Part shown: positions 1 to 51,585 of the stretch, piece by piece
How the letters are laid out: each line of letters opens with the position of its first letter
Numbering within the stretch: position 1 is the first letter of the stretch
Origin: Psammoneis japonica
Taxonomy: Eukaryota
DNA length: 51,585 nucleotides
Direction of reading: 5' to 3'
NCBI GenBank assembly: GCA_008632985.1
Contig: QPGO01000065.1
Coordinates: 372,001 to 423,585, forward strand
The notes under the pieces: model-generated
The model's input: the letters and a program-made list of their open reading frames with translations, nothing else
Database searches by the model: none
Told to the model about the DNA's origin: nothing
Translations under genes and position numbers: made by a program

Positions 1-3000
1 TCTTTGTTTGCTCAGAGAGAGCCCCTCCAATTTCATGCTGTGCAGCAACAACCCCTTTTCTCCTTTCTTGTGTGCATCTTAAACCAGCTTGCGTGTCCTC
101 TTGTGTGTCTCATCTTTGCAAGCTCTGCTCCAGGACATGCAGAAGTTTCTTTGGACAAGACAGGCAAGGTGTTTCAGTTTAGAGCCACTTGAGATTGCCT
201 CATGTGCAGCAATGTGCCACTTGTCAGTTTGTTGCTTTTTCCTTTGTTGTTGCACCGCCAACCCTTCTTGGTGGCTTTTTTGAGGAATCTTGGATTTCTT
301 GTCCTCCAGATTTTGAGATTGCTTTTGCAACATTGTTTCAGTGTTTCTTCTTGTTGTGCTGCCCAAATGTTGAAATGTGTGCAGCTCTGCCAAAGGTGGA
401 TTGCCCTGTTGCACTTCATGTTGTGTGCAATCCCATGTGAACAAAAATTGGGGTGCATCATTGGCACATTGGTCTCATGCATGGAAAAAACAAAAACATC
501 CAAGCAGCACCACACACTTGCCGAGCCTCTGCATTGGCAAGTGTGGCATCAGCCCCAGCCATTTTTGCCTCCCCTTCATTGCTCGTTTCCTGAAACTTTT
601 CTTTGTCACAACCACAATGAGGGTGTGATGCTGCTGGCCTTTTTCTGTTCTATCTTTTGGCCTTGTCAGCAAGGGCCCCAGGTGCATCATGTTGGTGTCA
701 CTGGCAGCACTGCCACCACCAAGGACATGGCAGCATCCAAGGATGTCCTCAGTTTTGTTGCTCTTGATGCCACACATTCATCAAGAGTTGCTGCCCAAAA
801 CTCTCAAGAGCTGGGGACTCTTTCCAATTTTCCGTCTCCCAATTCATTGCCATTTTCACAAGTTTGGCTCCACCCCAACAACCCAGCTGCCAATCTCTGT
901 GCTGTGTTGTGGCAAGATGAATGGCTTCAGAAATGTCACAAGAGATGCCAGCTGCCCCTCTTTTCCTTGAGGCACAAATTGCTTCCACACAGGCATGTCA
1001 CTGTTGCTTGTGTCATTGCCAAAAAATTCCCAAATTGCCCTGGAGTGAAAGGGTGCAATCAATCAACCCTGCAACTGCAGGCTGATGGCATTGAAGGTCT
1101 TCAGAGGAACCAAGAAATCAATTTTAAATTGCCTTGGAGTGCTGCAAGGCTCATCTGGTGCTGTTGCAGCCACCAGTCACTCAGTTCATGCAGGGGTGCT
1201 CTCAGAGCAGAAAAACTCCAAAAACTCCTCAGAGAAAGAACACCCTGATGCAACTGACCAACTCAACAACTGCTTGTTGAGGGCATTGAAGGTCTCTGGC
1301 AGAACTCAGGGAACACTTTGAGAATGGTGGTGGAGTGCTGAAGGGTTCGTCTGGCACAGGTGCAGTCCCCAGTCACTCAATCTGTGACAAGGTGAAAACT
1401 GAAATTCCCAACTCCACAATGAAAAAACACACTCATGCAACCAACCATCCCAACAACTGCAGGCTGAGGGCATTGAAGGTCTTCTGAGGCACCCACAAAA
1501 TGCTGTGAGAATGGTGGTGGAGTGTTGAAAAGCCCATTTGGTGCAGTTGAAACCACCAGTCACTGAATGCTGCACGCCAATGTGGGAGAGCAGAAAAACT
1601 CAAAACTCTTCAAAAAAAGAACACCCTGATTTAACCAATCAACCCAACAACTGCATGCTCAGGGCATTGATTGAAGGTCTTCAGCAGAACCCAGAGAACA
1701 CTTTCAGAATGGTGGTGGAGTGTTGTGATGCCCACCTGGTGCAGCTGCAGCCACCAGTCACTAAATTCATGAAAGAGTGCTCAGAGCAGAAAATCCCCTG
1801 AGGACTCCTCATAGAAAGAACACCCTGATGCAACCAACCAACCCAAGAACTGCATGCTGAGGTCATTGAAGGTCACCAGAGGAATTTCAAGAACACTTTG
1901 AAAATGGTGGTGAAGTGTTGAAGGGCTTGTCTGGTGCAGGTGCAGCCCCAATTCACTTGACCCATGACATGGTGAGAGAGCTGAAATTCCCAACTCCACA
2001 ATGAAAGAACACACTCATGTAACCAACCAACAAAACAGCTGCAGGCTGAGGGCATTTAAGGTCTTTGAAGGCACCCACAAAACACTGTGAGAATGGTGCT
2101 GGTGGAGTGATGCAAGGCCCATCTGGTGCAGTTGCAGCCACCAGTCACTGAGTGCACGCAAGAGTGCTCTGAACAGAAAAACTTTAAACTTCTCTTTGGA
2201 GAAAGAACATCATGATGCAACCAACCAACCCAACAACCCCACAAGCCAAGGGCAAGGAACCAAGAAAAGGCTTTCAGAATTGTGGCGGAGTGTTGCAAGG
2301 CCCATCTGGTGCAGTTGCAGCCACCAGTCACTCAACTCATGCAAAAGCACTGAGAGCAGAAACACTCCACCAAACTCTGCAGAGAAAGAACACCCTGACA
2401 CAACCGACCAACCCAAGAACTGCATGCTGAGGGCATTGAAGGTCTCCTGTCAAACTCAGGGAACAAATTGAGAATGGTGGTGGAGTGTCAAAGTGCTCAT
2501 CTGGTGCAGGTGCAATCCCCAGTCACTCAATCTGTGACATGTTGAGAGCTGAAAATCCCAACTCCACATTGAAAGAACACATTCATGCAACCAACAAACC
2601 CAACAACTGCAGGCTGAGGGCATTGAAGGTCTTCAGAGGCACCTGCAAAACACTGTGAGAATGATGCTGGCAGAGTGTTGCAAGGCCCATCTGGTGCAAT
2701 TGCAGCCACCAGTCACCAAATGCACGCCAGAGTGAAAGCAGAAAAACTCCCAACTCCCCAGAAAAGAAAATCCTGGCACAAGCAACCAACCCAACAATTG
2801 CATGCTGATGGCATGGAAGGTCTTTCGAGAAATTCAAAGAACACCAAGGGCCATCTGGTGCAGTTGCAGCCACCAGCAACTCAACACCTGCAAGAGTGCT
2901 CAGAGCAAAAAACTCCAAACTCCTTGGAGAAAGAACAACATCATGGAGAAAGAACAACATCATGATGCAACCAACCAACCAACCTGACAACCACAGGCTG

Positions 3001-5260
3001 AGATCATTGAAGGTCTTTAGATGAACCCAGGGAACACTTTGACAATGGCGGCAGAGTGTTGCAATGCCCATCTGTTGCAGTTGCACCCACCAGTCACTGA
3101 ATGCATGCCAGAGTGCGAGCAGAAAAACTCCTGACTCCTCGGAGAAAGAACATCCTGGTGCAACCAACCAACCCAACAAATGCATGCTGAGGGCATTGAA
3201 GGTCTTCAGCAGATTCTAGATGGAACATTTATGGTGGTGGAGTGTTGCAATGCCCATCTGGTGTAGTTGCAGCCACCAGTCACTCAATTCATGCAAAAGT
3301 GCTTGCAGCAGAAAACTCTAAACTCCGCAGAGAAAGAACACCCTGATGCAATCAAACAACCCAAGAACTGCATGCTGAGGGCATTGAAGGTCCCCAACAG
3401 AACTCAGGGAACAAATTGAGAATGATGGTGGAGTGTTGAAGGGCTCATCTGGCGCAGTTGCAATCCCCAGTCACTCAATCTGTGACATGGCAAGAGCTGA
3501 AATTCCCAACTCACATTAAGAAAAACACTCATGCAGCCAACCAACCCAACAACTGCAGGCTGGGGGCATTGAAGGTCTTTAGAAGCACCCACAAAACACT
3601 GCGAGAATGGTGGTGGAGTGTTGCAAGGCCCATCTGGTGCAATTGCAACCACCAGTCACTGAACACATGCCAGAGTGAAAGCAGAAAACTCCCAACTCCC
3701 AGAAAAGGAAAATCCTGATGTGAGCAACCAACCCAACAACTGCACGCTGATGGTGCTGAAGATCTGCAGAGGAACCCAGGGAACACCAAGGCCCATCTGG
3801 TGCAGTTGCACAGCCAAAAGTCACTCAATGCAAGCAAGAGTGCTCTGAGCAGAAAAACTCCAAACTGTTTTGAGAAAGAACACAATGAAGCAACCAACCA
3901 ACCCAACAACCACAGGCTGAGGGCATTGAAGGTCTCAAGAGGAATCCAGGGAACACTTTGAGAAAAGTGGCAGAGTGTCACAAAAGGCCCATCTGTTGCA
4001 GTTGCAGCCACCTGTCACTGAATGCATGCCAGAGTGAGAGCAGAAAAACACCTGCCTCATCAGAGAAAGAACATCCCGATGCAACCAACCAAGAACCCAA
4101 CAACAGATTTTCCATTGAAAACAGATGCTGAGTTTGTTGGGCCCCTGAAATGCCAGTGCAGATTCTTAAAATCAATGCACATTTTCTGTGATGATCACGG
4201 CGGCAGATGGAGACTGAGAAGATGATGGACATGCTGCACAGCACTGCAGAGCACTGCAATGTCGACAGCTCCAAAGTGTGTGCCAATGCCATCTCATCCC
4301 AAGACAAAGTGAGAAGATGCTCCCACCCAGCGCAGCTTGTGGAAGACACAGAAATCGTGCTCAAATGCAGCCATCATCAAATGTCATGGGATGTGGGACT
4401 GTGGGAGTCAAAATGAAATGGTGGGCTGATGAGAAGTGAAAAGAGGTCCAGACACTTCAGTTGGTGAGAAAGGGTGGCAGGCTCCCACTGGGCTGGGGTG
4501 TGAAGACCAGTCAGCTGCCTTGTGCAGCTGCCTCTGCCACTCCTCGTCTGGGACTGGCATGGGGCGAGGGAATTCATGGGTCCTCCCACTGGCAGAAAAA
4601 GCACACTGAAGTCTCAAAGAAGGTTTGTGAGTGTGCATCAGCAAAAAAATTATTTGTGACAAAAATCATTCAGACTTGTCACAAACTTTCAAAGCAGCCC
4701 CTGCGGGGCTTCATTTTTTTGAGTCTTGGGAGGAAGAACATGGCTTTGAGGTTTCACTTGATTCAGGCAAGTGCAATTTTGACACCATCGTTCTGCAAGA
4801 GGGGTTGGCAAACTGTCTTGGATTCACATGCCCCTGAGGAGTTTTTTCATGGTCACCCACACAATGAGCTCTGCAGCCTCCAACATGGCCAGCCTCCTGA
4901 GCTCTGCCACCAATCTGGCGACCCTCCCAAATGCTGCTGCCAATGTGGAGACCCTCCCAAACACCACCCACAAGCCAATCTGGCAACCTGGTTTGACTCA
5001 AGTCTCTGGATGCACCCATCACCAATGCCAATGCCATGAAAGCCAGCCATGCCAAAACTCAAGCTAACCATGCCAACCCTGCATCTGCTGGCACCGAAGG
5101 CAATGAACTTCCATCCGGTGGTGCTGGGGCCACCAGTTTGTCGGCCGATGTTGCTGTTGCAGTTTGTGGAGAGCTTGCTTGATCCTCTTTCCAGTCTGCT
5201 GAAGAGAGGTGTGTTGAGAGATGCACTGTCCTCTCGTTTCTTCTTTTGTGGTGACAGAGT
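1..5260. other. TpA- and CpG-depleted domain A (decayed repetitive DNA)
   Basis: TA and CG are both nearly absent, TG/CA are abundant, and six-frame ORFs are Tyr-free and Cys/His-rich. Normal TA density resumes at about 5300. Confidence 0.9.
1060..4106 (+). repeat. Tandem array of about 16 units of ~189 bp with higher-order structure
   Basis: The motif caacaactgcaggctgagggcattgaaggtc (or a variant) recurs near 1091, 1286, 1473, 1671, 1866, 2055, 2253, 2436, 2623, 2814, 3007, 3196, 3384, 3569, 3757 and 3926. The subtype carrying gaaattcccaactccacaatgaa recurs in units 2, 5, 8 and 13. Confidence 0.93.
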
Positions 5261-5503
5261 GATTCTATTTCCATTCCGTTCCAGAGGCACGTTTCCTCTT
5301 GTTTCTTCTTTTCTAGCAACAACTGTGCTGCCAGCAGTTGCAGACTTTTGTAGCACAACTCCTCTAGATGTCAGGGTTTCAATTCTAGAGAGAGTTGCAT
5401 TTCGAGTTTCCTCCATTACCTTCACTTCCTCACTTTTTCGTTCCAAAACCGACCCTAGCTTTCGAAAGAGGCAAACCTCGTTTTCCATGGCCATAACCTT
5501 CAA
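4853..5503 (-). CDS. Possible hypothetical protein or decayed gene running into domain A
   Basis: 216-aa ORF with a charged, coiled-coil-like N-terminus (MAMENEV...SRIETLTSR). No family recognised, and the 3' half lies in TA-depleted DNA where ORF length is uninformative. Confidence 0.25.
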   Translation of the reverse strand: MKVMAMENEVCLFRKLGSVLERKSEEVKVMEETRNATLSRIETLTSRGVVLQKSATAGSTVVARKEETRGNVPLERNGNRITLSPQKKKREDSASLNTPLFSRLERGSSKLSTNCNSNIGRQTGGPSTTGWKFIAFGASRCRVGMVSLSFGMAGFHGIGIGDGCIQRLESNQVARLACGWCLGGSPHWQQHLGGSPDWWQSSGGWPCWRLQSSLCG

Positions 5504-6579
5504 ACGGCATTTAGTTTACAAAATCGACGAAAAGAGAAAAATTAAAAAATCGTGCCTATCAGGTTTTACATTCGACTGTTACAAGAAGTACTCGTAGCAT
5601 GCAAAGGAGGTTTCTACAGCATCGACATCATGCTACAGAATCAAAAACCTCTCGATATGTTGTCAAAGGCCCGAGCTGATCATCTATAAGGACTTCATGG
5701 AAACTGTATCAGTCTGTCTCGAAGCGAGGTAGCGGATCAATCATCGGCACAAAGCAGAGAAACCAAGTTATTCCATTCTTGGAATCATAACTGGGACGAA
5801 AATTAGAGCGAAAGACGATCTCTACCGTGGTGAGTGTAGCACTCCGACAAGAACCAGAGCATTCTCTAAAGTTCTGAACAATTTCATGGCCTCCAGACAG
5901 CTCCTTGTTCGATGTTGGTGCTGGTAACGTGTCGTTTGAAGCACTGATGATACTGCGATGAAAACGACTTGATTCGTCATTCTGCCCCTCAGCAACCCCT
6001 TGCAATGATCGGCGCATCGGCGTCATGTCCAATGTCGATTCTTTAGCATGTCCAACAAGTTGCGCCGCAGCGATGATGCGACTTGGTCAATGCCCATCTC
6101 GACAGGAATTCGAAGCTCCTGTACAAGTGTGGGCAGCTGCTGTCGACGAACAGGAACCATGCAAGCCGCTTAAGAACTATGTGGGAGATGCTCTCTAAGG
6201 ATGCGGTACTCAACAGCGCCTTTCCGGTGGATCTTCGCCTTCCTCGTCTTTTTCAGCAGCCACCTGAGCTGCGTTTATCGCAGTGGAAGAGTGAGACTTA
6301 ACTTATGATGTAATTCTTGAAATATCGATAGCGCGTCATCATCACAAGACACTGGGACGACCTTGCTCGACATAGCTCCACAGGAAATAGAGAGCTACAG
6401 AAACGCATCGCTGCACCAAGGGAAATCTCCGGAGAACTGGTGTCCGTCCGTATCCTCCTTGCAACACAGACACGACAAGTCCCTAACAACAGATATCTGC
6501 AACTTCCAAAATCTGAAACAAAAGGTGTTTTGTCAGAGGCTAAAAACCGTCGATCGAGTAACGATCCCTCAATAACCGC

Positions 6580-7270
6580 AGATTTCTTGTTGCCCAGCCG
6601 TAATCGGACGACAATAGATCCATTCCAATTTTCTCCTCGCGTCCAACCATGTGCTTGGTATTCCCAACGTCGCCCTTGGCAGCATCAAATTCCAACACTG
6701 CTTGAGATACGGTCGGGGTCAAAACACGAAGTGCAGGTATGAAGCGATGCTGAATTGTACGTCGGGACGCATGCCGCCCAGATCAGGAAGGAACCTTGGA
6801 CTCCCCGGCTTTGATGCACCACCTGCGCTTCTTTAAGACGCACCTTCTGCGTCACTTGTTCGAGCGCTTTGGAGAGCCCCACCCCCACACTTCGACGATG
6901 ATTCGTAGCCCCCGACAGAATCTCTCGGAGCATCGTTTGTTGGTGGTTAAGGCGATGACGAAGGTGCGGAATCGTCCCCGAAGGGTGGTGATGGAGGGAA
7001 CATAGCAGCGGCTGCTTCCTAGGTCGCTTTTCGGCATGTATTGTGAAATGATTTGGGACCAGCTGGAACTTGCGAGGGGCTATCTCTTTGTTTGCTTCCA
7101 CAGCGGAATGATGGGGACGTTACTCATATTGTGGGCGATGTCATCCTCGTCACCAGTCCCCGGGTAGAACTTGTACGCGTTGCCTTTTCTCTTGTGGTGC
7201 CACAGAGGTGGATAGGAAAGAAGAACAGCCTCCCCGGGTCATAGCACTTCTTGACAACCTCATCCGACTT
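6580..7270 (-). pseudogene. Class II-type histone deacetylase fragment (frameshifted)
   Basis: Minus-strand pieces EVVKKCYDPGRLFFF, YKFYPGTGDEDDIAHN, GRHASRRTIQHRFIPALR and FDAAKGDVGNTKH...IGMDLLSSDYGWATR. Alignable by eye to 27790-28345. Confidence 0.8.
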
Positions 7271-7521
7271 TGCTCCAAGAACTGCTGCAGGTGGAATACT
7301 CTATCATGCATCTTATTGTACTTTGTACACCACGTGTTAATCAAACGTCGGCAGTTGCTAAGCGCACATGGCTTCCCGCGTATCAGAAGTAGCTGCAGGG
7401 CGATTAATATCGATCAAGAGGATAGGTGCTCTAATTTTTGCTCTGGTTTTCCATATCGTGCTGAATCAAATCCCACGAGATAGACGTCACGGGAGACAAA
7501 ATCGACTTTGTTTCCATTGCT

Positions 7522-8187
7522 TCATTGCTGCTCATGTAGTGTCTTGTCGGATTCGTCTTGAACCAAAACCATGATTGGCTTTTGCGTCAAGTCTTGAAAT
7601 TTGCCACCCTTGGTCTTGGGTAGCTCAATCTTAATTAGATTCTTGGCCTTGAGCTCCGCGAGCTCCTTGTCCGTGTACACCTGAAAGGAACCATCCGGTT
7701 GCTTGACCATGTATCGTGGAGGATTGAGTGCCGCAAAAAAGTCGGGATAATTCTTCATGTAGTAGGCGTTCAACGACTCGAGTTGGTACATTTCCTTGTT
7801 TTCTGCCGATTTCACCTGCAACTGTTTAATGAATTCATTGTTCTCGGCCAACTCGTCGCATCCCTCGCCAACACCACTTGCGCACGGCTTGGAAGAGAGT
7901 ACGGCATTTGCTCCATGGGGATCAAACAACAGTGTGACAGCTGCAGCCGAACCCGTAAGAAATTTCCGCCGTTGCACCGCTGCCGCTTCAACTCGGCTTT
8001 CACCAAGAGGTGAAAACGCCCTTGTTCGTTCCTGTGAGGAGGTTGCCTTGTTTCCATTGTGACTTGGGCTATAGCATGACACTTTTAACACGAACAAAAG
8101 CAACAGATAGCGCAAAAGGCGGCCGTGAATCGTGAAGACCGTTTTGGATGAGTGGCAGAGTATTGTTGTTTTGGAGGCTAAGGGCAT
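7522..8187 (-). CDS. Putative thylakoid-lumen protein of unknown function (signal peptide + transit peptide + twin-arginine signal)
   Basis: 221 aa from ATG at 8187. Hydrophobic LLRYLLLLFVLKVSC, a Ser/Arg-rich transit region, RRKFL followed by a hydrophobic stretch and an ANA cleavage motif, then a mature domain CASGVGEGCDELAE...YYMKNYPDFF. Normal Tyr content. Confidence 0.8.
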   Translation of the reverse strand: MPLASKTTILCHSSKTVFTIHGRLLRYLLLLFVLKVSCYSPSHNGNKATSSQERTRAFSPLGESRVEAAAVQRRKFLTGSAAAVTLLFDPHGANAVLSSKPCASGVGEGCDELAENNEFIKQLQVKSAENKEMYQLESLNAYYMKNYPDFFAALNPPRYMVKQPDGSFQVYTDKELAELKAKNLIKIELPKTKGGKFQDLTQKPIMVLVQDESDKTLHEQQ

Positions 8188-8583
8188 TGTAATAGAGACA
8201 ATCCCAGAGCGAGGGAAATAAGAACGAACCGAGCTCTCTCTATTGTATGAGATACGGTACGATAGCGAGCGCTGGCGAGAGAAAAAAAATGCGGTCGGAT
8301 CTTTCTGCTGAGGACCTCTCATATATTTTGATTTTAAAAAACGTATACATAATAATTTTTCCCGCAAATTTTTACTAATGATCTGAATATTATGCATGGG
8401 CAAGAAAAGATACAAGGTCAACTTGCCATAAGTATCCATGTCGGTACAAGATTGTCGTTGATTTCTACGTTGGTGACTTCGCGAACGCCAGCGGTGAGCG
8501 AGAATGGACTGAATCCATTTTTTCTGTCTTCGTTGTTCTCATCAGTTGGCGGCAGCAAACAAACAAGTCATATCTAACAAGGC

Positions 8584-10062
8584 ATGTCCACGGCTATACT
8601 AACTGCTACAGGCACAATGCGCAAAGAATCACGTGGCAGTGTGCCAATAGGAATGATGAATAGTACCGAAAGAAAACAACTGAATTTACCGTGGATGAAA
8701 TCTCTGTCTCGGCTTTTGCTGTGTCTCTGTGTAATGCCGGCTCGGGTGCATGCTTATGCCAATGTAACACTCGAGTCTAATGACTTGTCTGTCACAATTT
8801 ACCTACCACAGTCAGTCAAGCCTGATGAAATGCCTTACTACGAGTCTTCTCGGTTCGAACACGGCTCCATGATTGGTTCGATTCTGCGCAAGAAAACGAC
8901 GCTGTTGTACGGAACAAACGTTTGGCGTGTGCCTCACAACCCCGGATGGACCGAGAGCGGCGTCGGCCTGGCGTCCGAGTTTGGTGTAGGAGACAATGGC
9001 GCCTTTTGTAATTTTCAGTGTGGGTGGTATGGAGTATCAGACGTCTCCAATGGAGTGCTGGGATACATTGAAGCAAAGAACGGCGAGCCCTTTCTCAAGA
9101 TTGGCGTTGGAGTGCTGGAAAAAGGAAGCTGCTACGAGTGCGATTCTTCTGAGGATTATAAATTCAATTCTCCATATGCCTTTGCAGAAGAGCCAATCTG
9201 GACCATGGAGCAGGCGGACAATTCTGTAACCTTGCAGCATGAAGCCGTTTTGCACGCCAAACGTCTGTATGGATACAAGCTCAAGAAACAAATCGAATTG
9301 GAGGACGACACGTTAACGGTCACTACAACACTCACCAATCAGGGACAAGACGCCTTTACGACAACATGGTATTCTCATCATTTCTTTTCATGCAATGACA
9401 GGTTCATTGGAGAGGGCTATTCAGTCGATTTGGATACCAAGACGTCCTCCAAACAGATATTTGAAGAACCGAGCTTGTGGTCGTGGTCATCGCCACTTCG
9501 GGAATACGCCGCAGTCACTGCAGAGGACGACTCTGTCCACGTGGAAATGGAACGACACGTGGAGCCGGGTGTACGAATCAAGGCCGAGTTTCCTCGAGAC
9601 GACACTTCAGGCGGGAGCTTTACATTGCATGGATGCGGCACCTCGATTCACGAAAGCATTCCACAAGTCTCTTTGGCCGGAGCAGCTGGTAGTAGCAGCA
9701 GTATTCCCATGTATGCCTTTAATCTTTACATTGAACAGGGTACTCTGTCACCGGAACCACAGTATTTGATTCATTTGGAACCGGGAAAGAGTACGTCGTG
9801 GAAACAGGTGCTACAGTTTGAGGATGACAAGGAGTCAAGCACAATAATGCCATTGCTCCAAGCAGTAGCAGGAGCTTCCGTTACACCGACAAGCCACGGC
9901 AGTTCGTGGCACACATTGCGATCGAGTATCCACCATGGTTCTTTGACTGTCTTGCTTGCTTTGTGTATTTGTTTTTCAGTGCTCTATCACTTTGGAGGAA
10001 GACGGAGTAGTTCCTACTCTCCTATACCAGATGGACCACTGCCGCAACAAGACAGAGCATGA
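8584..10062 (+). CDS. Secreted/membrane-anchored protein, galactose-mutarotase-like (aldose epimerase-like) family
   Basis: Intronless 492-aa ORF with a signal peptide near MKSLSRLLLCLCVMPARVHA (true start may be this Met). Motifs YYESSRFEH, GLASEFG, GYIEAKNGEPFLKIGVGVL and LTNQG...YSHHFF. C-terminal transmembrane helix LTVLLALCICFSVLY. Confidence 0.8.
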   Translation: MSTAILTATGTMRKESRGSVPIGMMNSTERKQLNLPWMKSLSRLLLCLCVMPARVHAYANVTLESNDLSVTIYLPQSVKPDEMPYYESSRFEHGSMIGSILRKKTTLLYGTNVWRVPHNPGWTESGVGLASEFGVGDNGAFCNFQCGWYGVSDVSNGVLGYIEAKNGEPFLKIGVGVLEKGSCYECDSSEDYKFNSPYAFAEEPIWTMEQADNSVTLQHEAVLHAKRLYGYKLKKQIELEDDTLTVTTTLTNQGQDAFTTTWYSHHFFSCNDRFIGEGYSVDLDTKTSSKQIFEEPSLWSWSSPLREYAAVTAEDDSVHVEMERHVEPGVRIKAEFPRDDTSGGSFTLHGCGTSIHESIPQVSLAGAAGSSSSIPMYAFNLYIEQGTLSPEPQYLIHLEPGKSTSWKQVLQFEDDKESSTIMPLLQAVAGASVTPTSHGSSWHTLRSSIHHGSLTVLLALCICFSVLYHFGGRRSSSYSPIPDGPLPQQDRA

Positions 10063-10115
10063 ACCTTCATGCTTCGCTTTTTGAGAAAAATCGGCAGCTT
10101 CATTGTAACTCCTAA

Positions 10116-10412
10116 ATCAAGCGTTGCATGTAACGAACAGCGCTTTCAACCATTCTATTTTTACTCAAAGATACGCCCTAGAGTTTAACTATTCCAAATA
10201 AAGTGAAGCATAGAATTCAACTGCTTAAGAGCCGAGTGGATTCTACTCTAGCTGCTTTATTATAACTTCTATATCAAGCATTGCACGAAACGAACAGCGA
10301 TTTCAGGCATTCTATTTTTACTCAAAGATACGCCCTAGAGTTTAACTATTCCAAATGTGGTGAAGCATAGAATTCAACTGATAAAGAGCCGAGTGGATTC
10401 TACTCTAGCTGC
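10116..10412 (+). repeat. Two-copy tandem duplication, period about 157 bp
   Basis: cattctatttttactcaaagatacgccctagagtttaactattccaaat...gagccgagtggattctactctagctgc occurs at about 10150-10255 and again at about 10308-10412. Confidence 0.92.
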
Positions 10413-10714
10413 ATTGCTCTGAAGAGTGAAATCCATTCAGCACTACGAATGTCCTTTGAAAATCTACGGTTTGTCGTTGACGAGGTGCTCTGCTTCGTAC
10501 TGTAGTCCGATTCCCCTGGAGGAACAAGAGAGTTAGTGAATGCAACACTGTCCATGCTAGAACACATGTCCAACATAGAGTGCCATGCTCTGACATAGAA
10601 TCTTCTGCTTTGAAACACACAGCTCTTTCATGAGAGACACAAACAATGCTGTTCGAAGAACGTCTTTCTGCAGTTGAAAGAACAACGAACCATGGGAAGG
10701 AAGCACCAACCAAA

Positions 10715-11518
10715 TCAATCGGACCTTTTGCGTTTCCTTGGATTCTCCTCTTGCGGCAAGTAGTTGAACAAATCGGGCTTCTTTTGAAGCAGAGAAAATG
10801 GCAAACTTAGCCTACCCGGGGTTTTCTTGTGCCCGACTGTTGCCAACACCTGCGCCCACAGTCCAGGATGGGCGTTGTCAACCGCCAACAAGCCCCTCGC
10901 ATGAGCTTCCATCAACACCAAACGCAAGGATTTGCGGCCCCTCAAGTTTGCAAAATCAATCGGAAGGAACCCCGCGTTGCAGACAATGTTCAAACTTGTG
11001 CCTCGTTCAATCAGGAAGCGCGCCTCATTTTCATTGTTGCCCATGCATGCGCAATGCAGCGGGGTGCATCCCATTCTGTCCACTGCGCCCAAATCAGCAC
11101 CATTTTCCATCAAGAGCTCTGCAATGGCGGCACTGCAAAAACGAACTGCGGCAGCTGAGTGCAGAGGCGTGCGGCCGCTGTTGTCTCTAGAGCCCACTTC
11201 AGCCCCATGAAACAGCAGCAACTGCGCTTTGGATGCAGAGCAATGAGGCATGGAAGCACACAGATGCAGCGGCGTTTCACCTTTAGATGTCGCAACCTGA
11301 TTGACATTGGCACTGTGCTCCAATGGGAGCTTTGACATGTCGTTTTCTCCTTTTTGGAGAGCTGCAGCGATTGGAGTTTGCAGCGGTCGATGAATCCACT
11401 TTTTGTTCACGTCATGTCCAGCCTGAAGCATGTTTCGAGCTCGGTTCACGTCGTCCAGTAGAACAGCATGGCAAAAACCATGATTGGCCATGACTGTCGG
11501 TTGATTTCTAATTCTCAC
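10715..11518 (-). pseudogene. Ankyrin-repeat gene, ORF open but TA-hypermutated
   Basis: Four to five ANK repeats (GETPLHLC, GRTPLHSAA, GCTPLHCAC, GFLPIDFA) plus a C-terminal GLWAQVL...FSLLQKKPDLF tail. Only one Tyr in 267 aa, and it lies near the domain edge. Confidence 0.85.
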
Positions 11519-11750
11519 AACAATCTGTTCTGTTGCGATGGCTCTGTCAACTCAGTGTGTCATCGCCCATCGCGCAGAAGACGGACAAGTCTGCATTGGA
11601 AGTTGTGGAACGGGGGACAGAAAAATCAAACCGGATTTCTCCCCATCGACCGAACGTCTGTCCTGCCACTTGCTCATGTGGTTGATTTGCTGGCGTCATG
11701 TTGTGACGGTCCGATCGTTTCTTCTGCCTTTGCCTTCTGCGACAGAATGA

Positions 11751-12442
11751 GACTCTGTCCAAACACTGTCACAGGTGTGATCATGCCCACGTCACGCAGG
11801 CTTTTATGATGACATCACAGGTCACACCCGCAATGTTCTGTCCAAACACATTCGCACGTGTGATGGTGCCTCGTGGACATTGATCGAATGATTCAAACTT
11901 GCAGCACGCGAAGCAATGCCAGATGCAACATGAATGAACCAGCGACAACAACACGACGAGAGCGACATGACCATGACGACGAAAACGCAACCACGAGGCA
12001 ACAATGAGCCATGCGAAGGACACCTGTTGATAAAAAAATCATGCTTGTGCACAACTTGTGGCCAAATCAGTTGTCTGTAAGAGTGCACGACATGAATTTA
12101 TTTTAAGAAACTGTTTGGCAAAATGGTTGTGTCAGAAGAGTCCAGAATGGCACACAAAGCCCTTCAAAGACAACAAGCGGCTCATGCATGGTCTCATGTG
12201 GTTGCCTCATGTGACACACAGCCACACGTGCTTTGGACGCATCAAAAAACGATGCACATCGGTTGTTTTCGTGTTTCGTCGGTGGGGCATGATGTTGGGG
12301 CATGATGTTTCCGAGTTGGCATGGCCTAAAATTGCGTCATGCATGGGGCCAGTGACCACCAATTTTTTTGAAGAGGCTCATTTTAGGCGCTGTGACGTCA
12401 GGCATGATCACACGCATGACACGACAGTGTTTGGACAGGGTC
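11751..12442. mobile_element. Non-autonomous TIR element (MITE-like, about 690 bp)
   Basis: The left end gactctgtccaaacactgtc..gtgtgatcatgcc..acgtcac matches the reverse complement of the right end gtgacgt..ggcatgatcacac..gacagtgtttggacagggtc (19/20 in the outer 20 bp). No clean TSD. Confidence 0.75.
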
Positions 12443-12480
12443 CAAAACAACAAACGAAGCAGCAGCAGCACCGGTGTCAT

Positions 12481-12846
12481 CCCTGCTTGTGCGCACGAAC
12501 CACCTGGTGGTCCGTGTGCATTTTTGGGTGCACAGGAACCCACCTGGTGGTTCGTGTGCACCCTGCGCAAAATGCTGCGTAGATTTGCACCGAATTAAAT
12601 CTGAGTGCCTGCATCTGCAGTGGGCTCTGCGTGAAAACGCACTCGAAACAGTGTCCACCGAGCCGGCAGTCATGTGCCGGAACGTCGTGAAAAGCATTTC
12701 ATGTCTGAGAAAGAGTTCGTCAGGGCCGGCGAACAACACCCCTCTACGATGCGACTGGTATAAAATGCACATAAATGCACAGGAACCAGCATGTGGTTCG
12801 TGTGCAAATTCACGGACCACCAGGTGGTTCGTGTGCACAAGCAGGG
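12481..12846. mobile_element. piggyBac-like MITE (366 bp)
   Basis: 36-bp TIRs with one mismatch (ccctgcttgtgcgcacgaaccacctggtggtccgtg / cacggaccaccaggtggttcgtgtgcacaagcaggg), CCC...GGG termini, a 4-bp direct repeat tcat on both flanks (12477-12480 and 12847-12850), and internal repeats of gaacc..tggttcgtgtgca. Confidence 0.85.
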
Positions 12847-14449
12847 TCATTCCGCATCTCACGTTTTGCCATGTCATCCAATCAAAAAAGTTCATTGTTA
12901 ATGACAAGCATCGTCAATTGCAAAAGCGTCGTCATAACGGATCCTCGTAGCTCCATCAATTCAACGAAAACAAGTTGAACTTCATACAGCCAGAGATGTT
13001 TCTCTCAATTTCAGCAGTTTTCCGTCCCAGCTCCATGATGCCACGTGTAAAAATTAACCCCCCGTTTTTAACCAAATACCCACCTCGATCGACTAACAAT
13101 ATTCAGATACGAAGTTCATGACCCTTTTGGGGGCCTAGAATGGGGGTGAACGTTAGTTACTAACCAATCACTGAAAATCGTCCCTCGTACTTGCCCGTGT
13201 AATAAAGGTGCTACACGAAAAGTTGGTTCTATTTTGAAATACCAGATACCATGAACAATACATACCTATTACATTCTCGCAAGACATCGGTTTAATGAGG
13301 ATGAGACCGATAATGCTCATATCTTGTGTATTTTGTTGCTCTAGCAGGGGTCAAAGTCTAGCTAAAACTTCCAAAAAATTCGAGTCGAGTGGGTCATACG
13401 GGATTCAAGACACGTGACTCGCTGTACGATGAAGTGAAATTGACCCGTTCTCGACACCGAGATTAGATGATAACATCATCACAAACCGATTTTATGGCCA
13501 TGTTCTACTTTCTAATTTGTCTTTGACCTCGTGACAACTATATCTGACCTCTTTCATGCTATAAATGGGTGAAGCAATCCACGAATACTCATTCACAAGC
13601 CACACTTTTCTATTTTCAGATTTGACATTTGTGTCTTTGCGATCAATCTAGAGTATATACAAGCCAGGAAGGAGCTCTATTCACTATTATTTATCATTCT
13701 ATAGAAGAACAGCATCAGAATATTTTGCCAACCATGTTTGACTGCTTTTTTTCTTGAACCGTACGCCAACTTCATTCTTCATTTTCACTCTCATCCGCCC
13801 GACTCTCTCCCATTCAAGAATGCTTGGCTGAATGCATTACAGTTGCTTTATCAAAGTCTTCAAAAATAATCGTCTGGTCAATACCATTAGTCAAATGGGT
13901 TTGACGATGTGACGACGACGTTATATTCGTCGATGTGCTCATGCTAGGAAAGACAACAAGAATTGGCTGCATCCGCAAGAAAGTTGAGTGAGTCAACAAG
14001 TGGTGAGCCTTGGATACATTGATAGCACCATTTTGATTTTCAATTTACTTGCCTTTTTAAAAACTCGGACTTTAACTCAGTGGGTGCCGAATATCCGGCA
14101 AATGGTGAGTTGATGCGTCGTCTGCATGCAACATGGCGTCACGAACGGGTGCAACGGCATGTTTGCATAAAACTCGACTCTCCGCCGTTCTCTGATGGTC
14201 CCTTTACAACCCCAAACGAAAGATAGTGTAATAAACCTGCTGTAGTAATGGGACTAAAACCGACGATTGTTTAGACACCTTATCTACCGCGTCAATGTCA
14301 TCGTCGGCTCCTGCGGTTTTTTGACAAGTTCTCCGTGTTGTCACCGCGGTGATGGTCTGTACGAACATCCGGAGCGCGCCTGCCATGCCAGTTTGAAGTT
14401 ACTTAAGGCCTGGGTCTCATAGCAGTGACAAGGACGAACAATGCCATAC

Positions 14450-16110
14450 AGCTTTCATCCAAAGCCTCCTCTTCTTTGAGTGAAACCCACGACGGTCAAG
14501 AAGAAACGCAAGCGTCTACAAAAGCAGAGTCGTGCCATGGATGCTACCGAGAGCGACGAGAGCGACGACTCCTTCATCCATTCCGCCATGGATCTTAGTA
14601 GCGAGCATGAAATGATTTTTTCGACAAGTGCTATGCCGTCCAGCACAAGTCAGCCGTCAAGAAAAGCACAAGGCACAAGCACACGGATAACGAGAAGGAT
14701 GAAGAGGCTGTTGTTCGTTGTTTCGTCGACCACGACTCACTCGTGACATTGCCTCTTTGAACTTTGAACGAAATGGGTCGTCTATCGTGTCTCCCAAGGA
14801 TGCAGCAGTGGAAGAAACCAATTTGGGGTCGGCTCTTGACGAGACTACTACTACTGCTAGCAGCAAACCTTCCGCAACTATTTTCAGTTACTTTTCCAAA
14901 GCTACAAGAAAACAAGAAAGTACTACAGCTGCTGCTATGGAGGATACCGCTACACTACCAACAATTCAGACAACATGCCCAAAGAACCCTCTCGGCTCAA
15001 GCAAACCATGGATGGATTTTCGGAACACTTTTTGGGATTTAAGCGACGCGATGCTCACGAATTCATGTCGGAACTGATTGATGGAATGCATCAATAAGAA
15101 GTAGATGCCGGTAAAATAGTAGTGGCTGCGGGGGTGGTGGTGGTGAGAAGGAAAATGGCATACTACACGTGATGAGAGTCGTGGGGACAAGACAGAAGTG
15201 TTGGAAACAACGTAGGATACTACTACGGTGGGGGGCAAGAGTGGTGGTGGGATGGAGAAAGGAGAAAGAGGACAAAACGGCGGACGACAAGGACAATACG
15301 GAAAAAAGTAGATAACTGGTTGGAACCGTCCGTGGTGCATGACTACTTTGGTTTGGTCGTCAAGGTTTTGCTCACGTGTGGTTCGTGTGGATACACCAGG
15401 TACGACAAATGAATTGGATCTTGACTCTATCTTGCTATGGCTATCATCGCGTTACAAAATGCTTTCCTTCTTTCTCTCTTTATAGATGCAAGAAAGAAAT
15501 GTACCGTCACTTATCGATTTTTTCTCTTGCAACGAGGGGCGCCAAGTCACGTTCGAAAAGTGTAAGGCGGTACGACGGCGATGCAAACCATGGATATTGT
15601 GTCAAGGGCAATGTCTGTAGCTCTGGAATCTTCTTTTTGCGCACATGACACTCACACTGCTTTTTTCTGACAGACCAAAGTGGTGTTTTTGCTTCATCTC
15701 AAGCGATTTGCCATGGTTGAAAAGCCGAGACGACCCGCCGCAGCAAGGGTGAGAATAAGGAGAATCAACCGCCGCCCGAATTGACGATTCGTTAAAATCG
15801 GGTACGATGCACAGAATTGCAATTTCTTTTTTGTTGCCGGTCAAGTCTACTATCGAGTGAGTGTTTCATCCCACAGGCCCCTGTCGACATTCCGGTAGAA
15901 GTGTCGCTGGACTCCTTTTACAGCAACGACGTGAACGACGACGACAAGGTAGTATCTCACATGTAAGCGTCGCCCTTTCAACTCTTTTCGGTGGTGCACC
16001 ACATTGGAAGAACGGTCTTTTCGGGGCTTTAGACGGTGAATGCACGTGGCGTGGGTGGCCAAGTTGTGACCTTTGATGACACCAACACGGGCAAGACGGC
16101 ACCGAATGCA
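14450..16110 (+). pseudogene. Ubiquitin-specific protease (peptidase C19) pseudogene
   Basis: HFLGFKRRDAHEFMSELID (about 15025-15080), VHDYFGLVVKVLLTCGSCGYT[intron]CKKEMYRHLSI, LHLKRF (about 15692) and a His box SVVHHIGRTVFSGL*T...VTFDD with the catalytic His and following Tyr destroyed. Stops and frameshifts are present and no Cys box was seen. The 5' limit is uncertain. Confidence 0.85.
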
Positions 16111-16752
16111 CATTGAAGCAATAGATGCAACGCGGACCGAACAGGTTCTTTTTCAGGACACCCCAGTAAACCCCACGAGACTGGCTACTTGCCTACTAGT
16201 ACTCGAGAAACCCCATACAGGGGCTGATAGGACAAAACCAGATGAACTCTATCCGGCTGCGACTTGCAAGCAGATTCACCAGGCTCTCGCAATGACAAGT
16301 GCTCCTCTGTTTCTTGCCTCTTCTGACAACATCGATAGTAGGCTACTAGCAAAACAAATAGGGCCATAAGAAAAGTTTGAAAGAGTTGTACTAGCTATTT
16401 GTAGGGCAATGATACCGAGAACGTTTGGCCTGAAGTTGTTGTGGTAGTAGAAGTTGTAAGACGATAACACGTAGGAAGCACCAATAGTACAAATCATCAC
16501 CTGTTGGTATCGCAACAGTTGATCACGTCATGAGTCTCCGAAACGGTGTTGACATTGGCGCCGAGGGATGCTAAACGATGTTTTGGTCAGGTTTCGATAA
16601 CAGAAAAAAAACGTGTCCCGGTTTTGTGATCTCTGGGACCTACGTAGAAACCACGTAGCCACCAGTGCTCATGTCATCTTCCACGCTTTGCTCTTTCCCA
16701 CTCCATCTCACAAAACGGACAACTCGTCTTTTGTTGTCATCAAGCATCAACC

Positions 16753-18092
16753 ATGTTGATCTCCCTCATGATCTTTATTGTTCTCTTTGCGACCATCCTT
16801 GCCGGTGGCGTTGCTTTTATCGGCAATGTTGACATTGCCGCATTCTCGGTTTTCGTTGCTTTGAAGTCGATTTCGAAGAAGCTTTTCGACGATGAACAAG
16901 TCGGCACGTTTCAACTTGATCTGGCCCCGACTGTTCAAGAAGTTCTTTCGATTGTTCCGTGTTCCAATGGCAACACTGTCTTCTTCAAGTTGACCGCACC
17001 TTGGTTCAAATGTTGCGTTCAGAATCTTGCTCGTTTTGTGGTCAAGACTCGTGTTGAGAAAATCTACGTTTTTCCTGCCGCCGCCAACGAAGCCACCACG
17101 CAAGCCGTTGCGGAAATCCTTCCCACCTGCACGCAGAAAATGGTTGCTGCTGTGTCTGGAATGATCCAAATTGCTGCCATTTCTTGTTCTACAAACTCGG
17201 TTCTCGTTGAGCTTGTGTTCAAGCCTTCCTCCTCCGACTCGCGTCCTGACGATTTCGAAGAAGTCGTGATTGACAACCTCAAGAAGAAGCTTCGTATTTT
17301 CGCTCCAGGCATTCAAGCGAATGTTTTGCTCAAGAGCAGCAACACGTCCTCGGGTCCATCCATTGATGTGATGGTGATCCTCGAGCTGTCAACATGCGAC
17401 TTTGCCACGAATGTGGAAACACCCAACCAAAGATGCAACGTTGTGTTCAATCGGAAAAAGTGCACGCCCTCCCTCCCATTCGATGCGAGCTTCACGCTCA
17501 ACACTCAAGCTCGTCCAATCCGCGGAACACCACCCATCCGATTGCTCTCATCGAGGCTCCATCGCCTGTTTTGTCAACCACGATTGTCCATTCCGTGCCT
17601 GCAGCCTTCAACATGGTTAACGAAAAGGTGAGCACGCTCAAAACAATCCAGCACGCTTTTCGAAACATCCTACAATGTGTTGCCACAATGAACGCTGCTG
17701 CTGCAACTGTTCAGGTCGCCTTCCAAAGCTTCATTGTCAAGCGCTGCAACCACGACAAGAAACTCGCCGCCGTCGTGAGGATCCAGGTCGCTTGCCGAAA
17801 ACATTGCGCTTTCCGAAACATCCTGCAGCGAGTTGCCGCGATGAACGGTGCTGCTGCAACTGTCCAGGTCACCTTCCAAAGCTTCATTGCAAAGAGTCGC
17901 AAACACGAGAAGAAAGTCGCCGCCGTTGTGAGGATCCAGGTGGCTTGCCGACAACATCGCACCCGTGTCAAGAACAAGGAGAAGTTGAACCATTTCAGAA
18001 GCCTTTTCAAACTCCACTGTTGGAGGGATGCCGGTGGCGTTTTCAGCACCCATCATCCTGTGATTTTTATGAATTCTCGACTCCCTGCTTGA
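16753..18092 (+). pseudogene. IQ-motif-containing orphan gene (frameshift near 17530, TA-hypermutated)
   Basis: N-terminal hydrophobic segment. The second frame has IQ-like motifs TIQHAFRN, VQVAFQSF, VRIQVACRKH and VRIQVACRQHRTR within a 153-bp internal tandem duplication (17661/17814). Confidence 0.6.
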
Positions 18093-18132
18093 ATGGCACA
18101 GACAAAGAGAGTGAGTGCAACGACGACTTGGC

Positions 18133-18664
18133 AATGAAAATGCCCGCCAAGAAAAGCACCGTGGAAAGCATTGCAGTGATTGCCGAGACAATCCAAACAC
18201 TTCTCGCAGCAAGCAACAGGATTCCGCCGCTCCAAACACAGCCTGAAACAAGCACTCCGTCGCTCCACGACCAACCTGGAACAAGCTCGTCGCAAGCCAA
18301 AAAGCCGTCTTTGAATGAAGAGCGCAAGTCATTGAAACGTTGCATTGAAGCCGAGGAAGCTCCAAGAAAGAGGAGAAAGCTTGAGTTCCACGAGCCCGGC
18401 AAACCAAATCCGTTCGCTCTTGAGTTGCTTCGACGAAAGAAAGCACCAACACCCCGTCATCAGCTCAAGCGGTCCCCTCCCAAGTCCAATGAGAATGTCA
18501 AAAAGAACATTCAAACAATGAAACGGAAGTCCATTGAAAAGATCCGACGCCAGAGGAAATGTGAGCGGATGTGCAAGCTTCGTGGCATTGGAGTCAAAAC
18601 ATTGAAGACTGGCGACCCTGTGAACGCAGAGGAGGAGGATGCAATGGAGAGTGAGATGTTGTGA
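18133..18664 (+). CDS. Small basic orphan protein (probably a mutated relic)
   Basis: Lys/Arg-rich ORF MKMPAKKS...MESEML with NLS-like PRKRRKL. No Tyr, and RKCERMCKLRG reads like RKYERMYKLRG. Confidence 0.4.
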
Positions 18665-20339
18665 AGGTTTGCGTGGAGCTTGTCTAACCGCTCTTCTTTC
18701 TCACCTCTGGAATCGCGGAATGTGCCCAAGAACTCAAACGAGGTCGGTGTCTCTGATGCCCGAACCACACTGTGCTAAGTTGGTGCGACTCACAGTGACG
18801 ATTCTGTCGAGTCGCGCAGCCCATCGGTTCCGAGAGTTCATGCGATCTGTCACGCATCCCAGGGGAGGAAGAGAGCATGAAAGACAAGCTCCACAATCGT
18901 CAGATTAATGACAAGAAATCATCACAAATGAACATGTGTTCAAAGAATGCACCGCTTGGCACCACGCACCCTGTTGATTGTCACCTAGAGATGCTCGTTG
19001 ATGAGACACAATGTGCACTGTTCGAGTGCTGCTCATCGTCAAAACAGCGACTCAATGTCACTGACAAAGGCATTAGAAAGCGATTGCGAGTCATTCATTT
19101 GCTTCGTTGCAGTGGTCCCGTCCAGCACGGTCCAGCTGCCAAGTGCCATGGCAAGAGGTCCCACATTGCCATGCTTGGTGTCCTCGTGACGGAGATGACA
19201 CACTCCCTGCTTCATCTGCCAGGCTCCAAGAGAAGTGGAATGATGGTTTTTGAGCTGTTTAAGTCCACAGATCTTTTGTGATGCTCCCGGTTCGACACTT
19301 CAATGCGAAAGAGTTGTCACGCCATCGGTTCGGAGTCATGTGGAAACAGGCTTTTGTCCCTCTTGAGAGCCAGACAGTGCCCAAGCCTTGGCAAATCACC
19401 CCAACAGCTAACATTCCCCTCTGCCGAAATGCATGTGCTGCTGCAGCTTTAGAAATCGGAATTTGCTTCACGTTCTTGGTCCCAGACACGATGCGTTTAC
19501 AAGCAGCAAGATTGCCGAAAAGTGTCCCACTCGAAGATGGGGTCAACAGTCAAGTTTCCACACCCCTCTTTGTCGCAAATTCCACAAGAAATGGACCACT
19601 GGGTCGCCAAGTGCAGAAGCGTCGGACAGGAGCCCAAACAAGAATAGGACGCACGGTCGTTGCCTGACAGTGGCGACCCGATTCTAGGTGGACCTGCACG
19701 TCCACCACCCAAAACCCACGAGTGCCTTCAGAGGGTCACGCAATCCTCCGAGGCCGACTGCCCCATCTTGATGCCATTCAATGTCCCAACCCCAACGAAG
19801 CTCGCAGTCCCAGCAGACAAATCGATCCACTGGCCTCTCCCTCCTCCCACGCCTCCATTCAATGATCATCTGATTGCCGAGAAAGCCTTGACAACAAAGA
19901 AAGACGGTTGGCAGAGCAACCAAAAGCAGGTAAAACGTTTGGCAAGCATTCACCCAACCCGGCGAAGCACTGACTCGAACGGCGGCGACAGCAGCTCGCA
20001 TTCTCCAAACAAGACATCTCTTGGCCAAGAACTCTTTTTTCCTGCTTCCACACTGCGATTTCGGGTGTCGCTCTCCAGTGTGCATCAAAACACAGCACAA
20101 CAATCCGCAATTCTACCATGGAAGAGAATCTCGCATTGAACGGATTGAACGTGTGTTGCACTTCTACTTGCAGCGAGTCAAAATTATGCCAAGCCCCACA
20201 CTTGCTCTTGCCGCATGGGCCAAGCCCGTGTCGCGAGCGAGATTGGCCACCACAATGAAACACGACGAGCAAGGCAGGATGTTTCGCTCAATTTTTCAAA
20301 TGTGGACATTGCAACCTTGACGTCAGACACGAAGCAGCT

Positions 20340-20700
20340 CCCGGAGGTTCAATGACTGAGTCTCTCTGGTTGCAAGCAGCTCAAGTCCGTGCCTGCCAAG
20401 ATTTGCTGACGCCAAGCCTTTGAGAAGCTGCACCCATTGCACTCGCCTTCGCTTCCCAACAAGATTGGAGTGCAAAGCCAGCCTTGCGTTCTCGATGTGA
20501 GCACTTGTCACTCGCTCGAGACGTCACTTGCCCGACATTGGCTTGCTGACAGGTCTTGCGGATCTCTGCCTTGTCAACTGCAAACTCACGAGTCTTCCGC
20601 CCGAGATTGGCAGGACGAGTGACTGACTGAGGCACTAGAGCTGCTGTCCATGCCGCCGTTCAACGCATGCAACTTGGCAGGTCCGCTGTTTTGGTCTTGT
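20340..20700 (+). pseudogene. Leucine-rich-repeat gene fragment
   Basis: Frameshifted pieces LSLSGCKQLKSVPAKI*, SLPNKIG..VLDVSTCHSLET and PDIGLLTGLADLCLVNCKLTSLPPEIGR. Confidence 0.75.
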
Positions 20701-22679
20701 TGGGCATTCATGGATTGGTCAAGGTTTGCCGAGTCCCTCTCATACAGAGAGCATGGATGGCACCTTTTGCGTGGCGTCATCCCTGGTCATCCCTCACGAT
20801 GGTTGGTGGCACACAGATTGCATGTGGTGGTGGAAGCAGGTGCAACTGCATCGACTCGCATGTCTCCATCATTCTGGTCTGGTGTGCAGCGACATGGCGT
20901 AAAAGCACTGTGAAACGCGACACGCTGCTGCTCAATTTTGCGACAATGCATTCGCCCGGGGAATCGAGCTCTTTTTTTGTTCTGCATCCGCACCCAAACT
21001 TGTCGAAGTCCATTGGTTCATGCCATCAAGACCGTCCAGTGACACATGATCCACATGCTAAACAAGGACCGAAAGCTCCCGTTGGAAGACGCGCTGCGAT
21101 TCAGAAAAGAATGTTCGGATCCTGCCCCCAGTGTTGTCTGTCGCCCTTCAGCCAAGATTCATTGTGCGCACCTCCCCTAAGGCCATGCCAAGAACTTAAG
21201 AGGCGCAACCAGCGGCATCAAAAAATGGTCCCCATGAGTGCAACAGAGAGGAACTGTGGCTGCCTCCAGCCCAAGGGAGACCCGTTTGTTCGACGTCTCC
21301 ATGAGCACACTCCTCGAACACAAGTCTGGAATGTCATTGAGTGCATGCGATGCAGGTGTGCCTCGCGTTTCCTTTTCATTCGTGCCGGTGTCCAAAGGCA
21401 CAGCTGCTGGCACTCTACTCGAATTTCCGGCACACCCTGCAAGGTCTTGTTGCAAATGCTGTGGCACGATGGGAACAAACAAGTGTTGCCCATGCTCTGG
21501 CTTGTTGTGACGAAATGGCCTCAATGGTTTTGAGCAATGACGAAAACAATGATTCACCGGCATTGACTCGGGCAATCAAAACCAGTGCCCAAACGCCGCG
21601 TCGATCGACATCCCAACGACGACGACTGACTCTCGGCGCTTGCAAATGGGCAGGTGGAGCTGTGTGCATGAGTGCTTGTGAACAGGCAGTTGTTTTAGAG
21701 AGTCGACTCTTTGTGTTGAACACAACATCGTCAAAACACACAGCAGCCCTAGTCGCACCACCGTAGCCCTAAATCTTCTCTAACAGCAGAGGGCCATCTA
21801 CCAGAGCATGGAGCAGGGCCTGCTTGACTGCTTGCTTCCCTTCCTTGTCAATTGCTGGAAAGATTCGCATTGGATGTGCTTCCGCATTGAAGACATGCTT
21901 GTTGTTGGACGGCAAATAGCGGCAGGTACCGTGCATCATTGTTGTATATCTTGTCGCTCGAGACGACGTTGATGCGTGCTCCATGTGCTTGCAAAATCTT
22001 GTCCGCAAAAGTTCAACACTTCTTCCATTTCTTTTCTTGGTTGATGGAGGACGAGTTCCAGGTCTCGAAACTGAAAGCCAATGTTGCAATCACAGAACGA
22101 CTTGCCCGCAATGTCATACCGGTAAGCTTTTTCTCGATGCGATGCTGATGGTGCTTGCATCTTCAATCTGGCATCCTTTTTTTTGTTTGTGCTCTATCGC
22201 GTTCATCTTATCGGTTGTAGGCGTGTGTTCGCCATCATGACAAATATAAAACGTTCGTTACTGTAGCGTTTTTATTATTCAAAGTCATACGCGCTCTTTC
22301 TATACCTTATATATTAATGTTTTTTGAAACACATAAAAATCATTTGATTAGATGGACTGAAATTTTCCAAAGGGGGTACATCACGATTTTTTTCAGTCGG
22401 ACTAATCAAATTCGATTTTATATGCTATACGGCGTATAGGATATAAACTATATCTTCTACGTTGCCAAGAAAGAAGACTTTCATACCAATCTCATTTCCG
22501 GAGATATTGATTGAGACACAGATACGACGCAACGACTCTATCCCCACTCCGCGCGCACTGTGCATGCCGGTAGCAAAAGTTTGAAAGAGTTGTGCTCTCT
22601 AGAGGAGGGAAGACATTTCTACACTTAAAAGGGGGGAAGAAGGGTCATTGCTCTTTGTTACGTTTGCTGTCAGTTGACA

Positions 22680-23025
22680 CTTTCCTCATGGATTCTCATG
22701 GATCCTCTTCCTACAAATCTACGAGCGGAACTGAGTAGGGCGGAGCAAGGTCACTATTACAAAAAGTCATTTTCATATACTGCGTTTGCTTCGTATAAAG
22801 TACGAGAGAAAGTCATTCAATTGAAAAAACGGTCATTTTCTCAGTCATCCACACGAATCCACATGGTATAAATCTACGTACGAGAAATCAACGGTCAATG
22901 CGAAGAGTCATTCTCTAAACTCCGATTCCTTCGTACAATGTACGTGAAAAGTCATTGAAAATTTCAAAATTTCCATGAGGATGACTGAGGATTCGTGAGG
23001 ATCCGTGAGGATCCGTGAGAAAAAA
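22680..23025. mobile_element. Possible degenerate MITE with inverted 10-bp subrepeats (also at about 39379-39725)
   Basis: Left tttcctcatggattctcatggatcctc resembles the reverse complement of right gaggatccgtgaggatccgtgagaaaa. Confidence 0.4.
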
Positions 23026-23404
23026 AACACACGACACAAACCCGACCCCCCAGGTCGCTGTTATGAGCTTAGCATCCAACGCCGTCGCGATCGCTGCTTT
23101 CTGTGGTTGTACTAGTACGTAGGTGTCGTGTGACTGAACCGTCACTTCAGCTGGGATCGAAGACATGTCGAGACCGCGACGCTGTCCCAGCCGACGGACA
23201 GTGGTCCTTGCTACGACAAGAACAAGAAACCCTGCCAAATCACCGATTTCTTTGGATTGTTGGATGCCCCCCAATAGGAAGCGGTGACAGGAGTAGCTGT
23301 GGCCAGTAAGGAGGACAAGATTGATGACTACCAGCTCCATACCTGCCTCAGCAACCTGAGTTCGATACCTTCCACCGATGGCAGCCCAGAGCCCCGCGGG
23401 GTGG

Positions 23405-24474
23405 CGATGTCACGCCGGGACAACATATTCCACTCAACATGGAGAAGATCGAGGCCAATCGTAATTTTGCAAACAAGCTTTGGAATTGTTGCAAGTTTGT
23501 AAAGGGCAGCGCTCTGAGAGACTTGAGCGAATCGAACTTATCTGAGCGGAGTGTAGATGGACCGATGACAGAAGAAGAATTCAATGCTCTTTCTCTACCG
23601 GAACGCTATATCATCACGACATGCCATCGTCTTGTGGTTTTGGTGACGGATGAAATCGAGAGGTACCAGATAGTGGCTGCTGGAAGCAAGGTGAGCTTCT
23701 AAAGACAGACAACGAATCTGGAAATGGCTGTTATCTAACTGAGACACCGCTCATTGTTTTTACAATTCTATGGGTTTTTTGTGGAATCAATATGCAGACT
23801 GGTAAGTTGAAATTTCGAAGACTCACCTTTACGAAGGAGCAGGAGCAGGCGAAAAAAAGAGGACGCTGAAGCCGCTCGACGTGTTCTTGTCTGTGTTTTG
23901 GACACGAGTTTGCGTCTGCTACACCCCTAAATGCCTTACGTGACTGAGACTTGCGGATTGACCTCGGATGGAAGCTGTAAGAACTTTCGAATGTTTTCAG
24001 GCTCTTATTCGAAGTATCCGTAACACGAGGGCTGAGTACAACGTTAAGCCGGGGAGTGAATCAGGGCGACTGTAGTCGCGAGTGAAGATCTGCTTGAGGA
24101 TATTGAAACAGAGCTCAAATCTCTTTTTGCTCTTGCTAAGCTCGACCCGGATGAGGTAGCTGTGCATGCAGCTGGAAGTAAAGATGCCAAAGAAACGATG
24201 GAGATTGGCGAGTCTGCTAAGATTGTAGTCCAAGATGGTGTTAAAGCGAATTTGCCGCTCTTGGGATTGATTGACGCTGAGAAGGAACGCCAGTGGTTGC
24301 AAAAACAAAGCGAAAAGCTGACAATGGAGATCCAGAAGCTTACATGGAGATTGAAGTCCAGTGGATTTGTTGATAAGGCACCTGCTGCTGTTGTACAGCA
24401 AGCCAGGATTAGCTTGCAACACTGGAAGATCAATTTTCCTAAATCAAAAGCAGCCTTTTGGCACTTCCCAAGTA
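23405..24474 (+). pseudogene. valS: Valyl-tRNA synthetase C-terminal fragment
   Basis: TPGQHIPLNMEKIEANRNFANKLWNCCKFV, LWNQYADW*VEISKT, VLDTSLRLLHP*MPYVTE, LIRSIRNTRAEYNV and LIDAEKERQWLQKQ...GFVDKAPAAVV. In-frame stops are shared by both copies. Confidence 0.92.
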
Positions 24475-24978
24475 GAACTCTCAGATTTCGTCTTATCTAT
24501 ATATCTCTCTCTCTAGCTAGTTCAAAACTAACTTCACGTCTTCTTCCCCAGATTTAATGATTGAGGAAGGGGTAATGGCAACTGAATACTGAACAAGACA
24601 CATTGTCAAGAACAGAATAAGGCGAGCGAAGCTTACAATTGAACAGCCGACTATTACAAACTACTCTCCTTGGTAGAGGGAGTTTTAGCATTACTTTCGA
24701 ACATACAAACTTAGTCGATTGCAATTGTACGACGTCGATGGACGTTCCTATGCCAGAATTGCAAAATATGCTTTGTAGTGATATTCAATATTCAGATATA
24801 TCTCAACTTGACTACGGTAGCATAGTACTCTACAGAATAAGGCAATCAAAGGGAACCGCCGACTATTACAAATTACTCTCCCTCGTGCTCATCGAGGAAG
24901 CATTAGTATTAGTTTCAAACATACATACATGTGCTAGATGGACGTTGCTAGAGGGCCCAGTAGCAACAACATCGCGAC

Positions 24979-26094
24979 TTAGGCAAGACGGGTCTTGCCT
25001 TGTTCCTCGCGACCGCGAAGCTTCAGCTCCAGCTCCAGCTCTGCAATGCGCTTAACGAGGAAAGCACGATCCGCATCCTCACAAGAAGCTGCTTCCTCGA
25101 TGCGAGGCATGGTGCGAGCACGCTTGGAAGGGGACTCAAAAGAGCTGGCATCCTCTGCCTCAGCAATGCTTGGAGATTCCACAGTGGGTGGATTCCTACT
25201 AGACTTGACAGGGGTGGGAGGCACACGCGCGCCCATTCGAGGAGGCCAATGTAGGTTGCAAAACGTTTGGCGAGTTCCCAGTGCTTTTCGTTCGGGCGGC
25301 GGAAGGCGAGGATTTGAGCGGGACCGTAGGTTTGAACAAACTCCGGGTCATCAAACGGAAGCGAGCGGGAAACGTCGGTCTCTTCCCCACCCCAGTTCTT
25401 CACAGCATACATGAGATCCTCGATTGCGTCGACACTGTACTTGAGGTAAATGTCCATCGCAGACCTAACCTTGAGCGCAGCCGGGACATCTGACGCATGA
25501 AACTGTAGCAGCAACGGCTCAATATCTGCGCCGACTGGAACTGTCCCCAAAAAGAAGGTGTGAGCGTTCCACTCGCGGGTCAAGTCGTTGTGTTCCGCCC
25601 TCCACTCGTTCTCAGATTCTTCGGCCAGATTAATCGCGTCGTCCTCGCGCTGCAGCTCCGCCTCCATCATCGTCACAGCAGCCGTCGAGCGCGCCAACCG
25701 CTCGCGATCTTCGGCCTCGGTAGCCCTTGCTTCAGCCAACGAAGCTGCCCGCTTTCCCCTCGCCTCGACAGCTGCCGCCTTCCGCTGGCTCAAACGTAAT
25801 CCTTCGGCCTTGCTTGCCCTGCGGTAATACGACAAACAGCAATACCAAGAGGTGAGTATCCTCGGAACCTCAGAACAAAAGTCGGTGCGAATTAGCAATC
25901 ATCAGCACAAAAACTCACTCGAATTTCGCGTCGTACTCTCGCCGCACGGTCACAGGGTTCCTCGTCGAGTTTTCCAGCACGACGTTCTTCGCCCTCTCCT
26001 CCGCAGGAAGCAATACATGGGTGCCGAGCGTCAGGAGAAGAGCCTTCTTCCACTCCTCTTGCGCGTAAAACGTTGGGCTGAACCTCATGGACAT
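24979..26094 (-). CDS. Orphan spliced gene (one intron, 25819-25918), coiled-coil-rich
   Basis: The GTGAGT...CCGCAG intron joins YDAKFE to ASKAEG in frame. A single frameshift near 25232 is absent in the second copy. Confidence 0.65.
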
Positions 26095-27109
26095 GGCGGA
26101 TGATGGTACGGATATGATGTGCAATGGACTCGTCGCAAAGAGAAAATTATGAGAGCAAGGAATGAGCAGACTGAATGAGCAGTCACGGGAAATTTACGGA
26201 CATGAGTTGCTGGCGGCATTTATGAACCACCAGGACGCGTCTCCTTTTTTCCCTCCGACGTTTGTTGCAGACAGAATCGGGAGTGTGTTTGATGTATTTG
26301 ATTTTTGTCCAACGAGTTTGTGCGTCAATTGATGAGTGAAGGAGCCACGGTCATAACATCCCGTTCGTCGACTCGCGAAAAGCCTTGTGCTGGACTCTGT
26401 CATTAACAGCCGACAAAAGTATGGGGTACAATTACTATGTCACTTCTCGGATCTGGAAACGAATGTTACCCTCACTTGTTGTAATCTGACTGTGCGCTGC
26501 TGCTTTGTAGAACGTCGAACCTGCTCATCGTCTCATCGTCAAGTTTCTTGGAGCAAATTTCCAAATTCTCGAATTTCAAAATCACATGTGGACGAGAGAC
26601 ATGCCACGTGGAAGCAAAAACGTTCATCTGTATTTTGATTTCGCACCCAAACAAACCGCCAAGCGAACTCACAAGGATACAGTGCCCTCGGTAAACACAC
26701 ACCCACCGTTCTCCTCTCTCCTCTCGCCTTGACTTACCTCAGTAGTCTATTTTAGGGCTACCGGTACAAGCTTTATTGCTAAAGGCTTACCTGGTATCCT
26801 CAAGCACGATACGAATGCCATTCTACCACTAGGGCCCTAAGACACGTGGCAGAATGATGCCTGATGTTCGCCACGAGAACGCTGTGGGCTGGACTCTGGC
26901 GCATCAATCCGCGCAGACGCACAGAGTGTTGAAAATCCTCAAGTAAGTGTTGGAACTCATTCTCCAGAATCATCCGGCCTCGGCTTGAATTATGATAAGG
27001 ACGACAAGGGTGATCTTCCTATATCGTTTGATCCCAATTTTGGTGGTGGTCTACATGCAAACGAAGAAGAACAGCAACGGAGGAGCTCTCTTTCCAAAGC
27101 TGTTTTGTT

Positions 27110-27410
27110 TAATCAAGGCCATGCGGTTTGGAAAGCTCCATGCATTCGATTTATTTGCACGTATGGAATTGATTCAATGTGCAGTAATGCAATACCCGGA
27201 TGAACTGCAACACATCGATCATACAAAAGGCAACACGCCTCTTCACGTGGCATGCATGGCTCCTCCAGTGCTACAAGTCGGATGCTGTTGTAGTGGGTTG
27301 ACGAGGATGCGACCGGCTGTCTTTTTGAAACAGCATCCCGAGGCGGCCAAGGTGCGAAACCGTGAGGGACAATTTCCGCTGATGGTTGCACTGGAGCACA
27401 GCAAGGACGA
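27110..27410 (+). pseudogene. Ankyrin-like repeat gene fragment
   Basis: QYPDELQHIDHTKGNTPLHVAC...LKQHPEAAKVRNREGQFPLMVALE. Confidence 0.65.
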
Positions 27411-27531
27411 TGCGGAGCACGCGGCTGCATCGTTGGCTGGGTTATCTTTACGCCAGTGGTGAGCTCACCCTAGCTTTTGTTCTGTGCGTGTTCCGTTGTC
27501 AATGCTTGCCAATACCCACACTTTCCTGTCA

Positions 27532-28345
27532 GGTGCAAAAATCAATGATGAAGTTCGATAACGTAAAACAGGCGGCTCATTCGGACTCTTCGTTTACCGC
27601 TGGGCCTCTCCGTGCAGCAAGAAGAGCAACCAGTACAATACAGCACGCAGTGGATAGGTGGGTCTTAGTGTTGCGAATTGTGGACGTTGACGCACACCAC
27701 GGAAATGTCGTAAGTATTTGATGGGTAGTGTCTTGGTCTTGATTCGAACGATTCTCACAGAGTTTATTTTCTTTTGTTTTCGGTGGACGGAAGAAATTGT
27801 GAAAAAGTGCTACGACCCGGGGAGGCTGTTCTTCTTTTATATCCACCTCTATGACAACTTCAAGAGAAGAGGCAACGCTTACAAGCTTTACCCGGGGAGT
27901 AGTGACGCTCACAATATCATCAACGTCCCTATCACTCCGCTGTGGAAGCAACAATGAGATAGCCCCTCGCAAGTTCCGGCTGCTCCCAAAACATTTCACA
28001 ATACACGCAGAAAAGTGAAGGAGGCGGCCGCCGCCGCTACGTTCCATCCACCACCACCCTTCGGGGACAATTCCGCACCGTTGTCATCTCCTCTACCACC
28101 AATAGGCGATTCTCCGCGAGATTTTGTGGGGGCTATGAATCGTCGTCGGAGCATGGGGGTGGAGGTCTCGAAAGCGCTCGAACAAGTGACGTAGAAAGTG
28201 TGTCTCAAAGAAGTGCAACTGTTACATCAAAGCCGGGGAGTGCACGGTTCCTTTCTGGATCTGGGCGGCATACGTACCGACCGGCAATTCAGCATCACCT
28301 CTTACCTGCTCTCCGTGCTTTCAACCCCGGTCTTATCTTAATCAG
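27532..28345 (+). pseudogene. Class II-type histone deacetylase fragment with an internal deletion
   Basis: SDSSFTAGPLRAARRA..QHAVDR joined almost directly to IVDVDAHHGN (the RPPGHHA segment is missing), an intron, then TEEIVKK...IHLYD...YPG...INVPI and LLPALRAFNPGLILIS. Confidence 0.88.
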
Positions 28346-28359
28346 TGTCCACGATGCGT

Positions 28360-29445
28360 CGCCTCACGTTCTCTCCAATGAACCGCCGTCCGAAGGAAGT
28401 GCACCGCGTCATACGCAATTTCTGGATCTGACCAATGGCGAAGGAGGAGGCGGTGAAAGCTCGTTTAGCCCAGAGAGTACAGCAGAAGAACTTCGGCCTG
28501 AATCTACAATTACTAGTCCTACTGCCAGCAGTATGAAACGTCCCGCACGATTTGACCCAAACACGCCCGGTAGAGTGGTGGGTGGTGGAAGCTGGCCAAG
28601 AACTCACGGGGCGCTGGACTCGAGAAGATCACGAAGCGTTCCTTAGCGCTCTTCAACTGAATGGGAAAGAATGTAGAAAGGTAGCAGCCAAGGGGAAGAC
28701 GAGAACGGTGGTTCAGACAAGGACTCATGCGCAGAAGTACTTTCAGAAAGTAGATACGGTGATGAATGGTGCGGAGGGTAAAAAAGGAGAAGTCGCGCAT
28801 GTTGAAATGGGGGTCGCCGTAGAGGCCAAGAAGGCCAGTGCACAAAAGAAGAAACGTTTACCCCGTCAGCAGTCTGCTTCGACTCAGGCAGCCGCGCATC
28901 TCATGACTAATTTGTCATCGGTGCCTCAAACTGTAGCGTCGGTGAGTCCGTATGCTTCTTGTGGCGTTCCCGCTACCCATGGTTCGGGTCACTTTCCCAA
29001 TCCTCATGGATTCTCCACATCGTCGTCGGGAGCGCCGAATGAGCAACCCCTCCGACAACTGTATTCAGTGTCGTATCAAGGGGCTTTGGGCCAATGCAGA
29101 TTAAGGCTTGTGACCCAGATTCTGCCTTTGCGCGAGGAAAATTCCCGAACCATCACCGGCAGCGTGTGGGAAGAGGAAGGTGGCAGAGATTGCCGCGGCC
29201 CGAATGCTTGCCGATGTGGCGGCGAGTGGGGGTAGCACAGGAAAGGCAAAGAAGAAGCTCTCCTCTCTTGCGGGTGACGAAAGTCCACCTCCTCATGATG
29301 CTGAGAAGGGTCCGGCTGCTAGACGCAACGTGGCAAAGGGGCTCTCGCTTCAGATCGTGAACCCCGAGTCTCTGGGTGTGCCGCATTCGGGAAACAAGAA
29401 AAGGAGGGGTATAGATGGAGAGGCTTCTCCGACAACTCCGTGGGA
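28360..29445 (+). pseudogene. SHAQKYF-class single-repeat Myb transcription factor, degenerate fragment
   Basis: TGRWTREDHEAFLSALQLNGKECRKVAAKGKTRTVVQTRTHAQKYFQK. The conserved YG and W positions are substituted, and the fragment is fused to an HDAC piece upstream and a FEX piece downstream. Confidence 0.88.
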
Positions 29446-29454
29446 TGTGGTCAG

Positions 29455-30320
29455 TGGCCTTTTTGGAAGGGATATGACGATTGGATATTGATCAGTCTCC
29501 TTGGTTTCTTGGGGATGCTCTTTGTTTCTTTGGGATTGTTGGGGAGTGGCAAGCACAAGTACAATGCGCAACTGTTTGCGTTGTACAACACACTCACACC
29601 ACAACAACTTTTTCTTCTGCATTGAATCAAGTACAAATTGAAGCCTTGGAGTATGTTTTTCCATATGCAAGGGAGAAATGAATGTCATGGATCATTACGT
29701 CAATGATGGACGTGATCTCGGGACGGAATAACGACCCAACAATAACGATGATTCCTTGTATGATTTGAATTTTACACAAGAACAAGATGATGACGAAGAA
29801 CGAATTCATGTAGTGGTGCATCATCAAGATGACGACAACGAGAGTGACGAACTTAACAACAAGAAAAAGCAAGACGTAGAGTTGAGTACCATTCGAGAAG
29901 CAGACAAACCCAATAGCTCAAGACTGTAATGACAAGGAAGACGACAAGGACGCTGTCGTGGGCGTTCTTTCGAGGAGTCGACTCAACTACGTCGTCTCGC
30001 GTCATTACACGCAATGGCAATGATCCCTGTCGGGACAAAGCCATACTGCTACCACCGAAACCCCGTCGAAGGCAAAGGATTGGAACAAGTTTTTCACAGT
30101 GTGTCGGTGTCGGCCATGAGCTCCGGCTTGTTATTAGTATTGGGATTTCGGACGGGCTTTTTTGGAGCGCTTTCCAGTTTTTCCTCGTGGAATTCCAGCA
30201 TGGTGATGCTGTTGCAAAATGGATGTATTGGACAAGCCGTGGTGGGATACGCGATTGAATTGCAACTACCCATTGTATCGTATCGGTTTTACCATCATGC
30301 GGCGTTGTATTTGTTTGTTT
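29455..30320 (+). pseudogene. Fluoride exporter FEX/CrcB-family N-terminal fragment
   Basis: LVLG(F/L)RTGFFGALSSFSSWNSSMV...VGYAIELQLPIVSYRF resembles the CrcB GxxTGFxGxLTTFSS motif. Upstream hydrophobic GYDDWILISLLGFLG segment. Stops and frameshifts present. Confidence 0.75.
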
Positions 30321-30789
30321 GAAGATGTCGGCGTGAAACCAGACGAGAGATGAGCGACGAGAATGTGGATTGCGATGGATCTCTGTTGCTGGTAAATCAG
30401 AGTCTTTGAGTTCCAAACCTTAATAAGAACGACATTGACGGAAATAGATAGAGCAAGCCTCTGGATTTCTAGTCCCGGGGCGCAAACAACGAAGCTGGAG
30501 CCACAAAATACGCACACTGTCATACAACTAGAGCACAATTCATTTGCCAAAACCCATCATCCGAATTGATCAAGCTTCCAATCATACGGTACATAATGAA
30601 AGCTCTAGCGTAGAATAAACATTGCATCCACTCAATTCCGTTAGGTTCAAGGTTTCTTGTACGTAATGAAAATCGATTCAAGCAAGGCGAGGCCGCTTGG
30701 TTTCGATGCGCCGCTGCTGTCATCCACAGGACTGAAGAAGTGCTTGGCGGTGTGCTGATGCGTTACCTGCAAATTCTGTAGCAACACGC

Positions 30790-33200
30790 AATGTTGCAGT
30801 TGGTGCATCTACCTCTGAAGAGAGCTTCCCATGCATGGAGGGGCATTGGGGGGCTTCAGGAACCAGCTCACCAACATCCCACCCCCCAACAACCTCCCCC
30901 CCCCACACACAGCCATCAGCAACTCATCAATGGCAGGGACCCAGCCAGCAAACCCCCCATGCTGACTCCAGCACCATTGTCAACACCCACACACCTGCCA
31001 ATCTAATCCTCCATCTTCATGCCCTGCTTTTCCTTCAGCACCATCATCATCTCCAACACAAGGCCCAGCCCTTCCAATGACAGCTTGGCCCTCCATCTGG
31101 AAAGTGTTGTTGCTCTGGTTCAGAGTTGATCTGTGCTTGACAACAACCCTGTGTTCTCATGTTCTCAACAAGTGCTCATCAACTGTGTTCAAAAAAATGT
31201 GTTCAAAAAGCCTTCAACAACTGAGCCAATCAGCAAAAAGTGGGAAACAATGCTTGACAAAATTTTGTCTTGCAGTGCATTTGATCTTGACAAGAGATCA
31301 ACTTTGCAAACATTGACAACAATTCTTTTTATGACCCACATTGTTCCAACAATTGAGCCAGTTGGCAAAGCAAGAAATGACAATGAATGAAATTTTCGAC
31401 TTGCAAAGAGTTTTGTTTTTAACAACAGCACATCATTTGCAGCAACATGCTGTTGTGACTCATGTCTGTCAATGCCCACATCAATTCACCCCATTAATTT
31501 GCTGTTGCCCTCCTGGCTGTGTGTGGCTTGCAATTTGATTTGTGCACTCTGTGATTTAGATTTTCTGCACTGAATTATGTTGCAGTCTGTTTCTTGCTCT
31601 CTTTTCTCAAGCCCTTTGCTGTCTGCACATGATGCCACCCTCTTGCAGCTGCACTTGCATGACACTGTGGTGCTCTGCAATTCTGGTGTCCATGAGGATC
31701 TTCTGTCATTTCACACTGTGACCTCACACACTCTTGCTTTTGTTGAAAAGTTTGCTGGGTCAACCAAAGCTTTGCTCACAAAAAAAGAAGAGGGCGCAAC
31801 AATTGTCAATTCTGGATGTGTTTCATTTTGAATCATCTTTGCTTTTTGGCACAGCTTCTGCTCACCTTTCTGCATCCCCTGCGGCACTGTCTTCCCATCT
31901 TGCTCAGCTTTCATGTCGACATGCCTGAGCTCCAAGATTGGCAAAAGTGTCAATTGTTTGCATTGTTCTCATGCATGCATGCTTTCACACCTCACATCCT
32001 TTCTCTTGCCTCAGCTTGCCTCTTGACTTCATTTGGCTGTGCCCAGCCCTTTGCTCTGCTGTTGCCTTCCTGCAAGGCCATCATTGTCAGGATGTTGGGT
32101 GGGCTCTCCTGTGTTTTGCATTTTGTGTCTTGTGAGGCAGTGATGATTTGTTGTTGCACCCACACCAAGCCAGTCAGCCAAGGTGATCAGCATCTGTGTC
32201 ATTGTCTGGCCATTTTTTTTTCCTCCATGTTTGCCTGCGCTGTTGCAGGCTTCAATGATTTGAGCTGACTCAAATTTGCAGTTGTGTCAGCAGAAGATCA
32301 ATGTCTCAGTTTTTGTCACACTTGTGTGGTGTCTTTGCAGGACAGCAGAGCAGATGCCCAATGCAGTCAGTGCACTTTGTTTTCATGCAGCACAAGGCAG
32401 CAGAGCAAGACAAAGACTTGCACTTGCAGCCACTCTCCTTTGCACGTCTCCTGGCCCAAGAAAAAATGCTTGCACAAACCATGGGAAAGAGAGTGCTTTT
32501 TCATTGTGACCACCAACTCTTCCTCCATTGGACAAAGCTTCTTGGCGGTTGCAAAAGCCAAGCTTCTTCCATTTCCTCCAAATCCAGTGCATCAAAGTGG
32601 CACGCCATGCTGTCATCATTGTCAAAGAAAGCTCTGCATCATTGTCCATGTCAATGTGGGAAGAGGACAAGCGAGAACAGTGATCCCTTGACAGTGAAGA
32701 GCAAGGGAGCATGTCAAACTTCTTCAAAAAGAAAACAGCACATCATCATGGAGTGGTGTGCCAATGTTGGACATCTCTCAAGCAAGAGAGATGGCTTCAA
32801 GCTGTGCTCAGTCTCAGGCAAGCACCAAAATCACTGCTGCCATTGCAAAGTCACTCACCACCATGTTCATTGGCAGAGAAATTGCTGTCATTCACCCATT
32901 GAGATTCTTGGACAGTGGCAGGAGGAAAAAAGAGGGGGGACAAAAACAATGGATCATCACCGTCGAGAAGGACAGGGGGCTGAATCCATCAGCACCCAAG
33001 CCAAGGGAGTGGTTGACAGATCCTGACTGACCCAACGAGCACGGTGCAGCAGCATTGCTTGAGGAGCCAATGGGAGAGGGAGGTGAAAGAGCACTAGGGA
33101 CATGTGCTGGGTGTCCCTTTTCACTTGATGTTTTGCTTGCTCCTGAGCCTCAGGGCGGTGTGGTGGAGCAACAGCTGTCAAGAAGAAGGCTGGCGAAGAA
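30790..33200. mobile_element. TpA- and CpG-depleted domain D, probable decayed transposon-derived insert
   Basis: No TA seen between about 31578 and 33094 and very few CG. The minus-strand EEELVVTMKKHSLSHGLCK is only weakly reminiscent of CACTA/Plavaka-type transposase N-termini. Confidence 0.5.
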
Positions 33201-33279
33201 AACTACTGTAGCATGTCTCAGGCATTCTCTTCATCATCAGCATACGTTTGTATTTGCTTTATTTTCTTCGATTGTTTTA

Positions 33280-35448
33280 CTACATCAACAGAGAATAAGG
33301 TCCGAACCTGAGTGGGACTGTGTCCAAGAAAATCCAAGTCATGGCGCCCACCCTTTTCGATATGCATGGCAACGTAAAGCTCCTCGTATACATTTGCTAC
33401 TCGAGCAGCAATCTGGGACTGAGCACGTTTCCTCAGAATGGGATCCTTAATGACAGAGTCGAACGATGGAATGGGAGGCGAATAAAGAGACGCATAGAAT
33501 TCGCGAATACACGTTTGAACCTCTGGAGGTGAAAGACCAGGCTGTGATGCCATCGTCATGCCTTCAACATGAACTTGTTGCATACGAGTCCATGCGACCA
33601 ATAGAGAGCCCAATCCTACAAGCTCCAATACTTCTTTCGTGTCATCTTCGACCAAGGCATCAATCAATGCTTGTTCCTTATCGGAGATCAAGCGATTGAA
33701 TCTGTTCGTCACCTCTTCCTTGAGCCCAGCCTTCTGGACCACCAACATGGAAGACTTGATAGTCACGGCGTCACCCAAAGACTTGCAAGATGACAAAGCA
33801 GCTTCAACCAGCGTCTCGCAGAGAAACTCCAGCGATAGGGATACTTCAATGCCAGTCGCTCCCCGAAGGACAGGGAAGGTCAACTGAAAATCCCGGAGAT
33901 GTTTTGCGCCTCTGTGATTTCTGCCATCATATCGTGTGCCATAGATGCTTCCGATTCTCCAGAGATCATGGTAAGTGACTCCAACTTTGCTCCGTGGACA
34001 CGAATAGACGCAGCATACGCATGGGACCCTTCCTGCAAGCACTCAAGGACGGCTTTCACAAGAGGGCTCTCGTGTAGTTCGTCTCCGTCATCGTTGGTTG
34101 AAAGCTTTTCATAGCCTTTGAAAATGCGGAATGATAGAAAAGCAAGAGACCGCATATTGAGTACAAGGATGATACACGAGACCGAGACGCCATCTGCTCT
34201 AGCTCTTTCATTCGTCTTGGTCTCCGTCCTCGTGTTGAGGGCGCTTGGCCAGAGAAGCAATAACCTGAAGGATTCTTGACTTGAGTGGCCTGGATACCCC
34301 ACTCATGGCATACGCCAAAATCTCTACAGCGGACATTGGCTTCTCGCCGCCAAGCATATCGGTATCCTTGTCGCTGCGGCTCGGTGTAGAAACTTCATCT
34401 TCATCGTGCGGAGGCTTGTATTCAACGAGACCACGGGCTACATCCGCTTCGACGTTGTAGGAGCAAAAGACATGAACCAACATATCCCCAACATAATTGA
34501 CGGGATCGTGCGCTTTGACTTCAAAAGGGGGCATTCCATTGTAGGCAGAAGTCAACGCCAAGAGGAATGGTCTCGTCTCTTCTGATCTTCTGTATGTAGC
34601 AATCACCTCGATCAAGTGAGATTAGAAAGCGGGCACATCCATTCCCAAAAACAACAAAGAAATTGCTTGACAAAGTCTAGGCACAGCGCTTCGTCCAAAG
34701 CATCATCATCCACTGGTTTCTGCGGCTGCTGCGACTTGTAGATTCAGATGAATTTGCAACCACTGATAGAGCCGCTCGTATGCTCGTTCCTGTTTTGAGG
34801 CCAACGACTCCATCATTCTAATAGTAGAAGTAGCACCGAGACTTTGCTTAATCGAATCAGTGCCTCCCTGTATTTCTATATCCGTTCCACACGTTTTGCT
34901 CAACTCATGCCGAATGGTACGGACACTACCCAAAGCCTCGAGAAACTGCATACCTCTCGTGTCAAAGTCGTCAAAGGCGTACTGATCCAGCAAGAGCGAC
35001 TCGTTCTCGGACAAGATTTCGTTCTTCAAACGCTCTTGCCAGTTCAGCCGCTAGTTCTTCTTCACCTCCTACTTCAGGCGACGACTCCTCAGATTTTGCT
35101 TCTGACGAGGTAGCTCCACAGTCCACAGGTACCGGTCCTGAACACTCGCACTCGCTTCACGCCCAGTCGACGCTGTTTCTGTGACACTTCGCCTCAAGTC
35201 CTGAACTGTCTTGACAAGATTCTGAAGTTCCTCTTGCATTGAAAGAGCATGTGCCAGAGCGTCCGCTTCAATCGCAACTCGCACCGTCGCACCGACCGTG
35301 AAGAATCAATCACGGGCATATGCGCCAGTGCTTCTAACGCTGCCTTCATTGCTGCCGTATCTGTACGAACCTCCAACGCACGAGATACCTTGTTGGCAAG
35401 GATATCGGCACCCGTAGATGCGGTGGCGTTCTCATCGTTGTCGGCCAT
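33280..35448 (-). pseudogene. COG6: Conserved oligomeric Golgi complex subunit 6, multi-frameshifted
   Basis: ILANKVSRALEVRTD, MESLASKQERAYERLYQWLQ, FLLALT..PFEVKAHDPVNYVGDML and GHSPTQVRTLF, spread over at least five frames. Some frameshifts could be sequencing errors. Confidence 0.85.
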
Positions 35449-35519
35449 GGTTCACAATTTAGTAGCATGCAGAAAACGGCTTGCGTGTGCGCGGCATAAC
35501 ACCACGAGATCGGGACGAA

Positions 35520-38370
35520 CGAGTCGATCGATTCAAATTTCATCAGAACAACCTCCCGCAGGAGTGTCCAAAGATTGTGATGGGCAAAAAGCACCAAACG
35601 CCAAACACCACCGGAATTTGGTGAATCAACTTGCACTGCAGCTGCATTTTGAATTTGTTTGCGGTTGCACACTGCACCCCAGCGCAAGAGCTCAATCTTT
35701 CTCAGCCTCTCACTCGACCGCCGCCATGTGCACTGGAGATGCTCTGGCATCTTCAAGTCTTTCATGCACTGGCTGCAAACCACACAACACTCAAACAATG
35801 TGCTCAAGGACGTTGCAACAATTTGCACTTAACTTGAACTCTCATCAAAGATCAAAGGCACCTTGCAATCAAAAGAGCTGCTGTGTGAAGATCTGCCACT
35901 CCAGCCAACAAAACTGACACACGCTGGGGCTTGTGCCACCCCCCCCCCCCCCCCCAACACCAGCAAAAACACACCAACCCACAATTGTCCTCCAAAGCCA
36001 CTGCTGCAGGAACAGGAAAAAGGCACTTTGCTGTGCCAGCCCCAGTGTCTGAAACTGAATCTTCATCATCACAGTGAAGCACAAAAGTCAACCAGCTCTC
36101 ACAGCTCTCAGCTGCATTCAACCAGCCCCAGCTGTGCACAAAAGTGATTTGTGCTTTGGCACATCTCACCAGCATGATGTGGCACACATCCTGGCAGCAA
36201 CAGTGCTCTGTGCAGGTGGGGGGGGGGTGTCTGCCATTGGTTTGAGGAGATTGACACAGCGCACTGATTTGGTCTCCAGGGGTTCTCTGGTTGCCACACG
36301 TGGCACACAAATGATTGTGTGCCTCAACTGGATTCCAGCAGGGCAAGCTCTTTCTGCATTTTGTCATTTTCATCTGCTCACCTGCTCACCAAAGGCTGCT
36401 GTTGTGCTTGTTTGAGCTGTGAGGTGGTTGATCATCTTGTGTTGTTGGCTGTTTCCATCTTGCACTGTTGGCTGTTTCCAGATGTTTTGTTTGGCTGGGC
36501 AGCTTGCAATCATTGTGGTGCATCATTTTTTGGCCATTGCACTTTTGGCTGAGTGCATGCTTTCTGAGCAAAACTGTGCAACAGAGCCTGCCTTGGGGAC
36601 AATTGTGACACACTTGCACTCATCAGACAGGCTTGACATGTGGGCCAAACAAGGTGTCCCTGTGAGTGCAGCATCTGGCTGTTGCCGTGCAAGTTGTTTT
36701 CATGAAATTTGCAGTGCCTCCCATCATCATCAGGTTTGGCAGCACCTTTCTGATCAGCAAATCCTTTCTCGTTGGACATGTGCTGAATGACATCTTCCAA
36801 AGAATCAGTGCTGACATCCTTTCCAGCACGTGCATGATTCTGTTTCCACGTCATCGGCATGCCTGTAAACATGATGTTCTTGATCTGCTGCTCATTGAGC
36901 AAAGGTTCAGCTCCAGGTGGCTTGTCAGCACAACGTGACATTTGAGTCATCCTGTCAGCATGCTCGCGAGGAGAATCACCAAAAGGTTTAGAAGAATTTT
37001 TCAAAAATTCAAACATCGCATCACGTGCTTGATGATCGCAGCATCGCTGACAAAAGCGTGCGATTTCCACATCAAACCTGGCCATTGTCCGATCTGCTTC
37101 CGTGACACCCGAAACCAAGTTGCTCCATGCGTCTTGAGCATTGTCTTCTGACACTTCTTCAAAATGGGTGAATTTTTCAGGTCCTTCATCACAATCCAAA
37201 CACTCGGCACAGTTTTCAAAACGCTCTGCAGCGCAGAGCAAACACTTGATGCCGCACTTGCCGGTGAGCTGAGGGCACATTTTCTGTTTCTCAGTGCCAT
37301 CATCGCAGCTCTGTGCGAGTTTCACTTTGTCCAAATCTCCGTGTTTGAAGGTTGGTTTGTGTGCAAAGCACGGTGCTCTCAGCGAAGCTCTCACCAAGTG
37401 CGACATTGCGCTTGAGTTAAAGGATGCACAGCAAAGAAAAGAGAAGGAAAGAACAAGACACAGTGTGATCACAGTGAACGGTCTTGACAAGTTGTCCACG
37501 AATGCTTTCTAAAAATTGTGGGAAAAGCTGCAATTGACTGCAGCCACAGTGTTCGGGTTTCTGTCACAGAATTTCTTCGAGGTGTCAACAATCCGGGTCA
37601 CTCGAATCTCCCGAATCTTGCAGCTGCTGACGCAATTGTGACGCAGAAGTTTGCTTCACAGGTGTCCTCAATTCCGGGTGACCAGGGAGACCCGCGTAGA
37701 GTCCCACACAATTTTTGTTCCACATGTCTTTCACAACACACCGCAAAGACCAACCATGAGCACCGGCCGCACTGTCACCATCACCCGCCATGCGGTGCCG
37801 GCAAATGCCAAGCGATGCGCAAGCGAACCACCTGGGGCCCTAAAGAGGCTGGTCGCAGGCCCGCTGCAAGCACTTGATGTCACAATGGTGAGCTCAGCAT
37901 GTCTGATTGGGGGGGAAAGACAAAGAACAATCATCCTTCGACGGATCGAAAAGGTCGTGCAAACATTGATGTCGGTTCGCTGCAGCATGTGCTGGTTTTG
38001 TGCAGATTGGTCGGAGACATTTCTGCACGGACTCTCCTGCGGAAGTGCATGACCTTGCATGCGGTGCATGGGTGTTTTGATGATCCTCGTGTTTGAAGAG
38101 TCTAAAGAAACGAAACCAGCTGTTGTCAGTGCACGCGTGCTGGCCTGTTCGTTCGCACCAGCAGCAGCCGCACTCGCCCCTGCAGGGATGGTGAGGGAGT
38201 CCAGTGACAAAGTTTGCACCACCCCAGGAACGCAAGGGAAACAAGTGCGGCAGTTTGAACAGTCAGCAGAACCACAGCGACAAAGTTTGCAGCCCCCCGT
38301 GAACCTCGCGAAAAGTTTGCAGCCCCCCAGGAAAGCAATGGCGCGGCGCGGAGGAACCACCGCGAAAAAG
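35520..38370. other. TpA-depleted domain E
   Basis: TA nearly absent and CG partly depleted. Contains the gag relic, and the right edge falls inside a tandem array. Confidence 0.88.
36510..37406 (-). mobile_element. gag: Ty3/gypsy-type LTR retrotransposon gag relic
   Basis: KFTHFEEV...AQDAW...ARDAMFEFL...KP..SPREHADRM..MSRCADKPPG...LNEQQIKNIMF.GMP.TWKQNH.RAG resembles stramenopile gypsy gag. Zero Tyr in the 329-aa ORF. No pol or paired LTRs found. Confidence 0.75.
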
Positions 38371-38640
38371 TTTGTAGCCCCCAAGGAACCCCCACGAGAA
38401 AGTTTGTAGCCCCCCAGGAATGCAATCGCGAGAAGTTTCTAAAGCGTCAGGAATCATGATGGAAAACTTTGTAACCCCCCAGGAACCCCCGCGCAAAAAT
38501 TTGTATCCCCCGAGGAACCCCGGCGAGAAAGTTTGTATCCCCCCAGGAACGCAATCGCGAGAAGTATGTCAGCCAGGAATCACAATGGAGAACTTTGTAT
38601 CCCCCCAGGAACCCCCGCGAGAAAACTGGTATCCCGCGGA
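38205..38640 (+). repeat. Minisatellite of ~30-32-bp units (aaagtttgtagccccccaggaacccccgcg) with a ~130-bp higher-order period
   Basis: About ten recognisable units between 38209 and 38635. Resembles transposon subterminal repeats. Confidence 0.88.
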
Positions 38641-39276
38641 TGGCAATCTTGCTAGACTACAGAGCTTAATATTGCATATGGGATTCAACGGATGTGAAGT
38701 ACGTATATATTTATGCTTTAGGATTTGTATAAAAACTATTAAAATAATTAAGATATACACATCTTATATAAAAGCGAGAATGACCCTCACCGAAATTTTA
38801 ACGCGAAAAACGACACGGCCATGGCGATGAAAGCCGCTCGCGTTGCTCCACAGTTTGATATGCTACAAAACCAAGGAATGAATCAACGCGTATTATTACG
38901 TAGATATTAAATTACAACAATGTATACGATCGGTGGTAACCTTGGTACTCAACTCGAAGGCGTACTCTTGACACCAAAAATGACGCCCTGTAGAAACCAT
39001 ACAAATTCTACACAGAAATGAAATCACCAATCAACGACCCTGTTACAAACGGCGACCGGCAACGCTACACAAACAACCTCAGCAATCAACCAACATGTCA
39101 CGAGGTTTGTTAGACAATGAATGAGACGACCCTATCAATAAAAGTGCCATACCACACAAACGGCGACGACAGTGAGCGGGTCATTGTCGATGATGGCGTA
39201 TTTATGCGACTCGATGGCCACGGATTGAGATTTCACGCTGTGGGGGTAAAAGCGAAGACACACGGGCAGACGAAAA

Positions 39277-39299
39277 ATGCATGACCTTCGGTCATGCAT
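39277..39299. other. Perfect hairpin at the duplication breakpoint
   Basis: atgcatgacc-ttc-ggtcatgcat (10-bp stem) ends where copy 2 of the duplication begins. Confidence 0.8.
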
Positions 39300-40099
39300 A
39301 GAGGAGGGAAGACATTTCTACACTTAAAAGGGGGGAAGAAGGGTCATTGCTCTTTGTTACGTTTGCTGTCAGTTGACACTTTCCTCATGGATTCTCATGG
39401 ATCCTCTTCCTACAAATCTACGAGCGGAACTGAGTAGGGCGGAGCAAGGTCACTATTACAAAAAGTCATTTTCATATACTGCGTTTGCTTCGTATAAAGT
39501 ACGAGAGAAAGTCATTCAATTGAAAAAACGGTCATTTTCTCAGTCATCCACACGAATCCACATGGTATAAATCTACGTACGAGAAATCAACGGTCAATGC
39601 GAAGAGTCATTCTCTAAACTCCGATTCCTTCGTACAATGTACGTGAAAAGTCATTGAAAATTTCAAAATTTCCATGAGGATGACTGAGGATTCGTGAGGA
39701 TCCGTGAGGATCCGTGAGAAAAAAAACACACGACACAAACCCGACCCCCAGGTCGCTGTTATGAGCTTAGCATCCAACGCCGTCGCGATCGCTGCTTTCT
39801 GTGGTTGTACTAGTACGTAGGTGTCGTGTGACTGAACCGTCACTTCAGCTGGGATCGAAGACATGTCGAGACCGCGACGCTGTCCCAGCCGACGGACAGT
39901 GGTCCTTGCTACGACAAGAACAAGAAACCCTGCCAAATCACCGATTTCTTTGGATTGTTGGATGCCCCCCAATAGGAAGCGGTGACAGGAGTAGCTGTGG
40001 CCAGTAAGGAGGACAAGATTGATGACTACCAGCTCCATACCTGCCTCAGCAACCTGAGTTCGATACCTTCCCGATGGCAGCCCAGAGCCCCGCGGGGTG

Positions 40100-41171
40100 G
40101 CGATGTCACGCCGGGACAACATATTCCACTCAACATGGAGAAGATCGAGGCCAATCGTAATTTTGCAAACAAGCTTTGGAATTGTTGCAAGTTTGTAAAG
40201 GGCAGCGCTCTGAGAGACTTGAGCGAATCGAACTTATCTGAGCGGAGTGTAGATGGACCGATGACAGAAGAAGAATTCAATGCTCTTTCTCTACCGGAAC
40301 GCTATATCATCACGACATGCCATCGTCTTGTGGTTTGGTGACGGATGAAATCGAGAGGTACCAGATAGTGGCTGCTGGAAGCAAGGTGAGCTTCTAAAGA
40401 CAGACAACGAATCTGGAAATGGCTGTTATCTAACTGAGACACCGCTCATTGTTTTTACAATTCTATGGGTTTTTTGTGGAATCAATATGCAGACTGGTAA
40501 GTTGAAATTTCGAAGACTCACCTTTACGAAGGAGCAGGAGCAGGCGAAAAAAAGAGGACGCTAAAGCGCCGCTCGACGTGTTCTTGTCTGTGTTTTGGAC
40601 ACGAGTTTGCGTCTGCTACACCCCTAAATGCCTTACGTGACTGAGACTTGCGGATTGACCTCGGATGGAAGCTGTAAGAACTTTCGAATGTTTTCAGGCT
40701 CTTATTCGAAGTATCCGTAACGCGAGGGCTGAGTACAACGTTAAGTCGGGGAGCGAATCAGGGCAACTGTAGTCGCGAGCGAAGATCTGCTTGAGGATAT
40801 TGAAACAGAGCTCAAATCTCTTTTTGCTCTTGCTAAGCTCGACCCGGATAAGGTAGCTGTGCATGCAGCTGGAAGTAAAGATGCCAAAGAAACGATGGAG
40901 ATTGGCGAGTCTGTTAAGATTGTAGTCCAAGATGGCGTTAAAGCGAATTTGCCGCTCTCGGGATTGATTGACGCTGAGAAGGAACGCCAGTGGTTGCAAA
41001 AACAAAGCGAAAAGCTGACAATGGAGATCCAGAAGCTTACATGGAGATTGAAGTCCAGTGGATTTGTTGATAAGGCACCTGCTGCTGTAGTACAGCAAGC
41101 CAGGATTAGCTTGCAACACTGGAAGATCAATTTTCCTAAATCAAAAGCAGCCTTTTGGCACTTCCCAAGTA
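40100..41171 (+). pseudogene. valS: Valyl-tRNA synthetase C-terminal fragment, copy 2
   Basis: Same motifs and stops as 23405-24474. Confidence 0.92.
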
Positions 41172-41674
41172 GAACTCTCAGATTTCGTCTTATCTATATA
41201 TCTCTCTCTCTAGCTAGTTCAAAACTAACTTCACGTCTTCTTCCCCAGATTTAATGATTGAGGAAGGGGTAATGGCAACTGAATACTGAACAAGACACAT
41301 TGTCAAGAACAGAATAAGGCGAGCGAAGCTTACAATTGAACAGCCGACTATTACAAACTACTCTCCTTGGTAGAGGGAGTTTTAGCATTACTTTCGAACA
41401 TACAAACTTAGTCGATTGCAATTGTACGACGTCGATGGACGTTCCTATGCCAGAATTGCAAAATATGCTTTGTAATGATGTTCAATATTCAGTATATCTC
41501 AACTTGACTACGGTAGCATAGTACTCTACAGAATAAGGCAATCAAAGGGAACCGCCGACTATTACAAATTACTCTCCCTCGTGCTCATCGAGGGAGCATT
41601 AGTATTAGTTTCAAACATACATACATGTGCTAGATGGACGTTGCTAGAGGGCCCAGTAGCAACAACATCGCGAC

Positions 41675-42790
41675 TTAGGCAAGACGGGTCTTGCCTTGTT
41701 CCTCGCGACCGCGAAGCTTCAGCTCCAGCTCCAGCTCTGCAATGCGCTTAACGAGGAAAGCACGATCCGCATCCTCACAAGAAGCTGCTTCCTCGATGCG
41801 AGGCATGGTGCGAGCACGCTTGGAAGGGGACTCAAAAGAGCTGGCATCCTCTGCCTCAGCAATGCTTGGAGATTCCACAGTGGGTGGCTTCCTACTAGAC
41901 TTGACAGGGGTGGGAGGCACACGCGCGCCCCATTCGAGGAGGCCAATGTAGGTTGCAAAACGTTTGGCGAGTTCCCAGTGCTTTTCGTTCGGGCGGCGGA
42001 AGGCGAGGATTTGAGCGGGACCGTAGGTTTGAACAAACTCCGGGTCATCAAACGGAAGCGAGCGGAAACGTCGGTCTCTTCCCCACCCCAGTTCTTCACA
42101 GCATACATGAGATCCTCGATTGCGTCGACACTGTACTTGAGGTAAATGTCCATCGCAGACCTAACCTTGAGCGCAGCCGGGACATCTGACGCATGAAACT
42201 GTAGCAGCAACGGCTCAATATCTGCGCCGACTGGAACTGTCCCCAAAAAGAAGGTGTGAGCGTTCCACTCGCGGGTCAAGTCGTTGTGTTCCGCCCTCCA
42301 CTCGTTCTCAGATTCTTCGGCCAGATTAATCGCGTCGTCCTCGCGCTGCAGCTCCGCCTCCATCATCGTCACAGCAGCCGTCGAGCGCGCCAACCGCTCG
42401 CGATCTTCGGCCTCGGTAGCCCTTGCTTCAGCCAACGAAGCTGCCCGCTTTCCCCTCGCCTCGACAGCTGCCGCCTTCCGCTGGCTCAAACGTAATCCTT
42501 CGGCCTTGCTTGCCCTGCGGTAATACGACAAACAGCAATACCAAGAGGTGAGTATCCTCGGAACCTCAGAACAAAAGTCGGTGCGAATTAGCAATCATCA
42601 GCACAAAAACTCACTCGAATTTCGCGTCGTACTCTCGCCGCACGGTCACAGGGTTCCTCGTCGAGTTTTCCAGCACGACGTTCTTCGCCCTCTCCTCCGC
42701 AGGAAGCAATACATGGGTGCCGAGCGTCAGGAGAAGAGCCTTCTTCCACTCCTCTTGCGCGTAAAACGTTGGGCTGAACCTCATGGACAT
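41675..42790 (-). CDS. Orphan spliced gene, copy 2
   Basis: Same as 24979-26094 but with a different single frameshift, near 42065. Confidence 0.65.
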
Positions 42791-44229
42791 GGCGGATGAT
42801 GGTACGGATATGATGTGCAATGGACTCGTCGCAAAGAGAAAATTATGAGAGCAAGGAATGAGCAGACTGAATGAGCAGTCACGGGAAATTTACGGACATG
42901 AGTTGCTGGCGGCATTTATGAACCACCAGGACGCGTCTCCTTTTTTCCCTCCGACGTTTGTTGCAGACAGAATCGGGAGTGTGTTTGATGTATTTGATTT
43001 TTGTCCAACGAGTTTGTGCGTCAATTGATGAGTGAAGGAGCCACGGTCATAACATCCCGTTCGTCGACTCGCGAAAAGCCTTGTGCTGGACTCTGTCATT
43101 AACAGCCGACAAAAGTATGGGGTACAATTACTATGTCACTTCTCGGATCTGGAAACGAATGTTACCCTCACTTGTTGTAATCTGACTGTGCGCTGCTGCT
43201 TTGTAGAACGTCGAACCTGCTCATCGTCTCATCGTCAAGTTTCTTGGAGCAAATTTCCAAATTCTCGAATTTCAAAATCACATGTGGACGAGAGACATGC
43301 CACGTGGAAGCAAAAACGTTCATCTGTATTTTGATTTCGCACCCAAACAAACCGCCAAGCGAACTCACAAGGATACAGTGCCCTCGGTAAACACACACCC
43401 ACCGTTCTCCTCTCTCCTCTCGCCTTGACTTACCTCAGTAGTCTATTTTAGGGCTACCGGTACAAGCTTTATTGCTAAAGGCTTACCTGGTATCCTCAAG
43501 CACGATACGAATGCCATTCTACCACTAGGGCCCTAAGACACGTGGCAGAATGATGCCTGATGTTCGCCACGAGAACGCTGTGGGCTGGACTCTGGCGCAT
43601 CAATCCGCGCAGACGCACAGAGTGTTGAAAATCCTCAAGTAAGTGTTGGAACTCATTCTCCAGAATCATCCGGCCTCGGCTTGAATTATGATAAGGACGA
43701 CAAGGGTGATCTTCCTATATCGTTTGATCCCAATTTTGGTGGTGGTCTACATGCAAACGAAGAAGAACAGCAACGGAGGAGCTCTCTTTCCAAAGCTGTT
43801 TTGTTTAATCAAGGCCATGCGGTTTGGAAAGCTCCATGCATTCGATTTATTTGCACGTATGGAATTGATTCAATGTGCAGTAATGCAATACCCGGATGAA
43901 CTGCAACACATCGATCATACAAAAGGCAACACGCCTCTTCACGTGGCATGCATGGCTCCTCCAGTGCTACAAGTCGGATGCTGTTGTAGTGGGTTGACGA
44001 GGATGCGACCGGCTGTCTTTTTTGAAACAGCATCCCGAGGCGGCCAAGGTGCGAAACCGTGAGGGACAATTTCCGCTGATGGTTGCACTGGAGCACAGCA
44101 AGGACGATGCGGAGCACGCGGCTGCATCGTTGGCTGGGGTTATCTTTACGCCAGTGGTGAGCTCACCCTAGCTTTTGTTCTGTGCGTGTTCCGTTGTCAA
44201 TGCTTGCCAATACCCACACTTTCCTGTCA

Positions 44230-45040
44230 GGTGCAAAAATCAATGATGAAGTTCGATAACGTAAAACAGGCGGCTCATTCGGACTCTTCGTTTACCGCTG
44301 GGCCTCTCCGTGCAGCAAGAAGAGCAACCAGTACAATACAGCACGCAGTGGATAGGTGGGTCTTAGTGTTGCGAATTGTGGACGTTGACGCACACCACGG
44401 AAATGCCGTAAGTATTTGATGGGTAGTGTCTTGGTCTTGATTCGAACGATTCTCACAGAGTTTATTTTCTTTTGTTTTCGGTGGACGGAAGAAATTGTGA
44501 AAAAGTGCTACGACCCGGGGAGGCTGTTCTCTTTTATATCCACCTCTATGACAACGACAAGAGAAGAGGCAACGCTTACAAGCTTTACCCGGGGAGTAGT
44601 GACGCTCACAATATCATCAACGTCCCTATCACTCCACTGTGGAAGCAACAACGAGACAGCCCCTCGCAAGTTCCGGCTGCTCCCAAAACATTTCACAATA
44701 CACGCAGAAAAGTGAAGGAGGCGGCCGCCGCCGCTACGTTCCATCCACCACCACCCTTCGGGACAATTCCGCACCGTTGTCATCTCCTCTACCACCAATA
44801 GGCGATTCTCCGCGAGATTTTGTGGGGCTATGAATCGTCGTCGGAGCATGGGGGTGGAGGTCTCGAAAGCGCTCGAACAAGTGACGTAGAAAGTGTGTCT
44901 CAAAGAAGTGCAACTGTTACATCAAAGCCGGGGAGTGCACGGTTCCTTTCTGGATCTGGGCGGCATACGTACCGACCGGCAATTCAGCATCACCTCTTAC
45001 CTGCTCTCCGTGCTTTTAACCCCGGTCTTATCTTAATCAG
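44230..45040 (+). pseudogene. HDAC fragment, copy 2
   Basis: IVDVDAHHGN, IHLYDNDK..YPG and LLPALRAFNPGLILIS. Confidence 0.88.
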
Positions 45041-45054
45041 TGTCCACGATGCGT

Positions 45055-46142
45055 CGCCTCACGTTCTCTCCAATGAACCGCCGTCCGAAGGAAGTGCACC
45101 GCGTCATACGCAATTTCTGGATCTGACCAATGGCGAAGGAGGAGGCGGTGAAAGCTCGTTTAGCCCAGAGAGTACAGCAGAAGAACTTCGGCCTGAATCT
45201 ACAATTACTAGTCCTACTGCCAGCAGTATGAAACGTCCCGCACGATTTGACCCAAACACGCCCGGTAGAGTGGTGGGTGGTGGAAGCTGGCCAAGAACTC
45301 ACGGGGCGCTGGACTCGAGAAGATCACGAAGCGTTCCTTAGCGCTCTTCAACTGAATGGGAAAGAATGTAGAAAGGTAGCAGCCAAGGGGAAGACGAGAA
45401 CGGTGGTTCAGACAAGGACTCATGCGCAGAAGTACTTTCAGAAAGTAGATACGGTGATGAATGGTGCGGAGGGTAAAAAAGGAGAAGTCGCGCATGTTGA
45501 AATGGGGGTCGCCGTAGAGGCCAAGAAGGCCAGTGCACAAAAGAAGAAACGTTTACCCCGTCAGCAGTCTGCTTCGACTCAGGCAGCCGCGCATCTCATG
45601 ACTAATTTGTCATCGGTGCCTCAAACTGTAGCGTCGGTGAGTCCGTATGCTTCTTGTGGCGTTCCCGCTACCCATGGTTCGGGTCACTTTCCCAATCCTC
45701 ATGGATTCTCCACATCGTCGTCGGGAGCGCCGAATGAGCAACCCCTCCGACAACTGTATTCAGTGTCGTATCAAGGGGGCTTTGGGCCAATGCAGATTAA
45801 GGCTTGTGACCCAGATTCTGCCTTTGCGCGAGGAAAATTCCCCGAACCATCACCGGCAGCGTGTGGGAAGAGGAAGGTGGCAGAGATTGCCGCGGCCCGA
45901 ATGCTTGCCGATGTGGCGGCGAGTGGGGGTAGCACAGGAAAGGCAAAGAAGAAGCGCTCCTCTCTTGCGGGTGACGAAAGTCCACCTCCTCATGATGCTG
46001 AGAAGGGTCCGGCTGCTAGACGCAACGTGGCAAAGGGGCTCTCGCTTCAGATCGTGAACCCGAGTCTCTGGGTGTGCCGCATTCGGGAAACAAGAAAAGG
46101 AGGGGTATAGATGGAGAGGCTTCTCCGACAACTCCGTGGGAT
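45055..46142 (+). pseudogene. SHAQKYF-class Myb fragment, copy 2
   Basis: GRWTREDHEAFL...RTHAQKYFQK in ORF 45247-46110. Confidence 0.88.
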
Positions 46143-46697
46143 GTGGTCAGTGGCCTTTTTGGAAGGGATATGACGATTGGATATTGATCAGTCTCCTTGG
46201 TTTCTTGGGGATGCTCTTTGTTTCTTTGGGATTGTTGGGGAGTGGCAAGCACAAGTACAATGCGCAACTGTTTGCGTTGTACAACACACTCACACCACAA
46301 CAACTTTTTCTTCTGCATTGAATCAAGTACAAATTGAAGCCTTGGAGTATGTTTTTCCATATGCAAGGGAGAAATGAATGTCATGGATCATTACGTCAAT
46401 GATGGACGTGATCTCGGGACGGAATAACGACCCAACAATAACGATGATTCCTTGTATGATTTGAATTTTACACAAGAACAAGATGATGACGAAGAACGAA
46501 TTCATGTAGTGGTGCATCATCAAGATGACGACAACGAGAGTGACGAACTTAACAACAAGAAAAAGCAAGACGTAGAGTTGAGTACCATTCGAGAAGCAGA
46601 CAAACCCAATAGCTCAAGACTGTGATGACAAGGAAGACGACAAGGACGCTGTCGTGGGCGTTCTTTCGAGGAGTCGACTCAACTACGTCGTCTCGCN

Positions 46698-49600
46698 AAC
46701 CCCTCCGACAACTGTATTCAGTGTCGTATCAAGGGGGCTTTGGGCCAATGCAGATTAAGGCTTGTGACCCAGATTCTGCCTTTGCGCGAGGAAAATTCCC
46801 CGAACCATCACCGGCAGCGTGTGGGAAGAGGAAGGTGGCAGAGATTGCCGCGGCCCGAATGCTTGCCGATGTGGCGGCGAGTGGGGGTAGCACAGGAAAG
46901 GCAAAGAAGAAGCTCTCCTCTCTTGCGGGTGACGAAAGTCCACCTCCTCATGATGCTGAGAAGGGTCCGGCTGCTAGACGCAACGTGGCAAAGGGGCTCT
47001 CGCTTCAGATCGTGAACCCCGAGTCTCTGGGTGTGCCGCATTCGGGAAACAAGAAAAGGAGGGGTATAGATGGAGAGGCTTCTCCGACAACTCCGTGGGA
47101 TGTGGTCAGTGGCCTTTTTGGAAGGGATATGACGATTGGATATTGATCAGTCTCCTTGGTTTCTTGGGGATGCTCTTTGTTTCTTTGGGATTGTTGGGGA
47201 GTGGCAAGCACAAGTACAATGCGCAACTGTTGCGTTGTACAACACACTCACCCACAACAACTTTTTCTTCTGCATTGAATCAAGTACAAATTGAAGCCTT
47301 GGAGTATGTTTTTCCATATGCAAGGGAGAAATGAATGTCATGGATCATTACGTCAATGATGGACGTGATCTCGGGACGGAATAACGACCCAACAATAGCG
47401 ATGATTCCTTGTATGATTTGAATTTTACACAAGAACAAGATGATGACGAAGAACGAATTCATGTAGTGGTGCATCATCAAGATGACGACAACGAGAGTGA
47501 CGAACTTAACAACAAGAAAAAGCAAGACGTAGAGTTGAGTACCATTCGAGAAACAGACAAACCCAATAGCTCAAGACTGTGATGACAAGGAAGACGACAA
47601 GGACGCTGTCGTGGGCGTTCTTTCGAGGAGTCGACTCAACTACGTCGTCTCGCAATGGCAATGATCCCCTGTCGGGACAAAGCCATACTGCTACCACCGA
47701 AACCCCCGTCGAAGGCAAAGGATTGGAACAAGTTTTTCACAGTGTGTCGGTGTCGGCCATGAGCTCCGGCTTGTTATTAGTATTGGGATTACGGACGGGC
47801 TTTTTTGGAGCGCTTTCCAGTTTTTCCTCGTGGAATTCCAGCATGGTGATGCTGTTGCAAAATGGATGTATTGGACAAGCCGTGGTGGGATACGCGATTG
47901 AATTGCAACTACCCATTGTATCGTATCGGTTTAACCATCATGCGGCGTTGTATTTGTTTGTTTGAAGATGTCGGCGTGAAACCAGACGAGAGATGAGCGA
48001 CGAGAATATGGATTGCGATGGATCTCTGTTGCGGGTAAATCAGAGTCTTTGAGTTCCAAACCTTAATAAGAACGACATTGACGGAAATAGATAGAGCAAG
48101 CCTCTGGATTTCTAGTCCCGGGGCGCAAACAACGAAGCTGGAGCCACAAAATACGCACACTGTCATACAACTAGAGCACAATTCATTTGCCAAAACCCAT
48201 CATCCGAATTGATCAAGCTTCCAATCATACGGTACATAATGAAAGCTCTAGCGTAGAATAAACATTGCATCCACTCAATTCCGTTAGGTTCAAGGTTTCT
48301 TGTACGTAATGAAAATCGATTCAAGCAAGGCGAGGCCGCTTGGTTTCGATGCGCCGCTGCTGTCATCCACAGGACTGAAGAAGTGCTTGGCGGTGTGCTG
48401 ATGCGTTACCTGCAAATTCTGTAGCAACACGCAATGTTGCAGTTGGTGCATCTACCTCTGAAGAGAGCTTCCCATGCATGGAGGGGCATTGGGGGGCTTC
48501 AGGAACCAGCTCACCAACATCCCACCCCCCAACAACCTCCCCCCCCCCCCCACAGCCATCAGCAACTCATCAATGGCAGGGACCCAGTCAGCAAACCCCC
48601 CATGCTGACTCCACCATTGTCAACACCCACACACCTGCCAATGTGCAGCCCCACACTTCATCTCCAACTGCTCCATCTTCATGCCCTGTTTTTCCTTCAG
48701 CACCATCATCATTCCAACACAAGGCCCAGCCCTTCCAATGACAGCTTGGCCCTCCATCTGGAAAATGTTGTTGCTCTGGTTCAGAGTTGATCTGTGCTTG
48801 ACAAGACCCCGGTGTTCTCATGTTCTCAACAAGTGCTCATCAACTGTGTTCAAAAAAATGTGTTCAAAAAGCCTTCAACAACTGAGCCAATCAGCAAAAA
48901 GTGGGAAACAATGCTTGACAAAATTTTGTCTTGCAGTGCATTTGATCTTGACAAGAGATCAACTTTGCAAACATTGACAACAATTCTTTTTATGACCCAC
49001 ATTGTTCCAACAATTGAGCCAGTTGGCAAAGCAAGAAATGACAATGAATGAAATTTTCGACTTGCAAAGAGTTTTGTTTTTAACAACAGCACATTGTTTG
49101 CAGCAACATGCTGTTGTGACTCATGTCTGTCAATGCCCACATTGGTTCACCCCATTAATTTGCTGTTGCCCTCCTGGCTGTGTGTGGCTTGCAATTTGAT
49201 TTGTGCACTCTGTGATTTAGATTTTCTGCACTGAATTATGTTGCAGTCTGTTTCTTGCTCTCTTTTCTCAAGCCCTTTGCTGTCTGCACATGATGCCACC
49301 CTCTTGCAGCTGCACTTGCATGACACTGTGGTGCTCTGCAATTCTGGTGTCCATGAGGATCTTCTGTCATTTCACACTGTGACCTCACACACTCTTGCTT
49401 TTGTTGAAAAGTTTGCTGGGTCAACCAAAGCTTTGCTCACAAAAAAAGAAGAGGGCGCAACAATTGTCAATTCTGGATGTGTTTCATTTTGAATCATCTT
49501 TGCTTTTTGGCACAGCTTCTGCTCACCTTTCTGCATCCCCTGCGGCACTGTCTTCCCATCTTGCTCAGCTTTCATGTCGACATGCCTGAGCTCCAAGATT

Positions 49601-51585
49601 GGCAAAAGTGTCAATTGTTTGCATTGTTCTCATGCATGCATGCTTTCACACCTCACATCCTTTCTCTTGCCTCAGCTTGCCTCTTGACTTCATTTGGCTG
49701 TGCCCAGCCCTTTGCTCTGCTGTTGCCTTCCTGCAAGGCCATCATTGTCAGGATGTTGGGTGGGCTCTCCTGTGTTTTGCATTTTGTGTCTTGTGAGGCA
49801 GTGATGATTTGTTGTTGCACCCACACCAAGCCAGTCAGCCAAGGTGATCAGCATCTGTGTCATTGTCTGGCCATTTTTTTTTCCTCCATGTTTGCCTGCG
49901 CTGTTGCAGGCTTCAATGATTTGAGCTGACTCAAATTTGCAGTTGTGTCAGCAGAAGATCAATGTCTCAGTTTTTGCCACACTTGTGTGGTGTCTTTGCA
50001 GGACAGCAGAGCAGATGCCCAATGCAGTCAGTGCACTTTGTTTTCATGCAGCACAAGGCAGCAGAGCAAGACAAAGACTTGCACTTGCAGCCACTCTCCT
50101 TTGCGCGTCTCCTGGCCCAAGAAAAAATGCTTGCACAAACCCTGGGAAAGAGAGTGCTTTTTCATTGTGACACCAACTCTTCCTATTGGACAAAGCTTCT
50201 TGGCGGTTGCAAAAGCCAAGCTTCTTCCATTTCCTCCAAATCCAGTGCATCAAAGTGGCACGCATGCTGTCGTTGTTGTCAAAGAAAGCTCTGCATCATT
50301 GTCATGTCAATGTGGGAAGAGGACAAGTGAGAACAGTGATCCTTGACAGTGAGGGGCAAGAGAGCATGTCAAACTTCTTCAAAAAAAACAGCACATCATC
50401 ATGGAGTGTGTGCCAATGTTGGACATCTCTCAAGCAAGAGAGATGGCTTCAAGTTGTGCTCAGTCTCAGGCAAGCATAAAATCTGCTGCCATTGCAAAGT
50501 CACTCATCACCATGTTCATTGGCAGAGAAATTGCTGTCATTCACGCCATTGAGATTCTTGGACAGTGGCAGGAGGAAAAAAAGAGGGGGACAAAAACAAT
50601 GGATCACCGTCGAGAAGGACAGGGGCTGAATCCATCAGCACCCAAGCCAAGGGAGTGGTTGACAGATCTGACTGACCCAACGAGCACGGTGCAGCAGCAT
50701 TGCTTGAGGAGCCAATGGGAGAGGGAGGTGAAAGAGCACTGGGGACATGTGCTGGGTGTCCTTTTCACTTGATGTTTTGCTTGCTCCTGAGCCTCAGGGC
50801 GGTGTGGTGGAGCAACAGCTGTCAAGAAGAAGGCTGGGGAAGAAATACTGTAGCATGTCTTAGGCATTCTCTTCATCATCAGCATACGTTTGTATTTGCT
50901 TTATTGTCTTCGATTGTTTTTACTACATCACAGAGAATAAGGTCCGAACCTGAGTGGGACTGTGTCAAGAAAATCCAAGTCATGGCGCCCACCTTTTCGA
51001 TATGCATGGCAACGTAAAGCTCCTCGTATACATTTGCTACTCGAGCAGCAATCTGGGACTGAGCACGTTTCCTCAGAATGGGATCCTTAATGACAGAGTC
51101 GAACGATGGAATGGGAGGCGAATAAAGAGACGCATAGAATTCGCGAATACACGTTTGAACTCTGGAGGTGAAAGACAGGCTGTGATGCATCGTCATGCCT
51201 TCAACATGAACTTGTTGCATACGAGTCCATGCGACCAATAGAGAGCCAATCCTACAAGCTCCAATACTTCTTTCGTGTCATCTTCGACCAAGGCATCAAT
51301 CAATGCTTGTTTCTTATCGGGATCAAGCGATTGAATCTGTTCGTCACCTCTTCCTTGAGCTGCCTTCTGGACCACCAACATGGAAGACTTGATAGTCACG
51401 GCGTCACGCAAAGACTTGCAAGATGACAAAGCAGCTTCACGAGCGTCTCGCAGAGAAACTCCAGCGATAGGGATACTTCAATGCCAGTCGCTCCCCGAAG
51501 GACAGGGTAGGTCAGCTGAAAATCCCGGAGATGCTTTGCGCTCTGTGATTTCTGCCATCATATCGTGTGCATACTGCTTCCGATT
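46698..51585 (+). repeat. Further copy of 29045-33955 after a single-N join (Myb 3' part, FEX, domain D copy at 48430-50845, COG6 3' part)
   Basis: Restarts at aacccctccgacaactg and repeats 45740-46696. Indel density rises toward the window end. Confidence 0.93.
50920..51585 (-). pseudogene. COG6: COG6 3' part, second copy (truncated by window end)
   Basis: FYASLYSPPIPSFDSVIKDPILRKRAQSQIAARVANVYEELY, matching 33280-33955. Confidence 0.85.

Follow-up and report, generated by a model that had tools for sequence, protein, structure and literature searches.

At least five independent, kilobase-scale segments of the window (the whole 51,585-nt stretch of the Psammoneis japonica contig analyzed here) have probably been nearly saturated by transitions specific to TpA, and the 5.1-kb domain at positions 16657..21750, which we term block C, is among them. 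The blocks bear a footprint of TA-to-TG/CA transitions in which nearly every TA has been converted, and the flank rule that sorts the few survivors reaches the second base 3′ of the A: TA followed by two pyrimidines (TAYY) was lost fastest, and TA followed by two purines (TARR) is without depletion. The likely explanation of block C is a TpA transition process in which each strand is read on its own, at the two positions that follow the target A on its 3′ side.

Relative to the background, defined as the 18,969 bp of nonduplicated sequence in the window (TA observed/expected ratio [O/E], 0.62), the five blocks (A to E) have TA O/E values of 0.04 to 0.12, accompanied by TG O/E values of 1.5 to 2.0 and CA O/E values of 1.3 to 1.8 (versus 1.13 in the background); by the same measure, NA dinucleotides other than TA show no depletion in blocks A to E. 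Block C (TA, 0.10; TG, 1.51; CA, 1.33) has normal CG (0.86), with TA dense through 16656 and dense again starting at 21764. Block B (10597..12745; TA, 0.12; TG, 1.62; CA, 1.58) likewise combines TA depletion with normal CG. Loss of CG accompanies that of TA in three blocks: block A (1..5265, truncated by the window start; TA, 0.06; CG, 0.11; TG, 1.98), block D (30811..33095; TA, 0.04; CG, 0.10), and part of block E (35498..38375), where CG depletion is limited to 35723-36770. Surviving CGs lack a flank bias (p = 0.12). Block F (48454..50846) is the second copy of block D, inside a duplication (22600-33956 / 39299-51585). In blocks B and C, the balance is between ~36 TA lost and ~42 TG plus CA gained per kb.

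The initial annotation had tallied by hand about 32 surviving TAs in block C, and its count is exact: 16720-21760 holds 32 TA, namely, 16 YTAR (TTAA 4, CTAA 5, TTAG 3, CTAG 4), 11 YTAY, 3 RTAR, and just two RTAY (GTAT at 17295..17296 and ATAC at 20743). From this it had concluded that YTAR is resistant and RTAY is hit hardest, a bias that is borne out in block C and recurs in the four other blocks. The 804 background TAs comprise 124 YTAR, 214 YTAY, 213 RTAR, and 253 RTAY; because the background share of YTAR is only 15% and that of RTAY is 31%, the bias among survivors is real. The 28 TAs of the block C core divide 14/12/2 into YTAR, mixed (YTAY or RTAR), and RTAY contexts (chi-square p = 3.3e-6 versus background), and resampling of 28 background TAs returned at least 14 YTAR in 3 of 100,000 draws. 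Six of these 28 survivors are YYTARR (18986, 19260, 19450, 19685, 21178, and 21197, together spanning 18986..21198). Blocks A, B, D, and E provide an independent repeat (34/21/4; n = 59; p = 1.7e-15), and blocks A to E pooled give 48/33/6 (n = 87; p = 5.6e-19 against 124/427/253 in the background). With internal block edges trimmed by 200 bp, the division is 43/28/2 (n = 73; p = 6.9e-20); the four RTAY of block E all sit at its left edge (35358-35403). The imbalance between YTAY and RTAR, which had been left unexplained, is largely accounted for by coding-strand composition: the sense strands of background open reading frames (ORFs) hold YTAY and RTAR at 94:63, and the 21:6 of survivors on presumed sense strands is not significantly different (p = 0.088).

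Survivors alone cannot establish TAY as the target, since a pyrimidine at +1 and a purine at −2 predict identical survivors in every flank class. Product counts separate these two readings and show that what matters is the base following the A on its 3′ side rather than the base preceding the T. In mixed contexts, YTGY and RCAR are the products expected when an A with a 3′ pyrimidine is the target; in the TA-only parts, their excess over background is 15.9/kb, versus 3.7/kb for YCAY and RTGR (P[difference ≤ 0] = 0.003), and the ratio of the former pair to the latter lies above the background ratio in all five blocks. The summed excess of mixed-context products (~19.7/kb) is about equal to the mixed-context TA lost (19.1/kb), and products derived from hits on an A followed by a pyrimidine make up a share of 0.81 of the excess (roughly 80%), where survivor rates predict 1.95/(1.95 + 0.48) = 0.80. 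At sites with one TARR strand in the TA-only parts, the excess is 7.4/kb from the vulnerable strand versus −0.02/kb from the TARR strand (P = 0.014). Taken alone, block C goes in the expected direction in these product tests but not significantly (Fisher p = 0.052; one-TARR-strand sites, P = 0.18). The proposal that TAY is the preferred target on either strand is thus supported by the products found in mixed contexts.

An additive model in which the two strands act independently is not rejected against a saturated model (p = 0.17), and a flat rate is rejected in its favor (likelihood ratio test, p = 5e-18), which supports the earlier argument for an enzyme-like preference over neutral drift. 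Its values of rho(+1) are 0.35 for A, 0.60 for G, 1.88 for C, and 2.02 for T; with T at +1 as susceptible as C, the motif is TAY and not the TadA-like TAC (UAC in RNA) that the initial annotation had invoked. Adding the +2 base improves the fit (p = 1.8e-9). Relative survival climbs with the number of purines at +1 and +2 on both strands, from 0 (0/64) through 0.01, 0.07, and 0.18 to 1.15, and a four-class fit, with −ln(survival) per strand of ~2.5 for TAYY, ~1.9 for TAYR, ~1.3 for TARY, and ~0 for TARR, reproduces 10 of 10 site classes. YYTARR occurs at 1.6/kb in the blocks versus 1.4/kb outside, although the small numbers (87 survivors in all; 27 YYTARR sites in the background) leave a wide interval around the relative survival of 1.15 that “immune” denotes.

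Under the process that we favor, a change of the top-strand A would convert TA to TG and a change of the bottom-strand A would convert it to CA, each strand being read independently at a rate set by the two bases 3′ of the A. A TA survives only with both As intact, so that RTAY, vulnerable on both strands, goes first and YTAR last; the predicted order of loss would be RTAY, then YTAY and RTAR, then YTAR, with YYTARR staying at background density. As proposed for Bigelowiella natans, a zinc-dependent deaminase of the CDA fold may hydrolytically convert DNA adenine to inosine, and the role may be defense against mobile or foreign DNA. Conversion of TA to TG or CA removes TAA and TAG and cannot make stops; as such, long open frames persist in hit DNA, and the damage would be missense (e.g., Tyr to Cys or His), not nonsense.

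Thymine could instead be the chemical target, with T→C occurring at 5′-RTA-3′ or 5′-RRTA-3′ (for example, by thymine modification followed by mispairing or repair) and the rule reading as purines 5′ of the target T. TAYY on the A strand is RRTA on the T strand, and every survivor and product count fits a thymine target equally well. We know of no enzyme that makes C from T in DNA, and deamination of adenine to inosine yields exactly the observed transition; we therefore consider a thymine target unlikely. The B. natans preprint (Mettrop et al., bioRxiv 10.64898/2026.01.13.699255, 2026) reports both A→G and T→C, likewise without assigning the change to A or T, and describes a T 5′ of the target A, in its Discussion, as typical of known adenosine deaminases, which speaks against thymine.

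Context-dependent mutation would be unnecessary if the blocks derive from foreign or mobile DNA in which YTAR and YYTARR already abounded and RTAY was scarce before a context-blind process acted. The blocks do differ from the background in origin, with a Gag-like relative (a lead) for one and, for others, a summed contig depth that is raised in an independent run, and each of our normalizations (to background tetramers, to a flat expectation, and to the TG and CA of the blocks themselves) assumes a premutation block composition. Such an origin of the bias is nonetheless quite unlikely: the bias among the 87 survivors persists whether the reference is a flat 1:2:1 (p = 1.2e-10) or the flank classes of the blocks' own TG and CA (p = 2.9e-11), the same survivor order appears in five unrelated blocks, and blocks B and C do contain what RTAY would have become (RTGY, +7.2/kb; RCAY, +9.4/kb; versus 13.1/kb of RTAY missing). 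Context-blind mutation should, moreover, have depleted YYTARR to the same degree as other contexts, but its density equals that of the background.

Selection for functional YTAR (stop codons on either strand, 3′ splice sites, branch points, or poly(A) signals) is very unlikely to have shaped the survivors. YTAR includes TAA or TAG on both strands, TAAC, which by eye resembles a branch-point core, occurs in 10 of the 87 survivors, and an ankyrin-repeat frame in block B (10718..11551, minus strand; 278 aa with 1 Tyr; Pfam Ank_2, E = 6.6e-29; generic relatives only, at 26 to 46% identity) is still open. However, the frames in the blocks look degraded (Tyr, 0 to 0.4%; Cys, 4 to 10%), with a Pfam domain in just one of the 81 ORFs of ≥90 aa that the blocks contain, and the 48 YTAR in 17.6 kb far exceed what stop codons explain. 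Nor would selection on signals produce two-strand additivity, a grading by purine count at four positions, or the strand asymmetry of the products.

Block C contains two tandem 153-bp units (17654..17959, plus strand) that read by eye as an IQ-motif-like repeat, with Cys or His at positions where IQ motifs often have Tyr; a Pfam search of these units returned no match. Among the ~16 tandem units of ~190 bp in block A (1054-4104), TG/CA alternation is the commonest double-transition pattern (22 column pairs, versus 0 to 17 for seven other pairs). In block E, a frame at 36513..37508 (minus strand), possibly a retroelement Gag, is 64% identical over 233 aa to P0001, its one relative found, and keeps none of the 11 Tyr of P0001, which are replaced by 5 Cys, 3 His, 1 Met, 1 Phe, and 1 Gly, a Tyr-to-Cys/His signature at the protein level. 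In this tiny set, losses preceded by a pyrimidine gave Cys 3 and His 1, and those preceded by a purine gave Cys 2 and His 2. The Gag/zf-CCHC link (scores, 0.90 to 0.93) is a lead only, and P0001 had no match in a Pfam search.

With a retroelement origin possible for block E, an ADAR- or ADAT-type enzyme might have changed A to I at UA in element transcripts that were then reverse transcribed and inserted already mutated, a route that we regard as extremely unlikely. Editing of one RNA strand would leave sense A→G only, whereas TG and CA are both in excess in every block (~28/kb and ~39/kb, respectively, in block E). Copies D and F have, after duplication in place, diverged by CA-versus-TG double differences (31434/5, 31482/3, and 32617/8, i.e., three in 2.3 kb), a pattern absent from ~9 kb of duplicated background. 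ADARs favor a 3′ G, a base that here confers protection compared with C or T. The Discussion of the B. natans preprint describes ADARs as typically having a U 5′ of the A that they edit, but the mutations that the preprint reports arise during vegetative growth in a single-copy, transcriptionally silent integrated region. Least probable of all is an artifact in which base-calling or assembly errors at modified bases imitate TA and CG loss: many 1-bp indels in the second half of the duplication versus the first, and one N between two identical 958-bp ends, do mean that parts of the assembly are imperfect, but contigs from a separate public run (which may be the assembly's own source) cover 10818-11779 (962 nt, 0 differences) and 4115-5197 (1083 nt, 1 difference), random error would not give Tyr loss in proteins, mass balance, or a flank rule, and the preprint found the same signature using Illumina reads and a reference genome that dates from 2012.

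Several known systems share parts of this pattern. Fungal RIP is likewise a dinucleotide-specific transition hypermutation of sharply bounded mobile or repeated DNA that is seen by dinucleotide indices; it changes C→T mainly at CpA, creating TpA and stop codons and lowering GC, whereas the A:T→G:C change here destroys TpA and TAA/TAG, cannot create stops, and raises GC. Unlike in RIP, dependence on duplication is not evident: the ankyrin part of block B, whose depth resembles single-copy sequence, is mutated, and a TA-normal segment (12673-14673) has very high summed contig depth, which shows that being repeated is not by itself enough to draw the process. APOBEC3 hypermutation of retroelements shares a short-context deaminase footprint in integrated mobile DNA, but its target is cytosine (TC or CC) and it yields one-strand G→A during reverse transcription. 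ADAR hyperediting of repeat double-stranded RNA shares A→G with a U favored 5′ of the edited A; ADARs, however, act on RNA, and here both DNA strands change and a 3′ purine is protective. The tRNA adenosine deaminases TadA and ADAT2-ADAT3, and TadA-derived base editors, have a T (U33) 5′ of the target A, as here. Bacterial TadA has a single substrate, U-A-C-G, which belongs to a susceptible class here, with the differences that T at +1 equals C and that the +2 base matters. Several tRNA substrates of eukaryotic ADAT2/3 are U-A-R-R, as in the anticodon loops that it deaminates in Leu, Pro, and Ser tRNAs, whereas TARR is spared here. The text of a review has the TadA-8e variant A48E editing A within YAC (PMC13109818), and amphioxus ADAT2 acting on Escherichia coli DNA is described as preferring GAA when the target is A and TCG when it is C (PMC10354150); the 3′ preference here differs from that for GAA, and the surviving CGs here, as noted, lack a flank bias.

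The closest system is the TpA hypermutation of B. natans, which was shown experimentally: as reported in the main text of the preprint (10.64898/2026.01.13.699255), of 302 new substitutions in a mutation-accumulation experiment, 231 lay within two integrated viral regions, 230 of the 231 were A→G or T→C, every one of them at TpA, and the genome has 124 clusters poor in TpA and rich in CpA plus TpG. Common to both are a process that hits TpA alone and leaves TpG and CpA products, hence on both strands; kilobase-scale TpA-poor, CpA- and TpG-rich domains, mostly without annotation; and mobile or foreign DNA among the targets. Depletion is far deeper here (TA O/E, 0.04 to 0.12) than in the B. natans giant-virus region (0.45), and we count the additional loss of CG in three blocks as a difference. 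By the B. natans cluster rule, block A alone qualifies, and block C falls below the CpA-plus-TpG cutoff in four of five of that rule's windows. A flanking rule is absent from the main text of the preprint, in which “context,” “flank,” “trinucleotide,” “neighbo,” and “CpG” have zero uses; the legend of its Fig. 2B mentions a “mutation motif.” The loci described here are new ones of an already known kind, with the flank rule as a new mechanistic detail: the sparing of an A before two purines offers a usable fingerprint of the putative mutating enzyme.

TA is almost absent, in a sliding count, from six kilobase-scale segments of the window, with edges that are sharp to within 100 to 200 bp. Block C (16657–21750), the subject of this analysis, and block B (10597–12745) are depleted in TA only; blocks A (1–5265) and D (30811–33095) are depleted in TA and CG; block E (35498–38375) is depleted in TA, with CG also low in 35723–36770; and block F (48454–50846) is a second copy of block D, contained in a duplication (22600–33956 versus 39299–51585, 97 to 99% identity). 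The window as a whole (51.6 kb) is eukaryotic, with stop-to-stop frames carrying COG6, a valyl-tRNA synthetase arm, a Myb domain, and ankyrin repeats; it holds no long bacterial-type ORFs and gave no matches in tRNA and Rfam scans. A background ORF compared with a sequence atlas matched bacterial hypothetical clusters only, which carries no information on the organism. The stretch occurs in contigs of one sequencing study, with no RNA data set listed as containing it. Contigs from this separate sequencing run confirm the blocks (e.g., 962 nt over 10818–11779 with 0 differences), and the differences between these contigs and the window are mostly transitions among the 40 of 484 listed, too few for a context test. 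Between the duplication copies 32500–33950 and 50170–51570 there are ~30 small indels, mostly of 1 bp and far above the level elsewhere, a sign that sequence quality may drop toward the end of the window. A single N at 46697 separates two 958-bp stretches of 99.4% identity (45740–47653); most likely, two overlapping contigs were joined here, within the second copy of the duplication (11 to 12 kb), without being merged.

Across five blocks, the observed/expected ratio (O/E) of TA is 0.04 to 0.12, and those of TG and CA reach 1.5 to 2.0 and 1.3 to 1.8, respectively, versus 1.13 in the background (nonduplicated window sequence outside the blocks). Depletion is confined to TA, plus CG in some blocks; TA is the only NA dinucleotide depleted, so that a T lies immediately 5′ of the affected A. 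TG and CA are both in excess in every block, and ~36 TA/kb lost in blocks B and C stand against ~42 TG+CA/kb gained. TpA has undergone A:T→G:C transitions on both strands, for which this mass balance is indirect evidence.

Judged from three lines of sequence comparison, the change happened in place. First, the block E frame 36513–37508(−) has a single relative among 5.8 billion proteins (P0001, 64% identity over 233 residues), and the 11 aligned Tyr of P0001 correspond to 0 Tyr in the frame: 5 are Cys (TAY→TGY) and 3 His (TAY→CAY), the remaining positions being 1 Met, 1 Phe, and 1 Gly. Second, at three dinucleotides one of the copies D and F reads CA and the other TG, as expected if an ancestral TA had been converted independently on opposite strands; ~9 kb of duplicated background contains 0 such double differences. 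Third, the ~16 units of a tandem repeat in block A alternate between TG and CA at 22 column pairs, more often than they show any of seven other double-transition pairs (0 to 17). Frames in the blocks have 0 to 0.4% Tyr and 4 to 10% Cys, versus 3 to 4% Tyr in frames outside, and only one of the 81 block frames of at least 90 aa, an ankyrin frame, contains a Pfam domain.

The initial annotation had tallied by hand the TA sites surviving in block C and concluded that 5′-TAY-3′ on either strand is the preferred target. That tally is exact: the 32 TA in 16720–21760 comprise 16 YTAR, 11 YTAY, 3 RTAR, and 2 RTAY. In 18,969 bp of background, the 804 TA divide into 124 YTAR, 427 mixed (YTAY or RTAR), and 253 RTAY sites, so that YTAR was the rarest class before mutation and is the commonest after. 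The block C core (14 YTAR, 12 mixed, and 2 RTAY; n = 28) departs from this background with p = 3.3e-6, and when 28 background TA were sampled at random 100,000 times, only 3 samples contained at least 14 YTAR. Four other blocks, unrelated in sequence, repeat the bias (34/21/4 in the same order, n = 59, p = 1.7e-15), and these five blocks pooled (48/33/6, n = 87) differ from the background (p = 5.6e-19), from a flat 1:2:1 expectation (p = 1.2e-10), and from the flank classes of the blocks' own TG+CA (p = 2.9e-11). When 200 bp were trimmed off each internal edge, 43/28/2 (n = 73) remained; the RTAY survivors of block E, all four, lie within its left margin.

Survival was modeled as exp[−(ρ_top + ρ_bottom)], in which ρ, the negative logarithm of survival per strand, is set by the base 3′ of each A (+1). 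The fitted values are 0.35 for A, 0.60 for G, 1.88 for C, and 2.02 for T at +1. This additive two-strand model fits far better than a single rate (p = 5e-18), and a comparison with a saturated ten-class model does not reject it (p = 0.17), indicating that the strands act independently and that recognition of a palindrome is not needed.

Survivors alone cannot separate a pyrimidine at +1 from a purine 5′ of the T, as these two features coincide throughout the classes, but the products of mixed-context sites can: a +1 rule converts YTAY and RTAR to YTGY and RCAR, whereas a rule acting at −2 yields YCAY and RTGR. In the parts of the blocks depleted in TA with CG normal, YTGY+RCAR exceed the background by 15.9/kb (95% bootstrap interval, 9.7 to 21.6) and YCAY+RTGR by 3.7/kb (−2.3 to 9.8), with P(difference ≤ 0) = 0.003, and the two together account for the loss of mixed-context TA (19.1/kb). 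The ratio of +1-rule products is above background in 5/5 blocks (pooled p = 5e-4), and their share of ~0.8 equals that predicted from survivor rates, so that two independent readings concur. In block C alone, the product tests point in the same direction but are not significant. Survivors, two-strand fit, and products agree on TAY as the preferred target, which supports the inference of the initial annotation, and the rule is sharpened below.

Adding the second base 3′ of the A (+2) to the model improves the fit (p = 1.8e-9). Relative survival is 1.15 at sites with four purines at +1/+2 over both strands and drops to 0.18 with three, 0.07 with two, 0.01 with one, and 0 with none (0/64 background-equivalent sites). 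Per strand, ρ is 2.54 for TAYY, 1.92 for TAYR, 1.28 for TARY, and −0.05 for TARR, values that reproduce ten of ten site classes. The density of YYTARR ranges from 0.5 to 2.9 per kb across the blocks, with 26 sites over 15.8 kb, versus 1.4 per kb outside, and this class is therefore not depleted; it accounts for 26/73 core survivors (6 of the 26 in block C) versus 27/804 background sites. Products tell the same story: where one strand reads TARR in the TA-only parts, the excess of the other strand's product is 7.4/kb versus −0.02/kb (P = 0.014). The footprint is a TA with a pyrimidine at +1, at +2, or at both, read on each strand independently, with TARR fully spared.

The surplus of YTAY (11) over RTAR (3) in block C, which the initial annotation had left unexplained, is a strand asymmetry, since the two are mutual reverse complements. 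Such a surplus is expected on sense strands because in-frame TAR is a stop, and 12 long background ORFs, read on the sense strand, have YTAY:RTAR = 94:63 (p = 0.016). In blocks C, B, and E, survivors counted on the strand presumed to be sense stand at 21:6, with no significant difference from those ORFs (p = 0.088). Coding-strand composition and small numbers are enough to explain the imbalance, although a mild strand bias beyond coding composition may also contribute. Selection for in-frame Tyr was considered as a cause and rejected: at most 2 of the 11 block C YTAY are in-frame Tyr codons in the longest ORFs.

Stop triplets on both strands of the blocks number 4.3 (TAA), 2.8 (TAG), and 46 (TGA) per kb, versus 17, 18, and 37 outside. 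Conversion of TA to TG or CA eliminates TAA and TAG and is unable to yield a new stop, which leads to long frames in all six phases. Long open frames are present in the hypermutated DNA of all blocks, and gene predictors may call them genes; such false frames may explain why most “genes” in clusters of this kind lack annotation.

As to origin, feature-based neighbors of P0001 carry Retrotrans_gag and zf-CCHC (scores, 0.90 to 0.93), a lead toward a retroelement Gag, although P0001 has no Pfam hit, its AlphaFold model (mean pLDDT, 40.5) is unusable, and no DNA relatives of it were found in viral or metagenome contigs. No viral hallmark gene was detected among the frames of the window by Pfam. 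No relatives were found for block C frame 16648–17628, nor for frame 20631–21530 among 1.84 billion representatives. The block B ankyrin frame has 271 matches at E ≤ 1e-10, of which the 120 listed are generic (26 to 46% identity) and hence useless for ancestral states. Summed contig depth is raised in blocks A, C, and part of B, and in block C it is 5 to 6× that of single-copy flanks, which hints at related copies elsewhere, summed depth not being a copy number. At 12673–14673, TA is normal (O/E, 0.6 to 0.7), GC is 40 to 43%, and summed depth is 2100 to 3950 versus 55 to 60 in single-copy flanks, hinting at a high-copy element spared by hypermutation; in that case, being repeated would not by itself set the process off.

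On the left side of block C, TA is last dense at 16656, a short distance upstream of an ATG (16753) opening a 292-aa frame with a hydrophobic N terminus, and depletion may set in close to where a transcription unit starts. No convincing terminal repeats surround block C, and its 153-bp internal repeat is old, with a mixed and uninformative substitution spectrum. The block A tandem units (1054–4104; ~190 bp, roughly 70% identity, A-rich on the + strand) match no protein family. The right edge of block E coincides with the start of a second tandem array (38269–38648; 30- to 32-bp units with one TA each). CG O/E is ~0.1 in 1–4900, 30788–32950, 35723–36770, and 48430–50540, whereas blocks B and C keep CG; surviving CG in the CG-depleted parts shows no flank bias (n = 43, p = 0.12). 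CG loss looks like a second process, perhaps reflecting cytosine methylation of silenced DNA.

We infer that the chemistry is adenine deamination to inosine, which gives exactly A→G. A thymine-directed process, T→C at RRTA, is likewise compatible with the sequence, although much less likely. RNA editing followed by reverse transcription is disfavored, as ADAR hyper-editing by this route would affect the transcribed strand only and favor a 3′ G, the base that ADARs favor, whereas both strands are affected in every block and sites with a 3′ G are hit less than those with a 3′ C or T.

Known adenosine deaminases favor a 5′ U or T, as seen here, and this much of the resemblance to the UAC context of TadA noted in the initial annotation holds. 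The C at +1 seen in UAC(G) of tRNA-Arg does not: T (ρ = 2.02) serves at least as well as C (1.88), so that the target is TAY rather than TAC, and +2 matters too. Eukaryotic ADAT2/3 edits U-A-R-R anticodon loops, and thus accepts the very context that is spared here. No CDA-fold deaminase gene (HxE...PCxxC) was found in the window. Amphioxus ADAT2 acting on DNA is described as preferring GAA and TCG (PMC10354150). A TadA-8e variant is described as restricted to YAC (PMC13109818), and a 3′ preference of this type is thus attainable in that fold. The footprint fits specific known enzymes only in part and is not known to match any characterized adenine deaminase, and a dedicated new enzyme may therefore be the mutator. 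That this would be a DNA adenine deaminase of new specificity or family, acting as a counterpart of fungal repeat-induced point mutation (RIP) that makes no stop codons, with housekeeping ADAT2 not the enzyme, is a tentative proposal that we consider rather unlikely; if true, a eukaryote would disable mobile and viral DNA through an adenine-directed version of RIP. Fungal RIP itself is opposite in effect: it changes C→T at CpA, creates TpA, and requires duplicated DNA, whereas here TA is destroyed and CA/TG are enriched. A natural DNA adenine deaminase with a defined context would be of interest to base-editing work, and the four-base footprint can rank candidate deaminases by in vitro preference and sets the process apart from the footprints of ADAR, ADAT2/3, and APOBEC.

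The closest known system is that of Bigelowiella natans, in which TpA-directed hypermutation of integrated DNA was reported as recently as 2026 (Mettrop et al., bioRxiv 10.64898/2026.01.13.699255). According to that preprint, 231 of 302 new substitutions in mutation-accumulation lines fell in integrated giant-virus and virophage regions, 230 of the 231 were A→G or T→C, all at TpA, and the real-time mutation rate there was ~1000-fold above the genome's; the genome holds 124 TpA-poor, CpA+TpG-rich clusters, and an ADAT2 homologue was proposed as the enzyme. The blocks described here are likewise kilobase-scale, TpA-poor, and CpA+TpG-rich. By the published thresholds, 14 of 51 1-kb windows qualify, with a run of at least three in block A only, and block C would escape; TA loss with YYTARR retained offers annotators a sharper detector than the TpA and CpA+TpG indices. 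Targets of the B. natans type are integrated viral, transposon, or other foreign DNA; on this point the blocks offer a Gag-like lead (block E), an ankyrin frame (block B), and raised summed depth, but no viral hallmark gene. The main text of the preprint presents neither a flanking rule nor CG co-depletion, while its Fig. 2B, whose legend mentions a “specific mutation motif”, and its Table S2 could bear on this. The underlying process is of a known kind, described once, in 2026, to which the blocks add further loci; what is new about the process itself is the flanking rule, a testable detail that can be compared at once with the 231 published new mutations.

Follow-up and report, generated by a model that had tools for sequence, protein, structure and literature searches.

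Why should a single minisatellite read CA at the heads of its units at one end and TA at the homologous site throughout the rest of its length? The array that raises this question lies in a 51,585-nucleotide stretch of Psammoneis japonica DNA (assembly GCA_008632985.1, contig QPGO01000065.1, positions 372,001 to 423,585), referred to here as the window, which is eukaryotic in content, its ORF pieces matching COG6, Myb, ankyrin and a valyl-tRNA synthetase arm. Overall, the explanation that we consider probable is that the array crosses the border of a domain hypermutated from TpA to CpA or TpG. The array and the DNA adjoining it are laid out as follows.

38209 to 38652: tandem array of ~32-bp units, u1 to u14.
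38209 to 38365, forward strand: left part of the array, comprising u1 (38209-38243), u2, u3 (38281-38310), u4 (38311-38344) and the stretch 38329-38365.
38366 to 38652, forward strand: right part of the array, u6 to u14, in the TA state, with 9 TpA, five of them in a GTAT context.
38653 to 38950, unstranded: TA-rich spacer adjoining the array, collinear with the array in another genomic copy.

The units stand head to tail and share a common consensus (period 30-32, up to 7.7 copies), and Tandem Repeats Finder divides them between 38269-38328 (period 30) and 38352-38611 (period 32, 6-8 copies). Alignment of the units of the left part places u1, u3 and u4 in the CA state and sets u2 apart as a divergent unit; the irregular stretch 38329-38365 consists of the tail of u4 and a headless u5. 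The motif aaagtttgCA occurs at the unit heads at 38209, 38281 and 38311, with its CA at 38217-38218, 38290-38291 and 38320-38321, and ttgCA is thereby found in the three leftmost scorable units of the array (u1, u3, u4). From 38366 on, the homologous site reads ttgTA or tggTA in seven units (u6, u7, u9, u10, u11, u13 and u14, with the T at 38375, 38407, 38472, 38504, 38536, 38598 and 38630), and u8 and u12 have TA at other sites (38440 and 38565). The initial annotation of this DNA had described CA units near the depleted domain, TA units from about 38367 and a switch at about 38340-38370, and the alignment agrees on each point: CA begins at 38217, 38290 and 38320, the first TA is at 38375, and the switch is confined to the 53 bp between 38321 and 38375. 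By our own arithmetic, three CA units would be the leftmost of 10 scorable units in 1/120 of arrangements, a figure to be read in the knowledge that the units are not independent, u3 and u4 being adjacent near-copies. Within the right part, u6 to u14 form two 4-unit higher-order copies and one partial unit; this ~129-bp higher order (38352-38512 versus 38481-38638) shows 84.5% identity, or 90.8% in purine/pyrimidine code. The match between left and right (38269-38556 versus 38354-38648) reaches 70.8% identity, and 82.2% when purine/pyrimidine-coded over nearly the same stretch.

The array straddles the right border of a depleted domain, one of several in the window.

35498 to 38374, unstranded: TpA-depleted domain, 8 TpA in 2,877 bp, with CpA and TpG in excess.
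35723 to 36933, unstranded: CpG-poor core, 9 CpG in ~1.2 kb, nested in the TpA-depleted domain.
36510 to 37508, reverse strand: decayed gag-like ORF, P0002, 332 codons, first Met at 37406.
33218 to 35448, reverse strand: host COG6 gene, several exons, with COG6_C matches.
1-4800, 30801-33200, 35701-36900 and the duplicate at 48401-50400: 'both' domains, in which TpA and CpG are low.
10601-12800, 16601-21400 and 36901-38370: 'TA-only' domains, in which CpG is kept.
39299 to 51585, forward strand: second copy of a tandem duplication of ~16.7 kb, 22600-33956 corresponding to 39299-51585.

Judged by the density of the undepleted parts of the window (821 TpA in 19,599 bp), the domain at 35498-38374 should contain ~120 TpA, so that its 8 represent a loss of ~93% over the 2.9 kb to the left of the switch; another 9 occur in just 278 bp on its right. 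The initial annotation had cautioned that three mutated units carry the pattern. That count is correct, and u3 and u4 may even represent one event followed by duplication; the stronger support is this context of 8 TpA where ~120 are expected. The 1-kb windows of 36001-38000 have rho TA values of 0.03-0.06 and rho CA+TG values of 1.55-1.93. At its left end (35498) the domain comes to within 50 bp of a putative COG6 start ATG at 35448, which we would place there from the open frame, its first exon having no Pfam match.

Throughout the window the dinucleotide profile resolves into sharply bounded domains with TpA at 0-0.1 and CpA/TpG at 1.5-2.0 of expectation. In strand-symmetrised ratios TA falls from 0.61 to 0.12 or 0.05 in depleted domains and CG from 1.00 to 0.11 in 'both' domains, and CA/TG rises from 1.13 to 1.47 or 1.79; TA and CG are the only dinucleotides to fall and CA/TG the only one to rise. 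On a per-200-bp map of CG positions, the right edge of the CpG-poor core falls inside the gag-like ORF and the TpA edge lies elsewhere; thus the losses of TpA and of CpG have separate limits. A CpG-poor core as the general nucleus of TpA loss can be rejected, two TA-only domains having no such core. Runs tests in the depleted domains detected no strand-coordinated runs of CA versus TG (z -1.7 to +0.9), and long one-strand deamination tracts are therefore unsupported; the signature fits many independent TpA changes on either strand. Comparison of the depleted domains in purine/pyrimidine code found no homology among them beyond known repeats. Other domain edges in the window, for example 30787/30810, are equally sharp and could be plain insert ends, and the 157-bp and 153-bp repeats, considered as further cases of a front, were uninformative. 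A Pfam search of 157 ORFs yielded, within the depleted domains, a credible match for an ankyrin ORF only, the few others being weak and below curated cut-offs. No relatives were found for the ORF at 16648-17628, a protein atlas returned only uninformative bacterial look-alikes for the ORF at 8578-10059, and Rfam and tRNA scans found nothing.

The direction of change can be read from the gag-like ORF. Tyrosine is absent from P0002, and cysteine makes up 6.0% of it. Its identity to P0005 is 64%, and at E <= 0.001 its family numbers 633 relatives. Integrase domains in one of these relatives and a weak match to Retrotrans_gag, under the curated cut-off, in another are the reason why we read P0002 as a decayed retroelement gag. 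When P0002 is aligned with 61 relatives, namely P0005 and the top 60 among 150 listed of the 633, nine columns are at least 40% Tyr; P0002 has Cys at five of them (TGC/TGT), His at three (CAC/CAT), Phe at one and Tyr at none, and across the same 61 relatives it retains the most frequent residue at 0 of 8 Tyr columns versus 86 of 138 other columns. The Cys (TGY) and His (CAY) replacements are each a single transition from TAY. Both are present in P0002, so both strands were affected, and the passage of tyrosine codons to TGY and CAY supports TA as the ancestral and CA as the derived state in the domain at 35498-38374. Change from TpA to TpG or CpA by transitions on either strand is thus seen both in the Tyr columns and in the repeats, whose identity is higher in purine/pyrimidine code than in bases. 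For an LTR pair around the gag remnant, purine/pyrimidine-coded local alignment gave no signal above shuffled sequence (score 40, null maximum 46), and a search of JGI metagenomes with the gag alignment gave 192 pattern matches, none of them a relative.

Further copies of these sequences were sought in Logan contigs of sequencing run X1, compared with the window at 80% likeness; the run is possibly related to the source of the assembly and is not fully independent of it. The gag segment is multi-copy in X1 (summed depth ~900-2700, versus ~250 over COG6), and 427 of the 585 variant places in its contigs are transitions. Together, the gag-like ORF, its 633-member family and this multi-copy segment point to a foreign or mobile origin for the domain to which the array belongs. 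Array units in X1 read AAAGTTTGCAGC, preceded by CCCCTGCAAG, with changes both of CG to TG/CA and of TA to CA. Strings inserted at the array joints in X1 have a CA unit head after a tail in which both CpG appear as TG and CA, which shows that there are converted copies of the array elsewhere. The array and its right flank are parts of a single repeated element, since one 908-bp contig runs collinear with both 38352-38624 and 38713-38849; relative to the window, this contig has TA changed to CA/TG at 38745, 38750 and 38765. On the 40 of 610 variants listed, another copy of the array-bearing element is converted at sites left unconverted in the window. No further copies of the array were found within the window; the array ends 650 bp before the duplication junction, and any second copy of it would lie beyond the window. 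In JGI metagenomes the array pattern occurred at two loci only (L001 and L002), as single occurrences with normal dinucleotides and no BLAST similarity to the window, and we regard these as chance matches.

Does position or local sequence decide the fate of a TpA? Those that survive in TA-only domains are mostly in YTAR contexts, their survival relative to undepleted DNA being ~5% for ATAC/GTAT, 9% for GTAA, 24% for CTAC/GTAG and 63% for CTAA, with none surviving in ATAT or GTAC. The nine TAs to the right of the switch comprise five GTAT, two GTAG, one GTAA and one CTAA, and their joint survival at the intensity prevailing in the domains would be ~1e-9 (a rough product that assumes independence). 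The TAs that survive there are mostly in GTAT, a context nearly wiped out inside the domains; their fate therefore follows position, not sequence. In addition, units in the CA state belong to types B (u1, u4) and D (u3), both of which carry TA further right, so the state tracks place and not unit lineage. A border inside near-identical units is an internal control, and it argues that place, rather than local sequence or homology, decides which TpA changes. The proposal in the initial annotation that targeting is positional and not intrinsic to the sequence is accordingly supported in part: the GTAT survivors, the two unit types and the existence of unconverted and converted copies argue for it, and a later juxtaposition or growth of the right part would be a way to the same arrangement. 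The accompanying image of a mutation front is unsupported as far as movement goes: nothing shows the edge moving, and the switch coincides with the irregular stretch at 38329-38365.

The 16.7-kb duplication offers a separate view of the region. Its two copies are distinguished by 40 clean isolated differences, six of which are TA versus CA/TG, and the recent duplicate is mostly unmutated. Two of those six, noticed post hoc, lie where the 30801-33200 domain ends on the right (33096 and 33219), one in each copy; these two sites are a small hint of activity at domain edges.

Several known mutational processes resemble this one in part. RIP of fungi introduces domain-wide, dinucleotide-specific transitions on both strands of mobile DNA, and its mutations can leak past the border of a repeat; it converts CpA to TpA and lowers GC. 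The pattern in the window is likewise domain-wide, dinucleotide-specific, present on both strands and located in mobile DNA, but the chemistry is opposite, TpA being destroyed here, and RIP itself is excluded by indices that are reversed in every depleted domain (TpA/ApT 0-0.12, (CpA+TpG)/(ApC+GpT) 1.6-2.4). Nor is any dependence on duplication seen here, given the mostly unmutated state of the recent 16.7-kb duplicate. Deamination of 5-methylcytosine causes CpG decay in silenced transposons and would account for the loss of CpG to TpG/CpA in the 'both' domains; however, it cannot remove TpA, and the TA-only domains keep CpG at 0.84 of expectation. ADAR-type hyperediting of retroelement RNA is an A-to-I reaction with a 5' U/T preference, and the changes seen here share with it A to G conversion and that preference. 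Editing of an RNA strand would, however, give TA to TG on the sense strand only, and AA is not depleted here; the presence of both TGY (Cys) and CAY (His) in one ORF excludes one-strand RNA editing. Mutagenesis at WA of the Pol-eta type changes A to G at both TA and AA, and it is excluded by the absence of AA/TT depletion (o/e 1.24-1.29 in domains versus 1.14 outside). Both RIP, as an analogy, and ADAR-type editing, in the Discussion, are also raised in a preprint on the marine alga Bigelowiella natans (Mettrop et al., bioRxiv 10.64898/2026.01.13.699255).

That preprint describes TpA-specific hypermutation of integrated viral DNA. According to its main text, two integrated viral regions of B. 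natans received 231 of the 302 nuclear single-nucleotide mutations that arose de novo; with one exception these 231 were A to G or T to C, and all of the latter were on TpA, the direction from TpA to TpG/CpA being measured in mutation-accumulation lines (bioRxiv 10.64898/2026.01.13.699255). It further reports 124 clusters depleted of TpA and enriched in CpA+TpG, an enrichment of RT and DDE domains among TpA-poor genes, and an ADAT2-like candidate deaminase, and leaves the choice of target unexplained (bioRxiv 10.64898/2026.01.13.699255). As far as that text goes, the two systems are alike in the loss of TpA and gain of CpA+TpG on both strands, in a foreign or mobile target (RT and DDE Pfams are enriched there, and a gag-like retroelement is present here) and in clustering on a kilobase scale. 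By the cut-offs given there (rho TA <= 0.43, rho CA+TG >= 1.52), 14 of our 51 1-kb windows pass, five of them consecutively in 1-5000, and the domain of the array passes in 36001-38000, two windows on the grid. They differ in that the domains here are near saturation (rho TA 0.00-0.12, versus 0.45 in the NCLDV region of B. natans), in that some of them also lack CpG, and in that the position of an edge can be resolved here to within tens of bases, a tandem array containing one such edge and an ORF another, that of CpG loss; the terms CpG, boundar-, tandem, retrotranspos-, flank and spread do not occur in the main text of the preprint. By analogy, the direction measured in B. natans may be applied to the window, and it coincides with the one indicated by the tyrosine codons of the gag-like ORF, as does the earlier suggestion that TA is the ancestral state. 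The array border is, on the account in that main text, a new example of a recently described process and not a new process. In the literature searched, we found no further reports of TpA-directed hypermutation of foreign DNA beyond this one 2026 preprint; PMC12730594 proved unrelated.

We suggest the following account, of which the depletion, its specificity and direction, and the location of the edge are established here. In sharply bounded domains, TpA, and in some of them CpG also, has given way through transitions to CpA/TpG. The domain at 35498-38374 is one of these; it covers the decayed gag-like remnant and the DNA upstream of it and ends inside the 32-bp array. The three CA units would be former TA units converted by this hypermutation, a conversion that we consider very likely, and the TA units would lie just outside the mutated tract. 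The process acts on both strands, is specific for TpA, and would be limited by the domain in which a TpA lies rather than by the bases around it. Thymine oxidation, through mispairing of 5-formyluracil, is an alternative chemistry of our own suggestion. The likeliest chemistry would be enzymatic deamination of adenine in TpA (A to I, read as G), as proposed for B. natans. We further infer that the edge marks the limit of targeting in situ; whether it does so, or is instead a later structural join, seems to us evenly balanced.

The structural alternative takes the left units to be an old, fully hypermutated copy to which the right units were added later, whether through unequal crossing-over, through gene conversion or recombination involving an unmutated copy, or through expansion of a few border units; the edge would then be a structural breakpoint and not the limit of targeting. 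Donors exist, the element family being multi-copy, and an irregular, partly headless unit (38329-38365) lies exactly at the switch, where Tandem Repeats Finder also splits the array. The right higher-order copies are 84.5% alike and the left-right match only 70.8%; the left and right units differ at many further places, transversions and indels included, and the two parts must therefore have had long separate histories. TpA-specific mutation cannot explain the transversions and indels of the left units. The irregular stretch, the gap in identity and the transversions therefore make juxtaposition or later growth a serious rival, albeit one that we judge rather unlikely. The units most similar to the CAG units u3 and u4 are the adjoining TAG units u6 and u7, and this common G variant suggests local continuity; the rightmost unit, u14, is divergent too, yet has kept TA; and a join would still have to explain why the added part is unmutated 53 bp from a saturated domain. 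It is improbable that CA and TA are ordinary unit variants, inherited or arisen by chance, that were spread by duplication and have nothing to do with a domain-wide process. In its favor are the small number of units concerned (three), the near-identity of the neighboring u3 and u4 and the high divergence among units, but CA is found in units of two types and solely on the depleted side, ~93% of the expected TpA is gone over the entire 2.9 kb to the left, and change from TA to CA/TG is demonstrated in the same domain. The least credible reading is that TA and CG were miscalled as CA and TG through base modifications, or that the assembly is chimeric. In its favor, an N at 46697 is flanked on both sides by a 958-bp duplicate, assembly could have produced the 16.7-kb tandem copy, and the library type of X1 is unrecorded. 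Against it, one 250-bp X1 contig matches the window without a difference over 36384-36633, within the doubly depleted core, and many paralogous contigs are distinguished chiefly by transitions; TGY and CAY outcomes occur within one ORF, and Illumina data in the B. natans preprint show the same mutations de novo (bioRxiv 10.64898/2026.01.13.699255).

Returning to the reading that we favor, in which the array crosses the border of a TpA-hypermutated domain, the novelty consists in an edge located finely within a repeat, domains depleted almost to saturation, a retroelement as the target, and a CpG border distinct from that of TpA. The window displays the end state of the process, in the form of tyrosine-free ORFs, and it presents retroelements as targets and CpG loss with borders of its own; all this is relevant to the question of whether chromatin, methylation or RNA acts as the guide, and it points to concrete loci. 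We speculate, as a tentative extension that is somewhat doubtful as it stands, that the TpA machinery is aimed at a chromatin-like domain whose limit falls inside one repeat, and that a second, separately bounded mutator causing CpG loss has acted on the nested core. If that were true, tandem arrays that cross such borders would be natural rulers for the targeting and the spread of this defense.

The final CpG and the final TpA ahead of the doubly depleted domain, in which CpG as well as TpA has been lost, lie 23 bp apart at 30787-30810, and the two losses share one starting point, a common border that differs from the array-bearing domain at 35498-38374. Other features of the window are as follows.

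1054-4104: 187-bp satellite, ~14 copies, entirely within a doubly depleted domain
10718-11551 (-): open ankyrin-repeat ORF (Ank_2, E 6.6e-29), within a domain depleted of TpA only
16601-21400: TA-only domain, 4.8 kb, containing long open frames
17654-17960: duplicated 153-bp IQ-like motif, within the 16601-21400 domain
22600-33956 and 39299-51585: tandem duplication, ~16.7 kb
33096 and 33219 (50741 and 50861 in copy 2): TA<->CA/TG edge differences, one per copy

The duplicate copies are 99.4% identical in their undepleted part and 97.4% identical in the part with the depleted domain. Clean TA<->CA/TG differences between them number six. The depleted domain at 30801-33200 has the two listed at its right edge, and the CG<->CA/TG differences, nine in all, include a group of six at 24025-24262. 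The N at 46697, flanked on both sides by a 958-bp duplicate, may, together with that duplicate, be an assembly product.

When units of the 187-bp satellite are compared, identity is 68-75% in bases versus 82-91% in purine/pyrimidine code; differences between units are therefore mostly transitions, which would be expected if hypermutation came after array formation.

Long open frames such as those in 16601-21400 are to be expected once TAA and TAG are gone. No Pfam matches were obtained in this domain, and no relatives were found for one 327-codon ORF within it. The ankyrin-repeat ORF has only one Tyr, near its C-terminal end. A few relatives of the gag-like ORF, a decayed retroelement frame, in the public protein library (P0044, P0147, P0088 and P0153) likewise have zero or nearly zero tyrosine, and these proteins may represent further hypermutated copies.
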